A DNA stretch of 64,000 nucleotides. Origin: Patescibacteria group bacterium. Its GTDB lineage: Bacteria; Patescibacteriota; Patescibacteriia; SBBC01; CAIJZX01. This document shows positions 1 to 64,000 of this stretch, in pieces. The position numbers and the translations under genes were made by a program. Positions within the stretch are counted from its first letter, which is position 1. Every line of letters begins with the position of its first letter. Location: contig JBBTRH010000005.1 of NCBI GenBank assembly GCA_038065275.1, forward strand, positions 26,466 to 90,465, given 5' to 3'. A model generated the notes under the pieces. It was given only the letters and a program-made list of their open reading frames with translations, was not told the DNA's origin and searched no databases.

Positions 1-97
1 CAACGGCAAATTTTTTCTGATCAACGCCATTAATATACCTTTCGATTTTGGCAATCGCATCCAGAATGTGGCGTTTATAAATATCGTCTTTGTCCAT
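1..97 (-). CDS. HEPN/DUF86-family protein, N-terminal fragment (gene continues beyond window start)
   Basis: minus-strand ATG at 95-97 overlaps the stop of the upstream MNT gene; translation MDKDDIYKRHILDAIAKIERYINGVDQKKFAV matches the conserved N-terminus of DUF86/HEPN partners of MNT nucleotidyltransferases. Confidence 0.55.
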   Translation of the reverse strand, partial: MDKDDIYKRHILDAIAKIERYINGVDQKKFAV

Positions 98-383
98 AGA
101 TAATTTGAACATCTTTGGCGATATTCGTTTTTAAATAGGGATGAACGGCTTTTTCCGTCACCACATCCACTCGGCGGCCGAGGGTGGCGGACAAGGCTTG
201 CGACAAACCAACCAGATCAAAAAGGCTTTTTGGCCGCGCGTAGCGGATCATGATATCAATGTCGCTCGTGTCTTGTTCTTGACCGCGGGCGAACGACCCG
301 AAAATACCGGCAAATTCAACATCATGAACTCTTAAAATGGGTCCCGCTTTCTTTTGAATTTCTTTCAATCTGGCTTTGGTCAT
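75..383 (-). CDS. MNT-type (pol-beta superfamily) nucleotidyltransferase, HEPN-MNT pair
   Basis: ORF 75..449; GIFGSFARGQEQDTSDIDIMI = GS-x9-DxD NTase motif; start placed at M23 (MTKARLKEIQ); ORF-track start at 449 also possible. Confidence 0.7.
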   Translation of the reverse strand: MTKARLKEIQKKAGPILRVHDVEFAGIFGSFARGQEQDTSDIDIMIRYARPKSLFDLVGLSQALSATLGRRVDVVTEKAVHPYLKTNIAKDVQIIYGQRRYL

Positions 384-448
384 GCGCCAAGCATAGCAGA
401 AATATACATTTTGTCCAGGCATTTTCGTAGAGGTTTTCCCGCTATTCA

Positions 449-1021
449 CTACTGTGCCCGCCGTCGAAACATCCGCATCAACACCAAAACAACCAGCCCG
501 CCAACCAGGTTTTGGAACAAATCATGCGGCGTATCATACGGTCCTTGGACGCGGTGAGTATCGAACCAGAAATCACCGAGCCACTCGCTAATTTCATAGA
601 GCGATCCGACCAGCTGGCCGACCAGCACGCCCATCCAGGCCGCCCAACCCCAACCAGCTTGTAGTTTTCCGGTCGCCCGGTACGACAGAAAGAAGTCGAT
701 GAAGACGGCGCTAAGGGCCATCCCGCCGACGGCGTGCGTCAGGCGATCCCACCACCAGAATCCGGCGTACAGATGCTGAAAGTTGCCCAGCGCGTCAAGC
801 CAGACCGCGCCGGCCGCCAGGACGAAGGTCAGCCGGGCCAGACGGCTGCCCCGGCGGCGGAGCCAACGGTCGAAGAACAGCAGGGTAATCACGGACACCA
901 CGTTCGTCAAGGCTAAGGCGTTCTGCCGTCCAAACGTATCGTAACTAGTAAAGAGTTCGATCACCAACAACGCCGACTGAGCCACCAAAAAAATAATAAT
1001 GGGAAATCGTTCTTTCATACC
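449..1021 (-). CDS. integral membrane protein, unknown function
   Basis: ORF 449..1129 trimmed to MKERFPIIIF start abutting ATPase stop; multiple hydrophobic W-rich segments. Confidence 0.45.
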   Translation of the reverse strand, partial: GMKERFPIIIFLVAQSALLVIELFTSYDTFGRQNALALTNVVSVITLLFFDRWLRRRGSRLARLTFVLAAGAVWLDALGNFQHLYAGFWWWDRLTHAVGGMALSAVFIDFFLSYRATGKLQAGWGWAAWMGVLVGQLVGSLYEISEWLGDFWFDTHRVQGPYDTPHDLFQNLVGGLVVLVLMRMFRRRAQ

Positions 1022-3738
1022 GGCGTCGTCTTCAGGTACATCGGCCGCTCGGACCGGCGGCGAATCCACCATTTTCTCAGCTCTTCCACGCCAAATACCG
1101 GCGCCGCCGCCAAAATAATAATCAACCAATCACCAATCGTCAGCGGCGCCAGATGGAACACCGCGGCCAATACCGGCAGATAGATAATGGTGGCTTGCAG
1201 AATCAGCACCCCCACGATGGCCCCGGCCATACTCCGCGTCATGGTGGCGTGAATCAAGAGTGACCGGCGGGATGAGCGGGCGGTAATCGCATTGACAAGT
1301 TCGGCCGCCACCACCGACGTCAAGACCAGCGCGTACAGTCGCGGTTCTTCCATTCCGACCTTCAACCCGTACTGAAAAATAATTAAACTGGTCACGCCGA
1401 TGGCCGATCCGGTCAGGAGAATTCGATGCCACATTGAGGCCGGAATAATCTGGGCGCGCGGATCGTGGGGTTGTTCTTGCATCACCGACGGCGCCATCGG
1501 TTCGCGCGCCAAAGCTAAACCGAGGAACGGTCCGGTGATAGCGTTCAGCCAGATGATTTGCGTCGGCAGGAGCGGCAGCGGCAAACCGGCCATCAGGGCG
1601 GTCATGACCAGAATCAATTCGCCGAAGCTGGTGGCCAGCAAATAGTAGATCACTCGCCGAATATTGCGAAAAATACGACGGCCTTCGGCGATGGCCGCCA
1701 CGATGCTTAAAAAGTTGCCGTCAACCAGCAGTACATCCGCCGCTTCTTTGGCGGCCGCGCTTGAACCGCGGCCGACCGCAATACCGACATTAGCTTCAAG
1801 CAGGGCCGGCGCATCGTTGATGCCGTCGCCGGTCATGGCCACAATTTGACCCTCCTGTTTGAGAAGTTTGGCCAGCCGTAATTTATGTTCCGGCGTCAGG
1901 CGGGTGGCGACCGTGGTCAAAACCAATCGCCGGCGCAACGTCCGGTCGTCAAGCGCGTCGATGTCGCTCCCGTCAAGTAATCGGTCGGCCCGCTGATCCG
2001 GCAGTAGCCCCAACCGGGCGGCGACCGCTCGACCGGTATGACGATAATCGCCGGTCACCATAATCGTTTTAATCCCGGCTTGGTGCATCTCCTGAATGGC
2101 TTCCGCCGCTTCCGGACGAAGCGCGTCTTCCAATCCGAACAAGCCGACAAACGTGAACTGTCCGCCCAGCCGCTCGGCGGTCAATTCTTCAACTCGGTTC
2201 GGCCGATGGGTATACGCCACCGCCAATCCCCGGAGCGCTTGTCCGGCCCACCTTTCATAGACGGCCGTTACTTGACGCCGATCGTCGTCCGTCAGCGGGC
2301 TGGGTCCGGAGGCGGTCCAACGCTGACGACACAGTGACAGCACTTCTTGCGGCGCGCCCTTGATGACCACCAGCAATCCGGCGCCGTCGTGATGCCAGGT
2401 GATCATGTATTTCTTGTTGTAATCGAAGGGGAACTCGCCGACGCGGGGATGGGCGGCGGCGAGATCGACCCGGCTCCAGCCGATTTTTTCGGCCGCCACC
2501 AAGAGCGCCAGTTCAGTCGGGTCACCGATCGGCGTTCGCTGTCCGGCCACATCGCGGGAGAATCGGCTGTCATTATTCAACGCCCCGAGCCGGAAAGCCA
2601 GGTTGAGACCATCGTCGGCGCGACCGATAATTTTTTGGTCGTCAAGAAAAATGTCTCCCTCCGGCCGATAGCCCTTCCCCGACAGATGATACTCCCGCCC
2701 ATCAACCCAGGCTCGGGCCATCATCATCTCCCCGTAGGTCAACGTGCCGGTCTTGTCGGTCGCCACCACGGTCACCGCTCCGAGCGTTTCCACCGCGGCC
2801 AATTTTCGAACGATCGCCTGACGTTTCGACATCGCCCACATGCCGTAGGCCATGGCCATGGTGATGACTACCGGCAACCCCTCGGGGATAATTGACACGA
2901 TCATGCTGACCGCCAACAGAAACATTTGCTGGCCCGGCAAGTGACGGGCGATACCGAGCAAGAAAATAATCAGGCCGAGAAAAACCGTCACTACCGCCAG
3001 GCGCCGCGAAAAACCCGATATTTTCTTTTGAAACGGCGTCTGTTGATGGTCTATTTTTTGGAGATTCGCGACGATCGAACCGAAGCGGGTGTTGATGCCG
3101 ATCTCCGTGACCAGGAGCTTGCCCCGACCGCCGATCACTAATGTCCCCCGCCAACCCATGTTCCGGCGATCTTGGATAATCGTGCGGATCGGGAGCGGCG
3201 TCGCGATCTTTTCAACCGGCACGGATTCACCGGTCAAGCTGGATTCGTTGACCCGGACGTTGACGACGTCCACCCACCGGCCGTCGGCCGGTAAACCGTC
3301 GCCCGTTTCCACCACCACGATATCCCCGACCACTAAATCGCCGATCACCAATTCCTGTTCTTGGCCCTGGCGGATAACGTGGACGACTGGCGGCGCCAGT
3401 TGCAACAATTTGCTCATGGCCGTATTGGCCTGCACTTCCTGACGATACCCGATCGCCGCATTCAAGAGCACCACCGCGCTAATGACCAGCGCGTCCTGCC
3501 ATTCGCGCAATAGAAGCGAGATGACGCTGGCGATGAGCAAAATGTAAATCAGGGCGCTCTGGAACTGACTGCTGAACACCTGGAATCGCGTTCGTTCCCG
3601 GGGCGGCGGAAGAACATTGCGGCCGAACCGCTGGGCGGATGTCCGAACCTGATCGGGGGCTAATCCTTCCAGACTGCTCCCGGCCGATTGCAGGGCGGAT
3701 TCAACGCTGAGCGCCGACCAGAGAATCTTTTCGTCCAT
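1015..3738 (-). CDS. P-type cation-transporting ATPase (P2-type, Ca2+/Mg2+-like)
   Basis: 907 aa; TGES, DKTGTLT, TGDGINDAPAL motifs; 8-10 TM segments. Confidence 0.9.
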   Translation of the reverse strand: MDEKILWSALSVESALQSAGSSLEGLAPDQVRTSAQRFGRNVLPPPRERTRFQVFSSQFQSALIYILLIASVISLLLREWQDALVISAVVLLNAAIGYRQEVQANTAMSKLLQLAPPVVHVIRQGQEQELVIGDLVVGDIVVVETGDGLPADGRWVDVVNVRVNESSLTGESVPVEKIATPLPIRTIIQDRRNMGWRGTLVIGGRGKLLVTEIGINTRFGSIVANLQKIDHQQTPFQKKISGFSRRLAVVTVFLGLIIFLLGIARHLPGQQMFLLAVSMIVSIIPEGLPVVITMAMAYGMWAMSKRQAIVRKLAAVETLGAVTVVATDKTGTLTYGEMMMARAWVDGREYHLSGKGYRPEGDIFLDDQKIIGRADDGLNLAFRLGALNNDSRFSRDVAGQRTPIGDPTELALLVAAEKIGWSRVDLAAAHPRVGEFPFDYNKKYMITWHHDGAGLLVVIKGAPQEVLSLCRQRWTASGPSPLTDDDRRQVTAVYERWAGQALRGLAVAYTHRPNRVEELTAERLGGQFTFVGLFGLEDALRPEAAEAIQEMHQAGIKTIMVTGDYRHTGRAVAARLGLLPDQRADRLLDGSDIDALDDRTLRRRLVLTTVATRLTPEHKLRLAKLLKQEGQIVAMTGDGINDAPALLEANVGIAVGRGSSAAAKEAADVLLVDGNFLSIVAAIAEGRRIFRNIRRVIYYLLATSFGELILVMTALMAGLPLPLLPTQIIWLNAITGPFLGLALAREPMAPSVMQEQPHDPRAQIIPASMWHRILLTGSAIGVTSLIIFQYGLKVGMEEPRLYALVLTSVVAAELVNAITARSSRRSLLIHATMTRSMAGAIVGVLILQATIIYLPVLAAVFHLAPLTIGDWLIIILAAAPVFGVEELRKWWIRRRSERPMYLKTTPV

Positions 3739-3740
3739 AA

Positions 3741-4994
3741 TTATCGCCAGATGTTCATGATGGTCATCACGCCGGCGCCAGTCATGACCGCGAAGGTCAG
3801 CCAGCCCAGCCCGCGAACGATCGACGGGTGCCGGTGACCTCCGACCACATCGCGGCGATCAGCCAGGCGCAACATGTAGAACAGAATGACCGGCGCCAGT
3901 AAGCCGTTGAGCACCGCCGCCGCGATCAAAAACTGAATAGCCGCCACGCCGGTCAGGGTCGCTAACGCGCCAATGACGATCGCCGCGCTGATGGTAATGT
4001 AAAACGCTTTTGCTTGCTGAAATTTTTTTCCTAGGCCTTCCGGCCAATTAAACACTTCGGCCAACGCGTACGCCGCCGATCCGGCCAGGACCGGAATGGC
4101 CAGCAGTCCGGTCCCCAGGATCCCCAGCGCGAACAGGAAGAACGTTAGCGACCCGGCGATCGGCCGCAACGCTTCCGCCGCCTGTCGAGCGCTCTCGATG
4201 TTGGTGATCCCGGCCTGATGAAGCGTGCCGGCGGCCACGATGATAATGAAGAACATAATCACGTTCGAAAACAGCATGCCGACGACCGTATCCCAGCGCG
4301 CTTTTTTAAGTTGACCGCCAACGTCGGAATTAACCGCGGGCCGTGCCGCCTCCCGTAGTTTCTCCTCTTCCACCTCTTCCGACTCCTGCCAGTAAAATAA
4401 ATACGGCGAAATCGTCGTCCCGAGAATCGCGGTAATGAGCGGCCAAACCGCGGCGCCTTGATTCAGCGTCGGAATAACAGTCGCCCGGAAAATCGTCGCC
4501 CAATCTTGCCGGGTCGCAAACGCCGCGACGACGTAGGCCAACAGGGCCAGCGTCAACCATTTCAAAACATTGACGTACCTAACGTAGGACACGAAAATTT
4601 CCAGCAGGATGATCACCATCGCAAACAACACCAAGTACAGCCAGGCCGGCCCCGGCAACAGCAGTTGCGTGACCGCGCCCATGGCGCTCAAATCGGCGCC
4701 GATGTTGACGACGTTGACGACGAGCAGGCCGAGCGCCAAGACGAAGGCGGCGCGTTTCGAGACGTAGCGCTTGACCAGGCGGTTGAGCCCCTGTTTCGTC
4801 ACGATCCCGAGCCGGGCCGATATTTCCTGCGCCACCATCATCAACGGCGTGGTGAACAGCGACAGCCACAACAAGCCGTACCCGTACCGCGCGCCGGTTT
4901 GCGAGTAGGTCACGATCCCCGACGGGTCGTCGTCGGAGGCGCCGGTAATCACGCCCGGACCGATGTTCTTGATGAGTTTACGGAAGTGGAACAT
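3741..4994 (-). CDS. mntH: NRAMP-family divalent metal transporter
   Basis: 417 aa; N-terminal GPGVITGASDDDPSGI NRAMP signature; ~11 TM helices. Confidence 0.85.
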   Translation of the reverse strand: MFHFRKLIKNIGPGVITGASDDDPSGIVTYSQTGARYGYGLLWLSLFTTPLMMVAQEISARLGIVTKQGLNRLVKRYVSKRAAFVLALGLLVVNVVNIGADLSAMGAVTQLLLPGPAWLYLVLFAMVIILLEIFVSYVRYVNVLKWLTLALLAYVVAAFATRQDWATIFRATVIPTLNQGAAVWPLITAILGTTISPYLFYWQESEEVEEEKLREAARPAVNSDVGGQLKKARWDTVVGMLFSNVIMFFIIIVAAGTLHQAGITNIESARQAAEALRPIAGSLTFFLFALGILGTGLLAIPVLAGSAAYALAEVFNWPEGLGKKFQQAKAFYITISAAIVIGALATLTGVAAIQFLIAAAVLNGLLAPVILFYMLRLADRRDVVGGHRHPSIVRGLGWLTFAVMTGAGVMTIMNIWR

Positions 4995-5022
4995 GAGTCA
5001 AGTGAGTGTTTCTTTCGTGATG

Positions 5023-5050
5023 ATTATACCATAAAACGGCCGTTTCCGGC
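5023..5050 (-). promoter_or_regulatory. candidate extended -10 promoter (TGgTATAAT) for mntH-ATPase operon
   Basis: minus-strand TGGTATAAT 29 nt upstream of mntH ATG; weak -35. Confidence 0.35.
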
Positions 5051-5090
5051 TTTCCCATGTAGTGGACGCCGCGCATGCTACAATACCAGC

Positions 5091-5618
5091 GTGGATCGAG
5101 ACTTCCTTCGCCACCACAAAACCGCCGTTCTCGCCTTCACTATCGGCGTGGTGTTGGCCGTCCTGTACCTGACCCTGCCTGCGCTACACGATTTCTTGTC
5201 CCAAGTCAACCAGTTAGGCTATCCGGGCATGCTCCTGGCCGGCGTCATGTATGGCAGTGCGTTGACGTCATCCCTGGCCACCATTCTCTTCGTCGATACG
5301 CCGCCGCACCTCAATCCCATCATGATCGGACTGATCGGCGGTTTCGGAGCCGCGCTGTATGACCTCTCCGTATTCCTGCTTACCCGCCGCGAAGCCGAAC
5401 ACGGGTGGCTGGCCCGGGTCATCGCCCGTCTCCGCGAGCGGCGCCATGTCCCCAATTGGCTCACGGCTTTGATGGGCGTCGTCATTCTCGCCTCGCCGCT
5501 CCCCGACGAGCTGGCGGCCGGCTTGTTCGGCATCAATCGGAGCCGGAGCTTGCCGTTTTTCTTGCTCTCGTTTGCAAGCAACACGCTCGGTATCGTCCTG
5601 CTGAGCGTAGTGGTTTAA
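5091..5618 (+). CDS. small integral membrane protein, unknown function
   Basis: C-terminal ~175 codons of ORF 4458..5618; upstream part is antisense to mntH and R/Q-rich so start placed at first in-frame GTG after the divergent intergenic region; 4-5 TM helices. Confidence 0.4.
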   Translation: MDRDFLRHHKTAVLAFTIGVVLAVLYLTLPALHDFLSQVNQLGYPGMLLAGVMYGSALTSSLATILFVDTPPHLNPIMIGLIGGFGAALYDLSVFLLTRREAEHGWLARVIARLRERRHVPNWLTALMGVVILASPLPDELAAGLFGINRSRSLPFFLLSFASNTLGIVLLSVVV

Positions 5619-5952
5619 CGTAAACAATCCGAAATTTGAAGTCGGGGGGGTTTCCTCCACTTCTATACGTTTCAGTTTTTCTGCCATATTCCAGTAAAAG
5701 TGAAATGACTAGTAATGTCAGATTAACATAACGTAAAAGCCCTTCGCTTCCACCTACGCTAAAGCTTCGGTGGACGAGAAAGTCACCGACGCGCTATAGC
5801 GCTTTGGCGACGGCGCGTTACGGCTGGTCAAGCCCGAGGGGTTCGCCTGCCCCGGGCTTGTCCCGAGCTTGTCGAGGGGCTGCGGGGCGCGCCGCCTGTT
5901 GATGTTCTAACTAAGAGGGCCGGAGTAACGAACGCTACAAACTAAGGATTTT

Positions 5953-7221
5953 TTATTTCAATAAATCATTAAGCTCACAAGAAAGCAGTGCTGATTTATT
6001 GAGCACGATCTCCTCTTTCTGATTTAGATTATCCGCCGTTATTCTAATAACTTTGGTGACCATACTGTCGCCGAGCATAACTTTATTTGTTTTTTTAAAA
6101 TAGTTTTCCGTTTTATTGTAAAACAAGGTGATATACTGTTTGACCTTATTACTAAGCTGGTCTTTCGGGCTAGTGGCCACTAAGGGAATTATTTTCTCAT
6201 TAATTTTTGTCGGTAAATCACCATCTTTAAAAATTATCCAGTATTCGCTTAGTGCAAAACGGACTACCGCGCTATTTTGATCTTCAGTGTCATAGAAAAA
6301 ACCAAAATAGTATATACCACTAAGAATGTCTTTTTGAACAATAATTTCGCGTAATGTCGTTACCACATGTATTTCGTACTTATCAACCAGTTTGAAATAA
6401 CTTTCTCGCCAGTTCGCTAGCCAATTTTCAATATAGATCCGATCTACAAATAACGGGAGGAGGTCTTGTTTTAAATTTTCATCGTTTACTTCATTCATCT
6501 GGAATGTGAGTTTGTCAAAAAGCGCACGGGGATTTTTTACGTCAATGCCCTTGGCGACTAGATAATCAAAATCGGGCACAATCTTTTTGTTCATGTACCA
6601 TAAAAGATCGTAGATATCTCGCCCCTTCTCCTCATATACAGCCTTCCCCACTCCACGAGTCCCACGCAGAAAAATCGCCGCAATCTTGCTGGCCATCAGC
6701 GCCCCCATATTGTAGGTCACAATCACAAATGAAAGCTGGTCTCGGTTTATCGGTATACGTTCAGTCACCGTCTTAGAAGGCGCAAAGTGATTGAGGTCAA
6801 GTTTCACATGCACCTGTTTCGAAGGATGCCCCAGGCTTAATACTTCACCGACATTGAATTTAAGCAACAGTCCTCTCCCGGTAACAGTTTTTATGGTGAG
6901 AAAATTAGTATCAGCAGCGTAGGTGTTGGAAAAGTGCTCGGCCATATCATTCACTAATTCATCCAAATACTTCTCCGTTATCGCGTGCGCGACTTCAAAA
7001 TCCAAGTCAACTGACATACGGTTAAGATCGTGGCAGATGCGCAACGCCGAACCGCCGTACATAATCCACTTGCTGTATTCAGGATGGCGGTAAATATAAT
7101 TGAGCACGTAAAACTGTAACTCTTCTTTGAGCGCGTTGCGACGTGTCTCTACATCAATCCCACCATAAGCTATAATGTCATCGAGTTTCCTTTGTAATAT
7201 CGTTAGTATCTGTTCACTCAT
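5953..7221 (-). CDS. abiEii: AbiEii/AbiGii-family nucleotidyltransferase toxin (type IV TA, DUF1814)
   Basis: 422 aa, AT-rich; YGGSALRICHDLNRMSVDLDF matches the AbiEii NTase core; 8-nt overlap with upstream partner. Confidence 0.7.
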   Translation of the reverse strand: MSEQILTILQRKLDDIIAYGGIDVETRRNALKEELQFYVLNYIYRHPEYSKWIMYGGSALRICHDLNRMSVDLDFEVAHAITEKYLDELVNDMAEHFSNTYAADTNFLTIKTVTGRGLLLKFNVGEVLSLGHPSKQVHVKLDLNHFAPSKTVTERIPINRDQLSFVIVTYNMGALMASKIAAIFLRGTRGVGKAVYEEKGRDIYDLLWYMNKKIVPDFDYLVAKGIDVKNPRALFDKLTFQMNEVNDENLKQDLLPLFVDRIYIENWLANWRESYFKLVDKYEIHVVTTLREIIVQKDILSGIYYFGFFYDTEDQNSAVVRFALSEYWIIFKDGDLPTKINEKIIPLVATSPKDQLSNKVKQYITLFYNKTENYFKKTNKVMLGDSMVTKVIRITADNLNQKEEIVLNKSALLSCELNDLLK

Positions 7222-7831
7222 GTAAGTATTTCTTAATCATTGCATGAAACTTTTCCTGCTCGGACTTATCCATCTGATCAAAGTCAATTCGCAGGTTTTC
7301 AATCAGTGTCTCAATTTTTCCTAATGCGGGTCTGCGAAACTGGTTCGTTCTGAAATAGAGTAAGTCGAACAGTGCTTTTGATGGAGAAGCGACGAAACAA
7401 TCAAACTTCGCTTTCGCTAAAGAGAAATCTGTAAATAGTGATTTCTGGATGGACTGGTAGGCAAAATTTCCAACTCTTGTCTTATACTCCCTTGTAACTT
7501 TAGGCGTAACCGAGGTAACGGAGTGTATCGTCTCTGTGGTGAGATCATAATACTGAAGCGCCGCCCACGAGCTAACGTACGACGGCGTACGAATGACGTT
7601 TGCGAGATAGAATGAGTATGAAATGTCATTTTTGTTCTTGTCGTAAAAATCCGCAGCAACATACAGTCCATTCCTAAGCTGGACAATTTCATTGTGCTTC
7701 AAGCCGCGGCTGATGTAGGTGTTTATTGTCGCGTCGGTAAGCCCAAGCTGTTTACCAAGCTGATAAACGGTATTTTTGCCAAAATGGGGCAAGGGTTTTA
7801 GCTGTTCTATGAGGTTTTTTCGGCTTTTCAT
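7214..7831 (-). CDS. abiEi: AbiEi-family antitoxin/transcriptional regulator
   Basis: 205 aa; N-terminal winged-helix-like region; directly upstream of and overlapping abiEii. Confidence 0.6.
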   Translation of the reverse strand: MKSRKNLIEQLKPLPHFGKNTVYQLGKQLGLTDATINTYISRGLKHNEIVQLRNGLYVAADFYDKNKNDISYSFYLANVIRTPSYVSSWAALQYYDLTTETIHSVTSVTPKVTREYKTRVGNFAYQSIQKSLFTDFSLAKAKFDCFVASPSKALFDLLYFRTNQFRRPALGKIETLIENLRIDFDQMDKSEQEKFHAMIKKYLHE

Positions 7832-7929
7832 AAGTATGACAGTAGTGTATCATATATGAAAAGTGGTGTCAAATGGTACTTATTCAATGACCAAAAGCGG
7901 CCTCCATTCCCGCACGCCCTCTCCTTCCG

Positions 7930-7970
7930 GCGCCCCGCCGCCGCATTTTCCCGCCGCCCGAGGGGTTCGT
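7930..7970. repeat. IR-A left copy: 41-bp perfect inverted repeat (GC-rich junction element)
   Basis: GCGCCCCGCCGCCGCATTTTCCCGCCGCCCGAGGGGTTCGT; exact reverse complement at 11353-11393; followed by a short hairpin and GCGCCGC. Confidence 0.8.
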
Positions 7971-7998
7971 GCCCCGCTTTGCGGGGCGCGCCGCTAAA

Positions 7999-8277
7999 TT
8001 ATGGTAATAAATTACGCCTCATCCAGTCAGTCACATCTTTTGAAATATTAAAAGTCGCCCAATTACTATTTGGAACTTCGATAACCATTACTTTGTCAAC
8101 CGATTTAATTCTATCCCTAATGCCATCCCGAATTTGTGCAATATCTATAGGAGTTTTGATTATCCAAGTATTGGCACACGGTCTTGCCCATTGTGAGGCG
8201 GTTTTAAGGTACGCTATCAAATTCGGATAACTATTTTCCGTATAACTTAGCTGATAAGATATTAAGAATGATTTCAT
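7999..8277 (-). CDS. hypothetical 92-aa protein immediately downstream of the PIN-like gene
   Basis: AT-rich ORF, 3-nt gap to upstream stop; no recognisable motif. Confidence 0.4.
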   Translation of the reverse strand: MKSFLISYQLSYTENSYPNLIAYLKTASQWARPCANTWIIKTPIDIAQIRDGIRDRIKSVDKVMVIEVPNSNWATFNISKDVTDWMRRNLLP

Positions 8278-8280
8278 ATC

Positions 8281-9339
8281 CTATGTCACATTATTACCTA
8301 GTCCGCCGTCTTCTTTAGGTTCTGTACTCGATACGCTTCCAGAGCTTAAATCACCTTGATCTTGAATATCAGAAACAGTAATTGGGCTGTTGTTAGATCC
8401 AATCGAATCAGTGGAAGAGGCAACTAATCCCTCCTCAGATTTTGCCAATTCTTGGTCCGTTTGTGTTGACTCTTTTAGTTTTTTAACTTTTTCAAGTAAA
8501 TCCTTGTTAAATTTCACTTTAAAATGCTGACCAGCATACTTCATAAATTGATCTGATTGGTACATGTGAAAAGAAACATTGGCGCGCTCCTTTACTTCTT
8601 TTAACAATTCATGTCTTGCGCCAATAATCGTTGCACCATTTAATCCACTAACCTTCCACCACCAATCCTCTTTTTGTTCGTCAGTTACAAAAATAATAGG
8701 GGTTTTTGCTTCTTGTGCCTTATCAAGTATCTGCATCCAAATAATAAGGTCGCCGAATTTACTCGTTCCAGTCTTATCTTCCTTGTCCTTTCTTTTCCTA
8801 TCAGAATAACCTGGCGGTATTTCTTTTTCGTATCTAGCCTCCCCATCTTTATATATTTCATTCAGCCTTTTATTGTCAAATGGCTTTCCGACCCTATTTT
8901 TTAATATTCGATTCAGCTCGATCTCTACTTTATCTTTATTCAAAAAGTCACAATACTTATTTTTTGATAAAACCACTTCTTTTTGAATAGTTTTAAAATT
9001 TAGTGATATTTTTTTTAGAATCAATTTAGAATCAAAAAGTTTATCAATTTCCTGTTCTGTAGTATTTAAAAGGCTAATACTTTCGTGGTGAGCCTTTTCT
9101 TGGGAGTGAATTACATACAGTCTATCTCGATAATATTCCAAAGCCACCTGGTGAGGTATCCAAACCCTCCCTCTTTTTTGTAACTCTTTAAGAATGATTA
9201 TTAGCTTAGCCCTTGCTTGTTGTGGGATGCGATATAGACTTAAAAGTACATTTGTGTCAAAAACAAACGTTGCTTCATCCCAAAGCTTAATAAAACTTCT
9301 CTTTGATGGCTTATTATACTCCGGAAAAAGATCTCTCAT
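8281..9339 (-). CDS. PIN-like domain protein (DUF4935-like)
   Basis: N-terminal FVFDTNVLLSLY PIN motif, further acidic residues, DEQKEDWWWK block; low-complexity S/T/D-rich C-terminal tail. Confidence 0.55.
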   Translation of the reverse strand: MRDLFPEYNKPSKRSFIKLWDEATFVFDTNVLLSLYRIPQQARAKLIIILKELQKRGRVWIPHQVALEYYRDRLYVIHSQEKAHHESISLLNTTEQEIDKLFDSKLILKKISLNFKTIQKEVVLSKNKYCDFLNKDKVEIELNRILKNRVGKPFDNKRLNEIYKDGEARYEKEIPPGYSDRKRKDKEDKTGTSKFGDLIIWMQILDKAQEAKTPIIFVTDEQKEDWWWKVSGLNGATIIGARHELLKEVKERANVSFHMYQSDQFMKYAGQHFKVKFNKDLLEKVKKLKESTQTDQELAKSEEGLVASSTDSIGSNNSPITVSDIQDQGDLSSGSVSSTEPKEDGGLGNNVT

Positions 9340-9438
9340 GCTTGGACTATTTAACTTCAGATGGGTTATCTCTCATGGGCTTGTTGTGCCAATGTTATTA
9401 CAAATCACAGAATAAACTCACAAAAACATTACATGTGT

Positions 9439-10236
9439 CTAAAAAATAGTAGTGACTTTATTGTACAACATTGACAAACAATCCTGCTTCATACGGAATT
9501 TCGTCCCATGATTGTGTCCGGTGCGAGCATCAAAATCAACGAGTATTTTTCCCTCTTCAAGTGCTTTCAAAAACCCTTCAAAACTGAATTTCTGTAGCAT
9601 CATCACTTTTGTATAATGATAGTATTCTTTCTTTTTATTAACATAAACTTCGGCCTGGACGTAAAAGGTATTTAAAAGCTTTGTACCCGCTTTATGCTCT
9701 AAGTCATCGAATCCCCAGTACGGCTGTGGATTTAATTCGCCAAGCCCAACACGTTTTTTAACCAGTTCAAGCCATCCCTTGTGTCGTGCATCAACTCCAG
9801 ACGCTTTAAATGAAATTAAAATTTTACGCTTATTTCGGTCGATTACGACTTTGAAACCTCGATCACTACGCGATTGTCCATGGATTGTTTGCCTAAAACT
9901 CATTTCTCCTGCTGGATACTTTTTTCCGTCCTCTTGGTGAGCCCATCCATATTGTGGTAATAAAACCTGTGGGACAAAGCGAATCGCTCGTGGTGACGGT
10001 TCAATATGAAAAAGTGTCGTGAGTGAAGTAGAGTTAAGTCTTTGAGTTTTTAACTCCCACTCAGCGGCATTAGGGATTGGTAGGTTATTTTCCTTAATGC
10101 CCAGTAAATCTTCAAGTGTATTCCCAATGCCACCGGCGTTTCCTCGACGTGCATTTGGGACCCACCCCAATTCTGAAATCTCTTTTAGCCGCTCAACTAG
10201 TGCTTCTTTAGTATAAATGACTGGTTTCTTTGCCAT
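9439..10236 (-). CDS. type II restriction endonuclease, MvaI/BcnI-like
   Basis: ORF 9439..10323 trimmed to MAKKPVIYTKEAL; last gene of C-M-R operon; family assignment by recall, not search. Confidence 0.5.
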   Translation of the reverse strand: MAKKPVIYTKEALVERLKEISELGWVPNARRGNAGGIGNTLEDLLGIKENNLPIPNAAEWELKTQRLNSTSLTTLFHIEPSPRAIRFVPQVLLPQYGWAHQEDGKKYPAGEMSFRQTIHGQSRSDRGFKVVIDRNKRKILISFKASGVDARHKGWLELVKKRVGLGELNPQPYWGFDDLEHKAGTKLLNTFYVQAEVYVNKKKEYYHYTKVMMLQKFSFEGFLKALEEGKILVDFDARTGHNHGTKFRMKQDCLSMLYNKVTTIF

Positions 10237-10240
10237 ACAG

Positions 10241-10996
10241 TTATAAAAGTTTTGACTGGGATTGATGTTGCTTAATCCTTTTACGCGCCATTTCACAGTA
10301 ATCGGGAGAAATATCAATGCCAATATACTTGCGTTTATGGTTAATTGCGGAAATGGCCGTCGTCCCTGACCCCATAAATGGATCTAAAACTACTTTAGCG
10401 TCTGTTGCCGAAATTATTCGGTCAATTAACTTTACAGGAAACGCGGCAGGGTGTTTATTGTTCATTTCTTGGGTAAACTCCCACACATCTCCGAGAGCAT
10501 TTGCTTTATCGGCAAGCTTAAATTTTGGTTTAGCAATCAAATAAATTACTTCGTAAGTCGGTAAAAAGTAACCGGCGTTAAAATTCAACCCACCTTTTCT
10601 TTTCCAAATGATTATCTGGCGCACGGGAAAACCAGCCACAATATCTTGTCGATCTTGCAAAAGTCCCGCCTGAACACGCCATTTATGATTGTAAAAAATT
10701 GCGCCATTCTCAGGAATAATTCTTAGCATTTCGGTAAGGGAGTCTCTTTGCCACTTCACATACTTTTCGTGCGGCATACTGTCATCATGATGAGAGTACC
10801 CATTTTGAAGTGCCGCGTTTGCCCATTTTCCACCCCGACCATCTTTCATTCCGTTTCCAGTTGAATTTTTTAGGTTATACGGAGGCGAAGTAACGACTAA
10901 ATCTACCGACCCGTCGGGTATTTGTTTCATTACATCAACGGCATTTCCGCAAATATTTTTGTTGATAAAATCTAATGGATAGTTGAGCTTTTTCAT
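10241..10996 (-). CDS. DNA methyltransferase, beta-class amino-MTase (N4-cytosine or N6-adenine)
   Basis: DLVVTSPPYN (motif IV) N-terminal and FDPFMGSGTT (motif I) C-terminal = beta-class order. Confidence 0.8.
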   Translation of the reverse strand: MKKLNYPLDFINKNICGNAVDVMKQIPDGSVDLVVTSPPYNLKNSTGNGMKDGRGGKWANAALQNGYSHHDDSMPHEKYVKWQRDSLTEMLRIIPENGAIFYNHKWRVQAGLLQDRQDIVAGFPVRQIIIWKRKGGLNFNAGYFLPTYEVIYLIAKPKFKLADKANALGDVWEFTQEMNNKHPAAFPVKLIDRIISATDAKVVLDPFMGSGTTAISAINHKRKYIGIDISPDYCEMARKRIKQHQSQSKLL

Positions 10997-10997
10997 A

Positions 10998-11273
10998 TTA
11001 CTTTAGAAGATCATCACTGGAAATTTCTAACGCTTGAGCAAGTCTTGCCACTGTCGAAAGAGTCACGTTTCTTTTACCATTCTCAATGCCACTAATGTAC
11101 GCTCTGTCAGCGCCAATTTTCGAAGCAATGTCTCCTTGGGACATTCCTTTCTTCGTCCGTATCTTTTTGAGATTATCGCCTAAACGGGAATTGATCGTAT
11201 CGGTATTCACTTGACCAATATACTCCCTTGTTGCACTATAGAGCAATAGTGTACTATAGTACACAAAGCACAT
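10998..11273 (-). CDS. controller (C) protein, XRE-family HTH regulator of the R-M system
   Basis: MSQGDIASKIGADRAYISGIENGKRNVTLSTVARLAQAL HTH; first gene of C-M-R operon; true start probably internal (GTG ~11210). Confidence 0.65.
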   Translation of the reverse strand: MCFVYYSTLLLYSATREYIGQVNTDTINSRLGDNLKKIRTKKGMSQGDIASKIGADRAYISGIENGKRNVTLSTVARLAQALEISSDDLLK

Positions 11274-11352
11274 TGGGGAGCCGAAAGCGCGCGCACGGGA
11301 GGGCGGGGCAAGCGCTTATCTCTACAGGCGGCGCATCCCGTAGCAACGGGAT

Positions 11353-11393
11353 ACGAACCCCTCGGGCGGCGGGAAAATGCGGCGGCGGGGCGC
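11353..11393. repeat. IR-A right copy (reverse complement of 7930-7970)
   Basis: 41/41 identity in inverted orientation. Confidence 0.8.
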
Positions 11394-11486
11394 GGGCGGG
11401 CGGAATTCCCCCTTAGACCCCCTTCCGCCCGCCCGAATCGCCTAAAACTGCCCTTCAAAATAGGTTCGAGCGGCGTTCAGCAATTT

Positions 11487-11580
11487 CCACCAAATGAAAC
11501 TTCCGCGAAAGTCTACGGTCAAATTCCAGGGTTTAGCCAATATCCACCGCACGCTTTTATCCACCAGGCGGCGGTTCGTA
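11487..11580. repeat. IR-B left copy: 94-bp inverted repeat
   Basis: reverse complement of 13901-13994 with a single mismatch; creates artefactual ORF 11442..11672 (-) that mimics the recombinase C-terminus. Confidence 0.85.
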
Positions 11581-11736
11581 GCCCCAGAAGGGGCTAGGTA
11601 TGAAAATGGTCGTGTGATATTACCATTTTCGTACCTTCCAATTTTTTCCGGTTCCGCTCCGAAGCGGAACACGAAGCAAGTTTTTCCGAATCCCGCGCTT
11701 CACTTCCAGTAGTAAGAATGGTTAACTAATAGCACT

Positions 11737-12534
11737 ATGAGCATAAGAATTATCATGCGAGACAATAGCGGTAATAAGTTCTGGATTATTACCCCAAACA
11801 TTAGTATGTATAGCTTTGCGTCCAAATCAAAAAACGTGACTTTCTTGGAAATCTTTTATCGCTTTGCACAGGTTCTAGTTAAACCGCGGAAAGGGCTAAC
11901 AAAGGGTGAAGAGGAGAAGATACTTTTGTCGAGAAAACGGGTCTTGGTTGAGTTAAACAATAAGGTAATGGCGTTAAAATACCTTGCCAACGAATGTAAA
12001 AAGCAGGGCGAGAAATTAATTGCGAGAAAAGATAGCAAAAAGAGAATATACGACTATAAACCATATCAAGTTTTTCTGGCTCTTTGTGAAAGTTATCTGG
12101 ACACTGTACACAGTACCTACGATTGCATCGCTGATCTGGACGGGTTTTTAGGCAAGAAATATGCCCGTGCTATCAATAAAGAACAATGGTTTAAGATCGA
12201 TATGGATTTAAGAAACGTTTTTCATCACAACCAAAGCCCTCTAGTTACTATTGAGAAAGGGAAGGTAGATTTCACCATAGAAAAGCTACCAAGGAGCCCA
12301 AGATTTTTGACTCCGGCAATGAAAAACCCACACGGACGATACGAATTCTCTTTAGACCCAAAGGATTTGGGCGAAGACATTCTTACATTTCTTGAAAAAT
12401 GGGCAAAGCAATATTTGGATTTGATTGATGGCAACGAGAGCATTGACGCAATTGCGGGTTATAAAAAAGATGGTGGTGTAAGAACCAAGAAAGTCACCTT
12501 AAAAGAACTTATGAAACGAGTCGTTGCTACCTAA
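11737..12534 (+). CDS. hypothetical protein (265 aa) upstream of serine recombinase
   Basis: AT-rich ORF 6 nt upstream of recombinase start; no motif recognised; start may be an internal Met. Confidence 0.4.
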   Translation: MSIRIIMRDNSGNKFWIITPNISMYSFASKSKNVTFLEIFYRFAQVLVKPRKGLTKGEEEKILLSRKRVLVELNNKVMALKYLANECKKQGEKLIARKDSKKRIYDYKPYQVFLALCESYLDTVHSTYDCIADLDGFLGKKYARAINKEQWFKIDMDLRNVFHHNQSPLVTIEKGKVDFTIEKLPRSPRFLTPAMKNPHGRYEFSLDPKDLGEDILTFLEKWAKQYLDLIDGNESIDAIAGYKKDGGVRTKKVTLKELMKRVVAT

Positions 12535-12539
12535 AAACT

Positions 12540-14030
12540 ATGCGGTATTTTCTTTACGCTCGAAAATCAACCGAGGATGAAGAACATCAGATCATGTCCA
12601 TTGAGGCACAGCTCTTTGAGTTGTCCGAATATGCCAAGCGAGAAAAGATAACCATTGCCGAAAAGTTTATTGAAAGTAAAAGCGCGAAAAGTCCCGGTCG
12701 GGAAATTTTCGGCCAGATGATTGTCAAAATACAGGAAAGTAAAGAACCAATCGGCATTCTCGCTTGGCATCCTGATCGCTTGGCCCGAAATAGTATTGAT
12801 GGTGGTCAAATTATCTACCTCGTCGACGGCAAGAAAATCGCGGCCTTGCGTTTCCCGACATTCTGGTTTGAACCGACACCGCAAGGGCTATTCATGCTCC
12901 AAGTCGCGTTTGGCCAATCGAAATACTATTCGGACAACTTAAGCGAGAACGTGAAGCGCGGGATTCGTCAAAAACTCAGACGTGGTGAGTCCCCAAATTA
13001 TGCGGCAATCGGGTACGTCAATAATTTTAAAACCCGGACAATTGAACCCGATCCGTTCAAAGGGCGTGTCATCGCTAAAGCATTTGAAGAATATGCGAAA
13101 GGAATGCACACCCTCGAAAGTCTAGGCAAGCGTCTGAGTTTTTGGGGTATAGTCAGTCGGACCGGAAAGCCGCTCCCAAAAGCAACGTTGAGCCGAATGT
13201 TGACCAATCCGGTTCATTGCGGATTGATTCGGCATAATGGCGAAACATATCCGGGCGGTTTTGCCGCTAACGTCTCGATGGAGTTATTCGAAAAAGTCCA
13301 GAAAGTCTATAAGCAAAATCAAAAAGGTCATCATTTTCGTAAGCGTCATCATTTTGCTTTAACTGGACTATTGAAGTGCGGAGAATGTGGCGCGGCAATA
13401 ACCGCCCAAAATACCAAAGGTCATGGCGGTTGGTATGTGTATTATCGCTGTACCAAACGTCTTGGTCCTTGTAAGCAAGGATACATTCAACAAGAGCGGC
13501 TTTCCGATCTGATCCGCGCAAAGGTTCGAGAAGTTGCAATAAGCGAAGACTGGGCGAAGAAAATGTTGGATAAGGTAACGATGTGGGAAAATGAGATCGC
13601 CCAGTCTTCGCAGTCTTCCGCCCAAAATCTCAAAACAAGGATGAAGGAAACAGAATTACAGCTTGACCGCATAGTGAATGCTTTCCTTGATGGCTCTATT
13701 GAAAAGGCTGTTTATTTGGAAAAGAAAGATGCATTGATTAAAACTCAAACTGGCCTTGAACAGAAAAAGGCGGATTTTGGGCGGAAGACCCTTTATTGGA
13801 TCGAACCTTTGCGCCAGTGGATATTAGACGCTCAAAAGGCCGAAAAACTTGCTTCGTCGAACGATTTACCTGAATTGAAATCGTTCGCGGAAAAAATTGG
13901 AACGAACCGCCGCCTGGTGGATAAAAGCGTGCGGTGGATATTGGCTAAACCCTGGAATTTGACCGTAAACTTTCGCGGAAGTTTCATTTGGTGGGCCCCC
14001 CGGGACTCGAACCCGGAACTCTCAGCTTAA
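12540..14030 (+). CDS. large serine recombinase (resolvase/invertase N-domain + recombinase domain + zinc-ribbon)
   Basis: YARKSTEDE...SIEAQ catalytic Ser motif near N-terminus; 496 aa; Cys cluster CGECG...C..C; 3' end runs through IR-B and into the tRNA-Lys gene on the opposite strand. Confidence 0.8.
   Translation: MRYFLYARKSTEDEEHQIMSIEAQLFELSEYAKREKITIAEKFIESKSAKSPGREIFGQMIVKIQESKEPIGILAWHPDRLARNSIDGGQIIYLVDGKKIAALRFPTFWFEPTPQGLFMLQVAFGQSKYYSDNLSENVKRGIRQKLRRGESPNYAAIGYVNNFKTRTIEPDPFKGRVIAKAFEEYAKGMHTLESLGKRLSFWGIVSRTGKPLPKATLSRMLTNPVHCGLIRHNGETYPGGFAANVSMELFEKVQKVYKQNQKGHHFRKRHHFALTGLLKCGECGAAITAQNTKGHGGWYVYYRCTKRLGPCKQGYIQQERLSDLIRAKVREVAISEDWAKKMLDKVTMWENEIAQSSQSSAQNLKTRMKETELQLDRIVNAFLDGSIEKAVYLEKKDALIKTQTGLEQKKADFGRKTLYWIEPLRQWILDAQKAEKLASSNDLPELKSFAEKIGTNRRLVDKSVRWILAKPWNLTVNFRGSFIWWAPRDSNPELSA
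13901..13994. repeat. IR-B right copy (includes CCA end and 3' flank of tRNA-Lys)
   Basis: 93/94 identity to reverse complement of 11487-11580. Confidence 0.85.
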
Positions 14031-14063
14031 AAGGCTGATACTCTACCATTGAGTTAGGGACCC
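13992..14063 (-). tRNA. tRNA-Lys (anticodon UUU), CCA encoded at 13989-13991
   Basis: cloverleaf on minus strand: acceptor GGGUCCC/GGGGCCC, D-arm, anticodon loop CUUUUAA, T-arm CCGGGUUCGAGUCCCGG. Confidence 0.8.
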
Positions 14064-14308
14064 ATGTTGTAAACACTGCTTGCTTTAGAAAGGACGAGAT
14101 GTGTTTCACGTTGAGCCCCGACGTCCCGCTTACGGCGGGAGTCGGGGTCCCGAATCCCGCTTAGCGGGACTTCGGGATTAGGGACCCAAAACTGCGCTGA
14201 TGCTAGCATATTCAGCGTTATGGAGCAAGCGTCGCCGGTCCCCGATTCCCTTGACGCTCAAGCGACTGGGGCTTATGCTTCATCTGCAAACACTAACATC
14301 AGATCAAT

Positions 14309-15238
14309 ATGAACATCCCGCCAGCCGCAACCCCGCCGCAGAATCCCGTCCGTCCATCGATCGGTAAGGCTTCTCTCAAAGCGCTTGGTTTTGGTCTCCT
14401 GCTCGCCATTCCGATGACGTACGTCTTCGCGTATGGCGCCTTCTCGTTCATCTCGTACTTCCGGTTGAGCTACAACTGGGGCCTAGCCGGGATGTTCATT
14501 CCCTTCATCATCCTCTTCTATGGTTTCGCCGCCAACGCCATCATCATGGGCCTCACCACCTTCATCACCCTCGAACGGTCGCGCCGACCCTACCTCCACG
14601 CCGTCCTCATCGGCTTGATCGTCAACCTCCTGTTCATCATCGGCGGCTGGGGCTACAACCTCTATGCGTATCAAGGCCGGTTGACCGAGTTAAAGGCCCA
14701 ACGGAACAATGACAGTTACGTCACGGCTAAGGGTATTGCTGATTGCGCTAAGCTGACTGATGTCCAGTACTGGCGGGTGTGCATCAATAACAAGGTTGCC
14801 ACCGCCGCCGACAAAGCCGCCTGTGACACCCAAGCGATAAAATACGCCGCTCAATCCGGCGGAGCGACGAGCGAGTGCGCGCAAGAGCTGGCGATCAGTT
14901 CCGGATCGACTGCCCTCTGCGCCGATGTGCCGCTCAACGGCAACGCCTACGCCAATCAACGCGATTGCCTGTCCAAAACGATTCAGAAATCTTGGGAGAA
15001 GAACGACCGGAAAACGCCGCTGGCGATTGTCGAAGGATGCGCCGCCATCACCGATCCCCAGGAGAAGCAGTTCTGCTACGTCGTCTCGCTCCGTCAACTT
15101 ACAAAAGGCGATCCGGCCGCGACTGTTGCTTGCCAGCGCCTCGATCCGCACTTGTGGTTCGGCCCAATCAGCACCGCTGACAACGACCTGACGAATATCA
15201 AGAATGTCTGCGGTCTGACTATTACCCCGACTTCGTAG
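14309..15238 (+). CDS. membrane-anchored cysteine-rich protein, unknown function
   Basis: N-terminal ~3 TM helices then Cys-rich soluble domain. Confidence 0.45.
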   Translation: MNIPPAATPPQNPVRPSIGKASLKALGFGLLLAIPMTYVFAYGAFSFISYFRLSYNWGLAGMFIPFIILFYGFAANAIIMGLTTFITLERSRRPYLHAVLIGLIVNLLFIIGGWGYNLYAYQGRLTELKAQRNNDSYVTAKGIADCAKLTDVQYWRVCINNKVATAADKAACDTQAIKYAAQSGGATSECAQELAISSGSTALCADVPLNGNAYANQRDCLSKTIQKSWEKNDRKTPLAIVEGCAAITDPQEKQFCYVVSLRQLTKGDPAATVACQRLDPHLWFGPISTADNDLTNIKNVCGLTITPTS

Positions 15239-15241
15239 CGA

Positions 15242-15781
15242 CTACTTCTTCCCCTGCGCCCGTTCGATAAGTTTGTAGAACACCTCCCGGGTGGTAATCA
15301 CGTCGACCAAGGCGCGGTGGGCGCTTGGCTGGGGCACCTTGAGGTAGGCCGCGACGTTCGACAGTTTGTAGCTGGCCAGGATCAGGTAGCGCTTGGCGAT
15401 TTCTACGGTGTCAATATACTGGTTCGTCAGCGCCGGCCGGCCGAGCCGTTTCAAGTGTTCGTTGATGAACCCCAGGTCAAAGGCGACATTATGGCCGACT
15501 ATGACCGATGGGCCGATGAAGCTGACGAGCTCGGGCACGACTGCATCGGGATCTTTACCTTCAGCGTTGAGCAGGTCTTGAGTGATGCCGTGCTTGGCGT
15601 GGAAATCAGCCACGTCGGTTGGCAATGGTTTAGCCGGTTTAACCAGGCTGACGAACTCCCCGACCACGTCGCGGCCGTGGATTTTCTGGGCGGCGATTTC
15701 GATCACGTCGTGGCCGGCGGCCGGGTCGAGGCCGGTAGTTTCTACGTCGAGGACGACGAAATTGAGGGGGGTAGGTGACAT
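15242..15781 (-). CDS. DnaQ-like DEDDh 3'-5' exonuclease (Pol III epsilon family)
   Basis: VVLDVETTGLDP exo I motif, HNVAFD exo II, C-terminal YxxxH. Confidence 0.8.
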   Translation of the reverse strand: MSPTPLNFVVLDVETTGLDPAAGHDVIEIAAQKIHGRDVVGEFVSLVKPAKPLPTDVADFHAKHGITQDLLNAEGKDPDAVVPELVSFIGPSVIVGHNVAFDLGFINEHLKRLGRPALTNQYIDTVEIAKRYLILASYKLSNVAAYLKVPQPSAHRALVDVITTREVFYKLIERAQGKK

Positions 15782-15914
15782 CCCCGTTAGAAATGAAGGA
15801 AGCTAGTCAAAGCCTCACGGTTTCCTAAGCTAATTCGCTGGAGAAGATTAGTCATTGGATTGATTATCTATAGCCACAATTACCTGCTCTTCGTCAGATT
15901 CATTTCTAACGGGG
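15782..15914. mobile_element. MITE-like element copy A (TIR CCCCGTTAGAAATGAA / TTCATTTCTAACGGGG; TSD CAT)
   Basis: 16-bp perfect terminal inverted repeat; flanking CAT duplicated at 15779-81 and 15915-17. Confidence 0.7.
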
Positions 15915-16101
15915 CATCGAGTCGAATTATATAGAATTATCATCGTCGGTTCAAGCCCCGATGTTCCGCGAAAGCGGGAATTTGGACCCGACCCGACGTA
16001 TTTAGGAGGTGTCGGGGCTGTGGACGGGCGGTGTGGACGGTGTGGGTGTAAGTCGGCGTTGCGGCTATCGCCGCCACCTTGTACAATAACCTTAACTATG
16101 T

Positions 16102-16270
16102 CCCGTTAGAGGTTACCGTTCTATCTAGAAATAATTCTCAATGAACCGCCAGGACAAAATTTTGCGCCGTCTTCCGGCCTCAAAAGCCCGCGAGTGGCAT
16201 CAAGAGCTAACCATAGATAAGTCTTTTATTGGGCACCTGGAACCGGATAATTTGTGTAACCTCTAACGGG
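16102..16270. mobile_element. MITE-like element copy B (TIR CCCGTTAGAGGTTAC)
   Basis: 15-bp TIR; right terminus directly abuts dnaB ATG at 16271. Confidence 0.65.
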
Positions 16271-17644
16271 ATGGCCACCCCTGCTTCGACCGACATCCGC
16301 ATCCCACCCCAGCAACTCGAGGCCGAACAGGCCGTCTTGGGGTCTTTGCTGATCGACCGCGACGCGGTCATCCGCATCGCCGACACGCTGGTGCCGGAAG
16401 ACTTCTACGCCGACAAACACCGCTACGTCTTTGACGCGATGCTGACCCTCTACCAGCGGCACGACCCGATTGACATTGTGGCGCTGTCGAACCTCCTGCA
16501 GGAGCGCCTCCGTCTCGACGTCATCGGCGGACGCAGTTTTCTCGTCTCGCTCTCGAACGCCGTCCCGACGGCGGCTAACGTCGTCCAGTACGCCGCCATC
16601 GTCCAGAAAAAGGCCACCCTCCGTCGGCTGATCGACGTGGCCGGCACCATGCTGCAAAGCGGCTACCAGGAAACGGAGGACGTTTCGGCCCTGCTCGACA
16701 AAGCCGAGCAATCGCTGTTCAACGTCTCCCAGCGCTATCTCCGCCAGAATTTCATCAACATCCGCGACGTCCTCGACGAAGCCTTTGACCGGATCGACCA
16801 GCTCCACCACGAATCCGGCCAGCTCCGCGGCGTGGCGACCGGTTTCACCCGCCTCGACTCCCTTCTCGGCGGGCTCCAGAAGTCCGACTTGATCATTCTG
16901 GCCGCCCGGCCGTCGGTCGGCAAAACCTCGCTGGCCCTCGATATCGCCCGGAACGTGGCGGTCAAGTCGAAACTGCCGGTCGGCCTCTTCTCACTCGAAA
17001 TGTCGAAGGAACAGCTGGTTGACCGTTTACTCGTCGCGCAGGCTGACGTTGATCTTTGGAAGATGCGCACCGGCCGGTTGAAAGACGACGAAGACTTCCA
17101 GCGCATCGGCCACGCCATGGGCGTCTTGGCCGAAGCGCCGATTTTCATCGACGACAGCGCCAGCGCCAACATCATGGAAATCCGCACCAAGGCTCGCCGG
17201 CTCCAGTCCGAACATAAGACCCTCGGCCTGATCGTCATCGACTATTTGCAACTGATGGAAAGCCGGACTGGCGAAAACCGCACGCAAGAAGTTTCGGAAA
17301 TCACGCGCGGCCTCAAATCAATCGCCCGCGAGTTGAACGTGCCGGTGCTGGCGCTGTCCCAGCTGTCCCGCGCCGTTGAACTCGAACGGCCGCCGATCCC
17401 GAAACTCGCCCACTTGCGCGAATCCGGTTCAATCGAGCAGGATTCCGACGTGGTGATCTTCATCTACCGCCCGGCGGTTTACGATCACGACCTGCAAGAC
17501 GACAAGAAGAACCTGGCCGAAATCCATATCGCCAAACACCGCAACGGCCCGACCGGCCGCGTTAACCTGTCCTTCGTCGAACGCCGCGCCAGTTTCGACA
17601 ATCGTGATGAGCGGATGGGTGAACCGGAGTTTCAGGGGGAGTAA
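16271..17644 (+). CDS. dnaB: replicative DNA helicase
   Basis: ORF 16229..17644 trimmed to MATPAS; Walker A ARPSVGKTS, RecA-like C-domain, N-terminal DnaB domain. Confidence 0.9.
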   Translation: MATPASTDIRIPPQQLEAEQAVLGSLLIDRDAVIRIADTLVPEDFYADKHRYVFDAMLTLYQRHDPIDIVALSNLLQERLRLDVIGGRSFLVSLSNAVPTAANVVQYAAIVQKKATLRRLIDVAGTMLQSGYQETEDVSALLDKAEQSLFNVSQRYLRQNFINIRDVLDEAFDRIDQLHHESGQLRGVATGFTRLDSLLGGLQKSDLIILAARPSVGKTSLALDIARNVAVKSKLPVGLFSLEMSKEQLVDRLLVAQADVDLWKMRTGRLKDDEDFQRIGHAMGVLAEAPIFIDDSASANIMEIRTKARRLQSEHKTLGLIVIDYLQLMESRTGENRTQEVSEITRGLKSIARELNVPVLALSQLSRAVELERPPIPKLAHLRESGSIEQDSDVVIFIYRPAVYDHDLQDDKKNLAEIHIAKHRNGPTGRVNLSFVERRASFDNRDERMGEPEFQGE

Positions 17645-17657
17645 CCTCCCCCTCGTT

Positions 17658-17681
17658 CCCCCTCCTTAATTAAGGAGGGGG
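17658..17681. repeat. anti-SD/SD hairpin CCCCCTCCTT-AATT-AAGGAGGGGG
   Basis: perfect 10-bp stem, immediately after dnaB stop; no U-tract. Confidence 0.6.
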
Positions 17682-17741
17682 ATGTCCGCAGGACAGGGGG
17701 AAGTGATTGCCCCCTCCAGCGTTTTTTGATACACTACCCCC

Positions 17742-18041
17742 ATGTTCAACAAGCTCAAACAATTCAAAGACCTCCGTCACCAGGCCAAGGAAATGCAACA
17801 TACCCTGGCCCAGGAAACGGTCTACGCCGATAGCGCCCGCGGCAAGGTGCAGGTCGTGATGGACGGCAATCAGCACGTCAACGGCCTGACCATCGACCCG
17901 GAGTTACTTAAGCCGGAGCGCAAAACCGAAACGGAGAGGGCCGTCCAGGACGCCTTCAACGACGCGGTCAAGAAGTCGCAGATGGCGATGGCCAAGAAGG
18001 CTCGTGAGATGGGCCACCTCAACCTACCGGGATTGTCTTAA
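17742..18041 (+). CDS. ybaB: YbaB/EbfC nucleoid-associated protein
   Basis: 99 aa, MFNKLKQFKDL... family signature; classic ybaB-recR pairing. Confidence 0.8.
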   Translation: MFNKLKQFKDLRHQAKEMQHTLAQETVYADSARGKVQVVMDGNQHVNGLTIDPELLKPERKTETERAVQDAFNDAVKKSQMAMAKKAREMGHLNLPGLS

Positions 18042-18139
18042 CCCCGTTAGAAGTTTTCTTGATTGCCCTTGTAGCTGGTTTAACAATCATGCTCGTATGC
18101 GCATAAGGCGGTCGTTTATAGACAATAACTTCTAACGGA
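18042..18139. mobile_element. MITE-like element copy C (TIR CCCCGTTAGAAGTT)
   Basis: fills the whole ybaB stop to recR GTG interval. Confidence 0.6.
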
Positions 18140-18739
18140 GTGGCGACCTACCCGCCAGCGATTGCCCGTCTGCTTGATGCATTGACGACGCTCCCCGGCG
18201 TCGGCCCGAAAACCGCCGAGCGGTATGTGTTTTCGCTCTTGCGACAATCGCCGCAACGCTTGCATGAGCTTTCGCAAGCGGTTGAACACCTGCGCGATCG
18301 GATCGTACTCTGTTCGCGTTGTCATACTTTCGACGAGCAGAATCCCTGCCGTTACTGCGCCGACCAGAACCGCGATCAGTCGATTATTTGCGTCGTGACT
18401 GACTCCCCTGATGTCTTAGCGATCGAACACACCGGCGCCTACAAGGGCCAGTACCACGTTCTCGGCGGAACGGTCAGTGCTATGGAAGGCCGCGGGCCGG
18501 ACCAGCTCTTTATCCGCGATCTGGTCGTCCGCATTCCGAAAGAAAACGTAACTGAGGTCATCCTCGGGATGAATCCAGACATCGAGGGCGAGACGACGAC
18601 GCTGTATCTGAAAAAAGCGCTCGAGGGACTACCAGTAAAAATTACCCAGCTGGCTCGGGGCATACCGCAGGGCGGGGATGTAACCTACCTGGATGAAGCT
18701 ACTCTATCCGAAGCCATAAATCACCGACAAACGGCCTAA
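18140..18739 (+). CDS. recR: recombination protein RecR
   Basis: HhH LPGVGPKTAER, C4 zinc finger CSRCHTFDEQNPCRYC, Toprim domain; GTG start. Confidence 0.9.
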   Translation: MATYPPAIARLLDALTTLPGVGPKTAERYVFSLLRQSPQRLHELSQAVEHLRDRIVLCSRCHTFDEQNPCRYCADQNRDQSIICVVTDSPDVLAIEHTGAYKGQYHVLGGTVSAMEGRGPDQLFIRDLVVRIPKENVTEVILGMNPDIEGETTTLYLKKALEGLPVKITQLARGIPQGGDVTYLDEATLSEAINHRQTA

Positions 18740-18774
18740 GACGACGGGGCCGGTCGGCAATTGGCGTGGTTTTT

Positions 18775-18984
18775 TTACTCAAAGTCGTTTTCGTTCAACT
18801 GTGCTTGCCTGATGATAGATCGAAAAGTGCCGAACGGGACTTCTTTACGATTCATTGGAACAATGACGGTCAATGTCGTCGGACTGGCGCGCCGAAACTT
18901 GGCGTGACTTCCTTTTTGAGCTACAAAAAAACCGTGCTGTCGGAGCACATGGGTTATCTGCTTTGAGGAATACCGTTTAGGCAT
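18775..18984 (-). CDS. hicA: HicA-family mRNA interferase toxin
   Basis: 69 aa; QKGSHAKF and VPMNRKEVPFGTFRSIIRQAQL match HicA/YcfA. Confidence 0.75.
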   Translation of the reverse strand: MPKRYSSKQITHVLRQHGFFVAQKGSHAKFRRASPTTLTVIVPMNRKEVPFGTFRSIIRQAQLNENDFE

Positions 18985-19192
18985 AGGCGAGAGAGCGAAC
19001 GATTTCCGCTCTCTCTACCTGAGCCACCGGCGGACGCTTCGCGTCCTCGAAGTAGAGTTCTAAGGCTTCGTTAAGATTTCGTAAGGCCGACCGTCTTGTC
19101 CGTCCAAAGCTGGATACGTCAACGTTAAGACATTGAGCTACGTAGTGCTTGCCCTCTTTCCAGACGACGTTTTGGAGACGCAAAGGCTTCAT
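18977..19192 (-). CDS. hicB: HicB-family antitoxin
   Basis: 71 aa; overlaps hicA start by 8 nt; UPF0150-like N-terminal fold (YVAQCLNVD...ALRNLNEALELYFED). Confidence 0.6.
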   Translation of the reverse strand: MKPLRLQNVVWKEGKHYVAQCLNVDVSSFGRTRRSALRNLNEALELYFEDAKRPPVAQVERAEIVRSLAYA

Positions 19193-19359
19193 AGTTTCTG
19201 TACAATATCAAACCACTTGCCGCTTGTCAAATGACAATTTTTACCGGTTGCGACGTTACTTATATGGACATCGTCACGCTGTTCGAAGCAGAAAGCTATC
19301 GGCAGGCAGTGCAACCGCCGCACCTCAACCTGGTGGTCAGGAAACCGGCGCGGTGTTTG

Positions 19360-20034
19360 TTACTTCGTGAAGGTGAGGGTGGAGAGGATTGCTTTCGAGC
19401 GCGTTTGAGCAGAGGGGTGCCAAAGCAGGTATTTATTACCTCCGTACTCGACGATGTAGTATGTATGTTCTTCATTGAGGACGTAACCTCCGTCGCCGAT
19501 GTAATCCTTGAATGAACCGGTTACGGTGAGCGAGTACGCAACCTGCCCAGCTACTGTCGTTTCTGTCAGATCACCGACTTCCTTGTTCGGAATATTCGGA
19601 TTTTTATCGTTTTTATTGCCCTCCCAAACCTTCGTAGCGAAATCCTTGAGTGAGAGCTTCAGCGCGGCATCGTTCGGATTGCTGTACCGAGGATTAGCCG
19701 CTTCGACACTAAACAACGCGCTCTGCCTTACGTTGTTAACGAGAGAGCCGGGTACTCCGACGCTCGAGGCGACCGATGCCTGCTTCCCGTACTCGTTACC
19801 ATACACATCACTATCGACATCGTTCGGGTACTTGAAGGTGTAGCCGTAGGCAGTGTTGGTGAACGTCTTCCACCCGGCAGTGGGGCCGGAGACATGAAAC
19901 GTTGACAGCATCTGGGTGAACGTTTCGGTGTATCCATCAAGGGCGCTCGCTAACTCCCAAACATGACCGCTAATGTTGACATAAACCGTATCGTGGAGAA
20001 ATGTCCCTCGTCCGCTGAGCGTCGGATCGGTCAA
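19360..20034 (-). CDS. hypothetical protein (possibly C-terminal half of a frameshifted secreted protein)
   Basis: starts with TTG overlapping the stop of 20031..20600 in +1 frame; no RBS. Confidence 0.4.
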   Translation of the reverse strand: MTDPTLSGRGTFLHDTVYVNISGHVWELASALDGYTETFTQMLSTFHVSGPTAGWKTFTNTAYGYTFKYPNDVDSDVYGNEYGKQASVASSVGVPGSLVNNVRQSALFSVEAANPRYSNPNDAALKLSLKDFATKVWEGNKNDKNPNIPNKEVGDLTETTVAGQVAYSLTVTGSFKDYIGDGGYVLNEEHTYYIVEYGGNKYLLWHPSAQTRSKAILSTLTFTK

Positions 20035-20600
20035 AACTGTGCCGACAACTCGGTAACCCGTTGTCCATCAACGATGATAGTCGTCGTCTTTGCGTCAGAG
20101 AAATTTTTCGCCTGAGCCTGGGCATATGCGAGGGGCGTGGCTGAAGGTCTGGGGATGATGCTAATCGCCTGCAATCCGGCGTCACATTCAATTGTGGATG
20201 GAGCCAGATATATGGTTGGATCATTTTCTCCGCAAACCTTTGTCTTCGTCTGCCACGCCGGTGGGTACTTCAAGCTGAAGCTAAGCGTTCCGTCAACGTA
20301 CATCTTCCAATCCTTCGTCGCATCGTTGGTAGTGTTCGTGTTTGTAGCCACATTCGTATTTCCATTTGCCATCGGACAAGCGGCAAACCCACACTTCGGC
20401 GGAACACGTCCGACCGACGATCCGTCCGGGCAGACTTTTGCGTCCATGATGCACGCCACTTCATTCGTGTCGGCGGTATTGCTGTTCGTGACCGTCTTCT
20501 TCGGCGCGGTAATCGCTAAGTTCAAGACCAACAAAAACGCCGCCACGGACATGACCGCGACGACGACTGGGATCAGGATGTTGCCTTGGCGCATGTGCAA
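20031..20600 (-). CDS. signal-anchored secreted protein, N-terminal half
   Basis: N-terminal TM anchor, Cys and Asn/Thr-rich. Confidence 0.45.
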   Translation of the reverse strand: MHMRQGNILIPVVVAVMSVAAFLLVLNLAITAPKKTVTNSNTADTNEVACIMDAKVCPDGSSVGRVPPKCGFAACPMANGNTNVATNTNTTNDATKDWKMYVDGTLSFSLKYPPAWQTKTKVCGENDPTIYLAPSTIECDAGLQAISIIPRPSATPLAYAQAQAKNFSDAKTTTIIVDGQRVTELSAQF

Positions 20601-20652
20601 AAAGTTATCCGAAAGTGGCCGGACCGTTCGTAAAAAAATCTTCCGCCGTTAA

Positions 20653-20790
20653 ATTGCGAAGTTCAGAACGAGCAAGAACGCGGCGATCGCCAAGAACGCT
20701 ACCACGACCGGGATCAAGTAATTGTGCTCGGCCTTTTTCCCTTGTGGCGCGGGTGCGATTGGTTGAGCAACCACTGGTTTATTCATGTCC
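20653..20790 (-). CDS. small membrane-anchor ORF (45 aa), paralogous to N-terminus of 20031..20600
   Basis: MNKPVVAQPIAPAPQGKKAEHNYLIPVVVAFLAIAAFLLVLNFAI; below ORF-track size cutoff. Confidence 0.3.
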
Positions 20791-20970
20791 TCCATACGTT
20801 TTTGTGTAAGTTGTTCGTGTGAATAAGTATAGCAAAAAACAGACGTTAATGGTAGTAGCTATCGGCTGGTTCTCATCGGGCAAAACTGCTTTTTTTACGT
20901 ACCAGCGGGTTTAAACCCGCTGGTACGCCCACAAAATAATTAACGTCTATCACGTGCTGACCGAGCCGTC

Positions 20971-21279
20971 TTACGCCGAGATCTTGGTGATCTTGACGGT
21001 CGTCACCTGTTGACGGTGGCCGAATTTGCGGTGGTAACGGACTTTATTGTGGAACTTCACGCCGATCACCTTGTCCGTCCGTTCTTGGGTCAGTACCGTG
21101 CCTTCCACCTTGGCGCCATTGACCGTCGGATTGCCCAGTGTCGCCTCGGTGTCGCCAACGAGCAACACATCGTCGAACACTACCGGCTGGCCGGCTTCGA
21201 TCGCAAGTTTCTCAATGGTGATGGTTTGCTCCGGAGCGACCAGATATTGCTTGCCGCCGGTGCGGATGACTGCGTGCAT
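20971..21279 (-). CDS. rplU: ribosomal protein L21
   Basis: MHAVIRTGGKQYLV N-terminus. Confidence 0.9.
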   Translation of the reverse strand: MHAVIRTGGKQYLVAPEQTITIEKLAIEAGQPVVFDDVLLVGDTEATLGNPTVNGAKVEGTVLTQERTDKVIGVKFHNKVRYHRKFGHRQQVTTVKITKISA

Positions 21280-21316
21280 AGGGAATAGGAAATTGTGCCC
21301 GGGCAGTATAGCGGGG

Positions 21317-21817
21317 TTATTCTGTCATGTCAACTCTGGCCTCATCCCCAACGCGCAGGCCGTGCCGGCTGGCAAAGCCGGCCGCGACCTCCAGCACCCT
21401 ATCGACGGGAACGATCGGTTCGATAATCGGCATGTTGGTCGACGACGGGTCGATCGGCGGCGATACATCGCTGGTCAGGTCGACGATCCGGCCGCTATTC
21501 AGCCAGACGAAATCGAGCGGGATAATCATGCCCTTCATCCAGAACGAGGGGCGTTGGGGCGGGTCGAAGATCCACAACATGCCTTCGACGTCGGTCAGCT
21601 GCGTCCGGCCGGCCAAACCTAGTTCCTGCAAGGCGGTTGTCGTCGGCACCAGGGCGTGAACGCTCGCATCGGAAAAGACCACCGTGGCCCGGCCGTACCC
21701 GTTGGCATCAACGGCTAGCCGCCCGGAGGCGGCCATCTGTTTTTCCACCGGCCAGAATAAGGCCACCACGAACAGGTAGAACGACCCGGCCACGGCGATA
21801 AACCAGCCGGTTTTCAT
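21317..21817 (-). CDS. DUF192-family protein
   Basis: GMLWIFDPP...MKGMIIPLDFVWLNSGRIV conserved DUF192 blocks; N-terminal TM. Confidence 0.55.
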   Translation of the reverse strand: MKTGWFIAVAGSFYLFVVALFWPVEKQMAASGRLAVDANGYGRATVVFSDASVHALVPTTTALQELGLAGRTQLTDVEGMLWIFDPPQRPSFWMKGMIIPLDFVWLNSGRIVDLTSDVSPPIDPSSTNMPIIEPIVPVDRVLEVAAGFASRHGLRVGDEARVDMTE

Positions 21818-22920
21818 TGGCTGATGGAGTCAGGACGGCGCCGCGAACTGCGGTGCATGACCCACCACACCAGCAGGGCCATGACCACCAACAACCCGCC
21901 GAGCACCTCAAGTTTCTGCACGCCCCGGACGTAGAGCGTGCTCAAACCAAACAGCGCTACCAGCAGGTAGATGAGCAGTACGCTTTGCCGCGTGGACAGG
22001 CCGGCGTCGAGCAAGCGGAAGTGGAGGTGGAGGCGGTCGGCGCTAGCGAACGGCGACTTACCCGCCCGTAGCCGCTGGACAATCACCCACAGCAGGTCGA
22101 GGATCGGTAAGCCGAGGATGAGCAGGGCGGTCGCGATCTTGCCGCCGGATATAATCGACAGGACGCCGAGCAGGAAACCGATGTATAGCGACCCGCTTTC
22201 CCCCAGAAACACCTTGGCCGGATGCCAGTTCCAAATCAGGAACCCGGTTGACGCGCCGGTCAGGCTTAAGGCCAGTAATCCGACTCCGGTTTGGCTGACC
22301 TCCGGACGCAACGTCAAGAGAAAAATAATCAGCGATCCGATTACCCCCAGGCCGCTGACCAGTCCGTCGAGTCCATCGAGAATCTTGGTGGTATAGGTCG
22401 CCCCCATCAGCCACAGGAAAGTGAACAAGTCGGCCCACAGCGTCAGGTGGTAAGGCTCGCCGCGCCAGGTAAAGAGCGTCAATCGCACTCCGGTCAAGTC
22501 GAGGAAGCCGCCGAACGGATTGGTGATGAATTGCACGCCGATCCCGGTCGCGATGGCCACCCCCGCCGCCATGACCACCCACCCTATTTGTCGTTTGGCC
22601 GGCAGTCTGAACCGGTCATCAAGCGCCCCGCCGATCGCGATCAACGCTCCGGCGGCGGTCAAACCGACCAGGTACTTGACCGGCAGTTCGCCGCTGATGA
22701 GCGCGCCCATCTTCGACAGCACGAACCAGGTGATCCACGTGGCGGCGATGATCGCCAGCCCGCCGAGTAACGGCACCGGGCGACGGTGGAGCTTCCGATC
22801 CGGCGCTTGGGCCGGATCATCAACGACTGACCAGCGGCGGGCCACGGCCATGACCACCGGCGTTATTCCGCCGGCCGCCGCCAGGCTCACGCTAAGCGCG
22901 ATGATTTGCGCCGTGGTCAT
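21814..22920 (-). CDS. polyprenyl-phosphate HexNAc-1-phosphate transferase (MraY/WecA family, GT4)
   Basis: DDRF..K and KILDGLDGLVSG motifs, ~10 TM. Confidence 0.7.
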   Translation of the reverse strand: MTTAQIIALSVSLAAAGGITPVVMAVARRWSVVDDPAQAPDRKLHRRPVPLLGGLAIIAATWITWFVLSKMGALISGELPVKYLVGLTAAGALIAIGGALDDRFRLPAKRQIGWVVMAAGVAIATGIGVQFITNPFGGFLDLTGVRLTLFTWRGEPYHLTLWADLFTFLWLMGATYTTKILDGLDGLVSGLGVIGSLIIFLLTLRPEVSQTGVGLLALSLTGASTGFLIWNWHPAKVFLGESGSLYIGFLLGVLSIISGGKIATALLILGLPILDLLWVIVQRLRAGKSPFASADRLHLHFRLLDAGLSTRQSVLLIYLLVALFGLSTLYVRGVQKLEVLGGLLVVMALLVWWVMHRSSRRRPDSISQ

Positions 22921-23324
22921 ACCGGCTCGCTTAGATAGGATTCGAGCAATAATTGGGCGGCCAGACTGTCTTCCTGGCCGCGGGCAAGCGGGCGGTCGGC
23001 CTGGTGTTGTTCGCGGCGGACGGCCTGTGATGAATGTCGCTCATCGCGTTTGATGATCGGGATAACGACACGGCGTTCCAATTCATTGATAAAATGTTGC
23101 ACCCGCTCGGCCTGCGGTCCGGTCGTGCCGTCGTCGTTCAGCGGCCAGCCGACCACCACGCGTTCAATCCGTTCACGATCGATCAGCCCAACCAGCGACG
23201 CCCAGGCGGCGCTCCATTGATCAACCAGCAACGGCGGCCGGATAAAGGCCAGACCGGTGGATGTGTCGCCGACGGCCAAGCCGATTTTCCGTTCGCCGAC
23301 ATCAAGGCCCAGGATCTTGCCCAT
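22917..23324 (-). CDS. ruvX: Holliday junction resolvase-like RuvX/YqgF
   Basis: LGLDVGERKIGLAVGD N-terminus. Confidence 0.8.
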   Translation of the reverse strand: MGKILGLDVGERKIGLAVGDTSTGLAFIRPPLLVDQWSAAWASLVGLIDRERIERVVVGWPLNDDGTTGPQAERVQHFINELERRVVIPIIKRDERHSSQAVRREQHQADRPLARGQEDSLAAQLLLESYLSEPV

Positions 23325-23325
23325 C

Positions 23326-24075
23326 TTACGCCGTGGTTAAAATGTCGCATCCGCGACCGGTCACCATGACCGTATGTTCGAAATGCGCGGCCGGCTGGCG
23401 GTCGGATGTGATAATCGTCCAGCCGTCCGTCAAAGTCTCCACGGCCGATCCGCCCAGGGTGACCATCGGTTCGATGGCCAGTACCATCCCCGCTACCAGT
23501 TGCGGTCCGCGGTCCGCCTGGCCGACGTTGGGAATGATCGGCGGCTCATGGACGGCCCGACCCAGACCGTGACCGGTCAATTGAGTGACGATGCCGTACC
23601 CGCGCGGGCGCAGGTGGGATTCGATGGCGGCGCTGATGTCCCCGACCCGTCGTCCGGCTTTAACAGCTGTGATGCCGAGATGAAGCGCGGCGGCGGTATC
23701 ATGCAACAGACGTTGCCGCGGCGGGGTAACCTGGCCGACCGCCACCGTCACAGCGTGGTCAGTGAAGAACCCCCGGTAATCGACGCCGATATCGAGGCCG
23801 ATGATGTCGCCGACTCGGAGCCGTCGGTTGTCGGATGGGATCCCGTGCACCACTTCGTCGTTGATTGACGTGCATAAACCTGTCGGATATTCGGCGAACC
23901 CTTTGAACGACGGCCGGCCGCCGAGTTTAGAGATGGTTGATTCGGCCATGGTATTTAGTTCAGCCGTACTAACACCCGGTCGGACGGCTCGGACCACCGC
24001 CTGTAACGCTTGGGCAGCGATCCGGCCACTTTGCCGGAGCTTGGCTACTTCTGCTGGAGCCGTGATGATAGCCAT
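23326..24075 (-). CDS. map: methionine aminopeptidase type I
   Basis: 249 aa, pita-bread fold metal-ligand residues. Confidence 0.9.
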   Translation of the reverse strand: MAIITAPAEVAKLRQSGRIAAQALQAVVRAVRPGVSTAELNTMAESTISKLGGRPSFKGFAEYPTGLCTSINDEVVHGIPSDNRRLRVGDIIGLDIGVDYRGFFTDHAVTVAVGQVTPPRQRLLHDTAAALHLGITAVKAGRRVGDISAAIESHLRPRGYGIVTQLTGHGLGRAVHEPPIIPNVGQADRGPQLVAGMVLAIEPMVTLGGSAVETLTDGWTIITSDRQPAAHFEHTVMVTGRGCDILTTA

Positions 24076-24719
24076 GGGATGCGCTTCAGCTGGCTAAGGA
24101 GATGGCGGTAAACCGTGGGAATCGGCCAGCGCGCCTCAACAGAAATGATCATCACTCGCTTTCTGAACCAACGCAACACCGGTTCAGTTTCACGGTGATA
24201 AATCCGTAGTCGCTGACGAATGGCCGACGGCGTGTCATCGTCGCGCTGCCAGAGCCTCAGACCATCGCGATCGCAGTAGCCGCGTCGTTTCTTCGGCGGA
24301 TCATAGCGTAGGTGGTAGACATGACCTTGCGGACACACCCGCCGGCCCGCTAAGCGACGAACCGCCGCCTGATCAAGTAAGTGAAGAACAATCAGCACAT
24401 TCGGCCGGCCGAACCGAGCAAACGGCCTAGCCTGGGCCATATTGCGAGGGTACCCATCGCAGATCCAGCCCAGACGGCAATCCGGCTGTGATAACCGCCG
24501 CCGCATCACCTCGTTCGTCAAGCGGACCGGAATCAACCGCCCGCGATTCATCGTCGTCGTGATGCGTTGGCCGAGAGATGTGCCGCGTGCCATTTCATCC
24601 CGTAGCAATTGGCCGGTGGATATGTGCGGGATATGCCAGCGCCGCGCTAAACGATCAGCCTGGGTGCCCTTACCTCCGCCCTGGGGTCCGAGGATAACGA
24701 TGCGGGGAACCTTCTTCAT
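24045..24719 (-). CDS. adk: adenylate kinase (zinc-lid type)
   Basis: ILGPQGGGKGTQA P-loop, Cys pairs in lid. Confidence 0.9.
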   Translation of the reverse strand: MKKVPRIVILGPQGGGKGTQADRLARRWHIPHISTGQLLRDEMARGTSLGQRITTTMNRGRLIPVRLTNEVMRRRLSQPDCRLGWICDGYPRNMAQARPFARFGRPNVLIVLHLLDQAAVRRLAGRRVCPQGHVYHLRYDPPKKRRGYCDRDGLRLWQRDDDTPSAIRQRLRIYHRETEPVLRWFRKRVMIISVEARWPIPTVYRHLLSQLKRIPWLSSRLQQK

Positions 24720-24831
24720 GTAAACGAAGTATACACTAGTTAGCGACTCATTAGCCAGTTAGTGCGTGAGTTAACTAGCTCGTTAGCTAACGAGCTAATG
24801 AGCTAATGAGCTAAATACTAAACCGCTAATC

Positions 24832-26109
24832 TTAAAACCCTTCGTAGTCCCGGACGATGAGCTGGGATTCGATCTGCTTGACCGTTTCAATCACCACGCT
24901 GACCACGATTAACAGCGAGGTGCCGCCAACGATCAGGGTCGTCACGCCGGTGAAGCGCTGGACTAAGTTAGGCAGGATGGCGATGGTCCCCAAAAAGAAA
25001 GCGCCGGCCAGCATGATCCGGTTGGTCACGTAGCCGAGATAATCGGCGGTTTGTTTGCCGGGCCGGAGGCCGGGAATAAAGCCGCCCTGCTTTTGGAGAT
25101 TCTCGGCAATCTGATGCGGTTGGAAGACAACGGCGGTGTAGAAGTAGGTAAACGCGAACACCAACAGGAAGTAGAGCGAATCATAGACCAATCCGCCTTG
25201 TTGGAAAAGTCTGAGCGTGGTGCTGGCCAGGTGTTGTAACCAGGGAATCGGCGAACCGACGAAGAATTGCGCCGCCAGCGACGGCATCAGGACGATGGAC
25301 ACGGCGAAGATGATGGGGATGACGCCGGCCTGATTGACGCGCAGGGGCAAGAAGGTGTCTGAACCGCCGACCATTTGCGTGCCGCGGACGCGCCGAGCGT
25401 AGGCGACCGGAACTTTACGCACCGCCTCGGTCACGAAGACTACGGCCAAGATCGTGACCAGTCCGAGGCCGATAAAAACGAGGGTCTGGATCAGCTTACT
25501 GCTGTCGAAGACGGCCGCGGTTTGTTGCAACTCGGTCGGGACGCGAGCGACAATACCGGCGAAGATCATCAGGGAAATGCCGTTACCGATTTTCTTCTCC
25601 GAAATAAGTTCACCCAGCCACATCAGGAAGATTGTGCCGGCGGTGATGGTAATCAAGGCGGTCACGAACTGGTAGGTGGTCAGGTTCGGCAGAATAGCGG
25701 CGCTGGAACGACGGATGAGAGTAATGGTGCCGTACCCTTGCAAGGCCGCCAGCGGGACGGACAGGTAGCGCGTCCATTGATTGATCTTTTCTTGGCCGCG
25801 CTCTCCTTCTTTTTGCAACCGCTCCAGGGACGGAATGATCATCGTCAGCAACTGGAAAATGATCGACGAGGTGATGTACGGCCCCACTCCCAGCATGACC
25901 ACCGAAAAGGTGTCGAAGCCGCCGCCCGAGAAGACGTTCAGCAAGCCCAGGAATTGGTTGGATTGAAAAAAATTTCTCAGGGCTGTAATGTCGACGCCGG
26001 GGATGGGAATGTGCGCCGCCAGCCGAAACACCAACAACAACCCGAGGACAAAGAGAATTTTGTTCCGGACTTCAGTAATTTTCCACACCAGGGCGAGCTT
26101 CTGCCACAT
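24832..26109 (-). CDS. secY: preprotein translocase SecY
   Basis: 425 aa, 10 TM, position between rplO and adk. Confidence 0.9.
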   Translation of the reverse strand: MWQKLALVWKITEVRNKILFVLGLLLVFRLAAHIPIPGVDITALRNFFQSNQFLGLLNVFSGGGFDTFSVVMLGVGPYITSSIIFQLLTMIIPSLERLQKEGERGQEKINQWTRYLSVPLAALQGYGTITLIRRSSAAILPNLTTYQFVTALITITAGTIFLMWLGELISEKKIGNGISLMIFAGIVARVPTELQQTAAVFDSSKLIQTLVFIGLGLVTILAVVFVTEAVRKVPVAYARRVRGTQMVGGSDTFLPLRVNQAGVIPIIFAVSIVLMPSLAAQFFVGSPIPWLQHLASTTLRLFQQGGLVYDSLYFLLVFAFTYFYTAVVFQPHQIAENLQKQGGFIPGLRPGKQTADYLGYVTNRIMLAGAFFLGTIAILPNLVQRFTGVTTLIVGGTSLLIVVSVVIETVKQIESQLIVRDYEGF

Positions 26110-26123
26110 GGGCGTCGATGAAG

Positions 26124-26609
26124 TTAGGTGGCTGAACGACGAGGCTTCGGCAGGGTCCGCGACGGACGAGTTAGCGTGACCGCTTGGCCGCCGCTGTCGT
26201 TGATGGCCGCCAACGCGGAGGCCGAGAACTTCTCCGCCTGGACGGTCAATTTCTTTGACAGCCGGCCGCGGCCGAGCACTTTTACTCCCGGCCAGGCGGA
26301 CGGAATCAGTCCGGATTTAACCAGGTCGGCGGGGGTCACCAGGGCGCCATCGGTAAAGCGCGACTGAAGTTGATCCAGGGTCACGATCTGCAGTTTCGGT
26401 TTATGACTGCGGAAACCCCGCCACTTCGGGGTCGGCAGAATCAGCGATTTGAGACTGCGCCGGGTGAGCTTGTTGCGACCCCCGGTGCGAGCGCGTTGCC
26501 CCTTCGTGCCGCGACCGGCCGTGGTACCCTTGCCGGATGAGTTGCCGCGACCGACGCGCTTGGGCTGACCACGACGGCCAGCCGGCCGAAGCGATGACAG
26601 GGTAATCAT
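26124..26609 (-). CDS. rplO: ribosomal protein L15
   Basis: Gly/Arg-rich N-region GRGNSSGKGTTAGRG; start trimmed to MITLSSLRPAG. Confidence 0.85.
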   Translation of the reverse strand: MITLSSLRPAGRRGQPKRVGRGNSSGKGTTAGRGTKGQRARTGGRNKLTRRSLKSLILPTPKWRGFRSHKPKLQIVTLDQLQSRFTDGALVTPADLVKSGLIPSAWPGVKVLGRGRLSKKLTVQAEKFSASALAAINDSGGQAVTLTRPSRTLPKPRRSAT

Positions 26610-26718
26610 ACTCCGCACCACAATAGTGAACAAAAGGATTTCAAAAACAAAGGCTGATTCACCCGGCGAATATGGTTAATATGCGGATCGGTCATATTGT
26701 CTCGATGGTGGGGCGAGG
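26610..26718. repeat. X-family palindromic spacer X3 (rpsE stop to rplO start)
   Basis: left terminus CCGCACCACAATAGTG shared with X1; degenerate right arm. Confidence 0.45.
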
Positions 26719-27252
26719 TCATATTGTTTTCCCCCGCCGGGCGGCCGCTTGTTCGCGGGTGCGCAGTTTCTTCAAAGCCTCCATCAGCGCGTAGACGTTG
26801 TTAATTTTATTCGACGAACCGAGGATCTTGCTGACCACGTTCTTGACGCCGGCCAGTTCCATAATCGCTCGAATCGGTCCGCCGGCGATAACGCCGCTTC
26901 CCTTTGGGGCCGGCTTCAGCATTAAGTAAGCACCGCCGGATTTAGTAAAAATTTGGTGCGGGATGGTGTCGTTGACGATCGGCACGCGAATCATGGCTTT
27001 CTTGGCGGCCGTGACCGCTTTCTGAATCGAATTGGAAACGTCCGAACCCTTGGCGATGCCGACGCCGACCCGGCCCTTTTGATCGCCGATGGCGACCGTG
27101 GCCCGGAAACGCATTCGCTTGCCGCCGGCCACTACCCGGGTGACGCGCGACAAATCAATGGTCTTTTGCTCAAATTCACGCGGCTCGCGCGGGCCGCTAC
27201 GGCGTCCTCGCCGTTGACCCCCGCTCCGCCTCTGTCCTGAAGGAAGTGCCAT
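26719..27252 (-). CDS. rpsE: ribosomal protein S5
   Basis: S5 dsRBD and C-terminal domain; start trimmed to avoid overlap with rplR. Confidence 0.85.
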   Translation of the reverse strand: MALPSGQRRSGGQRRGRRSGPREPREFEQKTIDLSRVTRVVAGGKRMRFRATVAIGDQKGRVGVGIAKGSDVSNSIQKAVTAAKKAMIRVPIVNDTIPHQIFTKSGGAYLMLKPAPKGSGVIAGGPIRAIMELAGVKNVVSKILGSSNKINNVYALMEALKKLRTREQAAARRGKTI

Positions 27253-27262
27253 AGAAGAACTG

Positions 27263-27610
27263 TTAAAAAATGAGTCCGCCGGCGCGAGCCGCTTCGGCCA
27301 GGGCTTTGACCCGGCCATGGTACTGGTAACCGCCGCGGTCGAAGACCACGGTAGTAATCTTCTGGGTGCGCGCTTTGGCGGCCAGCTCAGTCCCGACAGC
27401 GGCGGCCCGTTCGGTCTTGGTGGCCTTGGCGTTCAGTGGCCGATCCGTCGCCGACACCAAGGTGTGGCCGGCCACATCATCGATCAGCTGGGCCTCAATG
27501 TGCGCGTGGCTACGGAAAACCGCCAGTCGCGGTCGATCAGCCGTGCCGCTGATGCGGGCGCGGACGCGGCGATGCCGGCGGATTCGAGCGGGGGGCGTGC
27601 GGACAGACAT
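27263..27610 (-). CDS. rplR: ribosomal protein L18
   Basis: family match. Confidence 0.85.
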
Positions 27611-27614
27611 ATGG

Positions 27615-28166
27615 CTATTTGGCGCCGGCGGCTTTCACCACCTTGCCGGCTTTGCGGCGGATAACTTCATCAAGATACTTGATCCCCTTGCCTTTATAGG
27701 GTTCGGGTTTTTTTAACCGGCGGATGGTAGCGGCCGTCTCGCCGACCAGTTGTTTATCGATGCCGCCGATGGTGGCCACGTTCTTTTCAACCGTGATAGT
27801 GATGCCGGCGGGAATGGGAAAGTTGACGGGATGGGAAAAACCGAGGTTTAGGATCAGGTTTTGACCGCTCACTTGGGCCTTGAAACCGACGCCGTTAATT
27901 TCCAACTGTTTCTGGTAGCCGGCGGTCACTCCGGTGATCATGTTGGCGACCAGCATCCGCGTCAAGCCCCACAGCGCGCGGTCGGACTGCGCCTCGGCGT
28001 CCACCACGCTAACCGTCAGCTGTCGCTCGGTCAGGTGCAATGACACCCGCCGGTGGACGGTCATGGTCAGCGTGCCTTTCGGACCGGTAACGTTGACCGT
28101 CTGGCCGTCGACGTTGACTGTCACACCGTCCGGAACGAGAATTGGGAGTTTACCGATGCGCGACAT
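27615..28166 (-). CDS. rplF: ribosomal protein L6
   Basis: [10 protein letters not shown]-terminus. Confidence 0.9.
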
Positions 28167-28169
28167 AGA

Positions 28170-28553
28170 TTACGAGATTTCACAAATCACTTCTCCGCCG
28201 AGTCTGGCTTTCCGCGCTTCATCGCTGGTCATCAACCCCTGCGGGGTAGAAATAATGGCCGTGCCGAAGTTGTTCATGACGTGCGGCAACTGGTGGCGAT
28301 TGACGTAGACGCGGCGGCCGGGTTTACTGATGCGTTTCAGGGCGCCGATCACCGGCTGATTCTGGTCGTACTTCAATAACAGCTTCAATTTCGTGTTCTG
28401 CTCCAGGGCGGCCAATCCGATAATCCAGCCCTCTCGTTCGAGCACCTTGGCCAGGGCGTACTTCAACTTGGCGTATGGCAGGATGACCTCGTGCTGGCCG
28501 GCCAGCTGGGCGTTGCGGATTCGGGTCAGCATGTCAGCAATGGGATCGTTCAT
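28170..28553 (-). CDS. rpsH: ribosomal protein S8
   Basis: MNDPIADMLTRIRNA. Confidence 0.9.
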   Translation of the reverse strand: MNDPIADMLTRIRNAQLAGQHEVILPYAKLKYALAKVLEREGWIIGLAALEQNTKLKLLLKYDQNQPVIGALKRISKPGRRVYVNRHQLPHVMNNFGTAIISTPQGLMTSDEARKARLGGEVICEIS

Positions 28554-28675
28554 ACCCAGCTCCACAATAGCGAATACATCATATCGGAATTCATGTGCAG
28601 TTGAGAAAGAAAAATATCCATGGCGTGGCGATTAAGCTTCTCACTATTGTGGGGCTGGGTCATAAGCGGATAATC

Positions 28676-28861
28676 TTACCACGAGGCTTTGTGGACGCCG
28701 GGCACGTCGCCCTTGTTCGCCAGTTCGCGGAAACAAATACGGCAGAGTTCGAAATCGCGCAAATAGCCGCGTTTGCGCCCGCAACGCCAGCATCGGCGGA
28801 CCAGGCGGGTCGAGTACTTGGGCTTTTTCTTAGACTTGGCAATTTGGGCGGCGGTGGCCAT
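28676..28861 (-). CDS. rpsZ: ribosomal protein S14 (Zn-ribbon type Z)
   Basis: 61 aa, CxxC...CxxC. Confidence 0.9.
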
Positions 28862-28865
28862 AAGG

Positions 28866-29411
28866 TTAGGGGCGGCGGAAAGGGAAACCGAGGTGGTGAA
28901 GCAAGGCTTGGGCCATCTGACGATGGTTGGTCGACGTGACGATGGTCACTTCCAGGCCATGGAGATGTTCGACCTCATCGCTCCGGATCTCCGGGAAGAC
29001 GATGTGTTCTTTGATGCCGACGGTGATCGTCCCGCCCTGGCCCATGGCTTGGGGATCAAGGCCGTGAAAGTCGCGGATGCGGGCCAGGGTGACATTAATG
29101 AACTTGTCGAGGAATTCCCACATCCGCTGGCCGCGCAGGGTGACCGTCGCGCCGATGACCATGCCTTGGCGGACTTTGAAGGCCGCCACCGACTTCTTGG
29201 CTTTAGTCTGGACCGGTTTCTGACCGCTCACCCGTTCCAGCGTCTGGAGCACGGTGGCGGCGTGCTTGGGATCTTTCAAGTGCTTGCCGAAACCGGCGTT
29301 GATGACGATCTTGGAGACCGTCGGCACGGCTAAAGCATTCGTCAGACCGAACTGCTGTTGGAGGGCCGGGATGACCGTGTGACGATAGCGCTGATGAAGA
29401 CGGGAGATCAT
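28866..29411 (-). CDS. rplE: ribosomal protein L5
   Basis: family match. Confidence 0.9.
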
Positions 29412-29412
29412 A

Positions 29413-29730
29413 TTACGACAGAGGTTCTTTCGAGCGGACCGCGGTCCGGACCTTTCGACCGCCGACCATGACCGCGCCGACGCGGGTCGGGTGGCCGGAC
29501 TTCGGGTCGATCAGCATGACGTTCGACAGGTGGATCGGGCCGTTGAACTGGACCCGTTGCCCGGCTTCCTTCTGGCGCCGAGCCCGAACGTTCTTAGTCA
29601 TCTGGTTCACGCCTTCAACCACCACCCGTTGCTGTTGGGGAAAGACCTGCAGGACCTTACCCTTCTTCCCTTTGTCCTTGCCGCTGAGGACCAGGACTTG
29701 GTCGCCGGTTTTTATCCGTGAGGTGGGCAT
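29413..29730 (-). CDS. rplX: ribosomal protein L24
   Basis: KOW motif GDQVLVLSGKDKGKKGKV. Confidence 0.9.
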   Translation of the reverse strand: MPTSRIKTGDQVLVLSGKDKGKKGKVLQVFPQQQRVVVEGVNQMTKNVRARRQKEAGQRVQFNGPIHLSNVMLIDPKSGHPTRVGAVMVGGRKVRTAVRSKEPLS

Positions 29731-29733
29731 AAG

Positions 29734-30105
29734 TTAGAGCACTTCGGGGGCCAGTGAGATAATCTTGGTGAACCCTTTGGTTTTGAGTTCACGGGCGATA
29801 GGGCCGAAAATACGCGTGCCGCGCGGTTCTTTCGTTTCAGGGTCAATGATCACGCCGGCGTTCTCGCTGAACCGGATGTAGCTCCCATCGGAGCGGCGGT
29901 ACTCTTTCCGCTGACGAACGATGACCAAATGCACGACATCGCCTTTCTTAACCAGGCCGTGCGGGGTCGCTTCTTTGACCGAGCCGGTGACAATATCGCC
30001 GAGTTGGCCGTACCGTTTCCGGTGCCCGCCCCAGACCCGGAAGACGGCGACGCGCCGGGCCCCGGTGTTGTCGGCCGGTTTGATGATGGTGCGGAGTTGA
30101 ATCAT
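29734..30105 (-). CDS. rplN: ribosomal protein L14
   Basis: [18 protein letters not shown]. Confidence 0.9.
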
Positions 30106-30211
30106 GCCCCGCACCACAACAGTTGATCAGGCGTCACCGAGGGTGAAGTATGCGGATGAAAATGATATGCGGATATTTGGTACATCATAGTCTGGCGGTT
30201 GTGGTACGGGG
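30106..30211. repeat. X-family palindromic spacer X1 (rpsQ stop to rplN start)
   Basis: termini CCGCACCACAACAGTTG / CGGTTGTGGTACGG; fills the entire intergenic interval. Confidence 0.55.
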
Positions 30212-30457
30212 TCATACTTTTTTCACTACTCGCCAGCGTTTAGTAGCCGACAGCGGACGGGTTTCTTCAATCACCACCCGGTCCCCGAGGTGGTACTGGC
30301 GCTGTTCGTCATGGGCGGGAAACCGTTGGCTGACGGTAAATTGCTTGTGGTACTTCGGGTGACTGACGGTCCGATCGACGCGGACAACAACCGTCTTCGT
30401 CATCTTGTCGGAGACGACGATCCCAATCAGTTGACGTCGTTTAGCGGTCGTGGGCAT
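30212..30457 (-). CDS. rpsQ: ribosomal protein S17
   Basis: start trimmed to MPTTAKRR. Confidence 0.85.
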   Translation of the reverse strand: MPTTAKRRQLIGIVVSDKMTKTVVVRVDRTVSHPKYHKQFTVSQRFPAHDEQRQYHLGDRVVIEETRPLSATKRWRVVKKV

Positions 30458-30461
30458 GGGT

Positions 30462-30665
30462 TTAGGTGGTCGGTGGTGAGGCGGTCCGAGTCTGAAGTTT
30501 AGTGAGCACCCGGGCAATATCGCGCTTCAACTCGCGCAACTCGCGGACGTCTTGGTGCTGTCCCAGCGCAACTTTGAACCGGCGATCGCGGAGCAGTTCG
30601 CGTTTCTCCTGCAGTAGGCGCTGGAGCTCGGTCGGCGATTTCTGCTCGAGTTCGGACCAGTCCAT
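30462..30665 (-). CDS. rpmC: ribosomal protein L29
   Basis: start trimmed to MDWSELEQKS. Confidence 0.8.
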   Translation of the reverse strand: MDWSELEQKSPTELQRLLQEKRELLRDRRFKVALGQHQDVRELRELKRDIARVLTKLQTRTASPPTT

Positions 30666-30669
30666 GGAG

Positions 30670-31080
30670 TTAGCTGGCGCGCTTAATAAATCTGCTGGTG
30701 ACCGGTAATTTGTAGGCGGCCAGTCGCATCGCCTGTCGAGCAACATCTTCCTTGACGCCGTCCATTTCGAACATGATCGTGCCCGGTTTGACGATGGCCA
30801 CGTAGTGATCGACGGCGCCCTTCCCGCCGCCCATCCGAATTTCGTTGCCTTTAACGGTGACCGGTTTGTCGGGAAAGATGCGAATCCAGATTTTCCCGCC
30901 CCGTTGGACGAAGCGGGTGATGGCTCGACGGGCGGCTTCGATTTGGCGGGCCGTGACCCAGCGCGGTTCGAGCGCCTTCAGTCCGAAAGCGCCGAAACTC
31001 AATTCGAGTTTGTCGGTGGCCCGACCGTGAATCCGTCCGCGGTGCCACTTTCGGTGTTTGACTTTTTTTGGCATCATCAT
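30670..31080 (-). CDS. rplP: ribosomal protein L16
   Basis: family match. Confidence 0.9.
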
Positions 31081-31083
31081 AGG

Positions 31084-31752
31084 TTAGGCGGAGCGTGAAG
31101 CGGCGGGTGAATCCTGGGCGAAAATTTCACCGCTATAAATCCAGACTTTAATGCCGATTTTCCCGTAAGTGGTGTGGGCCTCGCCGCGACCGTAGTCGAT
31201 ACCGGCCCGGAGCGTCTGCAACGGCAGGCTACCCTGACCCAGCACTTCGGTGCGAGCGATTTCCGCGCCGTTCAACCGTCCGGCCAGGGCGACCTTGACG
31301 CCTTTGGCCCCGGCTTGGAGCACCTGTTCAATGGTATTCTTCATTACCCGCCGGAAGGGTAACCGTTTCTCGATTTGTTCGGCGATGTTGCCGACTACGA
31401 TTTGGGCGGATAGTTCCGGTTGCTCGACCTCCTGGACGTTGAGCTTGACGTTGTACTTGCCGTGGCCCATGTGCAAGCGGCGGATGGCTTGACGGAGGGA
31501 CTCGATGCCTTGTCCGCCGCGGCCGATCACCACGCCGGGCTTGGAAGTGTGAATAGTAACCGTCAGATTCTGAAGCGACCGTTCGATATCAATCCGCGCC
31601 AGGCCGGCGTTCGGCAACTTGCCGATCAAGTACTTCCGGATTTGGACGTCTTGTTTCAGCAGGGCCGGGTAATTACGCGGGCTGAACCATTTCGAATTAT
31701 AGGTGGCGGTGACACCGAGGCGAAAGCTCTTGGGATGGACTTTTTGACCCAT
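31084..31752 (-). CDS. rpsC: ribosomal protein S3
   Basis: start trimmed to MGQKVHPKSFRLG. Confidence 0.9.
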   Translation of the reverse strand: MGQKVHPKSFRLGVTATYNSKWFSPRNYPALLKQDVQIRKYLIGKLPNAGLARIDIERSLQNLTVTIHTSKPGVVIGRGGQGIESLRQAIRRLHMGHGKYNVKLNVQEVEQPELSAQIVVGNIAEQIEKRLPFRRVMKNTIEQVLQAGAKGVKVALAGRLNGAEIARTEVLGQGSLPLQTLRAGIDYGRGEAHTTYGKIGIKVWIYSGEIFAQDSPAASRSA

Positions 31753-31756
31753 AGGA

Positions 31757-32287
31757 TTAGGATGTGCCTTGACGGCGAATGGACGGATCTTCGGCCCCCC
31801 TGGCCTGCGGCTTGGCGGTTGGTGATTTAGATGGTGGCTTGAAGGCGGCTTGGCCGGGGACAATCGGCGCTTTCACCGGCGCCTGTTTGACCGGGCCTTT
31901 GGTCGCCGTCACGGCCGCCGGCTTGGTGGGCGCGGCTTTGAGCGGCGCCGTTTTAGCCAGGTCTTCCAGCACCACGGTGACATGGGTCATCCGCTTGAGG
32001 ATTTCAGCCGCTCGGCCGAAGGCACGAGGCCGATACCGTTTCAGCCGCGGGCCTTCGTTGGCGACGATTGATTTGATGCGGAGTGATTTCCGTTCAAGTT
32101 TGAAATTGTGCTCGGCGTTAGCCACGGCCGAATTCAACAGCTTCAGCACCGGCCGGGACGCCCGCTTCGGCAGGACGGTCAGCTGGTCGACGGCTTGGTC
32201 GATCGGCAACCCGCGCACCAGGTTGACCACCAGTCGAACCTTGCGCGGAGATATGTGGAGATAGCGGAGATGGGCGCGGACTTCCAT
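31757..32287 (-). CDS. rplV: ribosomal protein L22 with ~60-aa Ala/Pro/Lys-rich C-terminal extension
   Basis: MEVRAHLRYLHISPRKVRLV. Confidence 0.85.
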   Translation of the reverse strand: MEVRAHLRYLHISPRKVRLVVNLVRGLPIDQAVDQLTVLPKRASRPVLKLLNSAVANAEHNFKLERKSLRIKSIVANEGPRLKRYRPRAFGRAAEILKRMTHVTVVLEDLAKTAPLKAAPTKPAAVTATKGPVKQAPVKAPIVPGQAAFKPPSKSPTAKPQARGAEDPSIRRQGTS

Positions 32288-32400
32288 ATCCAGTACTACA
32301 ACAATGAGTAAATAATAGACTGAAAAAACATATGGCTGTCTGCACGAATAATTGCGCGGCGTGTGTTCAGATAATGCATTGTTGTAGTACCGGGCATAGG
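32288..32400. repeat. X-family palindromic spacer X2 (rpsS stop to rplV start)
   Basis: termini CAGTACTACAACAATG / CATTGTTGTAGTACCGG. Confidence 0.55.
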
Positions 32401-32736
32401 TTATTTCTTGTCTGGAGTCGGCGCGGCGGCTGGAGCGGTAGCGGGCTTTTCTTGGGCCGCCATTTCCAGCTCTTTCTGCATCCGACCGCCGTGACGGACG
32501 AACTTGCGGGTCGGGGAAAACTCGCCCAGCCGATGACCGACCATGTTCTCGACGATGAAGACGGAGATATGGTTCTTTCCATTATGGACGCCGAAGGTGA
32601 ATCCGACCATCGTCGGCGTGATGAGCGAATCTCGCGACCAGGTTTTCAACACCGTCTTGTCGCCGACTTTCAGCTTGGCTACTTTAGCCAGGAGCTTCGG
32701 ATCGGTGAAGGGAGCTTTTTTTAGAGATCGTCCCAT
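32401..32736 (-). CDS. rpsS: ribosomal protein S19 with C-terminal extension
   Basis: family match. Confidence 0.9.
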
Positions 32737-32740
32737 AGCG

Positions 32741-33577
32741 TTACGGGCGGCGACGGCTAATGATTAGGCGACTAGAGTATTTTTTCTTGTTACGGGTGCG
32801 GACGCCGAGGGCATGGCGGCCCCACGGTGTTTTCGGGTATTTCATGCCGATCGGTTGGTTGCCTTCGCCGCCGCCGTGCGGGTGGTCGACCGGGTTCATG
32901 GCCTTGCCGCGGACCGCTGGCCGCCGGTTCCGCCACCGCATCCGGCCGGCTTTTCCCCAGCGGATGTTGCCGTGATCGACGTTCGAGACCTGGCCGATTG
33001 AGGCCATCGCTTCTTTTAAAACTTTACGAATTTCACCGGAGGGCATCTTCAACAGCGCGTACTCTCCTTCAATAGACATGATGGTGGCCGCGTTGCCGGC
33101 CGATCGAACGATGGCGCCGCCGCGACCCGGCCTCAGCTCGATATTGTGGATCGGCACACCGGCAGGGATGTGAGCGAGCTTGGTCCGGTTTCCAAGGCCG
33201 ACATCTACGCCCGACGGCGAGCTGACCACTTGCTGTCCGACCCGCAAGCCGCTGGGGGCAAGAATGTAGCGCTTTTCATGGTCGGCATACTCAACCAGGG
33301 CGACATGGGCAGAACGGTTCGGGTCGTACTGGATGCCGAGGACGGTCGCCGATTGACCGTGACGCTCCTGGTGAAAGTCGACCTGGCGATACAATCGCTT
33401 GTTCCCGGCACCGCGATGACGGACGGTGATTTTCCCTTGGACATTGCGGCCGGCATCCTGCTTGATGGTCGACAGCAACAACTTGTGTGGACGCTGGACG
33501 CCGCGCAGTTCGGCGTAGTCGTTGACCGAGGACTTGCGGCGGCCGGGACTGGTGGGTCGGTAGATGCGGACAGCCAT
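32741..33577 (-). CDS. rplB: ribosomal protein L2
   Basis: family match. Confidence 0.9.
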
Positions 33578-33581
33578 CGGG

Positions 33582-34070
33582 TTAGGCGCTCACGACGTCA
33601 ATGGTTTTTCCCGGCGGCAGGGTGACAATCGCCTTCTTGCGGTCGGCGGTCCGGCCGTAAGTGCGGCCGAAGCGGACTACCTTACCGCGCAGTACCATGA
33701 TGTTCACCGCGACCGGCGCGATGCCGTAGAGATGACGGACCGACTGGCGGACGTCGGCCTTGGTAGCCGCCAGAGCAACTTCGAACGTATACTGCGAGCC
33801 GGAGCCGCCGCGGGTTGATTTTTCGGTTACCAAGGGACGCTGGAGGACACGGTGGGCCAGATGAGCGGTCGATGAGGATGGCTGAGTAGTCGCCGAGGTA
33901 GTTTTCTCCGGTTTTCCCCGGGCCGGCGGCGTCTCGTTCTTACCCGCCGGGACGGCGGCGAAGGCTTTCCGTTCGGCCTCTTTTCCCGTGGCTGGTTTGA
34001 GTACGCCGCGCTTCGGGCCAGTGGTCTGGTCCTTGCCTTTTGTGCTCTTGAAGCGGTCGAAAAAGCCCAT
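33582..34070 (-). CDS. rplW: ribosomal protein L23 with ~65-aa low-complexity N-terminal extension (start uncertain)
   Basis: C-terminal core VLQRPLVTEKST. Confidence 0.75.
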   Translation of the reverse strand: MGFFDRFKSTKGKDQTTGPKRGVLKPATGKEAERKAFAAVPAGKNETPPARGKPEKTTSATTQPSSSTAHLAHRVLQRPLVTEKSTRGGSGSQYTFEVALAATKADVRQSVRHLYGIAPVAVNIMVLRGKVVRFGRTYGRTADRKKAIVTLPPGKTIDVVSA

Positions 34071-34075
34071 GAGAA

Positions 34076-34702
34076 TTATTTAACGTAGGTGGAACGGATG
34101 ACGTCCAGCGCCGGCTGGAGGACCAGGAGCTGGCCGGCGTTCACCACATCATAGGTATTCAAACTGTCCGCGCGGATGAAGGATACTCCGGGAATGTTGC
34201 GACCGGCCTTGACCAGCATCAAGTTCGTAGTCGGCAGGATGACCAGGGTCTTCGGCTGGCTCGGGACGCTCTTCAGGACCTGGGCGAATTCTTTGGTCTT
34301 CGGGGCCGGCCACGCCAGCTGATCGACGACGGTCAGCCGGTCGCTGATGGCTTTATCGCTCAGCGACATTAGCAACGCCTTTCGCTTGGCCGTCAGGTTC
34401 ATCTTCAGCGCGAAATTGCGGTTCTTCCGCGGGCCGAAGATGACGCCGCCACCCTTCCACTGCGGCGACCGGATCGAGCCTTGACGGGCGCGGCCGGTGC
34501 CCTTCTGGCGCCACGGTTTCTTCCCCCCGCCGCGGACTTCGCCGCGGGTTTTAGTGTGGGCGATAGCCTGGCGCCGATTAGCCAGGTGGGTGGTAATGGC
34601 TTGTTCGATCAAGCCGGCCTGGGGTTTAACGCCAAAAACGCGTTGGTCAAGTTCGATCTCGCCGATGACCTGGCCGGTTTGGTTGTACAACTTGACTTTC
34701 AT
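34076..34702 (-). CDS. rplD: ribosomal protein L4
   Basis: family match. Confidence 0.9.
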   Translation of the reverse strand: MKVKLYNQTGQVIGEIELDQRVFGVKPQAGLIEQAITTHLANRRQAIAHTKTRGEVRGGGKKPWRQKGTGRARQGSIRSPQWKGGGVIFGPRKNRNFALKMNLTAKRKALLMSLSDKAISDRLTVVDQLAWPAPKTKEFAQVLKSVPSQPKTLVILPTTNLMLVKAGRNIPGVSFIRADSLNTYDVVNAGQLLVLQPALDVIRSTYVK

Positions 34703-34703
34703 A

Positions 34704-35309
34704 TTATCCCTTTATTACCACCAGGCCGTTCCGCGGTCCGGGCACGGCGCCGGAGAGCCACAGTTCATTCGCTTCCGGCTTGACGGCCATGACCGTCAGG
34801 TGCTTGACGGTAACTTTAGCGTTACCCAACCGACCGGCCATTCGGGTGCCCTTCATGACGTGTTGGGGGAAGGTCGCGCCGATCGAACCGGGCGCGCGGA
34901 GGTTGTCTTTGTGGCCATGGCTAGCGGGACCGCCTCTGAAGTGATGGCGCTTGACCACGCCGGCAAACCCCCGACCCTTGGAGGTGGCGGTGACTTGAAC
35001 ATGATCGCCAAGTTGAAACACCGCCACGTCAATCTTGGCGCCGCGGGCCAGTGTGGCGCCAGTCACGGTGGCCTGGCGCGAATAGCGGAAATTCCCCAAA
35101 CCCTTTTGCTGGCCGCGTTGCGGTTTCGCGACGCGCGATTCCTTGGTCGGCACCCCGGCGATGTGGACCGTCGCTGACCCGGCCAGGCCGACGGGCCGGA
35201 CGTCAGTCACGACGTTCGGTTCAGCCTTGATGACGGTCACCGGCACGACCGTCCCGTCGTCCTGGAAGACCTGGGTCATCTGCATTTTTTGTCCAAGCAG
35301 GAACTTCAT
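34704..35309 (-). CDS. rplC: ribosomal protein L3
   Basis: family match. Confidence 0.9.
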   Translation of the reverse strand: MKFLLGQKMQMTQVFQDDGTVVPVTVIKAEPNVVTDVRPVGLAGSATVHIAGVPTKESRVAKPQRGQQKGLGNFRYSRQATVTGATLARGAKIDVAVFQLGDHVQVTATSKGRGFAGVVKRHHFRGGPASHGHKDNLRAPGSIGATFPQHVMKGTRMAGRLGNAKVTVKHLTVMAVKPEANELWLSGAVPGPRNGLVVIKG

Positions 35310-35417
35310 CCCGTTAGTCCCGTTAGAAATGAATGAAAGTAAACCATCGGTACATATGAGATTGTAATTGCTACTAATGCTTTTTCCGAAAATACGGTGA
35401 TCGTCATTTCTAACGGG
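35310..35417. mobile_element. MITE-like element copy D (TIR CCCGTTAGAAATGA; extra half-TIR CCCGTTAG at 35310-35317)
   Basis: sits between rpsJ and rplC; terminus directly abuts rplC ATG. Confidence 0.6.
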
Positions 35418-35613
35418 ATTAGAAGTCTATTTGAGAAAAACGGAATTAATTCGGCAGGTTGGAGAGATTGGTCAGAGATATAACACCGCTGTGCGGACCA
35501 ACGTCCACCGCAGCGGTGTCAACGTTGGCACGTGTTGTCCGGGATTACGGCGACAGGAGCTGGTCTTGTCATCCGCGGAACTAGGTGCCGTTAAAAAGTA
35601 TTGGCGGGAAGAT

Positions 35614-35967
35614 TTAAGACTTGATTTCGATGTCCACGCCGGCCGGTAAATTAAGGTTGGTTAGAGCATCGACTGTCTTCGGCGTCGGATCGAGGATGTC
35701 GACCAGGCGCTTGTGCGTCCGCATCTCGTACTGTTCGCGGGAGTTCTTGTGGGCGAACGAGGAGCGGATGACGGTGTAGGTACTGCGTTCGGTCGGAAGC
35801 GGCACCGGGCCCTTGATCTTGGCTCCCGTCCGCGTCGCCGTATCAATAATCGTCTTGGTCGACTGGTCGATGATCTTATGGTCGTAGGCGCGGATCTTGA
35901 TCCGCAACCGCTGGTGGACTTCCTCGTCGGGAGCGGTCGTCAGCGGGACCGGGGTGACAGCGGGCAT
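35614..35967 (-). CDS. rpsJ: ribosomal protein S10 (start probably internal)
   Basis: [17 protein letters not shown] core. Confidence 0.85.
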
Positions 35968-35998
35968 CGCCAGGGTAATCAGGGGGTCAGGCCGGGCG

Positions 35999-37183
35999 TT
36001 ACTTGATGATCTTCGTCACCACGCCGGCGCCGACCGTATGGCCGCCTTCGCGGATGGCGAAGCGTTGCTGTTCTTCCAGCGCCACCGGGGTGATCAGCTT
36101 AATGACGAATTTCGATTGATCGCCGGGCATGACCATTTCCGTGCCGGCCGGCAGTTCGATCTCGCCGGTCACATCCGTAGTGCGAACATAGAACTGCGGT
36201 TTGTAGCCCTTGAAGAACGGGGTGTGGCGGCCGCCTTCCTCCTTGGTCAGGATCAGAACTTCCGCCTCGAACTCCGCGTGCGGGGTGACGGTGCCGGGTT
36301 TGGCCAGGACCTGGCCGCGCTCGACCTCTTCCTTCTTGGTGCCGCGCAGGAGCAACCCGGCGTTGTCGCCGGCCAGGCCGGAGTCGAGTTGCTTGTTGAA
36401 CATCTCGATGCCGGTGATGACCGTCTTCGCCGTCGGGCGGAGGCCGATGATTTCCACTTCGTCGTTGAGCTTGACGGTGCCGCGCTCGATCCGGCCGGTG
36501 ACCACCGTGCCGCGGCCCTCGATCGAGAAGATGTCTTCAATCGGCATCAGGAACGGTTTGTCCGTTTCCCGTTTCGGCGCGGGGATATACTCATCGAGCG
36601 TCTTCATCAATTCCATGATTTTCTCCTGCGCGGCCGCATCGCCTTCCAGCGCTTTCAAGGCCGAGCCGCGGATGATCGGGGTGGTGTCGCCCGGGAATTC
36701 ATATTTCTTCAGCAAGTCGCGAATTTCGACTTCCACCAGGTCGATCAGCTCGGCGTCGTCAACCGTGTCCACCTTGTTCAGGAAGACGACGATGTGCGGC
36801 ACGCCGACCTGTTTGGCCAGTAAGATATGTTCGCGGGTCTGGGGCATCGGGCCGTCGGCGGCGGACACGACTAAAATAGCGCCGTCCATTTGGGCCGCTC
36901 CGGTGATCATATTCTTGACGTAATCGGCGTGGCCCGGACAGTCGACGTGAGCGTAGTGCCGTTTGGCCGTTTCGTACTCGACGTGAGCAGTGGCGATGGT
37001 AATGCCGCGGGCCTTCTCTTCCGGCGCGTTGTCGATGTCGTCGACGCCCTTGTGCTGGGCGATGAAACCCTTGTTAGACAGGGTTTTCAAAATCGCGGCC
37101 GTGAGAGTCGTTTTGCCGTGGTCGACGTGGCCGATGGTGCCGACGTTGATGTGCGGCTTGCTACGATCAAATTTGTCTGTCAT
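35999..37183 (-). CDS. tuf: elongation factor Tu
   Basis: [19 protein letters not shown]-motifs; 394 aa. Confidence 0.95.
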
Positions 37184-37237
37184 AGGACGATTCCGAAAAA
37201 TGAGTTAGACGAAAAAAGTGAGCACAAATGCTTGCCG

Positions 37238-37266
37238 ATTATAGCAGGGTGGAGGAATCCTGACAA
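37238..37266 (-). promoter_or_regulatory. sigma70-type promoter for tuf (TTGTCA -17- TATAAT)
   Basis: minus-strand CTTGTCA-N17-TATAAT about 55 nt upstream of tuf ATG, preceded by terminator-like CCGGGGCCGG+T6. Confidence 0.55.
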
Positions 37267-37326
37267 GTCTCGAGGGAAAAAACCGGCCCCGGACATGCAT
37301 GATGCATGAACTTTGGCTAAGGTTAG

Positions 37327-37427
37327 CCCCGTTAGAGGTGAGAACGATTAAGGATAATATATATTCAACAACAATGGTAATAACTACGGCCTAACAAAAA
37401 ACTTAACTATCCTCAGCTCTAACGGGG
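37327..37427. mobile_element. MITE-like element copy E (TIR CCCCGTTAGAGGTGAG; TSD TTAG)
   Basis: TTAG at 37323-26 and 37428-31. Confidence 0.65.
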
Positions 37428-37542
37428 TTAGCCTGGTTGGATGCTGGTGAGACGCACTTACAAAAAAGTTTATTTGGTTGCAGAAAGCAGAAATATGAAA
37501 TTCGGTAACAAATAACGTATAAGCCGCCTCCAATGGGGCTAA

Positions 37543-37579
37543 GAAAAAAAACAGACCCCTTTGCCGAAGCATTGGGGTC
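37543..37579 (-). terminator. intrinsic terminator (GACCCC-loop-GGGGTC + U8) on minus strand
   Basis: hairpin followed by UGUUUUUUUU on minus strand. Confidence 0.6.
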
Positions 37580-38040
37580 CGAGGCACAGAACAAGGAAAA
37601 GGTGCTGGTGGCTAAGTTGAGGCTGGACCTTGAGTGAGAAGGTATCACTCAACCTGGTCCGGGACCGTTCGCCTGATTGGGACTACATGGCTACTTGGTT
37701 GTTAGGGGTTGTCCTTCACTCGGACCCCGTGGCTCCGCTGCAGGCAGAGACCGGTCGATCCTGGACAATCTTCCTGGCGCAATAAGCGCTGGTTCCCTTT
37801 CCCGAAGCACCCTCCTTACTCCGTACCAGCATAGTATCCCGATGAAAAAATCCGGTAAAGCCGGTTTCTCCCCACCTCATCGACACCCTTTTCCACCGAT
37901 TTGTACACAGGTTGTCCCGAGGGATTATTGTAAGTGGCTGGTGTCGTTGAGGACAACCATCAAAAGTTTTCCTGATTCATCGAAATCGATTACTGAAATA
38001 CCGGCGTTGTCATGGCTACGCTCTGGAATGATGACCTTTA
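37580..38040 (-). ncRNA. candidate structured non-coding RNA locus, identity unresolved
   Basis: ~460 nt without credible ORF, three minus-strand terminator-like hairpins (38042-77, 37845-64, 37543-79), long local hairpins; no RNase P/tmRNA/SRP consensus recognised by eye. Confidence 0.3.
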
Positions 38041-38041
38041 C

Positions 38042-38077
38042 TCAAAAACACACCGCGCAGGTTTCAAACCTGCGCTG
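38042..38077 (-). terminator. intrinsic terminator for 38121..38633 gene
   Basis: GCGCAGGTT-loop-AACCTGCGC followed by GUGUGUUUUUGAG on minus strand, 40 nt after stop. Confidence 0.55.
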
Positions 38078-38120
38078 TGGAAAATGTATAGAGGCTAGCG
38101 GTTGTCTAATGGGATTCATA

Positions 38121-38633
38121 TTATTCGGCCGGCTTCCAATGACCCTCGGGCAAATCGCGAACGTAGACCGATAATTGTTCAATATCACAGCTTCCGCTCA
38201 TTCGTTGCTGACGGATGTTCTCCCAAACCGATTTGAACTGGTCATTGGGAATATGACTGACGACTGTGACGTGGTAGATATGACTTTTCCCCGGCATGTA
38301 TCGTCCATTATCAAACGCTGTTAATTCCGGAAAATCCTGGTCGAGCGCTTGAGCTACACGACCCGCTTCCTCTTGCCCGGGATCAACCCAAATAACATGA
38401 GCACCGGGATTACGAAACGCTTGCCAATCCTGAAACGTGATGCGGAAGGGATAGCGCAATGAAGATAGGCGCTGTTGAAGCTTAGCCGGTAGCGCTCGTA
38501 ACGGCCGGACGATGGTGATGTGCGGCGGGAGTGCGTTGGTTGTCCACCGATCATACGTTTGTCGCAACTGCGCAAGTTCCGTTCGAAATGGTTCGGGTAG
38601 GACGGCGACGATGATAAACTCTTGGTTCATCAA
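38121..38633 (-). CDS. 2H phosphoesterase (LigT/ThpR-like 2'-5' RNA ligase family)
   Basis: two H-x-T/S-x motifs (PHITIV, YHVTVV), 170 aa. Confidence 0.65.
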   Translation of the reverse strand: MMNQEFIIVAVLPEPFRTELAQLRQTYDRWTTNALPPHITIVRPLRALPAKLQQRLSSLRYPFRITFQDWQAFRNPGAHVIWVDPGQEEAGRVAQALDQDFPELTAFDNGRYMPGKSHIYHVTVVSHIPNDQFKSVWENIRQQRMSGSCDIEQLSVYVRDLPEGHWKPAE

Positions 38634-38697
38634 AAAAAGTATACCACAACCGCGTAGCCGCGGGCTGGAAAGCCCGCGGCTCTACTTTTCTTAAGCT

Positions 38698-38719
38698 CTC
38701 CTCCTTTCGTAAGGAGGGG
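38698..38719. repeat. anti-SD/SD hairpin CCTCCTT-TCGT-AAGGAGG
   Basis: second perfect hairpin AGCCGCGGGCT-GGAA-AGCCCGCGGCT at 38655-38682. Confidence 0.55.
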
Positions 38720-38767
38720 TGACCCACAATCTCCAGCACCATGTTCCGCGGAACTTTAGTAACATTT

Positions 38768-39439
38768 CTAAAAGCTTTTCTTTGGTTTCCGAACTGACTG
38801 TAATCGTGACTTAATACCGCTTGATAAAGTTCGGATACTTCCCAGATATGAAGTCTCATTGAGGTGAACGACTTCCGTTCGACCTTCGGGATGAATATTC
38901 AGTATCGTCAATCCTCCGTTAGACATAGAGAAATCTTCTCGTTCCACATCGGCTCCTCCTTCGACCATCAATTCGAGTACGGAGTAAAGAAAAAACCCGT
39001 GACTGACTACGAGAATTGTTTCATGGTCAGGTCGCTCTTTCACTCGCGTTAACCAGGTAGCCGCTCGATGTTTGACGTCGCGTAAAGATTCACCACCCTC
39101 TGGCTTCCAATCCCGAAAACCAAGACCTGAAGATTTTTCGGCTTCTTCACGTTCGGCCACCGTCCGTGATGCGAACACCCCCGTGTCACGTTCGCGGATG
39201 TCCCGATCGACGAGACGCGCGGTTTGCGGGTGATGTTCTGCTATGATGTCTGCGGTCTCTTGCGCCCGAGGTAAATTACTACAATAAATTACATCGATAT
39301 GCTCGTCGCGCAATCGTTGGGCGACAGCCTTAGCTTGTAACCTTCCGGTATCATTGAGACCAATAGTACTTGCTACGCCAGGGGCATGTTTATTTTTATT
39401 TCTATCCGTTTCGCCGTGGCGCACTAAAATACATTTCAT
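38768..39439 (-). CDS. histidine phosphatase (phosphoglycerate-mutase-like) family protein
   Basis: LVRHGET RHG motif; ORF trimmed to MKCILVRHGETD. Confidence 0.7.
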   Translation of the reverse strand: MKCILVRHGETDRNKNKHAPGVASTIGLNDTGRLQAKAVAQRLRDEHIDVIYCSNLPRAQETADIIAEHHPQTARLVDRDIRERDTGVFASRTVAEREEAEKSSGLGFRDWKPEGGESLRDVKHRAATWLTRVKERPDHETILVVSHGFFLYSVLELMVEGGADVEREDFSMSNGGLTILNIHPEGRTEVVHLNETSYLGSIRTLSSGIKSRLQSVRKPKKSF

Positions 39440-39646
39440 GCTTGGAATGTACCACACTTGGATAATATTTGACACCACACACCGCGGGTTCAGCCCTCCT
39501 GCCCTGCCTGTCTCGAGCTTGTCGAGGGAAGGAGGGCGCGGGGTGGCGGGAGAAACCCGCGGTGTGTGGAATGATAAAAGCATGGGCAGGCCAGTGATTA
39601 GGCCTTCGCCTTGCCGCCGATGCCATTGTCTGGGAGCCAATCGAGG

Positions 39647-39701
39647 ATCAGATAGACGCGCGTCCGCGATCCGGCATCAGATAGACGCGCGTCCGCGATC
39701 C
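39647..39701. repeat. tandem duplication, 2 x 26 bp with 29-bp period (ATCAGATAGACGCGCGTCCGCGATCC)
   Basis: two identical copies forming the last ~17 codons of the GNAT gene. Confidence 0.7.
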
Positions 39702-40139
39702 TGCCTGCCGACGGACGCGTCCAGTCAGATGAAAACCGAATTTCTTCCCCAGGGCAATGGACCTTTTATTCCGGCGCCACACAAACATCCGAGCGCGTTT
39801 AATACCGAGCTTTTGTATCCGGACACGAAGTTGGGTGGCAATAGTAGTCCCGTATCCATGTCCCCAAAGATTGGGACGGCCAATCATGATTTGGATTTCG
39901 GCCGGATCATGTCCGCGGACAGTGACATGGCCGATGGGCTGTTTTCCCTCTATGACCATCCAGTGACGAGCGCGGCGACTATGTGCCAACTGCCCGAAAA
40001 GCCGGTGCACATCGGTGGCGGATAGTGGCCGGTGGTCTCCGCTCGTTAAGTGAATCAGCCGCGGGTCGCGCCACCATCGGGAGAAATAGCGTTCATCAGA
40101 CAACCGAACACGTCGTAATGACAGTGAGGTTCGCTTCAT
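39648..40139 (-). CDS. GNAT-family N-acetyltransferase
   Basis: R/Q-x-x-G-x-G/A-like block RGHDPAEIQIMIGRPNLWGHGYGTT, 163 aa. Confidence 0.7.
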   Translation of the reverse strand: MKRTSLSLRRVRLSDERYFSRWWRDPRLIHLTSGDHRPLSATDVHRLFGQLAHSRRARHWMVIEGKQPIGHVTVRGHDPAEIQIMIGRPNLWGHGYGTTIATQLRVRIQKLGIKRARMFVWRRNKRSIALGKKFGFHLTGRVRRQAGSRTRVYLMPDRGRASI

Positions 40140-40272
40140 GATTCAACTATATCAACACGGACACACCCCGGGAAAGGAACGTCTGGAAGAAAATGAAACG
40201 TCGGACTAATCATGCCTTGGCCCTATCCCCCACAATCGCCTCGGCTACGTTTTGGGGTGGACTGGAGATTCC

Positions 40273-40695
40273 TTATTCCTTCTTCTTTTCGAATGTGCGT
40301 TTGAGTTCGATTCTCTTGGCCGCGTGGTCGAAGGTAACCTTGAAAAACTCAAAGAATCCAATCTGCCCAACCACGCCATGTGCTTGGCTACCCATATCCG
40401 GCATGAATCCGGCTTCAGTTTTGAATCTCCACGAACCGCCGATAATCATGGTTACCGGATGAATGTAGTATGTCCGAACGTCACCAGTGATACCGGCCAC
40501 TTCGTGACGACGTCCGCCCGTGACATCAAAACCCATGATCTCGGCCAACTGCGCGTCGAAAATGTTACGGTCGGCTCCGGAATCAACCAGAACTTCATAC
40601 GACACTGTCACACCAGCCCGCTCGATTTCAACCGCAACCACCGGGCGATAGATACCCGGTCCGTAGTTCTTGTAGTCAAATTTTAGTTCGGCCAT
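40273..40695 (-). CDS. retropepsin-like (clan AA) aspartic protease
   Basis: LVDSGADRN catalytic D-S/T-G-A motif; 140 aa. Confidence 0.6.
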   Translation of the reverse strand: MAELKFDYKNYGPGIYRPVVAVEIERAGVTVSYEVLVDSGADRNIFDAQLAEIMGFDVTGGRRHEVAGITGDVRTYYIHPVTMIIGGSWRFKTEAGFMPDMGSQAHGVVGQIGFFEFFKVTFDHAAKRIELKRTFEKKKE

Positions 40696-40886
40696 CCCGA
40701 ACCGACGTACGTCACCAGGCGCTCAGGCATTCGGGCTAACACTGGTTTTTTGTGGCCCTTGCGCTGGGCTTCATCCCAAGCCTGCTTCGCGGTTTTGCCG
40801 CTGCCAACCACCGTTCGTTCATCTGACTTTAGGGCGACCCAAAGCCCCTGATAGCGCTTGTATATTTCGGACCAATCGATGGCCAT
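40683..40886 (-). CDS. small hypothetical protein (67 aa) overlapping the retropepsin-like gene
   Basis: 13-nt overlap with downstream gene, suggesting co-translation. Confidence 0.4.
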   Translation of the reverse strand: MAIDWSEIYKRYQGLWVALKSDERTVVGSGKTAKQAWDEAQRKGHKKPVLARMPERLVTYVGSGWPN

Positions 40887-40945
40887 AGTGTATCAAGATT
40901 ATCGCCAAACTCCCAACATGTCAAGGCCCTTTGAAGGAACCTGAG

Positions 40946-43024
40946 TTAGGCCTTAACCCTTTCACCGATGATGGCCTCGGCCACATTCCGCGGCACGGCT
41001 TGGTAGTAGGCGAACTCCATCGAGTATGAGGCGCGGCCTTGGGTCATTGAACGCAAGGAGGTGGCGTAGCCGAACATTTCGCCCAAGGGCACGTGGGCGT
41101 CGACCACTTTGGCCAGCCCGCGGTTGGTCATGGCGTTGATCACCGCGCGTTTGCTGTTCAGGTCGCCGATGACGTCGCCCATGTTCGCTTCCGGCGTGAT
41201 GACCTCGACCTTCATGATCGGCTCGAGCAGGACGGGCTTGGCCCGGCGGGCGGCTTCTTTGAAACCGATGGAGCCGGCGACTTTGAAAGCCGCTTCGCTC
41301 GAATCGACTTCGTGGTACGACCCGTCAAAGACCGTGGCCTTGATATCAACCATCGGGTAGCCGGCCACTACGCCGCTGTCCATCGCCTCTTTTATGCCTT
41401 TATTGATCGGGGTGATAAACTCGCGCGGGATGACGCCGCCCTTGACTTCGTCGATGAATTCGTAGCCTTGGCCCGGCTCGTTCGGCTCGACGCGGATCCA
41501 GCAGTGGCCGTACTGACCGCGGCCGCCGGACTGCTTGATGTACTTGCCTTCGCCCTCGGCGGTGTGGGTGATCGTTTCGCGGTAGGCGACGCGCGGCCGG
41601 CCGACGTTGGCTTCGACTTTAAACTCGCGCTTCATCCGGTCGACGATGATTTCGAGGTGGAGCTCGCCCATGCCGGAGATGATGGTCTGGGCGGTTTCTT
41701 CGTCGGAGCGGACGCGGAAAGTCGGGTCTTCCTCGGCCAAGCGTGACAACGCGATACCCATTTTCTCCTGGTCTTGCTTCGTTTTCGGCTCGATCGCGAT
41801 GTCGATCACCGGTTCGGGGAAGACGATGTTCTCCAGCTTGATTGGGTGGTCGGGGTCGCACAGCGAATCGCCGGTAACCGTCCCTTTCAGGCCGACCGCG
41901 GCCGCAATTTCTCCGGCGAACACTTCGTCGACGTCCTCGCGGTGGTTGGCATGGAGCCGAACGATGCGGCCGATTCGTTCTTTGTCGCCGGTCGTGGTGT
42001 TGAGCACATAGGAACCGGCGGCTAAATGTCCGGCGTAGACGCGGAAGAAGACTAGCTTGCCGACGAACGGGTCGGTGGCGATTTTGAAGGCCAAGGCGGT
42101 AAACGGCGCGTCATCGCTGGCCGGACGCGTTATCTCGGCCGCGGTGGTTGGATCAATACCGGTCACCGGCGGAATGTCCAGCGGCGAGGGCAGGAAATCA
42201 TTGACCGCGTCGAGCAGGAACTGGACGCCTTTGTTTTTGAGCGCCGAGCCGCACAGCACCGGCACGAGCTTGTTGGCAACGACCGCTTTGCGCAACGCGG
42301 CTTTCAGTTCGGGAATCGTCGGCTCGGTGCCGCCGAGATATTTTTCCAACAACACGTCGTCGGTTTCACTAATCGCTTCGATAAGTTTGTGACGGTACTC
42401 TTCGACCCGATCCTTCATGTCGGCCGGGACGTCGACGTGTTCCCACTCCTTGCCCAGGTCATCTTTGTAGATCTCCGCTTTGCGCTCGAACAGGTCGATA
42501 ATGCCGGTGAATGTCTCGGCCGCGCCGATCGGCAGTTGAACCGGGTGCGCGTTGGTGGTCAGCCGCTCGTAGATGGATTTGATGTCGAAATAAAAGTCGG
42601 CGCCGATCCGGTCCATTTTGTTGATGAAACAAATGCGCGGGACGCGATACTTCTCGGCTTGGTGCCAGACGGTTTCCGACTGCGGCTCAACGCCGGCCAC
42701 TCCGTCGAATACGACCACCCCGCCGTCAAGCACGCGCAAGCTACGTTGGACTTCAACGGTGAAGTCGATGTGACCGGGAGTATCGATGATGTTGATGCGA
42801 TGGTCTTTCCAGAAGCAGGTCGTCGCCGCGGCGGTAATGGTGATGCCGCGTTCTTTTTCCTGCTCCATCCAGTCCATTTCCGCCGCGCCTTCGTGAACTT
42901 CGCCAATTTTATGTTTTTTACCCGTGTAGAATAAAATGCGTTCCGATACCGTGGTTTTCCCGGCATCGATATGCGCAATAATGCCTATGTTGCGCGTTTG
43001 TTCTAGAGAATATTCGCGGGGCAT
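40946..43024 (-). CDS. fusA: elongation factor G
   Basis: [18 protein letters not shown]; 692 aa. Confidence 0.95.
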
Positions 43025-43035
43025 AAAATTACTAT

Positions 43036-43929
43036 TTACCAGGGCACCGGAGCGGGACGACTGGTGTTGGGCTTTTTCACAAAATCAATCAGTTGCGGCA
43101 GGGAAAATTTCGTTGGTTGATGCCCGCTTGATGGATCGACGTTCGAGGTTAAAATCTTTTTACTCTGGTGCAAGTACCACGATCCCGGTTCAAGGGCATT
43201 GAGTTTCTTGGACAGGTCGGTCAGGTCGACTTGGCTGTTCGCCGGCGCGCGGTAATCGCCGAAGGCTTTGGTCGGGTCGGTCTGGACGCGGAGAATAAAG
43301 TGATGATGATAGGCCATCGCGTCGGAGCCGCGGAAACTGCTGTGCACGGCCACCGCCTTTCCCCACTGCGTTTTAAACTCAATGCGCTTATCCCAATCGA
43401 GAAGGAACTTCGCGCGTTCATCGAGTTGCGCCGCGACCGCGGCGATAATCTCTAAACCTTTCTGCATTAGTACTTGGTCGTCTTGATGTACCATCCAGAT
43501 GCCTCGCAGGATGGCCGGGATGGAGAAACTGGTGTAGTTCGGATCGGTGATTTCCCACTGTCCGGTGTCTTCTTTGTGGGCGTAGTCGACCAGCCACTCA
43601 ATGGCTTTATCCTCGAAGCGATCGTTGGGAATCAAACCACGATGCAACAAGTCCTGGTACACCAATTGACAACAGGAATGGCCGACTTGTAGACGATGCT
43701 CGTCAAATTTTCCCCGGCCGACGCCGATGGCAACGTACTGCTCACCGGTCGGGACATTACTGCCGTCAGTCGTGTAGCCGACAAATTGAAAGGCGGCGTC
43801 TTTAAGCGCCGGATCGAACGTGGTCAGCAACCAAGCGGCCACGACTTCGTCGAGGTGGGGTTTGCGGTGGGTGACGATAGTTAGCCTGGGCGGCTGTCGG
43901 TTGGGGTTGTCCATGGCCGAATCGTTCAT
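43036..43929 (-). CDS. hypothetical protein, possibly MYG1/UPF0160-like metal-dependent hydrolase
   Basis: N-terminal [19 protein letters not shown] resembles the THxGxFHxDE block of MYG1 family; weak recall-based. Confidence 0.35.
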
Positions 43930-43938
43930 GTCCTGGCG

Positions 43939-44688
43939 CTATCCCGCCTGGCCATGAGTGTATAGTTCGACCAGGTCGGCCAGCGGCTTGATCCGGCCGC
44001 GGAGCTTGGACGCTCGCGTGACCAGTTTTTTCCACGTTTCCAACGAAGCTTGGCGAGGGTCACGTTGCAGTTCTTCGACCGGAACGTCCTCAAGCAATCG
44101 GTCGTAGTCCTGTCGGATGGAGACATGGATTGTCGCCAGCGTCGTCCGCGTAATACTGGCCGGGAGCGGATCGATTTTTACCCACAGATGCGATATTTCA
44201 CTTTCCGTGTCGGACAACTGGTTAAAAAATACCCGGGCCAGCTCTTGCCGCAGATCGTCGTGTTCGCGCAGTAAATTTTCTTTCTCATTAGTTACAGACT
44301 GCCGGGCGCCGTTTTCAACTGCGGTTTCTAACATCGCCTCAATTTTACCGGCTAACGTTTCCTGATCGCGTTGGATTTGGCCGATTTTTCCCGCCACCAC
44401 CGCAATTTCCTTTTCGAACTCCGCCCATTCCTCAGGCGATGCATGGTCTTGTTGGGTTAATAGTTCGCCATACTTGTCAAGCAACGGATCAAGCTCCGCC
44501 ATTTGCGAATTAACTGCCCGGAGTCGTTTTAACTCTTGTTCTGCCTCGGTCATGATCGATAAAGCCTCCCGGACATTCGGTTCGAGGTCCATCAGATGAG
44601 TTTCTCGCTCTTCGGTTCTGGTGCGGTCTTGTTCCTGTTCAGGAATTCCTTCTCGTGCGACCATATTACGCGAAGTGGGCGAAGGCAC
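43939..44688 (-). CDS. coiled-coil hypothetical protein (true start likely internal)
   Basis: E/Q/L-rich heptad-like sequence; first ~9 codons are a duplicated copy of the rpsG 3' end. Confidence 0.4.
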   Translation of the reverse strand: MPSPTSRNMVAREGIPEQEQDRTRTEERETHLMDLEPNVREALSIMTEAEQELKRLRAVNSQMAELDPLLDKYGELLTQQDHASPEEWAEFEKEIAVVAGKIGQIQRDQETLAGKIEAMLETAVENGARQSVTNEKENLLREHDDLRQELARVFFNQLSDTESEISHLWVKIDPLPASITRTTLATIHVSIRQDYDRLLEDVPVEELQRDPRQASLETWKKLVTRASKLRGRIKPLADLVELYTHGQAG

Positions 44689-44757
44689 GGCTGGCCTGCC
44701 GAAGCCGGCATGGTACTCTGTCCGCGGAAATAACGATTGTCTGTCGACCGGTCATAT

Positions 44758-45222
44758 TTATGCGAAGTGGGCGAAGGCACGGTTGGCCTCGGCCATGCGA
44801 TGAACGTCCTGCTTTTTCTTGATCGCGTCGCCCTGGTTGGTCGAGGCCAGGACCAGTTCTTCGGCCAGCTTGACGGCCATCGGACGGCCCTTTTTTGAGC
44901 GGGCGGCGTTGATGATCCAGCGGAAGGCCAAGGCTTGGCGGCGCTTCGGCGTGACTTCAATCGGCACTTGGTAGTTCGAACCGCCGACGCGCCGGGACTT
45001 GACTTCGACGATCGGGGCCACGTTTTTGACCGCCGCTTCGAAAATGCCGAGCGGCGCTTGTTTGGTCTGCTCGGCAACCTTGGTCAGGCCGGCGTAGACG
45101 ACCTTGCGGGCCACCGACTTCTTGCCCCGGGTCATGACGTTATTGATAAATTTCGCCAATAATACCGAATCGTACCTCGGGTCGGGAAGAATTTCTCGGG
45201 TCGGTGCTTGTTTACCGCGCAT
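44758..45222 (-). CDS. rpsG: ribosomal protein S7
   Basis: family match. Confidence 0.9.
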   Translation of the reverse strand: MRGKQAPTREILPDPRYDSVLLAKFINNVMTRGKKSVARKVVYAGLTKVAEQTKQAPLGIFEAAVKNVAPIVEVKSRRVGGSNYQVPIEVTPKRRQALAFRWIINAARSKKGRPMAVKLAEELVLASTNQGDAIKKKQDVHRMAEANRAFAHFA

Positions 45223-45256
45223 GAAGATTTAGGATTTAGGGATTAGGATTTAAGAG

Positions 45257-45685
45257 CTAGGATTTTTTCTCGCTCGGGCGCTTGGCGCCGTAGATCGATC
45301 GGCTTTGCCGTCGGTCTTGGACGCCTTGGGTGTCGTAGACGCCGCGGACGATGTGGTACCGAACGCCGGGCAGGTCTTTAACGCGGCCGCCGCGGATTAA
45401 TACAATCGAGTGTTCCTGAAGGTTGTGGCCGACGCCCGGGATGTAGGCGGTTACTTCCTGGCCGTTCGACAGCCGGACGCGAGCGATTTTCCGTAAGGCC
45501 GAGTTCGGTTTCTTGGGGGTGGTGGTCGTGACTTTGACGCAGACGCCGCGCTTGAACGGACTGCCTTTCGGCAGGTAGGTCCGGCGACGCCGGACAGCGT
45601 TCATGATCGACTCTAGCGCCGGCGTCTTCAACTTTTTCGGCGTGACCTGGCGGCCGCGGCGGACGAGTTGGCTGATGGTGGGCAT
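45257..45685 (-). CDS. rpsL: ribosomal protein S12
   Basis: [23 protein letters not shown]. Confidence 0.95.
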
Positions 45686-45847
45686 AATGATGCGAAGCGG
45701 ATGAGATTCTAACGGTTCTGGCGAACCGTGTCAATGGCGAGGAGTATTATCAAAAGCCGCTACTGGAGCGACGATAAAACGAATAAAACCTCAATCACTA
45801 TACCATCACCCCCGTCGATCCGTCAAACATTTAACAGCCGCCCACCC

Positions 45848-46483
45848 CTACAGGAGAGCGCCGAGGCCGACCGCTCGCAAGACAAGTGATATTCCGCCGA
45901 CGATGTAGGCGCTCAACAATCCCCCGCCCAATACCAACAGGAACAAGAGCAGGAACATTCCGTACTGACGCAAGGTCCGCACCAGCGGGTTTTCCGGTCC
46001 CAACCAAGCCTCCAAGATATGTGAGCCGTCGAGCGGCGAAATGGGGATGAGGTTAAACACCGCTAAGGCGGCATTGAGCATGACCAGGGTCTGCAAGAAC
46101 AGCAGCAGCAGATTGCCCTTCGGCAGTCCCGCGCCAGCGTAGAGCAGAAAATAACCGGCGGCCGTGGCAATAATCAGGTTGGAAATCGGGCCGGCGATGG
46201 CCACTAACAGCGGCCCCCAGCGGCGGCTCCGTAGATTATACGGATTATACGGCGCCGGCCGGCCCCAACCGATGCCGGCTACCACGATGGCAATCGTCCC
46301 CCACGGGTCGAGGTGCCGGAGCGGATTAAGCGTCAGTCGTCCCAGCGCCTTGCCCGTCTGATCGCCTTGGAGGTAGGCACTCAAGACATGGGAAAATTCG
46401 TGGACGCCGATCGACACCGCCAGGGCGATGAAGCCGACGATGAAAGCCGGCGGATTAGAGAACAGGGTGCTGAGGGTGAACAT
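45848..46483 (-). CDS. site-2 protease family (M50) zinc metalloprotease
   Basis: HEFSH HExxH in TM helix, [10 protein letters not shown]. Confidence 0.75.
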
Positions 46484-46524
46484 GAGATGAATATTGCTTA
46501 GTTTAATCTAATATCGCGTGTATG

Positions 46525-48615
46525 TCAGGCCCTAATCGTTGGTGCCTCGACCCTGAATCGGGGTAGTGACCATAACGCTAAGGCATAAAGCACGGCCACC
46601 ACGATGACGAGTGTTTGGTACCCGATAATAAGCGAGGTGTATTCCAGCACTCCGCCGACCATGGCTCCAATCAGGTTGGCCGCCATCGCGTCCGTTGAGG
46701 AATCGCTGGCTCGTAAACGCGAAGCAAAGATGCAATTCGCCAGAAAGATTGGCAGAAATGCAATTACGACCGCCATCATAAATCGCGGCACCACCGCATA
46801 ACTCAGCAACCACGCTTCCGGTACAACCCAGGCAATTGCCAGTGAGGCGAAGAGCGCGAGGTACCAAGGCAGATATCGTTTGATGGTTAATCGCCGCGCC
46901 AAGGTAACGGTCAGGAAGACGACCATCAAGATGCCGCCGAAAACCAGCGCGTTGACAAACCACGTGGTTCCGAACAAGAGCGCAAAGTGAACTACGTTTT
47001 TTGTTTCTAGGGCCATGAACGCCGCGCCCATCCAAAAAAGATCGGCGTAGGGAGATAAACGACGCCAAGTACCGCCGGTTAGGCGTACTGAAAAAAACGA
47101 CACGAGTAAGATGCCGGCAATCGCCAACAGATAAAATTTTGGAATTGATCGATAATGGAGGTACAGGAATGGATAGGTATCTGCCACCGGTTTGATTGAA
47201 GCTTCAGTTGCCACCCACGTCTCCGGACACGTCACCGGGCGATCAGGTTTCGCGACCGAAAGTACAGCGAAGTTATCTCCTTGACCCTTGGTCTCAACGC
47301 ACGGCGCCCGATGAAAGACCTGGTTCATGGTGGCTTCCAGCCGATCAATCAGCCACGGTTGGCGATAATAATTGTACATCGAGAACATCCCGCCCGGTTG
47401 AAGATGGCGAGCGACCGTGGCCACCGCTTCTTTAGTGAACATGTAACTTTCGAGGCGCAGTGACGACTGGCCAGCCACGAGCGTCAGTGAATCCGGGAGG
47501 GCAAAAATAATCAAGTCATACATTTCTTTCGTTCGTTCCAAATATGAACGACCGTCGTTGATATAGAGACTGACGCGAGAATCATCGTACGGACGATCAG
47601 GGTTTTTTTCCCGACCCAGCCGCGCGAGCACCGGATCAATCTCCACTGCATCAACATGCTCCACGCCTTGATTTAGAGCAACGGCCACATCTGTTCCGGT
47701 ACCGGCCCCGATAATTAAGACCTTCTTCGGCGGCATCGCGCCGTAGCGTTGATAAGGAATGGTGTAAAACGATTCGTATTGGCGTAGCAAAGCTAGCGGA
47801 GTGATCTGCTGATGCGGTATGCCATTAACTAAAAACAGCGTCGTGTCTTGGTCAATGCTCTGATCGTGATGCGTTTTGGTAGTGATTTTGTAGTACGGTG
47901 ACCACTGGGTATTTGATTGGAGCGACTCAAGGCCGAGAAATCCAACTATGGCCAGAATCGGCACCACCATCAATCGACGTTGCGGTCTGGTAGCGAGTAT
48001 CAGCAAACAGCCGCCGACAATCGCTCCCCACACGAATGGGGGCCAACCAAGAAAGGAAATACTGCTGAACACCGCGATACCAGCCAAACTCCCTAGCAAG
48101 TCCAATCGATACGCTTGGAGCGACGGTAATTGGGAAAATGCCTGAGCCAGCGTTTGTGCCAAGGTGGCAAATATCGCGGCCACGCAGACAAAAATAAATG
48201 GCAGTATTGCCCAGATAGGCAATCCAGTTAGTTTATCGCCGACGGCGCTAAAGAAGAGGAGGCTGGTCGAATCCCTGACAATTTGGACCGGGAAGAAGTA
48301 AACGATGGCCACAAACGAAACTAGAATGTACGGTACGAAAGTCAACAATGACCGGTACCGGCGCCAGAGAAAACCAAGCCCAATACCAAGGAAACTTCCT
48401 AACAAGATGAAATTGGTGAAGTAGGAAAGGTGAACAATATTTGCACCTGCCCAACGAATCAGCGATAACTCAAGAAACAGGATCAGGCCGCTGGTAAGAC
48501 TAACAATAAAACTCGGTCGCAACTGACGACCACCACCCGCCTCCGTTGACATCAATTTTTGTGGGGCTTGAATTTCCATACGCCCTATGATACTATGGCT
48601 CGGCTGAACTTTCAA
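46525..48615 (-). CDS. polytopic membrane protein with C-terminal spermidine-synthase-like (aminopropyltransferase/class I MTase) domain
   Basis: VLIIGAGTGTDVAV...VDAVEIDP...IIFALPD; >12 TM N-terminal. Confidence 0.6.
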   Translation of the reverse strand: MKVQPSHSIIGRMEIQAPQKLMSTEAGGGRQLRPSFIVSLTSGLILFLELSLIRWAGANIVHLSYFTNFILLGSFLGIGLGFLWRRYRSLLTFVPYILVSFVAIVYFFPVQIVRDSTSLLFFSAVGDKLTGLPIWAILPFIFVCVAAIFATLAQTLAQAFSQLPSLQAYRLDLLGSLAGIAVFSSISFLGWPPFVWGAIVGGCLLILATRPQRRLMVVPILAIVGFLGLESLQSNTQWSPYYKITTKTHHDQSIDQDTTLFLVNGIPHQQITPLALLRQYESFYTIPYQRYGAMPPKKVLIIGAGTGTDVAVALNQGVEHVDAVEIDPVLARLGREKNPDRPYDDSRVSLYINDGRSYLERTKEMYDLIIFALPDSLTLVAGQSSLRLESYMFTKEAVATVARHLQPGGMFSMYNYYRQPWLIDRLEATMNQVFHRAPCVETKGQGDNFAVLSVAKPDRPVTCPETWVATEASIKPVADTYPFLYLHYRSIPKFYLLAIAGILLVSFFSVRLTGGTWRRLSPYADLFWMGAAFMALETKNVVHFALLFGTTWFVNALVFGGILMVVFLTVTLARRLTIKRYLPWYLALFASLAIAWVVPEAWLLSYAVVPRFMMAVVIAFLPIFLANCIFASRLRASDSSTDAMAANLIGAMVGGVLEYTSLIIGYQTLVIVVAVLYALALWSLPRFRVEAPTIRA

Positions 48616-48633
48616 TCATTTAAGGTTTCAAAT

Positions 48634-48819
48634 ATGGCTCGAACTTGTACTGTCTGCGGACGCGGCGCGATGAACAGTCTGACCCGCAGTCACTCCAACA
48701 TCGCCACCAAAGTCAAGCAACACGTCAACCTGCAGACCGCCCTCCATGGAGGCAAACGCGTTAAGGCTTGCGCGTCTTGTATTCGCACCGAGACCAAAAG
48801 ATTGAAGGCAAAAACTTAA
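48634..48819 (+). CDS. rpmB: ribosomal protein L28
   Basis: ORF 48559..48819 trimmed to MARTCTVCGR...RSHSNIATK. Confidence 0.8.
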   Translation: MARTCTVCGRGAMNSLTRSHSNIATKVKQHVNLQTALHGGKRVKACASCIRTETKRLKAKT

Positions 48820-48863
48820 CCCCGCTTAACGTCAACATCCCAACCTGGCGAGGTGTTTTTCGT

Positions 48864-49895
48864 TTACGGCTTCAACACCCGCCACTCCAAGAACAAGAGC
48901 GCAAACCACCCGACCAACTGGACGTACCACAGGATCTGTTGAACCTGTTCGGCGCGGCGTTCGGTGGTAATAGTGAAATGACTGCTGGCCACCGAGGACA
49001 TGTCTTCCAGGCTGGCTAAAACCTGGCGGATGCTCTGGCGCCAGCGGTCGAGGTGGAGTTTCTTGCCCACTAAGGCGTACAGCTGACCGGCGTACCAGTC
49101 GCCGATCAGCTGGATGTCGCGTTCGGCGTGCTCGAATTCGGCGATCGACTGCGTCCGCAGGCGCATCAGTTCGGTCATCATTTTCCGCACTTCCCGCGCG
49201 GAGATTTTCGGCACGCGATGCAGGATGTCAACCATGGCGTCCAGCCGCTGATCGAGCAGTTGGTCGAGGCGGCGTAAACGCAGGAGGTTGACGTTGGCCA
49301 CTTCCAGGACATCGATTGTGTCCTGCCAATCGCGGTGGATGTCGAAAATGAAAGCGCCGTCCCAATCGATGATGGTTAAATCATCTTTGGCGTACTGTAA
49401 ACTCGATTCGTGCATCGTCTTGTCGATTTCCGTTTGGCTGAGCTCAACGTTTTCGCTCTTGAGCAGGGGCACGATGCGATCGCCGTGGGCAAAGAACCGG
49501 TGCGGATCGCCGCGGTAGTCGGCTACGCAATAACAAGTAAACTCTTCTTTAAAGTCCGCTTCGACCGCTTGTTTGAACAGCATCGTCTCGGCCGCGGCCA
49601 ACAAGTGATCTTTGAACGCTAAAACGTCGTCGGCCAAGAGATTGTCGTGTTCAGCGGCTGCCTCGACGATGTAGTTTTCCGGCGGGACGGCTTTAAGCGT
49701 TAACGTTACGGGCCGGTCGTCAATCTTCGTTTTGGCTTGCGACAATTGTTTATACTGCGGCAGGCGGCTGGCGTAGGTCGGAAAACTGCGGATCGTTTTT
49801 AGCGGCGTGACGCCTTGCGCCGAAACATCGGCCTGGCTCTGGCCGATGACGATGGCCACGATCGTACCGGGTAATTTTGTTTTCGCTTTGAGCAT
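48864..49895 (-). CDS. hypothetical protein with C-terminal TM helix (possibly RMD1/DUF155-like)
   Basis: 343 aa; weak recall only. Confidence 0.3.
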   Translation of the reverse strand: MLKAKTKLPGTIVAIVIGQSQADVSAQGVTPLKTIRSFPTYASRLPQYKQLSQAKTKIDDRPVTLTLKAVPPENYIVEAAAEHDNLLADDVLAFKDHLLAAAETMLFKQAVEADFKEEFTCYCVADYRGDPHRFFAHGDRIVPLLKSENVELSQTEIDKTMHESSLQYAKDDLTIIDWDGAFIFDIHRDWQDTIDVLEVANVNLLRLRRLDQLLDQRLDAMVDILHRVPKISAREVRKMMTELMRLRTQSIAEFEHAERDIQLIGDWYAGQLYALVGKKLHLDRWRQSIRQVLASLEDMSSVASSHFTITTERRAEQVQQILWYVQLVGWFALLFLEWRVLKP

Positions 49896-49901
49896 GACCG
49901 C

Positions 49902-50132
49902 CTATTCAGTTTTCAGCGGTGTCGGCAGTTTCTCCCACATCTCCTGGCCCTCAACGAATTCCTCATGTTTTCCTTCCGGCGTCCCGCTCAAACACGACAT
50001 GCACTCGCCGAAAATTTCACCGGGTTTATAACGGTGCTGGTAACCGCACGGCACACAGACGTAGTCCGCTTCTTCGGGCACGGTGTCGCCTTTGCTGAAT
50101 GGCTTTTCTATGAGGGTGTTGGTGTTTTCCAT
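49902..50132 (-). CDS. small zinc-ribbon protein
   Basis: CVPCG...CMSC. Confidence 0.4.
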   Translation of the reverse strand: MENTNTLIEKPFSKGDTVPEEADYVCVPCGYQHRYKPGEIFGECMSCLSGTPEGKHEEFVEGQEMWEKLPTPLKTE

Positions 50133-50164
50133 GTCGAAAGATTTAGGTTGAAAGTTATAAGTTA

Positions 50165-50689
50165 TCAGTTAATAGCTGGGGCTAGAACCAGCCGTGGTCC
50201 GGGAATAGTATGACGGTCAGCCACCTTTGAGGCGGCAAACGATTCCGGCTTGGTCCGGGCTTGGTACCCATGAGCGATAATCATCCCGACTAGCTCCTGG
50301 ATCATCTCCCGCGTCGGGCCGGCCTCGCCGACGTCGACGTGGATCTCGATGTTCCGGCGCAACAGCGGTTTGAGGTCGGCGATTGATTCCAGTCGTTGGG
50401 CCATGGCGATCGAGGCCAGCGCTTCGGCGTACATTCGGTCGCGGAGGGAGTGCAGTTTGGCTGACAGTCGGCGGCGCCAGAAGTAAATCCCGCCGTTGCC
50501 GACGCGGTGCAGGACGATGGCCGTCACCAGGTAGACCTGGCCGTCGCCGTTCGGCAACGAATCCGACCCGATGATCAACCGGTAATCGCGTTCGGTGTTC
50601 GACAGCACAAAACCGCGCATCCGCGTCACCAGTTGCGGTTGATCGATCTGGCCGTAGGTTGGACTGTTGTACTGTTCGGGTGAGCCCAT
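50165..50689 (-). CDS. hypothetical protein (174 aa)
   Basis: ORF only. Confidence 0.35.
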   Translation of the reverse strand: MGSPEQYNSPTYGQIDQPQLVTRMRGFVLSNTERDYRLIIGSDSLPNGDGQVYLVTAIVLHRVGNGGIYFWRRRLSAKLHSLRDRMYAEALASIAMAQRLESIADLKPLLRRNIEIHVDVGEAGPTREMIQELVGMIIAHGYQARTKPESFAASKVADRHTIPGPRLVLAPAIN

Positions 50690-50796
50690 CAGACGCGCTA
50701 CTTATTCACCGGAACCGCTAAAGGCCAGGATTCCGCATTGAAAATACAGTATAGCGTTTTCCTTACACTTTCGCAAATCAGGCTCGCCCCAACCGG

Positions 50797-50819
50797 CCCC
50801 CTCCTTAAGTGAGGAGGGG
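50797..50819. repeat. anti-SD/SD hairpin CCCCTCC-TTAAGTGA-GGAGGGG
   Basis: 7-bp stem. Confidence 0.5.
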
Positions 50820-50961
50820 TTAGGGGGTGGTGACGAAACTTGAGGCCTAGTAATTGTCGACCTCTGAGGTATCGCCAGAGAATATGTTCAGCCGGCGAAA
50901 GATCGTGGCGTAGTTGGCGACGTTGATCTTTGAGTTGTGGTAAATTGAAAACACGGCGCAT
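50800..50961 (-). pseudogene. DUF559 (very-short-patch-repair-like endonuclease domain) remnant
   Basis: QRRQLRHDLSPAEHILWRYLRGRQLLGLKFRHHPL matches DUF559 N-terminal block then diverges; flanked by two SD hairpins. Confidence 0.35.
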
Positions 50962-51032
50962 AGGTCGTTTGGGTGCGCCAAGCCATATCTGGAGGCTAGT
51001 GTTAATTAAACTTTTTGTCAACCACCCCTTCG

Positions 51033-51055
51033 CCCCTCCTTCCGCGAAGGAGGGG
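51033..51055. repeat. anti-SD/SD hairpin CCCCTCCTT-CCGCG-AAGGAGGGG
   Basis: 9-bp stem, just downstream of tgt stop. Confidence 0.55.
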
Positions 51056-51107
51056 GCCGGAAATCCAAACGTTACGCTGTTTAGCAAAGAGACGACATAT
51101 TATTTTG

Positions 51108-52310
51108 TTATAATTGCGTGCCGCCTACAATCGACGGACGACGCTTTTCAATGGCCGAGAGTTTCTTCTGTTTGAAATTTTGCCACCGCCCTTCAGCTAT
51201 CGCCGCGCGAATATCCCCCATCAACCGCATCATCATCCGCGTGTTATGGATGGCTAAGGCGCGACTGCCGCGATAGTCGTGCGCGCGGCACCACTGTTTA
51301 ATGTCCGCCGTGGACAGCCGCGTACAACTTGAACAGTCGCAATCGTTCACCAACGGACCGTCGCCTTGCTGACGGGCCAGCGGGACGATGTCAACGTAGT
51401 GGGTATCGGTCAGAACGTGCTGGTGACGCGCCCGGCGGACCGGTTCAACGCAGTCGAACAGGTCAACACCGCGATTGACCGCTAGGAGAATATCTTGAAT
51501 CCAGCCGATGCCGAGCAGGTGCCGCGGTTTTTCTTCCGGCAGGAACGGGACGACCCAGTCGAGCGTCTCCACCATTCGCTCTTGGCCGAAGGAGCCGCCG
51601 ATCCCGATACCGTCAAACGGCATCGCTCCAATGGCCCGCGCGCTCTCAGTTCGCAATGCCTCGAACGTTCCGCCCTGGACGATGCCGAACATCAACTGGT
51701 CAGTTCGCGTCCGCGCTTCGAGACAGCGCCGCGCCCAAGCGTGTGTCCGTTCCATCGCCTGTCGGTTATAAGTTTCGTCGTGAAGCGGCGAGGTGCATTC
51801 ATCAAAGGCAAAAATGATGTCCGCCCCGATCTCTTCCTGCCATTGCGTGGCAATTTCCGGAGTTAAACGCACTAATTCCCGTCCGTCGGAAAAAATCACC
51901 CCGTCTTCATCGATCGTCGCATGGGCAGTGGTCAACGCCTTGGTCTGGTGTGGTCGGGCATTGATCCCGCCGGCGACTTTTCCGATGCCATGGACCATTC
52001 CCCACCCCAAACTGAAGACCTGGAATCCGCCGGAATCGGTAGCCAGCGGATGGTGCCAGCCGATAAATTGATGGAGTCCGCCGGCCGCGGCGATCGCTTC
52101 GATGCCGTGCTGGCGGTTCAAGTGGTGCGTGTTACACATCAGCACCTCAGCCCCGCACTCCCGCACGTCATCCAGTGACAGCCCGTGGAATATCCCCCGC
52201 GTCGCCACCGGCATAAAGTTCGGCGTCGCGATATCGCCGTGCGCGGTGGTTAAAATACCGGTGCGGGCCCGTGAGTGCCGGGCGGAATGTTCAATGCGCC
52301 AGCCGGTCAT
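51108..52310 (-). CDS. tgt: queuine tRNA-ribosyltransferase
   Basis: TIM-barrel TGT motifs, C-terminal CxCxxC...H zinc site (CDCSSC). Confidence 0.85.
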   Translation of the reverse strand: MTGWRIEHSARHSRARTGILTTAHGDIATPNFMPVATRGIFHGLSLDDVRECGAEVLMCNTHHLNRQHGIEAIAAAGGLHQFIGWHHPLATDSGGFQVFSLGWGMVHGIGKVAGGINARPHQTKALTTAHATIDEDGVIFSDGRELVRLTPEIATQWQEEIGADIIFAFDECTSPLHDETYNRQAMERTHAWARRCLEARTRTDQLMFGIVQGGTFEALRTESARAIGAMPFDGIGIGGSFGQERMVETLDWVVPFLPEEKPRHLLGIGWIQDILLAVNRGVDLFDCVEPVRRARHQHVLTDTHYVDIVPLARQQGDGPLVNDCDCSSCTRLSTADIKQWCRAHDYRGSRALAIHNTRMMMRLMGDIRAAIAEGRWQNFKQKKLSAIEKRRPSIVGGTQL

Positions 52311-52352
52311 CGATCGTCATCGAGCATGTTTCCCGCCCGCCGGCAATTCTAA

Positions 52353-53669
52353 TCAGAATTTCGTCGCGTAATGATCCGCTTCGTGGGCCGGTCGTTCCTG
52401 ACGCCGCACCGGATGCGACGGGCGGTGGCCATGGTGCGGTGGTCGATGTCGCGGCGGTCGGTGGGACGGCGGGGAAACCAGCGGCTGGCGGCGGTGGATT
52501 GGATGAGGATAAAAGGTGGTTGGAGCTGGCAGTCGCCGGGCTGGCGCCAGAGTCGGCAGGGCGGAGATCGGCAACGCGACCCGGATCAGGCGTTCAATGT
52601 CCCGGACATCGCCGCGCTGGTCAAAGGTGGCGAAGGAAACTGCCCGGCCGGTGCGGCCGGCCCGCGCGGTCCGACCGATGCGATGGACATAGTCTTCCGG
52701 GTTGCTCGGCAAATCGTAGTTGACCACGAGTTCAATGCCAGAAACGTCAAGGCCGCGGGCGGCGATGTCGGTCGCGACCAGCACCCGGTATTTCCCCGAC
52801 TTGAATCCCTCCAGCGCCTCGCGCCGCTGGGCTAAACTGCGATTGGAGTGAATGTCGGCGGCGGTACAGCCCATGGTTTTGACCTGCCGTGCCAGCTTTT
52901 TGGCCCCGTACTTCGTTCGCGTGAAGACCAGGGCCGGGCCCGGGATTTGGTTGAGCAGTGTTTCGAGCAGTTGCGGCTTCGCTTCCTTGCCGATAAAAAA
53001 CAGCTCCTGGGTCACTTTGTCAACGGTCGTTCCCGAACGGGTGATTTCCACGCGAATCGGCAGATGCATGTGCCGCTGGGCGATGGCCACGATGGCGTTG
53101 GGCATGGTGGCCGAGAAGAGCATGGTCTGACGTTGACGCGGCACCACCTCCAGAATACGGTTAATCTGCGGCGCGAAGCCCATGTCCAACATCCGGTCGG
53201 CTTCATCAAGGACCAGGATGCGCACGTCTGACAAGTCAACGGTGCGCTGTTCGAGGTGGTCGATCAAGCGGCCCGGCGTCGCGATGATGATATGCGGTTT
53301 CCGCCGGAGCGCCTGGTGCTGGAGATACATCGAGGCGCCGCCGATCAGGACGGCCGTCCGCAGGCCGACGCTCCGACCGATAGCATGGAGCGACTCATCG
53401 ACCTGGATGGCCAATTCGCGGGTCGGCAACACGACTAAGCCGCGCCCCTTGATCTGGGCTAACCGCTGGATCATCGGGATGCCGAAAGCGAGCGTCTTGC
53501 CGGTGCCGGTTTGGGCCACGCCGATCAGGTCCTTGCCTTCGATCGCGACCGGAATCGAGCGGCGCTGGATGGGAGTCGGTTCGGTGAACTTCAGGCGCTC
53601 AACCGCGTCGAGGAGACTGGGAGCGATACCCAGACCGGAAAAATTAATAGATTCGGAGCTGGATGACAT
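52353..53669 (-). CDS. DEAD-box ATP-dependent RNA helicase with P/H/R-rich C-terminal tail
   Basis: Q-motif, AQTGTGKT, DEAD, SAT, HRIGRTARAG; start trimmed to MSSSSE. Confidence 0.85.
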   Translation of the reverse strand: MSSSSESINFSGLGIAPSLLDAVERLKFTEPTPIQRRSIPVAIEGKDLIGVAQTGTGKTLAFGIPMIQRLAQIKGRGLVVLPTRELAIQVDESLHAIGRSVGLRTAVLIGGASMYLQHQALRRKPHIIIATPGRLIDHLEQRTVDLSDVRILVLDEADRMLDMGFAPQINRILEVVPRQRQTMLFSATMPNAIVAIAQRHMHLPIRVEITRSGTTVDKVTQELFFIGKEAKPQLLETLLNQIPGPALVFTRTKYGAKKLARQVKTMGCTAADIHSNRSLAQRREALEGFKSGKYRVLVATDIAARGLDVSGIELVVNYDLPSNPEDYVHRIGRTARAGRTGRAVSFATFDQRGDVRDIERLIRVALPISALPTLAPARRLPAPTTFYPHPIHRRQPLVSPPSHRPPRHRPPHHGHRPSHPVRRQERPAHEADHYATKF

Positions 53670-54099
53670 GGGTGAAGTGTACCACGGCCACGGCGAAAGA
53701 GATACGCCTCGGGCTGGACAGTCCGACGCCTGGTGCGGTAGTGTGACAGTCGGAAACTTGAACCGGAGGGAAGATGACACAACGTCGTTCTGTTCGGAAG
53801 AAGCGTCGAGCCTCAACCAGGCCGGCGCCCCCCGTCCCCGACTTGCCGCCGGCCAGCGGCGTGGCTGATTCCGCCCAGGGACCGGAACGTCTGATGCCTA
53901 AACTGCCGGCGCCACCCAAGCGCCCCAAGCGCAAAACCCGAGGCCGTCCATGACCTCGGGTGTTTTTTTAGTTTGCGTAATTATCGGAGAATTATAGTTA
54001 ATAGCTAAATCTAGTTGCTGATTCTACTATACTGAGGCTCGATTATTGACTAATCTCATAAAAAACTCATGCGCATTAATAAATAATTACATTTCTAAA

Positions 54100-54612
54100 T
54101 TACGCTCCTGTTACGCGATAATGTATGCGCGCTACCGTTTCGCCCAGCGTTTTATTTTCTATTAGTCTCAGTTTCGGCATCGGCACGGCTACATCAAACA
54201 GCCGCTTCCCGCTCCCGAAGAACACCGCTTCGACATCGAGAATGATCTCATCGATCAGTCCGGCTTGCAGGAACACTGTATTGGCCGCCGTTCCTCCACC
54301 GAGCACCGCGGCGGTGAACCCTTGGCCCTTCAGCACCGCCATCGCCTCATCCGGCGTCTTGGCGAACATGGTTTTCCCATCCGGCGAACCGCTCCGCGAT
54401 TCGGACAGAACCACGGTAAACGGGCGACTGATCCGTTCAAACTCCCCGGCCGCCTTCATCATCTCGTACGTCCGCCGACCGACAATGAGATTTCCTTTAG
54501 ACTTCACGAACTCAGCGTAGGCCGTCCACTCCGTTTCCGACCACGGCGTTGAATCATCGTCGCGGGCGATGAAGCCGTCAATGCTGATCGCCATGTAGAG
54601 GGTGAGTTTCAT
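54100..54612 (-). CDS. dihydrofolate-reductase-like (RibD C-terminal domain) family protein
   Basis: 170 aa; GRRTYE, GGGTAAN blocks. Confidence 0.6.
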   Translation of the reverse strand: MKLTLYMAISIDGFIARDDDSTPWSETEWTAYAEFVKSKGNLIVGRRTYEMMKAAGEFERISRPFTVVLSESRSGSPDGKTMFAKTPDEAMAVLKGQGFTAAVLGGGTAANTVFLQAGLIDEIILDVEAVFFGSGKRLFDVAVPMPKLRLIENKTLGETVARIHYRVTGA

Positions 54613-54817
54613 GATCGCGAGGTAAGTTGTCGGTAGCGGCGTATCTTATGGGTTGGGGCGAACCGGCGTATGACAGTATTGTCCCATAGTCAGCAACAAC
54701 TTGACAACCGGCCGCCGCTATGCCACTATTCGCGGCTGTCAGTTCTGCCTGTAACTTTTGTTGATAATTCGCGTCCGTTGACAACTCGATAGCAACACAA
54801 CCGGAGGGGAGAGGTTT

Positions 54818-55558
54818 ATGGGCAAGCCATTTAAGGGCACGACCGAAGAAGGCTTGGCGCATTACCTGGCGAGCCTGCCGCGCGCGACGACTCGAGCCGG
54901 ACATCAGGCTCGGCAACCGATCATCGCCTATTGCCGTTGCACCACGTCGACCGTCCGGCGCTGGACGAAGGGCGAAATCAAGCCGCTGGGGCTGATGCTG
55001 GTCCGGGTACGGTATTTCCTGGCCAGCCAAGGCTACTGTGTCGTCGAGCTCGAAAGACTCGATCCTGCGGTCAGGAGACTCGGCCAATTGATCGCTGAAG
55101 AGGCGCTGACGGCGGATGAAGCACGGGTGGCACTGAAATATGAAGCCAACAACGTCATCCTGGAACTGCTTCACGGGCGGCGGCAACTGAACGACGTCCG
55201 CCAAGCAATACTCGTGTCACTGCTGGCTAGGCATCAATCGCATTCGGCTCCGCCGCCCGATGCAACTTCAGCGGCGACGGAATCATCGCCTCCGACCGTG
55301 CCGCCGACGACGGATGATTGCAAGACCTCCGTCATGGCGATGCTGGCCGGTTTTGTCCAGGGGGCGATACCGCTGGCCGAATTTGCGGCTTCCGATCGCT
55401 TTACTGACGCCGATCGAGAACGGCTCCGCCAGCTCTGCGGCGGCGGCGGAATGTTTCATCTGTCCAATCTGACCGCCGCGCTTTGCAGTGCGGACGCTCG
55501 TCAGGATCAGTTGGCAACCAGCCCGAACAATCGGGCGATACGAAGGAGAAATCAATGA
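54818..55558 (+). CDS. HTH-domain protein, first gene of GHKL cassette
   Basis: IIAYCRCTTSTVRRWTKGEI helix-turn-helix; stop overlaps next gene start (ATGA). Confidence 0.5.
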   Translation: MGKPFKGTTEEGLAHYLASLPRATTRAGHQARQPIIAYCRCTTSTVRRWTKGEIKPLGLMLVRVRYFLASQGYCVVELERLDPAVRRLGQLIAEEALTADEARVALKYEANNVILELLHGRRQLNDVRQAILVSLLARHQSHSAPPPDATSAATESSPPTVPPTTDDCKTSVMAMLAGFVQGAIPLAEFAASDRFTDADRERLRQLCGGGGMFHLSNLTAALCSADARQDQLATSPNNRAIRRRNQ

Positions 55559-57270
55559 AGAAGTCAGCCGATCGCAGCTTCGTCAGCGAAATCGCCGTTC
55601 ATCTCGGCGAAGCACTGCGGAGCGCCGCCATTCACTACGAAACGATCGCCGAGGTCGCGTATGAGGAGGTTCAGAATGCTCTGGACGCCGGCGCGCGAAC
55701 CATTCGGGTCGAGATCGACCTGCGCCGGATGTTCATGCGGGTCGCCGACAACGGTCGAGGGATGAGCCGCGAGCAGATGGAAGCGGCGCTACGCACCATC
55801 TACCGGTCCTTGAAATCCGGCGCGGCGCTGGGCGAAAAGGGCATCGGCATGATGGCGCCGATGGGGAAGAGCGATTATTTCACCATCACCACGACGCCGG
55901 AAGGTGGCGACGAATACCGCGTCTGGAGATTCGTGCCGGAAGAAATTTTCCGGGAGCGAGACAGTGCCAAGGTGCCGGCCGAGGTTTTGCCGGATCTTCG
56001 GTACAATCCGAAGACGTCCGACAACCATCCGACCGACCGCCGCTGGCGAACGGAAGTGATGATCGTCGGGCTGACTTCCGACCGTTCGCTCAGCCGCATG
56101 ACCATCGGCCAGGTGGCCGAGGTGATCAAGGGCCGCTACGGTGCCGCCATGCGTCGCCACCGCACGACTATCACCCTAAGAATCACCGATAAGCGCGGGC
56201 GATCGGAAACGACGACGTTCAACGCTCCGGATTTCGTCGGCCAGCCGCTTGGCAAGTGGCAAGGTTCCGACCTGCGCACCGAGACAGTCGAGTTCCGAAT
56301 GTTCTGGGTCGGGCGATCGCCGAAGGGCAAGCACGGCGAGCATCACGTCTACTTCCGCGAACAGGATCGCGATTACCGCTTGAAGTTCGAGGATTTCCTG
56401 CGGAATCTTAAGTCCTACCTGCGCGAGGACGTTGCCGCCTGTCTCGGCTCAGGCGAGTTCGAGGGTGAGATTTTCTATCCATCTTCGCTCGTTCTGCGCG
56501 ATGACCGGCTTGGCTTCCTGAAGAGCGACGCCCTGGACGGACTGTGCAAGATCATCGAGCGGTGGTACGACGAGATCGGCCAGCAGTATCTCGAGGAAGC
56601 CCGCACCAGTTCGTCTTTGCGCGAAGATCAGCGTCTATGCCGCGCCGCGCTGAGCCACCTGCGGCAGATGTTCGAACGGCCAGAATTCGCCGACTGCCGC
56701 GAGCTGGTGTCGTCGTTCGCCACCGGCTCAATCGGGGGCGGCCATTCACCGGTGGCGAAGGGGCGCGTCATCGGCCCCGACATCATGCCGTCGCTGACTG
56801 ATCATCCGGGACGTGGTCAGAAAACCGCTGACTCGGGCAATGGTCGAGCCGCGGCAGCGCGTTTCGAGCATCCCGGCCTGATTCACCTGGCTGCTTTGGG
56901 TCCGGAGGGGCAGAAGCGCCGGATCGTCAAGCATGGCAGTTTTTCGCTCCGGATATGTCCCGACCAGATGCAGTGGTCGGAGCGACGGGACCGGATGTGG
57001 GAGCTGGTGCCGGAACAGGGCATCATGTTCATCAATAACCGCCATCCGCGGTGGGCAGATTGCAAGGCGGCGCGTAACAGCGAGGCTGTCGTGAACCGGC
57101 TGGTGTCATTCATAGCTGTCAACGCCCTCCGGCTCCACGCCGTCAGGGACAGCGCCCACTATCCGGCCTTGATAGAGTTCTTCGACCGCTCGCTGGAACC
57201 GTACTGCATTTGCCTCCTCAGCGGCAACACGCCGGTCCCGAAAGCAACCAGAACGAAGAAGGCAAGGTAG
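55555..57270 (+). CDS. GHKL-superfamily (histidine-kinase/MutL/MORC-like) ATPase, 571 aa
   Basis: N-box EVQNALDAGA and G1-box VADNGRGMS of the Bergerat fold; RBS AGGAGA 6 nt upstream of ATG 55555. Confidence 0.6.
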   Translation: MKKSADRSFVSEIAVHLGEALRSAAIHYETIAEVAYEEVQNALDAGARTIRVEIDLRRMFMRVADNGRGMSREQMEAALRTIYRSLKSGAALGEKGIGMMAPMGKSDYFTITTTPEGGDEYRVWRFVPEEIFRERDSAKVPAEVLPDLRYNPKTSDNHPTDRRWRTEVMIVGLTSDRSLSRMTIGQVAEVIKGRYGAAMRRHRTTITLRITDKRGRSETTTFNAPDFVGQPLGKWQGSDLRTETVEFRMFWVGRSPKGKHGEHHVYFREQDRDYRLKFEDFLRNLKSYLREDVAACLGSGEFEGEIFYPSSLVLRDDRLGFLKSDALDGLCKIIERWYDEIGQQYLEEARTSSSLREDQRLCRAALSHLRQMFERPEFADCRELVSSFATGSIGGGHSPVAKGRVIGPDIMPSLTDHPGRGQKTADSGNGRAAAARFEHPGLIHLAALGPEGQKRRIVKHGSFSLRICPDQMQWSERRDRMWELVPEQGIMFINNRHPRWADCKAARNSEAVVNRLVSFIAVNALRLHAVRDSAHYPALIEFFDRSLEPYCICLLSGNTPVPKATRTKKAR

Positions 57271-57424
57271 TTGATGTTCCTTACCCCGATAGGCGACTAT
57301 CGGGGTTTTTCTTTGCAACTTGACAAAAATCACGGTTTCCCGCTAAGGTAGGCGCGGCTCACGTCGCACCTCCTAACCGATTTGCAGGCTGGAGCCGAGC
57401 CTCAAATCCCCAGCTGGAGGGTAT

Positions 57425-57871
57425 ATGGCCAAGCGTCACGGCGGACGGCCGCTTATTCCGACCGCCCTCAAGAAGTTCATCCGCGCCAAGCTGTTGGGTG
57501 CGGACAAGAAGGCCCCCCTGGCCAGGCAAATCAGCGCTTGGCACGCCGAGTTGCGGCGGGATCATCCCGACTTGCTCGGCAAGCGGAAGCCTGGGACCTT
57601 CTCGACTCTGGTCTACAAGATCCGTCAGCAGGACGCCAAATCGAGCGGCGCGAAGAAGTCGCGAGCTCGTAGCCGGCCGCGCTCCCGGCGGAACGCCCAG
57701 GCGGCCAAACCGGCCCGCGAACTCAGCCAGGAACTCGCCCGGAAGCTGGGGTTCCTGCAACAGGTTCGGATCGCCGTCTCCGAGGCGGAGGAGATCGTCA
57801 AGGAGCTCCGCCGCGTCAACCTCGAAGTGGTCTATCGGCACGACGAGGTCCTGCTCAAGCCGCTGAAGTAG
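57425..57871 (+). CDS. basic hypothetical protein (148 aa), third gene of cassette
   Basis: Lys/Arg-rich, followed by terminator. Confidence 0.45.
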   Translation: MAKRHGGRPLIPTALKKFIRAKLLGADKKAPLARQISAWHAELRRDHPDLLGKRKPGTFSTLVYKIRQQDAKSSGAKKSRARSRPRSRRNAQAAKPARELSQELARKLGFLQQVRIAVSEAEEIVKELRRVNLEVVYRHDEVLLKPLK

Positions 57872-57892
57872 GCACCGTACCATACGTTCAAC

Positions 57893-57928
57893 ATCCGGAT
57901 CTTCCAGCCGGGTGTTTTTTTATCAACC
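57893..57928 (+). terminator. intrinsic terminator (7-bp stem incl. G-U, 9-nt loop, then T7)
   Basis: CATCCGG-atcttccag-CCGGGTG TTTTTTT. Confidence 0.6.
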
Positions 57929-57952
57929 CAGCCTCACTTTGGTTGGCTGATG

Positions 57953-58450
57953 CTAGTAGACTAGCCGTTTCACCCACGCCGGTACCTTGGCTCGACGGAC
58001 GGTGTCATACTGGGGCGAGTACGGCTTGAGATCAAGGATCGGCGTGCCGTTGAGGATATCAAGTCCCTCCACCCGAACGACATTCCCGCGCCGGGCGAGA
58101 AGCCGAACGGTTGAGACGGCAATCGGGTTAGGACGTTGCGGGCAGCGACAGGCGAACACCCCGACGAACGGCACATCCGCGCGGTTCTGCGGATGATGCC
58201 GAAGATGACATTCTTTCTCCTGATTCATCCAGTAGACGACCATAACGTGCGAGTAACGCTCAAGACCCTGCAGTCCCTTCGCCAACCGCCGATTGATAAC
58301 CAAATCTGTTTTGCGGGAGCGCCAGCCGGTCAGCGTCGGTTTCTTGACGTTATTCACGGCCGTACCGATCGATTTCAGCGTAAAGCGTCCAGCGGCAGTG
58401 CGGCGACCGAAAAAAGAGCAGTATTCTGTGCGCAAGGTTTTTTTCTTCAT
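57953..58450 (-). CDS. tsaA: TsaA/YaeB-family tRNA methyltransferase-like protein
   Basis: GLDILNGTPILDLKPY C-terminal signature. Confidence 0.7.
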   Translation of the reverse strand: MKKKTLRTEYCSFFGRRTAAGRFTLKSIGTAVNNVKKPTLTGWRSRKTDLVINRRLAKGLQGLERYSHVMVVYWMNQEKECHLRHHPQNRADVPFVGVFACRCPQRPNPIAVSTVRLLARRGNVVRVEGLDILNGTPILDLKPYSPQYDTVRRAKVPAWVKRLVY

Positions 58451-58597
58451 TGCTTTCAGGTGATGATGTCCATAGAGTTAACCAAAATGTTCAAACACGG
58501 TTTCCGGCCCGCCGGTCCGGATCTTGGACTTTAGGGATGACGGCCCGCCGAACGAAGAGTTGCCATATTCCTTATGATAGCATAGTATTGAAACCGG

Positions 58598-58915
58598 TTC
58601 GGGGTATGGCGCAGTTTCCCGCCATGCGGCGGGATAAAGTCCGCGCGCATGAATGACCTCGAGCAACCCTCGCGCGGCTCAGGCGTGCGGGGCAAGGGTG
58701 CAATTTCTTTCCAACCTTCAGCTCGTCGGGTCGGGGTATGGCGCTAAAAATGCGCGTCCCGCCCCACTGTCGGGGATTAGCGCAGTTCCCCGCCATGCGG
58801 CGGGATAAAGTCCGCGCGCATGAATGACCTCAAGCCGGTAATTATATACTGGTTCGGGATAAAATGATGTGGGCGGAGTCGGGGTGTGGCGTAGCTGGTA
58901 GCGCGCTTGCATGGG
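58598..58915 (+). repeat. array of tRNA-Pro 5'-end fragments with two 55-bp direct repeats (58610-58664, 58777-58831)
   Basis: GTCGGGGTATGGCGCAG-like tRNA 5' segments at 58598, 58728, 58768, 58877. Confidence 0.6.
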
Positions 58916-59042
58916 GGTCGAGACGGCCGAAGAGCGAATGAACTGCTTCATTCGCGTGCCGTCGAGACGGGCAGCGCCGTGTTCCAAAGGAACAGGCGAT
59001 GCCCCGGAGCATGAGGTCGTTTACATTTTGGCGGCGGCGAGT

Positions 59043-59115
59043 CGGGGTATGGCGCAGTTGGTAGCGCGCTTGCATGGGGTGCAAGAGGTCGTGGGTTCGA
59101 GTCCCGCTACCCCGA
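59043..59115 (+). tRNA. tRNA-Pro (anticodon GGG)
   Basis: 73-nt cloverleaf: acceptor CGGGGUA/UACCCCG, D-arm GCGC-AGUUGGUA-GCGC, anticodon loop AUGGGGU, T-arm GUGGG-UUCGAGU-CCCGC; no encoded CCA; acceptor helix extendable by 9 further flanking bp. Confidence 0.75.
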
Positions 59116-59460
59116 CTCGCCGCCGCATCACATCAATTCGAGTCTCGCTACCCCGACCAAATAAGAAAAGTTAAGTCGAGTACCCGCGAAGGCTCCCGAA
59201 AACTTGACTTTTCTTATTTGGTCGAGTATTCTCAAAAGAGTCCAAACGGGGAGACGCAACGAGTCAGAAACTCCGCCGCCCTCATCAAAACCGCCAACCC
59301 CGCACTATGAATCTTGCGGATTCAAGTACGGGACAAGAGAACCCCCGCACCGCTTCGGGTGCGGGGCAGGCCGGAGAAAAATACCTGCCCCGTCGTTTTA
59401 CGGGGTCGGCTCGAACCACATTTTAAAAACAAATTTATTCATTATGAGCAATCTAAAATT

Positions 59461-60534
59461 ATGAAAAAGGGATTTGCATACGTCCCAGTCCTTGTTGTTA
59501 TATTTTTGGTCATTGCAGCTGGGGTCGTAGGATACTTTGTCGTAACGGCTAACAAAAAATCCACAACCAATGCTAATTCTATAGTTAGGAATGTCGGTAA
59601 TAATGTAAACATAATTTCCAACTCTGGTACCTCCGCCACAAACACGACTCCATCAAGCAATTCGAACAGCAGAACAAAATCTCTACCGATGCCAGTACCT
59701 TTAGCAAAATGGGATACTTCATACAATTCAGGTCTTAAAAATCCCCCCTCAACCCCAGCCGAAGGCCAAGCTTTGTGTGATTCGATAAATGATAATAATA
59801 CCAACACATGGCTTGGACCATTAGTAAATAAGAGTAAGTGTTTTGAAATGATGGTTGGCGGTTTTCACGATCCTAAATTCTGCGAGAAACTTGAATTTTC
59901 AACTGCCCCCGATACTCAACGCAGTCAACCATTTGACATTGGTATGGGCTGCATTGAGGACTACATAAGTCTTTACAAGAATTATGACTGCGCCTACCAT
60001 CAGAAAGTTGAAATTCGTGACCGCTGTTACTATGTTCTAGGCGTGCCAAACATGGTTAGTGATCCGGTTCGAGATTGTTTAAAAATTACTGATACGTTTC
60101 TAAAGAGTAGTTGCGAATCAGTGAACAAAGATTTTGATGCCGCTACTCCGATGCGACAGAATATTCAGGACTCCGTGATGGTTAGCTGTTTGCTTGGGCT
60201 TGAACCAAGTGAAGCTAAATATTTTTCCTCAAGCGGTACCATCTATAATGATTTTGTGAAAGAAGCAAGCAATCAAGGAAATATCGATAACTGTTCACAA
60301 TCAAGTTTCTTTCCTGATTCTGAACGGCAACGCGTGAAAGTACTGGTGGAAACGGACAAAGACCAGGATGGGTTGAATCTCTTTTTAGAAAATGTTTTTG
60401 GCACGGATGATTCGAAAGCTGATTCAGACGGCGACAGTCATCCTGACCTTCAAGAGATTCAAAATGGCTACAATCCTCTTGGTCCTGGTAAGTTAGAGGA
60501 TGCTGAAATTCTAGAAGCCAATACAAATTCCTAA
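59461..60534 (+). CDS. secreted/membrane-anchored cysteine-rich protein with C-terminal Asp-rich calcium-binding-like repeats
   Basis: ORF 59314..60534 trimmed to MKKGFAYVPVLVVIFLVIAAG signal anchor; DSDGDSHPDLQE near C-terminus. Confidence 0.5.
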   Translation: MKKGFAYVPVLVVIFLVIAAGVVGYFVVTANKKSTTNANSIVRNVGNNVNIISNSGTSATNTTPSSNSNSRTKSLPMPVPLAKWDTSYNSGLKNPPSTPAEGQALCDSINDNNTNTWLGPLVNKSKCFEMMVGGFHDPKFCEKLEFSTAPDTQRSQPFDIGMGCIEDYISLYKNYDCAYHQKVEIRDRCYYVLGVPNMVSDPVRDCLKITDTFLKSSCESVNKDFDAATPMRQNIQDSVMVSCLLGLEPSEAKYFSSSGTIYNDFVKEASNQGNIDNCSQSSFFPDSERQRVKVLVETDKDQDGLNLFLENVFGTDDSKADSDGDSHPDLQEIQNGYNPLGPGKLEDAEILEANTNS

Positions 60535-60689
60535 ACTTTCACTTAGAACTATTCCTAGAGAAAGATAGATTTGTAATTTTCAACGATCTAAGCGGAATCG
60601 CCGGCTCGTTGCGGCGCCCCGTTCGAACTTTCTCTAAAATACTCGACTGACGGGTGACCAATGCTCGAGTCCGGTATCCCCGACTCTGG

Positions 60690-60727
60690 TACATGAAGGT
60701 CGTGGGTTTAAGTCCCGCTACCCTGAC
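60690..60727 (+). repeat. degenerate copy of tRNA-Pro 3' end (att-like)
   Basis: GGTCGTGGGTTTAAGTCCCGCTACCCTGACC vs tRNA GGTCGTGGGTTCGAGTCCCGCTACCCCGAC; another copy at 59130-59160. Confidence 0.6.
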
Positions 60728-60952
60728 CAAAAAGATTTGATGATTTTTGTCCCTGGCTCACCGCGTCCTTTACGAATGTAAGCAGGCTTGATTCCCGAGG
60801 CCGAACAAAGGCCTGAGGCCGCTGCTGAACGACTCCGGTACTTCGCGAAGGAGCACTTGAGCGTCCTGAAGCAGTGTATTAGCCGCTGGGTCCGCTAGAT
60901 CCTGACCCCACGGGGTCAAGAGATATCGACCTCCCAAGGACGATGTATAGAA

Positions 60953-61054
60953 CCCCGTTAGAAGTGGAACGGATACTGCCCTCCGGATTCGTTTGAGGTC
61001 ATCCTGAAACTCTTTCTCACAACACATGCATAGTTCTCGCCACTTCTAACGGGG
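60953..61054. mobile_element. MITE-like element copy F (TIR CCCCGTTAGAAGTGG; TSD GAA)
   Basis: 15-bp perfect TIR. Confidence 0.65.
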
Positions 61055-61167
61055 GAACAACGATGAGGCCGGGGACACCGCCAGCGTACTCCGACTATAC
61101 CTCTTTGGCAAGAAAAAATGGCCGGCTCGTTTGAGCTGGCCACGCTGTTCCTTTCGGTGGAGCAATA

Positions 61168-61410
61168 CTACCCCTCCGTCACCTGGCGCCGCGCGCTTGA
61201 GGTCAGGCCGCCGAGCCGGCCGATCCGTGCCATGTGTTCGCGGTCCCGGCTAACGACCTGGCCGCCTTTGCGACCCGCCCGGCGCGCCTCTTCCGAGGTG
61301 TATTGGCGAGTCTTGCCGCTCTGGTGGGCGGCCCGGCCGCCGCGGCGGGCAACATCACGCAACTTCTCGGGGTCCCAGCTGGCGAATCCTCGTCGCGACT
61401 CCGATGTCAC
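61168..61410 (-). CDS. KGG-repeat general stress protein (YciG-like)
   Basis: RGFASWDPEKLRDVARRGG...RKGGQ...RLGG repeats. Confidence 0.65.
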   Translation of the reverse strand: MTSESRRGFASWDPEKLRDVARRGGRAAHQSGKTRQYTSEEARRAGRKGGQVVSRDREHMARIGRLGGLTSSARRQVTEG

Positions 61411-61650
61411 CTGGTCCTCCTTCGTGAAGTGAGAACAAAATGGTTGGTGCGGCCGGCCTACTTAAGCACAGCACCCCGACCATGTCAACCCAGCATCACT
61501 TCGGTTCAAACCAGTGTTAATATACTTCCAGCCATTTAATTATAGGTAAATGGTAATTTCCCATATACCCTCGAGCCAACCAAAGTGGTGCTGGGTCAAG
61601 CGCGCGGCGGGAAAAAAACCGCTTCGCGAGAAGCGGACTGAGGGCGGGAG

Positions 61651-62079
61651 CTAGAGACCATCGATTTTCGCATCTGGAAGCGGCGGCGTTTCGGCATGCG
61701 GCACGGATTGCCCAGGGGGTCGCTTGAACCGGCCCCCGTGGTGTCGATCAATCTCCTCGGTGCGTCGGATCGTCTCGACGGGGAGGTGGGCGGACTGCAG
61801 CTGAACAAGCATCTCGGCCGCCAGCTGTTTGCGCTGTAAAGCGTCGTCCGGAGCGACAATGAGACGGCGGAATCCGTTCGTCACGGGCAGGGTGACGATC
61901 ACCGTTGCCTCACGCTGCCGGCATTCGTAGCTGACGGTCGTGACGGATTGGTCAGCCTCGACCGCCGGACCGATAGTGATGCTGGCGATGCCGTGACAGC
62001 GCTCGACGATGATCTTCACTGCGGCATCGGCCAGGCGCGATGAACCGAGCGGCGCCGAGACATGGACGGCGGAATTCAT
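61651..62079 (-). CDS. hypothetical protein (142 aa)
   Basis: start trimmed to MNSAVHVS with GAGGAGG RBS 6 nt upstream. Confidence 0.45.
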   Translation of the reverse strand: MNSAVHVSAPLGSSRLADAAVKIIVERCHGIASITIGPAVEADQSVTTVSYECRQREATVIVTLPVTNGFRRLIVAPDDALQRKQLAAEMLVQLQSAHLPVETIRRTEEIDRHHGGRFKRPPGQSVPHAETPPLPDAKIDGL

Positions 62080-62160
62080 TGGTGTCCTCCTCGGGTAAGG
62101 AACGGTTGGCGGGTACAGACCCAATGACGCGAGGCTACCAGAGGCCACGGCGGTAGTCAA

Positions 62161-62261
62161 CCCCGTTAAAAGTGAAGGTGGGCGGGATGCCATTTACGCT
62201 CAGTCAACATCATATCCCCGATTGAACTAATGATTACTTCGCGGGATCACTTCTAACGGGG
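62161..62261. mobile_element. MITE-like element copy G (TIR CCCCGTTAAAAGTGA / TCACTTCTAACGGGG)
   Basis: one mismatch in the left TIR. Confidence 0.6.
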
Positions 62262-62310
62262 CTAAGAGGAAAAAAGAAAATCCCGGGCGTGAGCCAAGGA
62301 CTTTCGCTGT

Positions 62311-62520
62311 TTACTTCCCCCCGAGGGGGATCAAGCGCGCAGCGCCCGCAACGACAATACCCAGGCCGAGAACCAAGGGTACGATCGCGAGGGGGCCGAA
62401 CTTACGGCCCGAGAGCGCTGCTAAGACGAGCATGGCACCGGCGACCATCAGACCGTACTGATGCCCGAAGGCGATCAGCGGATCGAGGTACGGCGCCGTC
62501 ACAATGTTGATGTGCAGCAT
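62311..62520 (-). CDS. small membrane protein (69 aa, 2 TM)
   Basis: hydrophobic, G/A-rich. Confidence 0.4.
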   Translation of the reverse strand: MLHINIVTAPYLDPLIAFGHQYGLMVAGAMLVLAALSGRKFGPLAIVPLVLGLGIVVAGAARLIPLGGK

Positions 62521-62617
62521 ATAGGTATAGCCTTGGAACTGGCTAATGAGTATTGAGTTGGGAAGGTGCGAAGGAGCGATTGGGAAGTAAACTTACAACA
62601 ACCAAGAAAAAAGTCAA

Positions 62618-62715
62618 CCCCGTTAGAAGTGGATTGATCTTAACTCCAGCAATAATTAAGAAGAATAGGGGGCTTCCTTGTTTCGGGAAAACATGGTCTG
62701 GCCACTTCTAACGGG
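62618..62715. mobile_element. MITE-like element copy H (TIR CCCCGTTAGAAGTGG; TSD TCAA)
   Basis: TCAA at 62614-17 and 62716-19. Confidence 0.7.
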
Positions 62716-62774
62716 GTCAACCCAGCACCACCCCCCGCCCCCAGCTCTTTCTGGAGCTCCCCCTCCCGAAATGT

Positions 62775-62794
62775 CCTCCTTCGGCTTAAGGAGG
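62775..62794. repeat. anti-SD/SD hairpin CCTCCTT-CGGCTT-AAGGAGG
   Basis: 7-bp stem. Confidence 0.5.
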
Positions 62795-62948
62795 GCAACC
62801 CCGCGCACGGGGAAGAGGAGGTCGGGAGGGGGAAACGGCGTAGCCGAGGGGGTGGGGATGGTGCTGAGTCAAACTAAAAACTCCGCCCTGAGACGATTGT
62901 ATGTTTGTAACAGTGTGTTGCCGAAAAAACGGGAAACGCGTCCGCGCT

Positions 62949-63539
62949 CTAGCCGAACATCACATCCTCATCGGCCCGCTTGTAGTCGTGAATTTCTTTT
63001 GGTTTGAACCACAGATCGGTTTCATAAGTTGCTTCGGCCACGTTGCCGGAGGCGTGTGCCAGATTACGGACAGGCCGCTTTCGGGTTGTCGCTAAGGCTG
63101 GTGAATCGATCGATAAATCACCGCGAATCGTTCCGGGCTGAGCCATGCTTGGTAACGTGTGGCCGACAATCATCCGAACGCTGTCAATGGCATGAATGCC
63201 CTCCAGCACCACCGCTACCACCGGCCCGGACGACAAGAAATCTTTATTCCACTGGTTCGTCATGCGACCGATATCAACGGCGTTGGCAGTCCCAAGAACT
63301 TTTTCTGGTTCAAGACCGTACTTTTCGAACGTTTCGAGCGTCCGCTTCCCAATCGCTTCCATTAAATCCTGTCGTGAATCCGGATAGTGCTTGGCGACAT
63401 GGGCTTGATCAACCCAAACCATCTTCATGGCCACAATTTTCAATCCGGCCTGTTCGAAACGGTGGATGATATTGCCAACCAGCCCGCGCTTGACGCCGTC
63501 GGGCTTGACCAGGACCAGGCTCCGCTCGATCAGCTCCAT
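62949..63539 (-). CDS. ndk: nucleoside diphosphate kinase (with insertions)
   Basis: LVLVKPDGVKRGLVGNIIHRFE, active-site His in NLAHASGN. Confidence 0.75.
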   Translation of the reverse strand: MELIERSLVLVKPDGVKRGLVGNIIHRFEQAGLKIVAMKMVWVDQAHVAKHYPDSRQDLMEAIGKRTLETFEKYGLEPEKVLGTANAVDIGRMTNQWNKDFLSSGPVVAVVLEGIHAIDSVRMIVGHTLPSMAQPGTIRGDLSIDSPALATTRKRPVRNLAHASGNVAEATYETDLWFKPKEIHDYKRADEDVMFG

Positions 63540-63540
63540 C

Positions 63541-63924
63541 TTAGGCCAATTTCAAGACCTGCTTGACTTTCTGCACGACCTCGGCCGGGGTGTGGTTCGC
63601 CTTGACGAAATAATCGGTCGCCCCCAACTGTCTACCCTTCTTAATGTCTTCCTCCTGACCGAGATTGGTCAGTAGGATGATCGGCACATCCTTCAGCGTT
63701 GCTTCGTCCTTGATCATCTTCAGGACGCCGAAGCCGTCGATCTTGGGCATGATGATGTCGAGCAGGACGATGTCGGGCTTGACGGTTTTCACCAACTCGA
63801 AACCGGACGCGCCGTCGTTGGCCTTCTGGGCGTCAAATCCCTCCATCGCAAACTTGGTGGCGTACATATCGGCCAGCATCTTCTCGTCTTCGACGATGAC
63901 GACCTTGGTTTTATTGGTGGGCAT
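63541..63924 (-). CDS. single-domain response regulator (CheY-like receiver)
   Basis: VVIVEDE...D (phospho-acceptor)...LT..G...K pattern, 127 aa. Confidence 0.75.
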   Translation of the reverse strand: MPTNKTKVVIVEDEKMLADMYATKFAMEGFDAQKANDGASGFELVKTVKPDIVLLDIIMPKIDGFGVLKMIKDEATLKDVPIILLTNLGQEEDIKKGRQLGATDYFVKANHTPAEVVQKVKQVLKLA

Positions 63925-64000
63925 AGGACTGTCAGAATAGCAAAGATATCGGGGTTTGGCAATGTCAGGTCGGCGGAGACTTAGTATGCCAATCAGTCGC

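Follow-up and report, generated by a model that had tools for sequence, protein, structure and literature searches.

The island lies at positions 5640-14063 of a 64,000-nt stretch of DNA from a Patescibacteria group bacterium (the window), where mean GC falls to 0.421, compared to 0.58 at 1-5639 and 0.569 at 14064-64000. An earlier note on this DNA had described the fall in GC; the drop itself was borne out, although the flanks measure 0.57-0.58 and not the approximately 65% given there. Codon usage, which the note had put forward as a check, is not uniform either, with GC3 values of 0.29-0.49 in island genes versus 0.71-0.81 in host genes. The accessory and defense genes that it had called, namely AbiE, PIN, restriction-modification (R-M), a 265-aa open reading frame (ORF), and a large serine recombinase (LSR), were confirmed, with family and domain matches for all but the 265-aa ORF.

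At the left edge, a border zone of intermediate GC (5640-5820, no strand assigned) has no recognizable attL but contains a hairpin (5747-5775) that resembles an S-arm hairpin of a related locus, L034. Genes for the AbiEii nucleotidyltransferase toxin (5953-7221; PF08843, 1.6e-20) and the AbiEi antitoxin/regulator (7214-7831; PADLOC AbiEi, 1.3e-36) follow on the minus strand, adjacent to one another as in AbiE type IV toxin-antitoxin/abortive infection systems. Also on the minus strand are a 92-aa ORF with no family match (7999-8277), a PIN-like protein (8281-9339; PIN_8, PF18476, 6.5e-52; also PIN_12), and an operon with the makeup of a type II R-M system with a C protein: an MvaI/BcnI-family type II restriction endonuclease (9439-10236, with its start set as in the gene call of 265 aa on Logan contig L086, which is identical), an N4/N6 DNA methyltransferase (10241-10996), both assigned by family match, and a small Xre-type helix-turn-helix (HTH) protein scoring as a control protein of R-M systems (10998-11273). 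On the plus strand lie orf265 (11737-12534; 265 aa, no family match) and the LSR gene (12540-14030; Resolvase, Recombinase, and Zn-ribbon domains). The island adjoins the 3' end of an intact tRNA-Lys(UUU) gene on the minus strand (13989-14063; Rfam, 70.1 bits), as the earlier note had stated. Integrase-bearing, compositionally deviant DNA thus abuts an intact tRNA 3' end, and these observations support the view that the AT-rich block is a horizontally acquired, modular defense and accessory island at tRNA-Lys, with the LSR as its integrase.

The LSR combines an N-terminal resolvase catalytic domain with a serine nucleophile (PF00239, 2.1e-19) with recombinase and zinc-ribbon domains (PF07508 and PF13408), and the Y-A-R-K-S and D-R-L-A-R motifs are nearly invariant or invariant in 28 homologues. 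A structure model of the homologue P0031 contains a coiled-coil insertion formed by long paired helices (338-385 and 391-413), and the closest solved structure is that of the A118 integrase (CTD, 4KIS). Homologues number more than 7,600 at E<1e-10, with identities of 60-71% among the best 120 of these, and 581 of 599 pattern matches in species-representative genomes, mostly of Patescibacteria, encode a relative. The small cargo-carrying elements represented here form a very widespread family, apparently one not described before. In about two-thirds of 84 loci, a tRNA gene on the opposite strand overlaps the LSR stop codon; the tRNAs concerned are Pro, Gln, Lys, Ala, Trp, Phe, Ser, His, Glu, Asp, Arg, and Ile, and the homologue C-termini read as antisense tRNA (W-S-G-x-x-D-L/S-N). 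The same holds in the window, where the stop codon (14030) falls within the 3' half of the tRNA-Lys gene and the final 12 codons read tRNA-Lys in antisense.

A 93-nt, 99% inverted repeat (11487-11579/13902-13994), missed by the earlier note, brackets orf265 and the LSR. Its left arm (11487-11579, plus strand) is an antisense copy of the LSR 3' end, and the first 6 nt of this arm (CCACCA) match the last 6 nt of tRNA-Lys, which we call the core. Its right arm (13902-13994, plus strand) is part of the sequence coding for the LSR C-terminus and extends 6 nt into tRNA-Lys, to a junction (J3) that comparative anatomy assigns as attR. Between the left arm and orf265 is a conserved leader (11580-11736, plus strand) with patches complementary to the LSR 3' region. 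The leader is 94% identical to that of a related locus, L003, which carries the element on a contig that stops within the arm. In the window, orf265 is an insertion between the leader and the LSR start codon; the ORF was not found in L003 or in the other LSR loci fetched. Between the window and L003, nucleotide identity is 89% for the LSR and 94% for the arms and leader together, whereas the host genes for DnaB and RNase T are 75% and 69% identical and the hosts differ in GC (0.57 in the window, 0.47 in L003). Being far more similar than the host genes, the element has, on this comparison of sequences, been transferred between hosts.

To the left of the inverted arm lies a conserved noncoding stretch, the right S arm (11287-11486), composed of Block 1 (11287-11317), Block 2 (11327-11357; GGCGGCGC-hairpin-ACGAA), the H hairpin (11394-11433), and the S motif (AAATAGGTTCGAGCGGCGTTCAGCAATTT; 11455-11486), all on the plus strand. 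Blocks homologous to this arm occur in the arms of nine relatives (L025, L032, L033, L034, L038, L047, L055, L062, and L066), in which the Block 2 homologues hold a fixed position between the HTH gene and the recombination site, in hosts unrelated to that of the window and with GC of approximately 0.34-0.51 where measured. Compensatory changes were found in 7/7 pairs of the Block 2 hairpin, with 100% of cells paired, in a set of hairpin sequences chosen in part by a hairpin filter. The comparison identifies the GC-rich blocks of the window as Block 2 (GGCGGCGC, covarying hairpin, ACGAA) of LSR-element S arms. Block C (11318-11396) has Block 2 as its core. Block A (5821-5895, plus strand), downstream of the AbiE operon, is a diverged S-arm fragment carrying the reverse complement of Block 2, with a hairpin approximately 29 nt larger. 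Block B (7927-7994, plus strand) is a truncated copy of a left, inverted S arm; it matches 11328-11393 in reverse complement, has no outer H hairpin, S motif, or core, and makes up with block C a 50-nt inverted repeat (94%) that encloses the PIN and R-M genes. The sequence GCCCGAGGGGTTCG occurs exactly three times in the 64 kb, all inside the island (versus 1.0 expected; 8 of 100 shuffles reach three), and the third copy, in block C, is inverted relative to the other two, an orientation that the earlier note did not record. The 39478-39545 palindrome, which had been proposed as a fourth related block, has only a 16- to 23-nt hairpin apex in common with block A and was ruled out as a copy of the element.

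Across relatives, these parts follow a fixed layout. Its left half runs from host DNA downstream of the tRNA through the core and an inverted S arm to the cargo operon, and its right half from the S arm through the core, the inverted copy of the LSR 3' end, and the LSR to the core again and the tRNA. The inverted copy is found upstream of the gene in 74 of 84 loci (median 145 nt, 99% identity), mostly ends 6 nt inside the tRNA, and lies beside a conserved S motif, after which come the final 4-7 nt of the tRNA at that locus. Where the upstream sequence extends far enough (15 loci), the cargo, 1.3-9.2 kb long, is enclosed on its far side by another S arm in inverted orientation (140-435 nt, 86-100% identity), and an attL-type second junction is recognizable. 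Beyond this arm the DNA is unique, with a hairpin and T-run in 8 of the 15, as would be expected of the tRNA's own terminator. The elements measure approximately 3-11 kb, contain no phage genes, and carry cargo that includes R-M systems, SMODS/SLATT, AAA_15, SocA, and LexA-like proteins, with the cargo opposite in strand to the LSR in every element with one-directional cargo. An Xre-HTH gene heads the cargo operon and is the last cargo gene before the right S arm in layout order; homologues (31-56% identity) at this position in at least 11 related elements mark it as a backbone gene of the family. As it is kept in members with other cargo, the HTH protein may be an element regulator instead of, or besides, an R-M controller. 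No recombination directionality factor (RDF) was recognized in the family elements, for which the HTH protein is only a candidate.

The S motif and the tRNA T-loop differ in their distance from the repeat boundary: GGTTCG of S lies 24 nt away and the T-loop 19 nt, an offset of 5 in 27/27 loci. In serine integrases, the zinc-ribbon motif occupies positions 16-24 in attP versus 11-19 in attB (PMC3783163), and the offset observed here matches this known shift, with the outer half-site motif 5 bp nearer the center on the tRNA (attB-type) side. Across the family, the P half-site shows little conservation. S also reads as an alternative C-terminal tail of the LSR. Its reverse complement is free of stops in the LSR frame over 14-17 codons in 23/25 distinct loci, while the other two frames are closed in 24/25 and 21/25, and the encoded peptide (W-S-Q-[LI]-L-N-E-A-R-T-[YF]-F-E) is conserved through synonymous-type changes. 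AlphaFold models this peptide as a helix (pLDDT ~84) after a disordered linker.

We consider it probable that the island is an integrated, partly decayed small element driven by its LSR, together with what is left of a related one that preceded it at this tRNA-Lys. [quoted passage not shown] The enzyme would see, on the tRNA side, the T-loop (GGTTCRA) 19 nt from the crossover, such that the T-loop and acceptor of tRNA-Lys form an attB-type half-site; on the element side, it would see GGTTCG of S at 24 nt, an attP-type half-site. Integration would replace the native S-encoded C-terminal tail with a peptide from antisense tRNA and leave the tRNA intact, because the element supplies the identical last 4-7 nt. 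The family layout further implies that an inverted, intact copy of attP, as excision would regenerate, is carried beside the recombinase gene; in the window, the left arm and S would form this internal attP-like site (J2). The conservation of this copy in the family goes beyond what the element model accounts for.

The window copy is a decayed composite in which the right module is complete (HTH-methyltransferase-endonuclease-PIN, right S arm, internal site, LSR, and attR) and the left S arm has been cut down to block B. AbiE and block A resemble what a related element that arrived earlier at this tRNA would leave behind, comparable to the tandem locus L087. In this respect, the repeated insertions envisaged in the earlier note fit loosely as successive events, not as insertions into a host GC-rich element. 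The window contains a single S motif, and neither a second S motif nor an inverted S with core (attL) was found in it. Precise excision is thus probably no longer possible, and the left boundary and the history of AbiE and block A are conjecture.

Other readings of this anatomy differ in what they make of the repeats. The earlier note took the GC-rich blocks for copies of one small element, read here as a REP/MITE-like host element, into which modules insert site specifically, and was right that three related blocks separate AT-rich modules. The blocks measure GC 0.71-0.82 in a host of GC 0.57; the recurrence of the block A hairpin apex at 39.5 kb also fits. Their role as a host insertion target did not hold up, as the 64-kb window contains 0 copies beyond the island, the homologous blocks keep a fixed place in LSR-element arms in the other hosts noted above, the arms of relatives are inverted pairs around cargo that end at the recombination core, and a metagenome motif scan gave nothing but chance matches, all of them in coding DNA and away from any LSR. 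We regard this reading as very unlikely. That the long inverted repeats are assembly artifacts has a negligible chance of being correct: many contigs do end in or beside them, but they recur in 74/84 loci, which derive from a wide range of projects and assemblers and include contigs as long as 0.64 and 6.2 Mb, a complete conserved gene separates the arms, and the same arms are present in the window, L003, and Logan contigs.

Inverted repeats bracketing both segments could also mean phase variation, with expression switched when the LSR inverts the segment that holds its own gene, the R-M and PIN segment, or both. Assembly breaks are common at the repeats, a tail encoded by S, as expected of a flipped or excised state, is present in approximately 23 of 120 homologues, and a tRNA lies upstream of the LSR in five contigs. 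However, a single orientation prevails in nearly all contigs spanning both arms (but not in L065, where S flanks the LSR on either side), one-directional cargo is always on the strand opposite the LSR, and inversion would alter neither a junction sequence nor any obvious promoter relationship. The deviant contigs (L087, L088, L211, L020, L045, and others) begin or terminate within a repeat arm, so the assembler could not resolve their orientation, and we judge phase variation unlikely. Equally improbable, in our view, is an integron-like platform, in which the LSR and the internal site would be a stable dock for exchanged, S-ended cargo cassettes. Highly variable cargo beside a conserved recombinase, site, and HTH backbone would suit such a dock, as would the tandem modules with repeated S arms in L087 and the window, and in L036 the upstream LSR-end copy is joined to a second tRNA, suggesting that the upstream site can recombine. 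Yet the arms that bound the cargo are inverted, not direct, a single module is usual, and the arm plus the LSR end is the product that one excision would regenerate; the pairing that a dock would require, of attP-like with attL-like sites, is not known for serine integrases (PMC3783163).

The small LSR-driven element that we favor shares with phage-type serine integrases (A118/LI, phiC31, Bxb1, and SPbeta SprA) the resolvase/recombinase/zinc-ribbon/coiled-coil architecture and two kinds of half-site with one motif shifted by 5 bp between attP and attB. Its LSR family differs in being at most 28% identical to any sequenced phage or plasmid LSR, in targeting the T-loop and acceptor end of many different tRNAs, in an ORF that crosses attP such that integration would swap approximately 15 C-terminal codons, and in small elements free of phage genes and of a recognized RDF; canonical serine-integrase elements, unlike these, keep no inverted, intact attP copy inside. 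Tyrosine-integrase islands (Islander-type, tycheposons, and phage defense elements) likewise integrate at tRNA 3' ends and restore the tRNA, and are similar in small size, defense, toxin-antitoxin, and R-M cargo, and tandem accretion; here, by contrast, the recombinase is a serine enzyme (as also in a minority of tycheposons), the ends share 4-7 nt only, with no direct repeat, and ends and interior form two pairs of long inverted repeats.

SSV1-type archaeal integrases are tyrosine enzymes with attP inside the gene. As there, the attachment site lies in the recombinase ORF and integration would alter the gene, but here the C-terminal tail alone would be exchanged, leaving a complete enzyme, and that enzyme is a serine recombinase. 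Integrons (IntI, attI, and attC) also place a recombinase beside a site, with variable cargo near the promoter and modules that end in structured GC-rich repeats; here there is no tyrosine integrase or attC consensus, the arms form inverted pairs, and there is usually one cargo module. An integron/attC array was rejected for the window, where the sole recombinase is a serine enzyme, the blocks lack GTTRRRY on inspection of the sequence, and block C is inverted. Hin/Gin invertible segments and the yeast 2-micron FLP system have inverted repeats with the recombinase between or beside them, and here too long inverted repeats bracket a recombinase gene and a second unique segment; in contrast, a single orientation is seen in nearly all contigs spanning both arms, which gives no sign of flipping. 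Recombination between two attP sites is not known for serine integrases.

A more tentative reading, possible though rather doubtful, is that of a self-rewiring serine-integrase element, defined by an ORF that crosses attP and a second, inverted attP beside the gene. Because the recombinase ORF crosses attP, integration would exchange the conserved S-encoded C-terminal helix for a tRNA-antisense peptide. If this is correct, the enzyme would differ between the free and integrated states, and the direction of recombination could be controlled without a directionality factor. The second attP could, in addition, recombine with further tRNA genes, leading to cassette exchange or rearrangement, as in L036.

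We found that the fall in GC content described in the earlier note across 5640-14063 is real (0.421), but that the flanks, put there at about 65%, stand at 0.58 upstream and 0.569 downstream. GC3 in the nine island genes is 0.29-0.49, versus 0.71-0.81 in a host-type set (P-type ATPase, Nramp, a 309-aa protein, RNase T, DnaB, SecY and EF-G). Every gene called earlier in the island was confirmed by Pfam and PADLOC, and an Rfam scan of 5300-14500 at E<=1 returned nothing beyond tRNA-Lys(UUU) (13989-14063, minus strand, 70.1 bits). The stop codon of the large serine recombinase (LSR; 12540-14030, plus strand) falls within this tRNA gene. Immediately 5' of the tRNA, between it and the 309-aa gene, lie two nested GC-rich hairpins (14100-14190). 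Taken alone, this locus of a Patescibacteria MAG is a decayed tRNA-linked defence island and a modest result.

The three GC-rich blocks between its modules (A, 5821-5895; B, 7927-7994; C, 11318-11396) are indeed present and mutually related, GCCCGAGGGGTTCG occurring three times in the window and only in the island. The block C copy is inverted relative to A and B, and B (7927-7976) together with C (11347-11396) makes up an inverted repeat of 50 nt (94%) that encloses the PIN and R-M genes. A stronger feature, overlooked earlier, is a 93-nt inverted repeat (99%) that encloses LSR and a 265-aa ORF (orf265; 11737-12534, plus strand); its right arm lies in the C-terminal codons of LSR and terminates 6 nt into the tRNA. 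The GC-rich spacers, previously taken for host insertion targets, are here reassigned to the arms of an element.

At E<1e-10 the homologues of LSR number more than 7,600. Identity to it is 60-71% among the best 120 listed, apart from one at 93%, and the named members of these 120 come from MAGs of several phyla, many on contigs of 2-4 kb. Scanning one genome per species gave 581 confirmed LSR loci, of which 80 were fetched; the hosts are mostly Patescibacteria, but also Omnitrophota, Bacteroidales, Gammaproteobacteria, Planctomycetia and further groups. In about two-thirds of 84 loci a convergent tRNA gene, from one of twelve tRNA species, covers the LSR stop codon, and homologue C-termini of the form W-S-G-x-x-D-L/S-N are the antisense translation of CCA, acceptor stem and T-loop. 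An inverted copy of the LSR 3' end lies upstream of the gene in 74 of the 84 loci (median length 145 nt, median identity 99%). One locus (L057, 6543-11586) carries a pair of LSR genes (39% and 54% identity to the query) about 3.5 kb apart at neighbouring tRNA-Ser and tRNA-Ala genes.

Just outside the upstream arm of this repeat, nearly all loci carry a conserved motif, S (TCAAAATAGGTTCGAGCTTCGTTCAGTAATTG). After this S come the final 4-7 nt (the core) of whichever tRNA stands at the opposite end, for example CGACCA for Pro, CAGCCA for Gln and CCACCA for Lys and Ala. In the 15 loci with enough sequence, a second, inverted S is found 1.3-9.2 kb further out, within an inverted repeat of 140-435 nt whose two copies we call the S arms. 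Beyond its core the DNA is unique, and in 8 of the 15 loci it is a hairpin with a T-run, which would match expectation for the tRNA's original terminator. The LSR-adjacent S and the inverted far-end S therefore define a family layout that reads host, core, S' arm, cargo, S arm, core, inverted LSR 3'-end copy, LSR, core and tRNA. Literature searches found no description of such an architecture. We named the junction of host and S' (J1) as the putative attL and that of the LSR end and tRNA (J3) as the putative attR; J2, joining S to the LSR-end copy, would be an inverted intact copy of the attP expected from J1 x J3 excision.

Counted from the repeat boundary, GGTTCG is 24 nt away in S and the T-loop GGTTCRA is 19 nt away, an offset of 5 in all 27 scorable loci. 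The same spacing rule has been described for serine integrases, in which the zinc-ribbon motif occupies positions 16-24 in attP and 11-19 in attB (PMC3783163); the integrase of that study, A118, is also the closest solved structure to LSR. We infer that the repeat boundary is the probable crossover point and the T-loop the probable specificity determinant, which would account for so many different tRNAs being targeted. Five SPAdes contigs (L006, L007, L017, L027 and L043) end about 50 nt past the upstream arm, just within the S arm (the first ~55 nt of each contig), an overrun of about one k-mer length if k = 55. This suggests that those genomes have the S-arm repeat as well and that it regularly breaks assemblies.

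Aligning the S arms of twelve elements, we identified four conserved pieces: Block 1 (TTGCGCGCGCACGGGAGGGCGGGGCAAGCGC), Block 2 (GGCGGCGC, a hairpin and ACGAA), a long H hairpin (GGGCGGGC...GCCCGCCC) and the S motif. On the opposite strand, Block 2 is the CCCGAGGGGTTCG-hairpin-GCGCCGCC core of the earlier note. Across eleven distinct Block 2 sequences, with the caveat that three came from a hairpin-filtered search, compensatory changes are seen at each of the seven stem pairs and no cell is unpaired, while pairing falls to 17-44% when the partner column is slid. Taken singly, blocks A, B and C have folding energies unexceptional for such GC-rich DNA (z -0.5 to -1.4); the predicted Block 2 hairpin is supported by covariation, not by energy. 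The window arm (11287-11486) matches those of nine other elements piecewise, and in one locus (L005) the arms are GC-rich although host and cargo are AT-rich. A metagenome scan with GCCCGAGGGGTTCG-N8-38-CGCCGCC gave 120 matches, none near an LSR or S motif; all were chance occurrences in high-GC coding DNA, in codons for P-E-G-F.

In the right arm the hairpins lie between the start codon of an HTH gene and the recombination site, and in the left arm downstream of the cargo operon. Homologues of the window's HTH gene (10998-11273; scored as an R-M control protein) are found at the equivalent position in at least 11 elements regardless of cargo, with 31-56% identity. Among 15 elements, the cargo comprises several type II R-M systems, SMODS/SLATT, AAA_15, SocA, LexA-like proteins and a few metabolic genes. 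By comparison of loci, orf265 lies outside the element backbone. We considered it as an LSR partner or RDF and rejected it: it is absent from L003, the corresponding locus of a related species, and from all other fetched LSR loci, and its 27 homologues occur in unrelated contexts, alone beside tRNA-Ala or next to Abi_alpha/HicAB/Fic. At L212 (8689-9780; also L213 and L214) a homologue is the sole gene of an AT-rich islet some 240 nt downstream of tRNA-Ala(GGC).

The S motif also has the properties of coding sequence. In 23 of 25 distinct loci its reverse complement stays open in the LSR frame over 14-17 codons, with the remaining two frames closed in 24 and 21 of the 25. The encoded peptide, W-S-Q-[LI]-L-N-E-A-R-T-[YF]-F-E, is preserved despite codon changes (e.g., TTA CTG, TTA TTA, ATA TTG, ATT CTA), and entropy in this frame peaks at third positions. 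About 23 of the best 120 homologues listed carry the tail, which an AlphaFold model of one of them renders as a helix (pLDDT ~84) after a disordered linker. Because S is open and conserved in the LSR frame, the native LSR gene would end in S, and integration would swap this tail for a tRNA-encoded peptide.

Nearly all contigs spanning both arms show the same orientation, and cargo genes lie on the strand opposite LSR in every element with one-directional cargo. A real exception is L036 (941-2936), in which convergent tRNA-Pro genes (GGG and CGG) flank LSR and the two arms differ over the outer 65 nt. This arrangement shows that the upstream LSR-end copy can be joined to a tRNA too, and looks like either recombination of the internal site with a second tRNA or cassette exchange. 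An attempt to recover an excised or flipped state from S-tailed LSR proteins failed; each of the three contigs inspected has an end inside a repeat arm and so does not fix the orientation. On an 88-kb Bacteroidales contig (L065, 2436-4881), LSR is flanked by the S motif on both sides and by no tRNA, as expected of a non-integrated configuration.

We also compared the window copy with L003, whose host (GC 0.47) has a DnaB 88% identical in protein and 75% in nucleotide sequence. The same element is present there at tRNA-Lys, with nucleotide identities of 89% for LSR and 94% for arms plus leader; the element is far more recent than the divergence of the two hosts. J3, J2, LSR, the right S arm and the HTH-MTase-REase-PIN cargo, including a 92-aa ORF (orf92; 7999-8277, minus strand), are intact in the window. 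The left arm is cut to block B, equivalent to 11328-11393, and lacks the H hairpin, S and core; nhmmer at maximum sensitivity (E up to 200) detected no degenerate second S motif in the island. AbiE lies left of block B, and block A, at the far end of AbiE and oriented like B, is a more diverged arm fragment. L087 shows this pattern too: distal to its current element sits an older module that has an S arm of its own. We infer that serial integration at one tRNA may have been followed by a deletion that took out the junction between two modules. Precise excision from the window locus is unlikely because there is no attL. Exact-protein look-ups with the window LSR and Nramp gave no match, and those with the PIN protein and the 309-aa protein matched nothing but short Logan contigs broken in repeats, which yielded neither an empty site nor a left boundary.

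Elsewhere in the window, the stretch 58599-60727 contains a second AT-rich insert (GC 0.41-0.47) downstream of tRNA-Pro(GGG) (59043-59116); at the borders of the insert the tRNA 3' end is directly repeated over 31 nt (59086-59116 and 60697-60727, 90%). Its 406-aa ORF (59314-60534) has no Pfam match, and repeated segments similar to tRNA 5' halves lie upstream (58599-58664/58770-58835 and 58876-58923/59039-59086). The 95-nt GC-rich palindrome at 39475-39569 (DNA fold -35.7 kcal/mol, z -7.2), which lies 5' of a histidine-phosphatase gene, had been counted as a fourth relative of the blocks; it has only the apex TCGAGCTTGTCGAGGG in common with block A. Recurring palindromes of type CCCCCTCCTTAATTAAGGAGGGG (17648-17681, 38697-38719 and 50797-50830) are possibly host terminators.

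The LSR family matters more than the window copy. IMG/VR holds two partial N-terminal matches only, and sequenced phage and plasmid collections hold no LSR above 28% identity. In Patescibacteria and other uncultivated phyla, few small mobile elements appear to be as common as those of this family, which move R-M, TA and other defence genes between these phyla. The family provides hundreds of natural attP/attB pairs in which the attB half-site is the universal tRNA T-loop, a resource for studying site recognition by serine integrases and perhaps for engineering integrases. It also raises two testable questions: what purpose the internal inverted attP copy serves, and whether the C-terminal tail swap at integration acts as a direction control.

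What the first reader, a model, noticed from the sequence alone, without database searches (positions are those of the whole stretch)
7999..9339. Candidate two-gene defence/TA-like module: PIN-like DUF4935 protein plus tightly coupled 92-aa partner
A 352-aa protein has an N-terminal PIN-type motif (FVFDTNVLLSLY plus downstream acidic residues) and a W-rich conserved block (DEQKEDWWWK). It is followed after 3 nt by a 92-aa ORF with no recognisable domain. The pair sits between AbiE and an R-M system inside an AT-rich island, a context typical for anti-phage modules. I cannot assign this pair to a named system from memory.
Basis: inference. Interest (0 to 1): 0.6.

Follow-up and report, generated by a model that had tools for sequence, protein, structure and literature searches.

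The report
PIN nuclease with Cas2-like partner
Two tightly coupled genes in a mobile island encode a PIN-type nuclease and a small Cas2-like protein, and this pairing recurs across distant bacteria and often sits next to restriction-modification genes, so it is probably an undescribed toxin-antitoxin or phage-defence module.

Summary
On the minus strand, a 352-aa ORF (8281-9339) is followed after 3 nt by a 92-aa ORF (7999-8277), inside an AT-rich island inserted at tRNA-Lys. The label needs correcting. The large protein is a PIN_8 member (PF18476, E=6.5e-52). DUF4935/PIN_12 falls below its threshold.

The 92-aa protein does have a recognisable fold. It belongs to a large unnamed branch of the Cas2/VapD family (pLDDT 95; top fold hits are all Cas2, VapD or GhoS; 19 of 109 relatives hit Pfam Cas2). 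The Cas2 catalytic Asp is Gln here.

The pair is conserved in all 8 PIN-seeded look-ups and in about 30 loci. The gene order is inverted on two Enterobacterial plasmids. The same small protein also follows PIN_12 nucleases and two families of 2-TM membrane proteins. Long-form PIN_8 proteins lack it (0 of 81 loci).

The pair often abuts R-M operons of many families, as it does in the window.

Neither protein matches a PADLOC defence-system model; relatives of the small protein match only the Cas2 models. I found no paper describing the pairing.

My best reading is a TA/abortive-infection module in which the nuclease is the effector and the Cas2-like protein neutralises or regulates it. The mechanism is inferred, not shown.

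The parts
8281..9339 (-). Short-form PIN_8 nuclease gene (352 aa), the predicted effector
   Evidence: ORF. Pfam PF18476 at E=6.5e-52, residues 25-232. phrog_9788 at E=1.7e-56. D28, E68, D197 and D225 are invariant in 77 homologs. The AF2 model has pLDDT 87, with residues 1-303 confident.
8644..9267 (-). PIN_8 Pfam domain (aa 25-232), including the long helical insert (aa 63-211) and the W-rich DEQKEDWWWK hairpin that follows beta4
8284..8421 (-). Disordered acidic Ser/Thr/Asp-rich C-terminal tail of the PIN_8 protein (aa 307-352)
   Evidence: pLDDT below 50 for residues 307-352. Comparable tails occur in PIN_8, PIN_12 and 210-aa membrane partners of the small protein in other loci.
8278..8280 (-). 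3-nt spacer between the PIN stop codon (TAG) and the small-gene ATG, which suggests translational coupling
   Evidence: In relatives the gap is -4 to +16 nt.
7999..8277 (-). Gene for the 92-aa Cas2-family small protein, the predicted neutraliser or regulator of the effector
   Evidence: [quoted passage not shown] Top Foldseek PDB hits are Cas2, BPSL1038, GhoS and VapD. 19 of 109 family members hit PF09827 and 26 of 109 hit PADLOC Cas2 models. phrog_1090 at E=2e-17. Position 9, the Cas2 catalytic Asp, is Gln.
9340..9438 (-). 99-nt spacer between the REase gene and the PIN gene. It may hold a weak promoter (TTGTGA-17-TAATAA, by eye), or the pair may be read through from the R-M operon
   Evidence: Sequence. 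The promoter scan found nothing above threshold on this strand. In L002-L005 and L178 the upstream R-M gene overlaps the PIN gene by 4 nt.
9439..10323 (-). MvaI/BcnI-family type II restriction endonuclease gene (the true start is probably near 10236)
   Evidence: PF15515 at E=9e-67. 83% identical to the L002 REase, aligned from residue 30.
10241..10996 (-). N4/N6 DNA methyltransferase gene of the same R-M system
   Evidence: PF01555 at E=2e-39. 84% identical to the L002 MTase.
10998..11273 (-). HTH_3 protein, probably the controller (C) protein of the R-M operon
   Evidence: PF01381 at E=1.1e-15. The C-protein role is inferred from position.
5953..7831 (-). AbiEi (7214-7831) and AbiEii (5953-7221), a neighbouring and separate defence/TA module. 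Context only
   Evidence: PADLOC AbiEi at E=1.3e-36 and AbiEii at E=1.9e-30. Pfam AbiEii.
12540..14063 (.). Large serine recombinase (12540-14030, +) and tRNA-Lys (13989-14063, -), which mark the right border of the AT-rich island

Best explanation
The two genes form a conserved bicistronic toxin-antitoxin or abortive-infection type module, carried on a tRNA-Lys-integrated island and probably co-transcribed with, or appended to, the adjacent HTH-MTase-REase operon. The 352-aa protein is a short-form PIN_8 Mg2+-dependent nuclease, most likely an RNase as in the VapC-like PIN group, and I take it to be the growth-arresting effector. The 92-aa protein is a divergent Cas2-fold protein that probably works as a dimer. 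It has lost the Cas2 catalytic aspartate, and I take it to keep the nuclease inactive by binding, until a trigger such as phage infection or loss or failure of the element releases the nuclease. Shown here: family membership, an intact PIN acidic site, the Cas2-like fold, conserved tight pairing, promiscuous pairing of the small protein with other effector-type proteins, and location on mobile or defence islands. Inferred: toxicity, direction of control, RNA as substrate, the trigger, and any anti-phage effect.
For: 1. The PIN_8 assignment is strong, and D28, E68, D197 and D225 are invariant.
2. The small protein is Cas2-like by fold (Cas2c, T. onnurineus Cas2, BPSL1038 at TMq 0.72, GhoS, VapD). 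It is also Cas2-like by sequence for part of its family.
3. In 8 of 8 PIN-seeded short-form loci a 90-91-aa gene lies immediately downstream. For L001, L002, L006, L008 and L009 the downstream gene was confirmed homologous to the window's small protein.
4. About 19 of 56 small-seeded metagenome loci have PIN_8 directly upstream, with gaps of -4 to +16 nt.
5. The pairing also occurs with inverted gene order on Klebsiella pC51_006 and Rahnella pHW114B.
6. The same small protein follows PIN_12/DUF4935 nucleases. It also follows two families of 2-TM membrane proteins. These are classic toxin or effector types, which makes the small protein the common regulatory partner.
7. The Cas2 catalytic Asp is present in only 49 of 109 members and is Gln in the window's clade, whereas W30, W38, W73, W85, Y17 and R50 are near-invariant. 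This fits binding rather than catalysis.
8. There is precedent for a Cas2-fold antitoxin: GhoS, paired with the membrane toxin GhoT (PMC4010927).
9. Long-form PIN_8 proteins (385-547 aa) are monocistronic. 0 of 81 loci have a small homolog nearby and no other recurrent partner appears. The partner therefore goes with the short form, which has a disordered tail in place of the C-terminal extension. The two Enterobacterial plasmids, where a 574-aa PIN_8 has the partner upstream, are exceptions.
10. The contexts are defence islands, R-M operons, small plasmids and recombinase-bearing islands.
Against: 1. No experiment or structure shows that the two proteins interact. I could not run a complex prediction.
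2. Neither protein matches any PADLOC v2.0.0 defence-system model. The window proteins have no hit, and relatives of the small protein match only Cas2 models. Anti-phage function therefore rests on context alone.
3. Many PIN_8 genes exist without any partner, including on 4-kb plasmids. PIN_8 is therefore not obligatorily toxic, and the partner need not be an antitoxin.
4. Small-family genes occur alone in temperate phages and small plasmids. The small protein therefore has a function of its own.
5. About 45% of the family keeps the Cas2 Asp, so some members may be active nucleases.
6. The small protein lacks the DNA-binding or disordered features typical of type II antitoxins. Here it is the larger protein that carries the disordered tail.
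Confidence: 0.5

Rival explanations
1. The pair is an R-M-linked back-up or guard module, an accessory of the adjacent restriction-modification system in the manner of PrrC with EcoprrI. The nuclease would be kept latent while the R-M system is intact, and unleashed when a phage inhibits restriction or when the R-M cassette is lost. This can coexist with the TA-like reading.
For: In the window the pair directly follows HTH-M-R on the same strand. The upstream R-M gene overlaps PIN by 4 nt in L002-L005 (MvaI/BcnI) and L178 (Tsp45I system). An MmeI-like enzyme follows 5 nt after the pair in L009. An EcoRI-type MTase follows 8 nt after the pair in L041, and a DpnII REase lies downstream in L084. 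EcoO109I/C5-MTase/Vsr lies upstream in L179. In L014 and L052 an effector-small pair sits between an N6_N4 Mod and a ResIII nuclease. At least 9 of 15 pair loci of 4.6 kb or more have R-M genes, against 1 of 82 solo PIN_8 control loci. The PrrC analogy is discussed in PMC3506569.
Against: The pair also occurs without any nearby R-M system: L008 among housekeeping genes, L180, and small plasmids. The R-M families involved are unrelated, so no specific protein contact is likely. The control is confounded by taxon (CPR metagenomes against prophages of cultured bacteria) and by a reference set drawn from the pair loci themselves. The window's R-M is 83-84% identical to that of L002 while PIN and small are only 57% and 68% identical, which suggests the cassettes assort independently.
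Confidence: 0.2
2. The small protein is itself the toxin or a co-effector, a VapD/Cas2-type nuclease, and the PIN_8 protein is a second nuclease or its regulator. Alternatively the small protein is a type V-like antitoxin that cleaves the effector's mRNA, as GhoS does, rather than binding the protein.
For: The Cas2/VapD family contains bona fide RNase toxins, and stand-alone Cas2 homologs occur on mobile elements without antitoxins (PMC3506569, PMC6452270). BPSL1038, the best TM match, is an active nuclease (PMC10491678). About 45% of the family keeps the catalytic Asp. Solo copies in phages and plasmids show autonomous function. GhoS turns into a toxin with two mutations (PMC4010927). Small 2-TM partners (~100 aa) resemble the GhoT architecture.
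Against: In the window's clade the catalytic Asp is Gln, and elsewhere it is His, Asn or Lys. The upstream partners are nucleases with intact sites, or membrane proteins, which is not what antitoxins look like. No sequence-level match to GhoS or VapD was found. Only weak Cas2 matches appear.
Confidence: 0.2
3. The two genes are functionally unrelated neighbours that co-occur only because both are common cargo of defence islands.
For: Each family can occur without the other.
Against: Adjacency with gaps of -4 to +16 nt on the same strand is kept in about 30 loci with unrelated flanks and down to 41% PIN identity. It recurs in Gammaproteobacteria and, with inverted order, on Enterobacterial plasmids.
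Confidence: 0.03

Closest known systems
VapBC-type (PIN toxin) type II toxin-antitoxin systems
   Same: A PIN-superfamily nuclease of the VapC-like structural group with an intact acidic tetrad. It is encoded in a tightly coupled two-gene cassette on mobile DNA.
   Different: The PIN protein is 352 aa, with a ~150-aa helical insert, a C-terminal alpha/beta subdomain and a disordered tail, where VapC is ~130-150 aa. The partner lies downstream and is a Cas2-fold protein, not an RHH, AbrB, HTH or Phd DNA-binding antitoxin. Most PIN_8 relatives are monocistronic.
GhoS/GhoT type V toxin-antitoxin system
   Same: A ~95-aa Cas2-fold protein serves as the non-toxic partner of a toxin. GhoS is among the top fold hits. 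In related loci the same small family partners small 2-TM membrane proteins that resemble GhoT in architecture.
   Different: There is no sequence-level match to GhoS. The partner in the window is a nuclease, not a membrane peptide. The gene order is effector first. mRNA cleavage is untested, and the Cas2 catalytic Asp is absent here.
Cas2 / VapD / BPSL1038 nucleases
   Same: [quoted passage not shown] 19-26 of 109 family members hit Cas2 HMMs. Tandem-duplicated forms suggest a dimer, as in Cas2.
   Different: None of the loci inspected showed cas1 or a CRISPR array, although I ran no dedicated search for them. The catalytic Asp at the end of beta1 is only ~45% conserved and is Gln in the window. 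The signature is four near-invariant Trp residues. No Pfam or NCBIfam model covers the family.
Panacea (PanA) hyperpromiscuous antitoxin domain / NetFlax network
   Same: One small conserved partner is combined with several unrelated toxin or effector families (PIN_8, PIN_12, two 2-TM families).
   Different: The fold is unrelated (Cas2-like rather than DUF4065). Neutralisation has not been tested. The NetFlax main text mentions no Cas2 or VapD node.
PrrC/EcoprrI and RloC (R-M-linked suicide nucleases)
   Same: A latent nuclease gene is embedded in or appended to an R-M operon.
   Different: There is no ABC-ATPase or anticodon-nuclease domain. The linkage is to many unrelated type II, IIG and III R-M families, and is not obligatory.

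Membership tests
Pfam PIN_8 (PF18476; Matelska et al. 2017 cluster PIN_8, VapC-like group) | Sequence score above the family gathering threshold | tested here: met
   177.1 bits against a cut-off of 26.1, E=6.5e-52, covering profile positions 2-218 of 227
Pfam PIN_8 (PF18476; Matelska et al. 2017 cluster PIN_8, VapC-like group) | 4-5 conserved acidic active-site residues | tested here: met
   D28, E68, D197 and D225 are invariant, and E224 and T219 near-invariant, in 77 homologs. Matelska lists 4-5 acidic residues for this cluster (PMC5499597).
   30.5 bits against a cut-off of 32. It is the sister family. True PIN_12 proteins partner the same small protein in L039 and L061.
Cas2/VapD superfamily (small protein) | [quoted passage not shown] | tested here: met
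   AF2 pLDDT 95.2. The top 15 Foldseek PDB hits are Cas2, BPSL1038 or GhoS, and VapD ranks 33. Probability is 1.00, TMq 0.52-0.72, and E 5e-3 to 5e-2.
Cas2/VapD superfamily (small protein) | Sequence match to Cas2 HMMs (PF09827, TIGR01573) | tested here: inconclusive
   The window protein itself has no hit. 19 of 109 relatives hit PF09827 (best 2.8e-7), 26 of 109 hit PADLOC Cas2 models, and 3 of 109 hit TIGR01573.
Cas2/VapD superfamily (small protein) | Catalytic Asp at the C-terminal end of beta1 | tested here: not met
   Gln9 in the window and its clade. Asp in 49 of 109 family members.
Cas2/VapD superfamily (small protein) | Association with cas1 or a CRISPR array (for bona fide Cas2) | not tested
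   The gene tables of the window flank and of about 15 annotated loci list no cas1. I ran no dedicated cas1 or CRISPR-array search on the window or the other loci.
Type II VapBC toxin-antitoxin | Small (~130-150 aa) PIN toxin with an upstream DNA-binding antitoxin | tested here: not met
   The PIN protein is 352 aa. The partner lies downstream and has no HTH, RHH or AbrB match.
Type II VapBC toxin-antitoxin | Toxicity of the PIN protein neutralised by the partner | not testable with these tools
   This needs expression and neutralisation assays.
Type V GhoST | Cas2-fold antitoxin that cleaves the toxin mRNA, paired with a small membrane toxin | tested here: inconclusive
   The fold resemblance to GhoS is met (rank 5). 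Membrane-toxin-like partners occur in related loci but not in the window. RNase activity cannot be tested here.
Named anti-phage systems (PADLOC-DB v2.0.0) | Match to any system protein model | tested here: not met
   No hit at E<=0.1 for either window protein. Small-family members hit only Cas2 models. Systems described after 2023 could not be checked.
R-M-linked suicide nucleases (PrrC/RloC) | ABC-ATPase domain plus anticodon-nuclease domain | tested here: not met
   Only PIN_8 was detected.
R-M-linked suicide nucleases (PrrC/RloC) | Gene embedded in or adjacent to an R-M operon | tested here: met
   The window arrangement and at least 9 of 15 longer pair loci.

The most novel reading that the evidence does not exclude
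The 92-aa protein may represent a large, unnamed Cas2-family branch that acts as a hyperpromiscuous adaptor. Under this reading it holds diverse suicide effectors latent (PIN_8 and PIN_12 nucleases, 2-TM membrane proteins), perhaps by docking onto their acidic disordered C-terminal tails. It would also couple them functionally to whichever R-M system they are fused to. Inhibition or loss of restriction would then trigger abortive infection. The orphan copies in temperate phages would be counter-defence decoys. This would be a new, modular R-M guard layer, prominent in CPR bacteria.
Probability: 0.15. Interest if true: 0.85.

Novelty: new variant of a known kind. Interest (0 to 1): 0.62.

Why it matters
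If the module works as proposed, it has three consequences.

- It gives PIN_8 and DUF4935, two sizeable PIN families listed as 'function unknown' since 2017, a first functional context.
- It defines a new, large, non-CRISPR branch of the Cas2 family (at least 1100 clusters at 50% identity) whose conserved role appears to be partner binding rather than catalysis. That bears on the long-standing idea that Cas2 descends from toxin-antitoxin components.
- It reveals a modular effector-plus-adaptor cassette repeatedly grafted onto R-M operons. The examples are mostly in CPR/Patescibacteria, whose defence repertoire is poorly known.

The Klebsiella pC51_006 trio and the window pair are small enough to test directly.

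Tried and rejected
**Family and library scans**
- The DUF4935 assignment was rejected because it scores below threshold, whereas PIN_8 is strong.
- NCBIfam and PADLOC gave nothing for either window protein.
- PHROGs matched families of unknown function only.

**Structure comparisons**
- A PDB sequence search with either protein or with the small-family profile gave nothing significant.
- Foldseek of the whole PIN_8 model against PDB gave no significant match. The best PIN-like hit was HARP RNase P at probability 0.35, and the helical insert probably masks the core.
- The BFVD search gave only unnamed phage proteins.

**Tests of specific ideas**
- I tested whether long PIN_8 proteins carry a fused small domain. 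They do not; their C-termini are coiled-coil-like or HNH.
- Fusion proteins in the small family are tandem duplications, not PIN fusions.
- I tested whether long-form PIN_8 has another recurrent small partner. It does not.
- I tested whether the GC-rich patch at 7880-7998 is a repeated element or a structured RNA. It is unique in the window, and its fold is no better than shuffles.
- I looked for att-like direct repeats flanking the island and found none.

**Literature**
- Searches for PIN_8, PF18476, DUF4935, Cas2-like with PIN, and NetFlax found no description of the pairing.

**Searches that failed or found little**
- Scans with the broad alignment A3 failed because it has no conserved 7-10-mer.
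- The Klebsiella trio is absent from complete E. coli genomes. By near-identity it is confined to one plasmid.
Full report
**1. Observation**

The minus strand carries a 352-aa ORF (8281-9339) and a 92-aa ORF (7999-8277). The junction reads TAG-gat-ATG, so the spacer is 3 nt and both ORFs are in the same frame.

The region lies in a 35-47% GC island within a sequence of about 58% GC. On the right the island is bounded by a large serine recombinase (12540-14030), whose 3' end overlaps tRNA-Lys (13989-14063).

The neighbours are as described. AbiEi and AbiEii lie at 5953-7831. On the same strand as the pair lie an MvaI/BcnI REase, an N4/N6 MTase and an HTH_3 protein, at 9439-11273. Identical proteins are on record from a 183-kb contig named 'Patescibacteria group bacterium'.

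**2. The large protein**

It is a strong member of Pfam PIN_8 (PF18476, E=6.5e-52). Matelska et al. 2017 defined PIN_8 as a VapC-like PIN cluster of unknown function with 4-5 acidic residues (PMC5499597).

In an alignment of 77 homologs, D28, E68, D197 and D225 are invariant. So are R169, P175, P176, G177, D180, G196, W201 and W226.

The AF2 model has pLDDT 87. It shows a PIN core with a long helical insert (about residues 63-211), the W-rich beta-hairpin, a small C-terminal alpha/beta unit ending near residue 303, and a disordered acidic Ser/Thr-rich tail at 307-352. No solved structure resembles the whole model.

**3. The small protein**

It has no Pfam, NCBIfam or PADLOC hit itself, but it matches phrog_1090 over its whole length.

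An exhaustive profile search found 1120 cluster representatives at E<=1e-3. Nearly all are stand-alone proteins of 85-95 aa.

[quoted passage not shown] The best PDB matches are all from the Cas2 family: Cas2c, T. onnurineus Cas2, BPSL1038 (TMq 0.72), TT1823, GhoS and VapD. Foldseek probability is 1.00, although the E-values are only 5e-3 to 5e-2. [quoted passage not shown]

Sequence supports the fold assignment independently. 19 of 109 family members hit Pfam CRISPR_Cas2 (best 2.8e-7), and 26 of 109 hit PADLOC Cas2 models and essentially nothing else.

The Cas2 catalytic Asp at the end of beta1 is Gln in the window's clade and Asp in only 49 of 109 members. By contrast W30, W38, W73, W85, Y17 and R50 are near-invariant.

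Two proteins carry tandem copies of the domain, which fits a dimeric unit.

**4. Is the pair a unit?**

Yes. All eight PIN-seeded look-ups of short-form relatives (44-58% identity) show a 90-91-aa gene directly downstream. For L001, L002, L006, L008 and L009 the downstream gene was confirmed homologous to the window's small protein at 44-70% identity.

Among 56 metagenome loci seeded with the small protein, about 19 have PIN_8 immediately upstream, with gaps of -4 to +16 nt.

The pairing also occurs in a Gammaproteobacteria MAG (L011). It occurs with inverted gene order on the 5.2-kb Klebsiella plasmid pC51_006 and on Rahnella pHW114B. There a 91-aa small-family protein (hhalign probability 99.7%) precedes a 574-aa PIN_8 and follows a 220-aa protein with weak Abi_2/HEPN hits.

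**5. The small protein is promiscuous**

In other loci it follows, just as tightly, four other kinds of partner:
- PIN_12/DUF4935 nucleases, in 4 loci at E about 1e-12;
- a ~210-aa family with two TM helices and a coiled coil, in 11 loci;
- a ~100-aa family with two TM helices, in 8 loci;
- a 155-aa TM protein.

These are all effector or toxin-type proteins.

In temperate phages (phiFL1A gp05, CP51, 587AP2, phi4B1) the small gene stands alone in the lysogeny-control region, transcribed in the int/repressor direction.

Conversely, 81 loci with long-form PIN_8 (385-547 aa), mostly from prophages, have no small-family gene within 3 kb and no other recurrent partner. PIN_8 also sits alone on a 4.2-kb Psychrobacter plasmid. 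In the CPR and metagenome loci the partner therefore goes with the short form, whose C-terminal extension is replaced by a disordered tail. The two Enterobacterial plasmids, where a long-form PIN_8 has the partner upstream, are exceptions.

**6. Link to restriction-modification**

The pair repeatedly abuts R-M genes of unrelated families:
- MvaI/BcnI in the window, in L002-L005 (REase stop overlaps the PIN start by 4 nt) and in L032.
- Tsp45I with an N6_N4 MTase in L178, overlapping by 4 nt.
- EcoO109I, a C5-MTase and Vsr in L179.
- An MmeI-like enzyme 5 nt after the pair in L009.
- NgoFVII in L006.
- An EcoRI-type MTase 8 nt after the pair in L041.
- DpnII in L084.

In L014 and L052 a 2-TM effector and the small gene sit between a Mod-like MTase and a ResIII nuclease.

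As a lower bound, at least 9 of 15 pair loci of 4.6 kb or more contain R-M genes. Only 1 of 82 solo PIN_8 control loci does. This control is confounded by taxon and by the origin of the reference set.

Against a strict functional dependence, some pair loci lack R-M (L008, L180, plasmids). Also, the window's R-M is 83-84% identical to that of L002 while PIN and the small protein are only 57% and 68% identical.

**7. Mechanism**

I commit to a TA/abortive-infection-type module, at about 0.5 confidence. PIN_8 would be the nuclease effector, probably acting on RNA as in the VapC-like group. A dimer of the Cas2-fold protein would be the non-catalytic neutraliser or regulator that stands in for the missing C-terminal regulatory region.

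Precedent exists for a Cas2-fold antitoxin (GhoS with the membrane toxin GhoT; PMC4010927). Precedent also exists for one antitoxin domain serving many toxins (Panacea/NetFlax).

The rivals are:
- an R-M guard role, which is compatible with the main reading (0.2);
- the small protein as a VapD-like toxin or a GhoS-like mRNA-cleaving antitoxin (0.2);
- coincidental adjacency (0.03).

One observation remains unexplained. PIN_8, PIN_12 and the 210-aa membrane partners all end in acidic S/T/D/E-rich disordered tails with a loosely recurring phi-S-phi-S-S-x-D element. This could be a docking motif.

**8. Novelty**

Neither protein matches a system model in PADLOC v2.0.0, and the small family has no model in NCBIfam or Pfam.

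The full-text searches found only the 2017 PIN classification for PIN_8 and DUF4935, and nothing on a Cas2-like/PIN pairing. Earlier papers do note stand-alone Cas2-like genes on mobile elements as presumed toxins (PMC3506569, PMC3710099).

I classify the finding as a new variant of a known kind: a two-gene TA/defence module with a PIN effector and a previously undescribed Cas2-family partner.

Caveats: supplementary tables of defence-discovery papers and post-2023 model sets could not be searched, and no function has been demonstrated.

Noticed in passing
window 7880-7998: A ~120-nt patch of about 75% GC separates the AT-rich AbiE cassette from the AT-rich PIN/small cassette. It contains a GC hairpin (GCCCCGC-AAA-GCGGGGC) just after the small-gene stop, with no T-run. 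It is unique in the window, and its fold energy is no better than shuffles. It may be a remnant of host sequence marking two separate insertions.
   Followed up: partly
window 5953-7221: The AbiEii homolog is 422 aa. The Pfam AbiEii match covers only residues 45-273, leaving about 140 C-terminal residues unassigned.
   Followed up: no
window 11737-12534 (+) and 14309-15238 (+): Two ORFs of 265 aa and 309 aa have no Pfam, NCBIfam or PADLOC family. The first has only a very weak BrxB hit (E=0.014) and lies directly upstream of the serine recombinase.
   Followed up: no
window 12540-14063: The 3' end of the large serine recombinase ORF overlaps tRNA-Lys(ttt) on the opposite strand. This marks the island as tRNA-integrated. 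No att-like direct repeats were found.
   Followed up: partly
L014 2257-7980; L052; L013/L060: In these CPR loci a 2-TM effector and the Cas2-like gene lie between a Mod-like N6_N4 MTase and a ResIII helicase-nuclease, with overlapping or nearly abutting genes. The pair is inserted inside what looks like a type III-like R-M operon.
   Followed up: partly
L026 (OW970412.1) and about 25 other 4863-5112-bp ColRNAI plasmids: A near-identical small plasmid is spread across Klebsiella, Enterobacter, Citrobacter and E. coli. It carries a small-family (Cas2-like) gene without PIN_8, together with an AAA_21 ATPase and a 145-aa ORF.
   Followed up: partly
L028 2644-2916 (Clavibacter pCM1): RefSeq annotates a small-family homolog as 'Smr/MutS family protein', yet Pfam finds no domain in it. 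The annotation may be wrong.
   Followed up: no
L079, L080, L087-L092 (human-gut metagenome and IMG/VR contigs): A clade of small-family genes in gut phage contigs has His at the Cas2 catalytic position and no tightly coupled same-strand neighbour.
   Followed up: no
L058 4287-5675; L081 2050-3543: Shedu-type (SduA_C) nuclease genes lie immediately downstream of the small-family gene in some loci. This is another defence-type neighbour.
   Followed up: no

Follow-up and report, generated by a model that had tools for sequence, protein, structure and literature searches.

The window (the whole 64,000-nucleotide stretch of DNA analysed) carries a large serine recombinase (LSR) gene whose 3' end runs into a tRNA-Lys gene, with an inverted copy of that 3' end lying upstream. 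The recombinase end of the locus contains the following features:

11278..11441, minus strand: P'ext, a GC hairpin (11394-11434) and a conserved GC-rich motif, following the native stop codon
11442..11486, minus strand: candidate P' half-site, encoding the native tail KLLNAARTYFEGQF and a stop codon (sequence comparison with relatives)
11487..11579, minus strand: left arm (IR-L), inverted copy of the P arm and core (repeat comparison)
11580..11700, plus strand: conserved spacer 5' of the recombinase, with hairpins (comparison with relatives)
11701..12533, plus strand: 833-bp insertion relative to the closest relative (L001), with a 265-aa open reading frame (11737-12534) and a 36-nt leader
12540..14030, plus strand: LSR of 496 aa in its 'integrated' form (domain search)
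13902..13994, plus strand: right arm (IR-R), P arm and core, encoding LSR residues 455-485 (TNRRLVDKSV...FIWW)
13989..13994, plus strand: shared core TGGTGG, the reverse complement of tRNA C71-C72-A73-C-C-A
13989..14063, minus strand: intact tRNA-Lys(UUU) (ARAGORN and Rfam, 70 bits)

Repeat search and local alignment define the arms, 11487-11579 and 13902-13994, as a 93-nt inverted repeat beyond chance, with no gaps and a sole mismatch (T/C, 11513 versus 13968). The initial annotation had described a 94-bp repeat; the repeat itself is real, with the 94th pair (11580/13901) mismatched, and it does bracket the two open reading frames named there, 11737-12534 (265 aa) and 12540-14030 (496 aa). 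The right arm reaches the CCA end of tRNA-Lys, as proposed, and contains only its last 6 nt, CCACCA, corresponding to C71-C72-A73-CCA; the tRNA is full length after the insertion, with the junction 6 nt inside its 3' end. The left arm had been taken for a copy of the tRNA 3' flank, that is, of host DNA. Instead, it copies the 3' end of the recombinase gene and is best read as a spare 3' end of that gene. Read outward, it continues into the native C-terminal tail KLLNAARTYFEGQF, followed by a stop codon and a hairpin. Beyond this lies the P'ext motif, TTCGTAT-hairpin-ATGCGCCGCC...CGCGCGC, with the same features in relatives of other phyla; it is not a known RNA, since Rfam searches of the window flank and ten relatives returned only tRNAs. 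A small gene in the left arm was considered and rejected, as the upstream frame has no conserved start and is often closed within 4-12 codons.

The LSR comprises Resolvase, Recombinase and Zn_ribbon_recom domains, with PF00239 at residues 4-150 (E = 2e-19), PF07508 and PF13408 (recombinase and zinc ribbon), and a catalytic Ser10 in a YARKS motif conserved in the alignment. The A118 integrase C-terminal domain matches it with E = 1e-5, and the model of a relative (P0027) places long helices, 338-441, between zinc-ribbon strands. Its best PHROG family is integrase, while the catalytic domain gives a weak 'DNA invertase' match. Exact-protein look-ups for this LSR and for P0121 returned no record. 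A phage origin was rejected: the family is nearly absent from viral contigs, with two truncated matches only, and identity to phage or plasmid integrases is 22-29%. The reading frame passes through the right arm into the tRNA gene, as first described, with codons 455-485 in the arm and then 12 codons and a stop in the tRNA gene; these last 12 codons (APRDSNPELSA-stop) are an antisense reading of the tRNA. Conserved coding and a recombination site had been set against each other as readings of the repeat. Comparison with homologs indicates that the two coexist in the same DNA: the arm residues are genuine conserved coding and appear also to serve as a recombination site, and only the last 12 codons are non-native. 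Of the 120 closest homologs, 21 have the native tail. The TGG of the core is a nearly invariant Trp codon of the recombinase.

Between the left arm and the recombinase lie the spacer and the 833-bp insertion. The spacer contains exact inverted patches of recombinase coding sequence, AEKIG (11637-11650), EKLASS (11671-11686) and VKRGIR (11681-11703). Across the family such patches match each element's own gene exactly at 44/46 loci, against 2% of shuffles; longer gapped similarity within the arms, taken as a whole, did not exceed shuffled controls, and significance was confined to the discrete exact patches. The 265-aa product has no Pfam, PADLOC or PHROG match and is not conserved with the recombinase family. 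It had been suggested as an RDF-like or cargo protein; since the closest relative lacks the insertion, the protein is neither a partner nor an RDF, and the gene is most simply recent cargo captured within the invertible segment.

The element reaches leftwards across the HTH and restriction-modification (R-M) genes, so that the bracketed cassette is not in itself the mobile unit. The following features lie on that side:

5832..7831, minus strand: older outer module with AbiEii (5953-7221) and AbiEi (7214-7831)
5832-5902: m1, a third, weaker copy of the motif, at the end of the outer module
7906..7995, plus strand: m2, at the cargo's far end, a partial P'ext copy in inverted orientation (50 nt at 94%)
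8281..11273, minus strand: cargo module of the island, four genes (domain search)
8281-9339, minus strand: PIN_8 protein, cargo module
9439-10323, minus strand: MvaI/BcnI-type restriction enzyme, cargo module
10241-10996, minus strand: N4/N6 DNA methyltransferase, cargo module
10998-11273, minus strand: XRE-type HTH protein, cargo module

The copy m2 lacks the core-proximal ~80 nt; core and P' are missing from it, and it is best explained as a decayed attL. The low-GC island stops at the end of the outer module. Within the window there is no intact attL, only attR and the internal attP being intact, and no direct tRNA fragment marks the far end of the island. Because its attL is decayed, the island in the window can probably no longer move as a whole, and the cassette forms its recombinase end, still intact, opposite a decayed far junction.

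The anatomy of the junctions resembles that of serine integrase attachment sites. The right arm and tRNA appear to constitute attR (P/B'), the tRNA-Lys acceptor and T arm being the B' half of the former attB, and the left arm with P' appears to be an intact internal attP-like site. Judged from the shared bases, strand exchange must have taken place within TGGTGG, the region of identity. P' (11442..11486) holds TGAAC...CGAACC, with GAAC 20 nt from the core, and the antisense GAAC of the tRNA-Lys T-loop begins 15 nt from it. Across the family the start of GAAC lies at +15 in 32/37 B' half-sites and at +20 in 29/37 P' half-sites, a 5-bp shift that agrees with the published attB/attP rule for large serine integrases, in which the shared motif lies 5 bp nearer the centre in attB (PMC3783163). 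The T-loop motif may be what the zinc-ribbon domain reads. Additionally, 33/33 elements use CGA for the Arg of the tail, a codon that occurs at 48/320 invariant Arg positions in the rest of these genes (p = 2e-24). The P arm has only a weak consensus, and alignment does not delimit its half-site. The tail is conserved and forms a predicted helix, which suggests that it may alter enzyme activity.

The comparison set comprised 81 related loci from many phyla. A minus-strand tRNA lies at or overlaps the end of the LSR open reading frame at 60 of the 81, and the tRNA types include Pro, Gln, Ala, Lys, Trp, Glu, Ser and others. An inverted upstream copy of the LSR 3' end is present in 72 sources, the window included; the complete copies (n = 57) have a median length of 132 nt and a median identity of 99.3%. 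At nearly all loci the last 4-6 nt of the right arm belong to the tRNA and the left arm runs on into xLLNEARTYFE-stop, while the inner arm boundary falls at the G/TNRR codons, giving the same skeleton across phyla. In 14 relatives an attL (host/P') closes the element (3.1-7.3 kb) beyond cargo of an HTH gene plus defence genes. This attL is a direct copy of core and P' preceded by unrelated terminator-like DNA, and it forms a second inverted repeat of 145-435 nt with 85-100% identity. The suggestion of an integrative unit with an inverted duplicate of its att site was essentially right and is true of the whole family; the layout is a family trait rather than a local oddity. These loci represent a family of small mobile defence islands that is widespread and, it seems, undescribed so far; a literature search found no description of the architecture, which does not prove that there is none. 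Circular forms were not recovered, and the elements showed no genes for replication or transfer.

Taken as a whole, the locus is probably the recombinase end of a small integrative island inserted at the 3' end of tRNA-Lys. The LSR attachment site would lie inside the enzyme's own last codons, with the coding arm as P, TGG plus 3 nt as core and xLLNEARTYFE-stop as P'; this core is the reverse complement of the tRNA CCA end. In the element, two inverted copies of this site would divide a recombinase segment (spacer and gene) from the cargo (HTH with R-M or other defence genes). If one of the two recombined with the tRNA end, the product would be host/P' - cargo - inverted(P'/P) - spacer - recombinase - P/tRNA, in which the right arm supplies the P arm to attR and the left arm supplies that of the surviving internal attP. 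The attL, attR and internal attP of the 14 relatives together form the layout that a circle bearing two inverted attP sites would produce. Integration would exchange the native LSR tail for junk from the tRNA antisense strand, the left arm keeping a spare native end. Because both P arms are identical, the segment between them could flip, which would rejoin the gene with its native tail and create the predicted junctions ...GGCGGCGGTTCGT/TCCAATTTTTTCCGC (left arm plus gene end) and GCCCCTTCTGGGGCT/ACGAACCGCCGCC beside the tRNA. Homologous recombination would be the most likely route for such a flip, because the pairing of attP with attR is reportedly one that serine integrases do not recombine.

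The role of the repeat pair as a substrate for inversion is supported indirectly. Identity between the two arms is mostly 98-100%, against differences of 4-18% between related elements, and the arms are therefore evolving in concert; among 20 related pairs there were 203 concerted differences against 82 between-arm differences. Two loci (L084 and L085) carry a native-tail recombinase co-directional with HTH and R-M cargo, and two others (L095 and L101) have the arrangement tRNA(+)/arm-spacer-recombinase. As judged from these assemblies, the LSR segment occurs in both orientations in nature, although the flipped arrangement could also arise by integration through the other attP copy instead of an in-place flip. 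Flipping may occur in this organism, and the inversion may serve a function. A programmed switch is a tentative extension that we rather doubt: the C-terminal helix swapped at integration would lock the island, a flip would restore the full-length enzyme, DNA state and inversion would govern mobility and directionality in place of a separate directionality factor, and coding mimicry of the universal T-loop and CCA end would account for the retargeting of a single family to many tRNAs through a change in the 3-nt core.

Part of the evidence could be read in other ways. The left arm might be the decaying remnant of a second recombinase gene, left by an old head-to-head double insertion and with no present function or recombination; the colinear inverted patches in the spacer resemble an internally deleted gene copy, and the window island holds further decayed motif copies. 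This is unlikely, as the skeleton keeps its G/TNRR inner boundary across phyla, the patches match each element's own gene, and the arms evolve in concert, whereas those of a passive remnant would diverge. Less likely again is an autonomous IS-like transposon, consisting of the bracketed arm-spacer-recombinase-arm with terminal inverted repeats of ~93 bp and a tRNA-end target, to which the R-M cargo would be unrelated. The left flank, by contrast, is conserved element DNA that always continues the frame into the native tail, stop, hairpin and HTH gene, and in 14 loci the element ends beyond the cargo at an attL with the same core and P'. Near-perfect inverted repeats do bound the segment at about 70 loci, many contigs are just 2-4 kb, and at one locus (L032) the segment stands by itself between a convergent pair of tRNA-Pro genes. 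Assembly breaks at repeats account for the short contigs, and L032 is what recombination of an internal attP with a second tRNA would produce.

The initial annotation had also raised a Hin/Gin-like invertible segment. A dedicated phase-variation switch of this type would act on neighbours such as the R-M module. A serine recombinase between inverted repeats, its weak invertase match and the adjoining R-M genes fit this idea, but the protein is a 496-aa LSR with recombinase and zinc-ribbon domains, the arms are 93 nt long, the sites have attP/attB anatomy with attL in relatives, and a flip would change no promoter or gene outside the segment except the recombinase's own 3' end; we consider it very improbable. 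Least credible of all is an assembly artefact, a fold-back or chimeric join. Many related contigs do end inside the repeat, those cut within the copy stopping at 55, 77 or 99 nt, but ends at k-mer lengths are the result of a genuine repeat. The same layout occurs in >70 independent assemblies from different assemblers, contigs of 0.64-6.2 Mb (0.64, 1.0 and 6.2 Mb) carry the copy intact, and the window arms differ at one base.

Compared with known systems, the small integrative island is closest in enzyme to the phage-type large serine integrases (A118/LI, phiC31, Bxb1, SPbeta), which share the resolvase, recombinase and zinc-ribbon set, the long helices seen in the P0027 model, and short attP/attB-type sites round a small core, with the motif 5 bp nearer on the host side. 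Those enzymes recombine attP with attB without cofactors and need an RDF for excision. Here, in contrast, attP falls within the final codons of the enzyme's gene, insertion is at the CCA end of many different tRNA genes, the element has two inverted attP copies, phage genes are absent, and no candidate RDF was found. Archaeal integrases of the SSV1 type also carry attP inside the int gene; insertion into a tRNA gene interrupts int, and the integrated and free states encode different proteins. They are tyrosine recombinases of archaeal viruses whose gene is split into two large parts, whereas the present serine recombinase loses ~14 residues and keeps a spare inverted gene end. The FLP/FRT system of the yeast 2-micron circle likewise has two unique segments and two long inverted repeats, each with a site, which give two isomers; it is a replicating plasmid with a tyrosine recombinase that flips for copy-number amplification, and the present elements are integrative. 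The Hin/Gin/Pin enzymes share the serine catalytic domain and a repeat-bounded invertible segment that includes the recombinase gene. They are roughly 190 aa, use 26-bp sites and an enhancer and switch other genes, unlike the integrase-type protein here, with arms of 90-200 bp and only its own 3' end switched. Tycheposons are likewise small cargo islands at tRNA genes with a recombinase beside the tRNA and defence cargo, 910/937 of which use tyrosine recombinases (10.1101/2020.12.28.424599); their description includes no internal inverted att copy and no recombinase read into the tRNA.

An att site inside the coding end of the enzyme, doubled in inverted orientation, would be a new layout for serine integrases, and the element would combine three types of site with two pairs of inverted repeats, one nested in the other. 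An enzyme whose form varies with the integration state of its element gives a mechanism that can be tested directly, and the element would be a vehicle for moving restriction-modification and other defence genes between bacteria whose genomes are very small. The compact integrases (~500 aa), which use a universal tRNA feature and a 3-nt core, could become tools if the retargeting rule holds. The layout also explains why these recombinase genes frequently lie at contig ends in metagenomes of uncultivated phyla.

The inverted repeat in the window has 93-nt arms at 11487-11579 (left) and 13902-13994 (right) that align without gaps and differ at a single position, so the long repeat claimed in the initial annotation is real. 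As also claimed there, it brackets two genes:

11737-12534: 265-aa ORF, between the arms
12540-14030: 496-aa ORF, between the arms, with Resolvase, Recombinase and Zn_ribbon_recom domains
13989-14063, minus strand: tRNA-Lys(UUU)

The three domains identify the 496-aa ORF as a large serine recombinase (LSR). Its frame does run through the right arm into the tRNA gene, codons 455-485 coinciding with the arm and the stop lying 12 codons further, within the tRNA gene. The right arm overlaps only the last six bases of tRNA-Lys, CCACCA.

Read on the minus strand, the frame across the left arm gives ...TNRRLVDKSVRWILAKPWNLTVDFRGSFIWW-KLLNAARTYFEGQF and a stop, which is the LSR C-terminus with another ending. 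Thousands of LSR homologs exist at 50-70% identity, and their C-termini form two classes. Class 1 tails (for instance WSGRQDLNLRP...APKASAL or WSGCRESNP) result from antisense reading of tRNA genes, TGG being the reverse complement of CCA. Class 2 is a conserved tail, WSQLLNEVRTFFE..., which 21 of the 120 closest cluster representatives have and which the window's left arm carries. In the structure model of P0027, a relative with this native tail (mean pLDDT 78), arm-encoded residues 456-485 form a β-hairpin and a helix, followed by a disordered linker and then by the native tail as a confident 16-residue helix (508-523). The modelled helix fits a functional tail.

The family was sampled through 80 fetched genome loci and L001, a close relative of the window locus, with hosts including many Patescibacteria lineages, Omnitrophota, Bacteroidota, Planctomycetia and others. 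A minus-strand tRNA gene lies at or overlaps the ORF end in 60 of 81 loci, most commonly Pro, and also Gln, Ala, Lys, Trp, Glu, Ser, Phe, Arg, Asp, His, Ile and Leu; most of the other 21 are cut off by the contig end. An inverted copy of the LSR 3' end lies upstream of the LSR in 72 sources, the window counted. The 57 complete copies span a median of 132 nt at a median identity of 99.3%, 26 being identical throughout (100%). Contigs broken within the copy end at 55, 77 or 99 nt, all of them word lengths used by assemblers, and the copy is whole in contigs of 0.64, 1.0 and 6.2 Mb; the inverted repeat is genuine across the family. The right arm reaches 4-6 nt into the tRNA, the inner arm boundary always falls at conserved G/TNRR codons, and the left arm, read outward, runs on into xLLNEARTYFE and a stop in nearly all loci. 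Two members at different tRNA genes per genome or contig were also observed (L097 and L104; L070/L073; L011/L016), so the elements can be multi-copy in one genome.

The left arm (P, the coding half-site) and the adjoining half-site encoding the native tail (P', 11442-11486) make up an attP-like site, the right arm and tRNA corresponding to attR. Across 37 clean junctions, each element shares a core of 4-6 nt with its own tRNA 3' end (TGGTCG with tRNA-Pro, TGGCTG with tRNA-Gln, TGGTGG with tRNA-Lys and tRNA-Ala). The GAAC of the antisense T-loop begins 15 nt from the core on the tRNA side (32/37 sites), and on the P' side the nearly invariant CTGAACGAAGCTCGAACC sets GAAC 20 nt from it (29/37 sites). 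This offset equals the 5-bp shift published for serine-integrase attB and attP half-sites (PMC3783163). The P arm has only a weak consensus. The GAAC motif is constrained as DNA: all 33 elements compared encode the tail Arg with CGA, a codon that serves just 48 of the 320 invariant Arg positions in the remainder of these genes (p = 2e-24). From these sequence patterns we infer that the DNA coding for the native tail also serves as a T-loop-like binding motif. At a non-tRNA site in L093 (~1830-1880), the frame enters GCGCGTAATCCACTCGAACTGG and CTCGAAC lies near the expected tRNA-motif distance, making a pseudo-site insertion possible.

Past the native stop the order is a GC hairpin, a conserved GC-rich motif, a palindromic operator, an XRE-type HTH gene and variable cargo, comprising R-M systems (ApaLI-like, HinfI, type III, C5-methyltransferase), AAA_15/21, Fic, DUF3800 and SMODS/AGS_C genes, and some metabolic genes. 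In 14 loci whose flank is long enough, a second core and P' copy occurs in direct orientation at the far cargo end; the unrelated DNA before it often resembles the tRNA's own terminator. Far and internal copies constitute another inverted repeat, 145-435 nt long with 85-100% identity. The integrated element, 3.1-7.3 kb in size, therefore reads host/P'ext, cargo, inverted (P'ext/P), spacer, LSR, P/tRNA, where P'ext is the outer extension of P' with the hairpin and motif. With its ends joined, a circle is predicted in which two complete inverted sites would part the LSR segment from the cargo segment; no such circle was recovered.

The conserved GC-rich non-coding block past the native stop, GCCCGAGGGGTTCG-hairpin-GCGCCGCC...GCGCTTG.CCC...CGCGCGC, recurs at cargo-module borders (window 11278-11441, 7906-7995 and 5832-5902; L014, L021, L028, L029, L034, L062). 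It has no Rfam match and may act as a terminator, as a regulatory RNA or as a site for protein binding. The long GC hairpin past the native tail (window 11394-11434) has a G5-N-G5 loop, AAGGGGGTCTAAGGGGGAATT, found within the same stem in one orientation in L034, L053 and L021 and in the other in L043, L058 and L072, as if the loop itself were inverted among loci. L085 bears three core and P'ext copies on one contig (1732-2057, 5647-5937, 6937-7245), with ~50 nt of another recombinase allele's 3' end before each of the two distal ones, which suggests stacking or swapping of cargo modules between related elements.

In the window, a low-GC island (~5.8-14.0 kb, 35-46% GC; host 58-60% GC) ends on its right side with the repeat region and also carries the following genes:

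5953-7831: AbiEi/AbiEii toxin-antitoxin (abortive infection) pair, outer module
within the island: XRE-type HTH
within the island: N4/N6 methyltransferase
within the island: MvaI/BcnI-type restriction enzyme
within the island: PIN_8 protein

The AbiE pair, R-M system and PIN_8 gene make the region a small defence island. No second P' copy was found in the window; the motif copy at 7906-7995 is P'ext without its core-proximal ~80 nt, and a third motif remnant (5832-5902) ends the AbiE module. The island resembles a stack of two elements whose far junctions have decayed, while its LSR segment and internal site are still intact.

L001 carries an LSR 93% identical to the window's; the tRNA-Lys is the same one, and the RNase T and DnaB genes are syntenic. 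Its left flank and spacer match at 94% identity and 11701-12533 is absent, so the 265-aa gene is a clean 833-bp insertion between spacer and LSR start codon. Homologs occur without any LSR, some near tRNA-Ala with HxlR and thioredoxin genes, others adjoining Abi_alpha, HicAB and Fic genes. Family searches gave no match to the protein, nor did its confident structure model match the PDB. We class it as captured cargo rather than as a directionality factor, the initial annotation having suggested tests for a cargo or a directionality-factor function.

Among 20 pairs of related elements, 203 sites differed with both own arms agreeing, against 82 between-arm differences; the ratio was 5 to 0 for L070/L073 (two copies in one genome), 19 to 1 for L028/L029 and 5 to 3 for the window and L001. 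By this comparison, the arms undergo concerted evolution. Both orientations of the LSR segment exist in nature: in L084 and L085 a native-tail LSR runs in the same direction as the HTH, methyltransferase and restriction genes, and a metagenome scan with the arm-spacer junction returned 14 contigs, ~11 with the window's arrangement and two (L095, L101) with plus-strand tRNA-Pro/arm-spacer-LSR. These data fit flipping in place and integration via the other site copy alike. An in-place flip driven by the LSR would need attP x attR, and serine integrases are reported to recombine no pairing but attP x attB (PMC3783163). The likelier route is therefore homologous recombination between the identical arms, which would also account for their homogenisation. 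In L032 (940-2937) the LSR segment stands alone between two convergent tRNA-Pro genes (ggg, cgg), a layout expected if the internal site reacted with a second tRNA, in a chromosomal rearrangement or a cassette-exchange-like event.

The LSR has the large serine integrase features tested, although characterised members are only 22-29% identical to it. The locus falls outside the definitions of a Hin/Gin switch and of an insertion sequence with terminal repeats. SSV-type tyrosine integrases, with attP within the int gene, and the 2-micron plasmid, a circle with two inverted sites, offer partial analogies to the internal site and the predicted circle, respectively. No description of the arrangement was found in the literature searched. 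The architecture is well supported; a switch function of segment inversion or tail is hypothetical.

The spacer of 44 of 46 loci (2% in shuffled controls) contains exact inverted stretches, 12-27 nt long, of the LSR coding sequence of the same element, always from the same segments in the order LFMLQ/QVAFGQ, NVKRGIR, EKLAS, AEKIG and then TNRR (arm start). These 4-5 short copies (window 11637-11703) follow gene order and track element-specific variants; in the window two of them lie in different frames, which rules out a constraint on protein, and no small ORF is conserved in the spacer. Either the spacer is an inverted copy of the gene that has lost internal sequence and is kept homogenised, or it amounts to several antisense patches within the LSR leader. 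Finally, the 11-nt TTAGGGACCCA at the tRNA-Lys 5' end (antisense, 14054-14064) is directly repeated 115 nt further (14169-14179), in a hairpin-rich stretch upstream of tRNA-Lys, and could be chance or a tRNA-fragment remnant.
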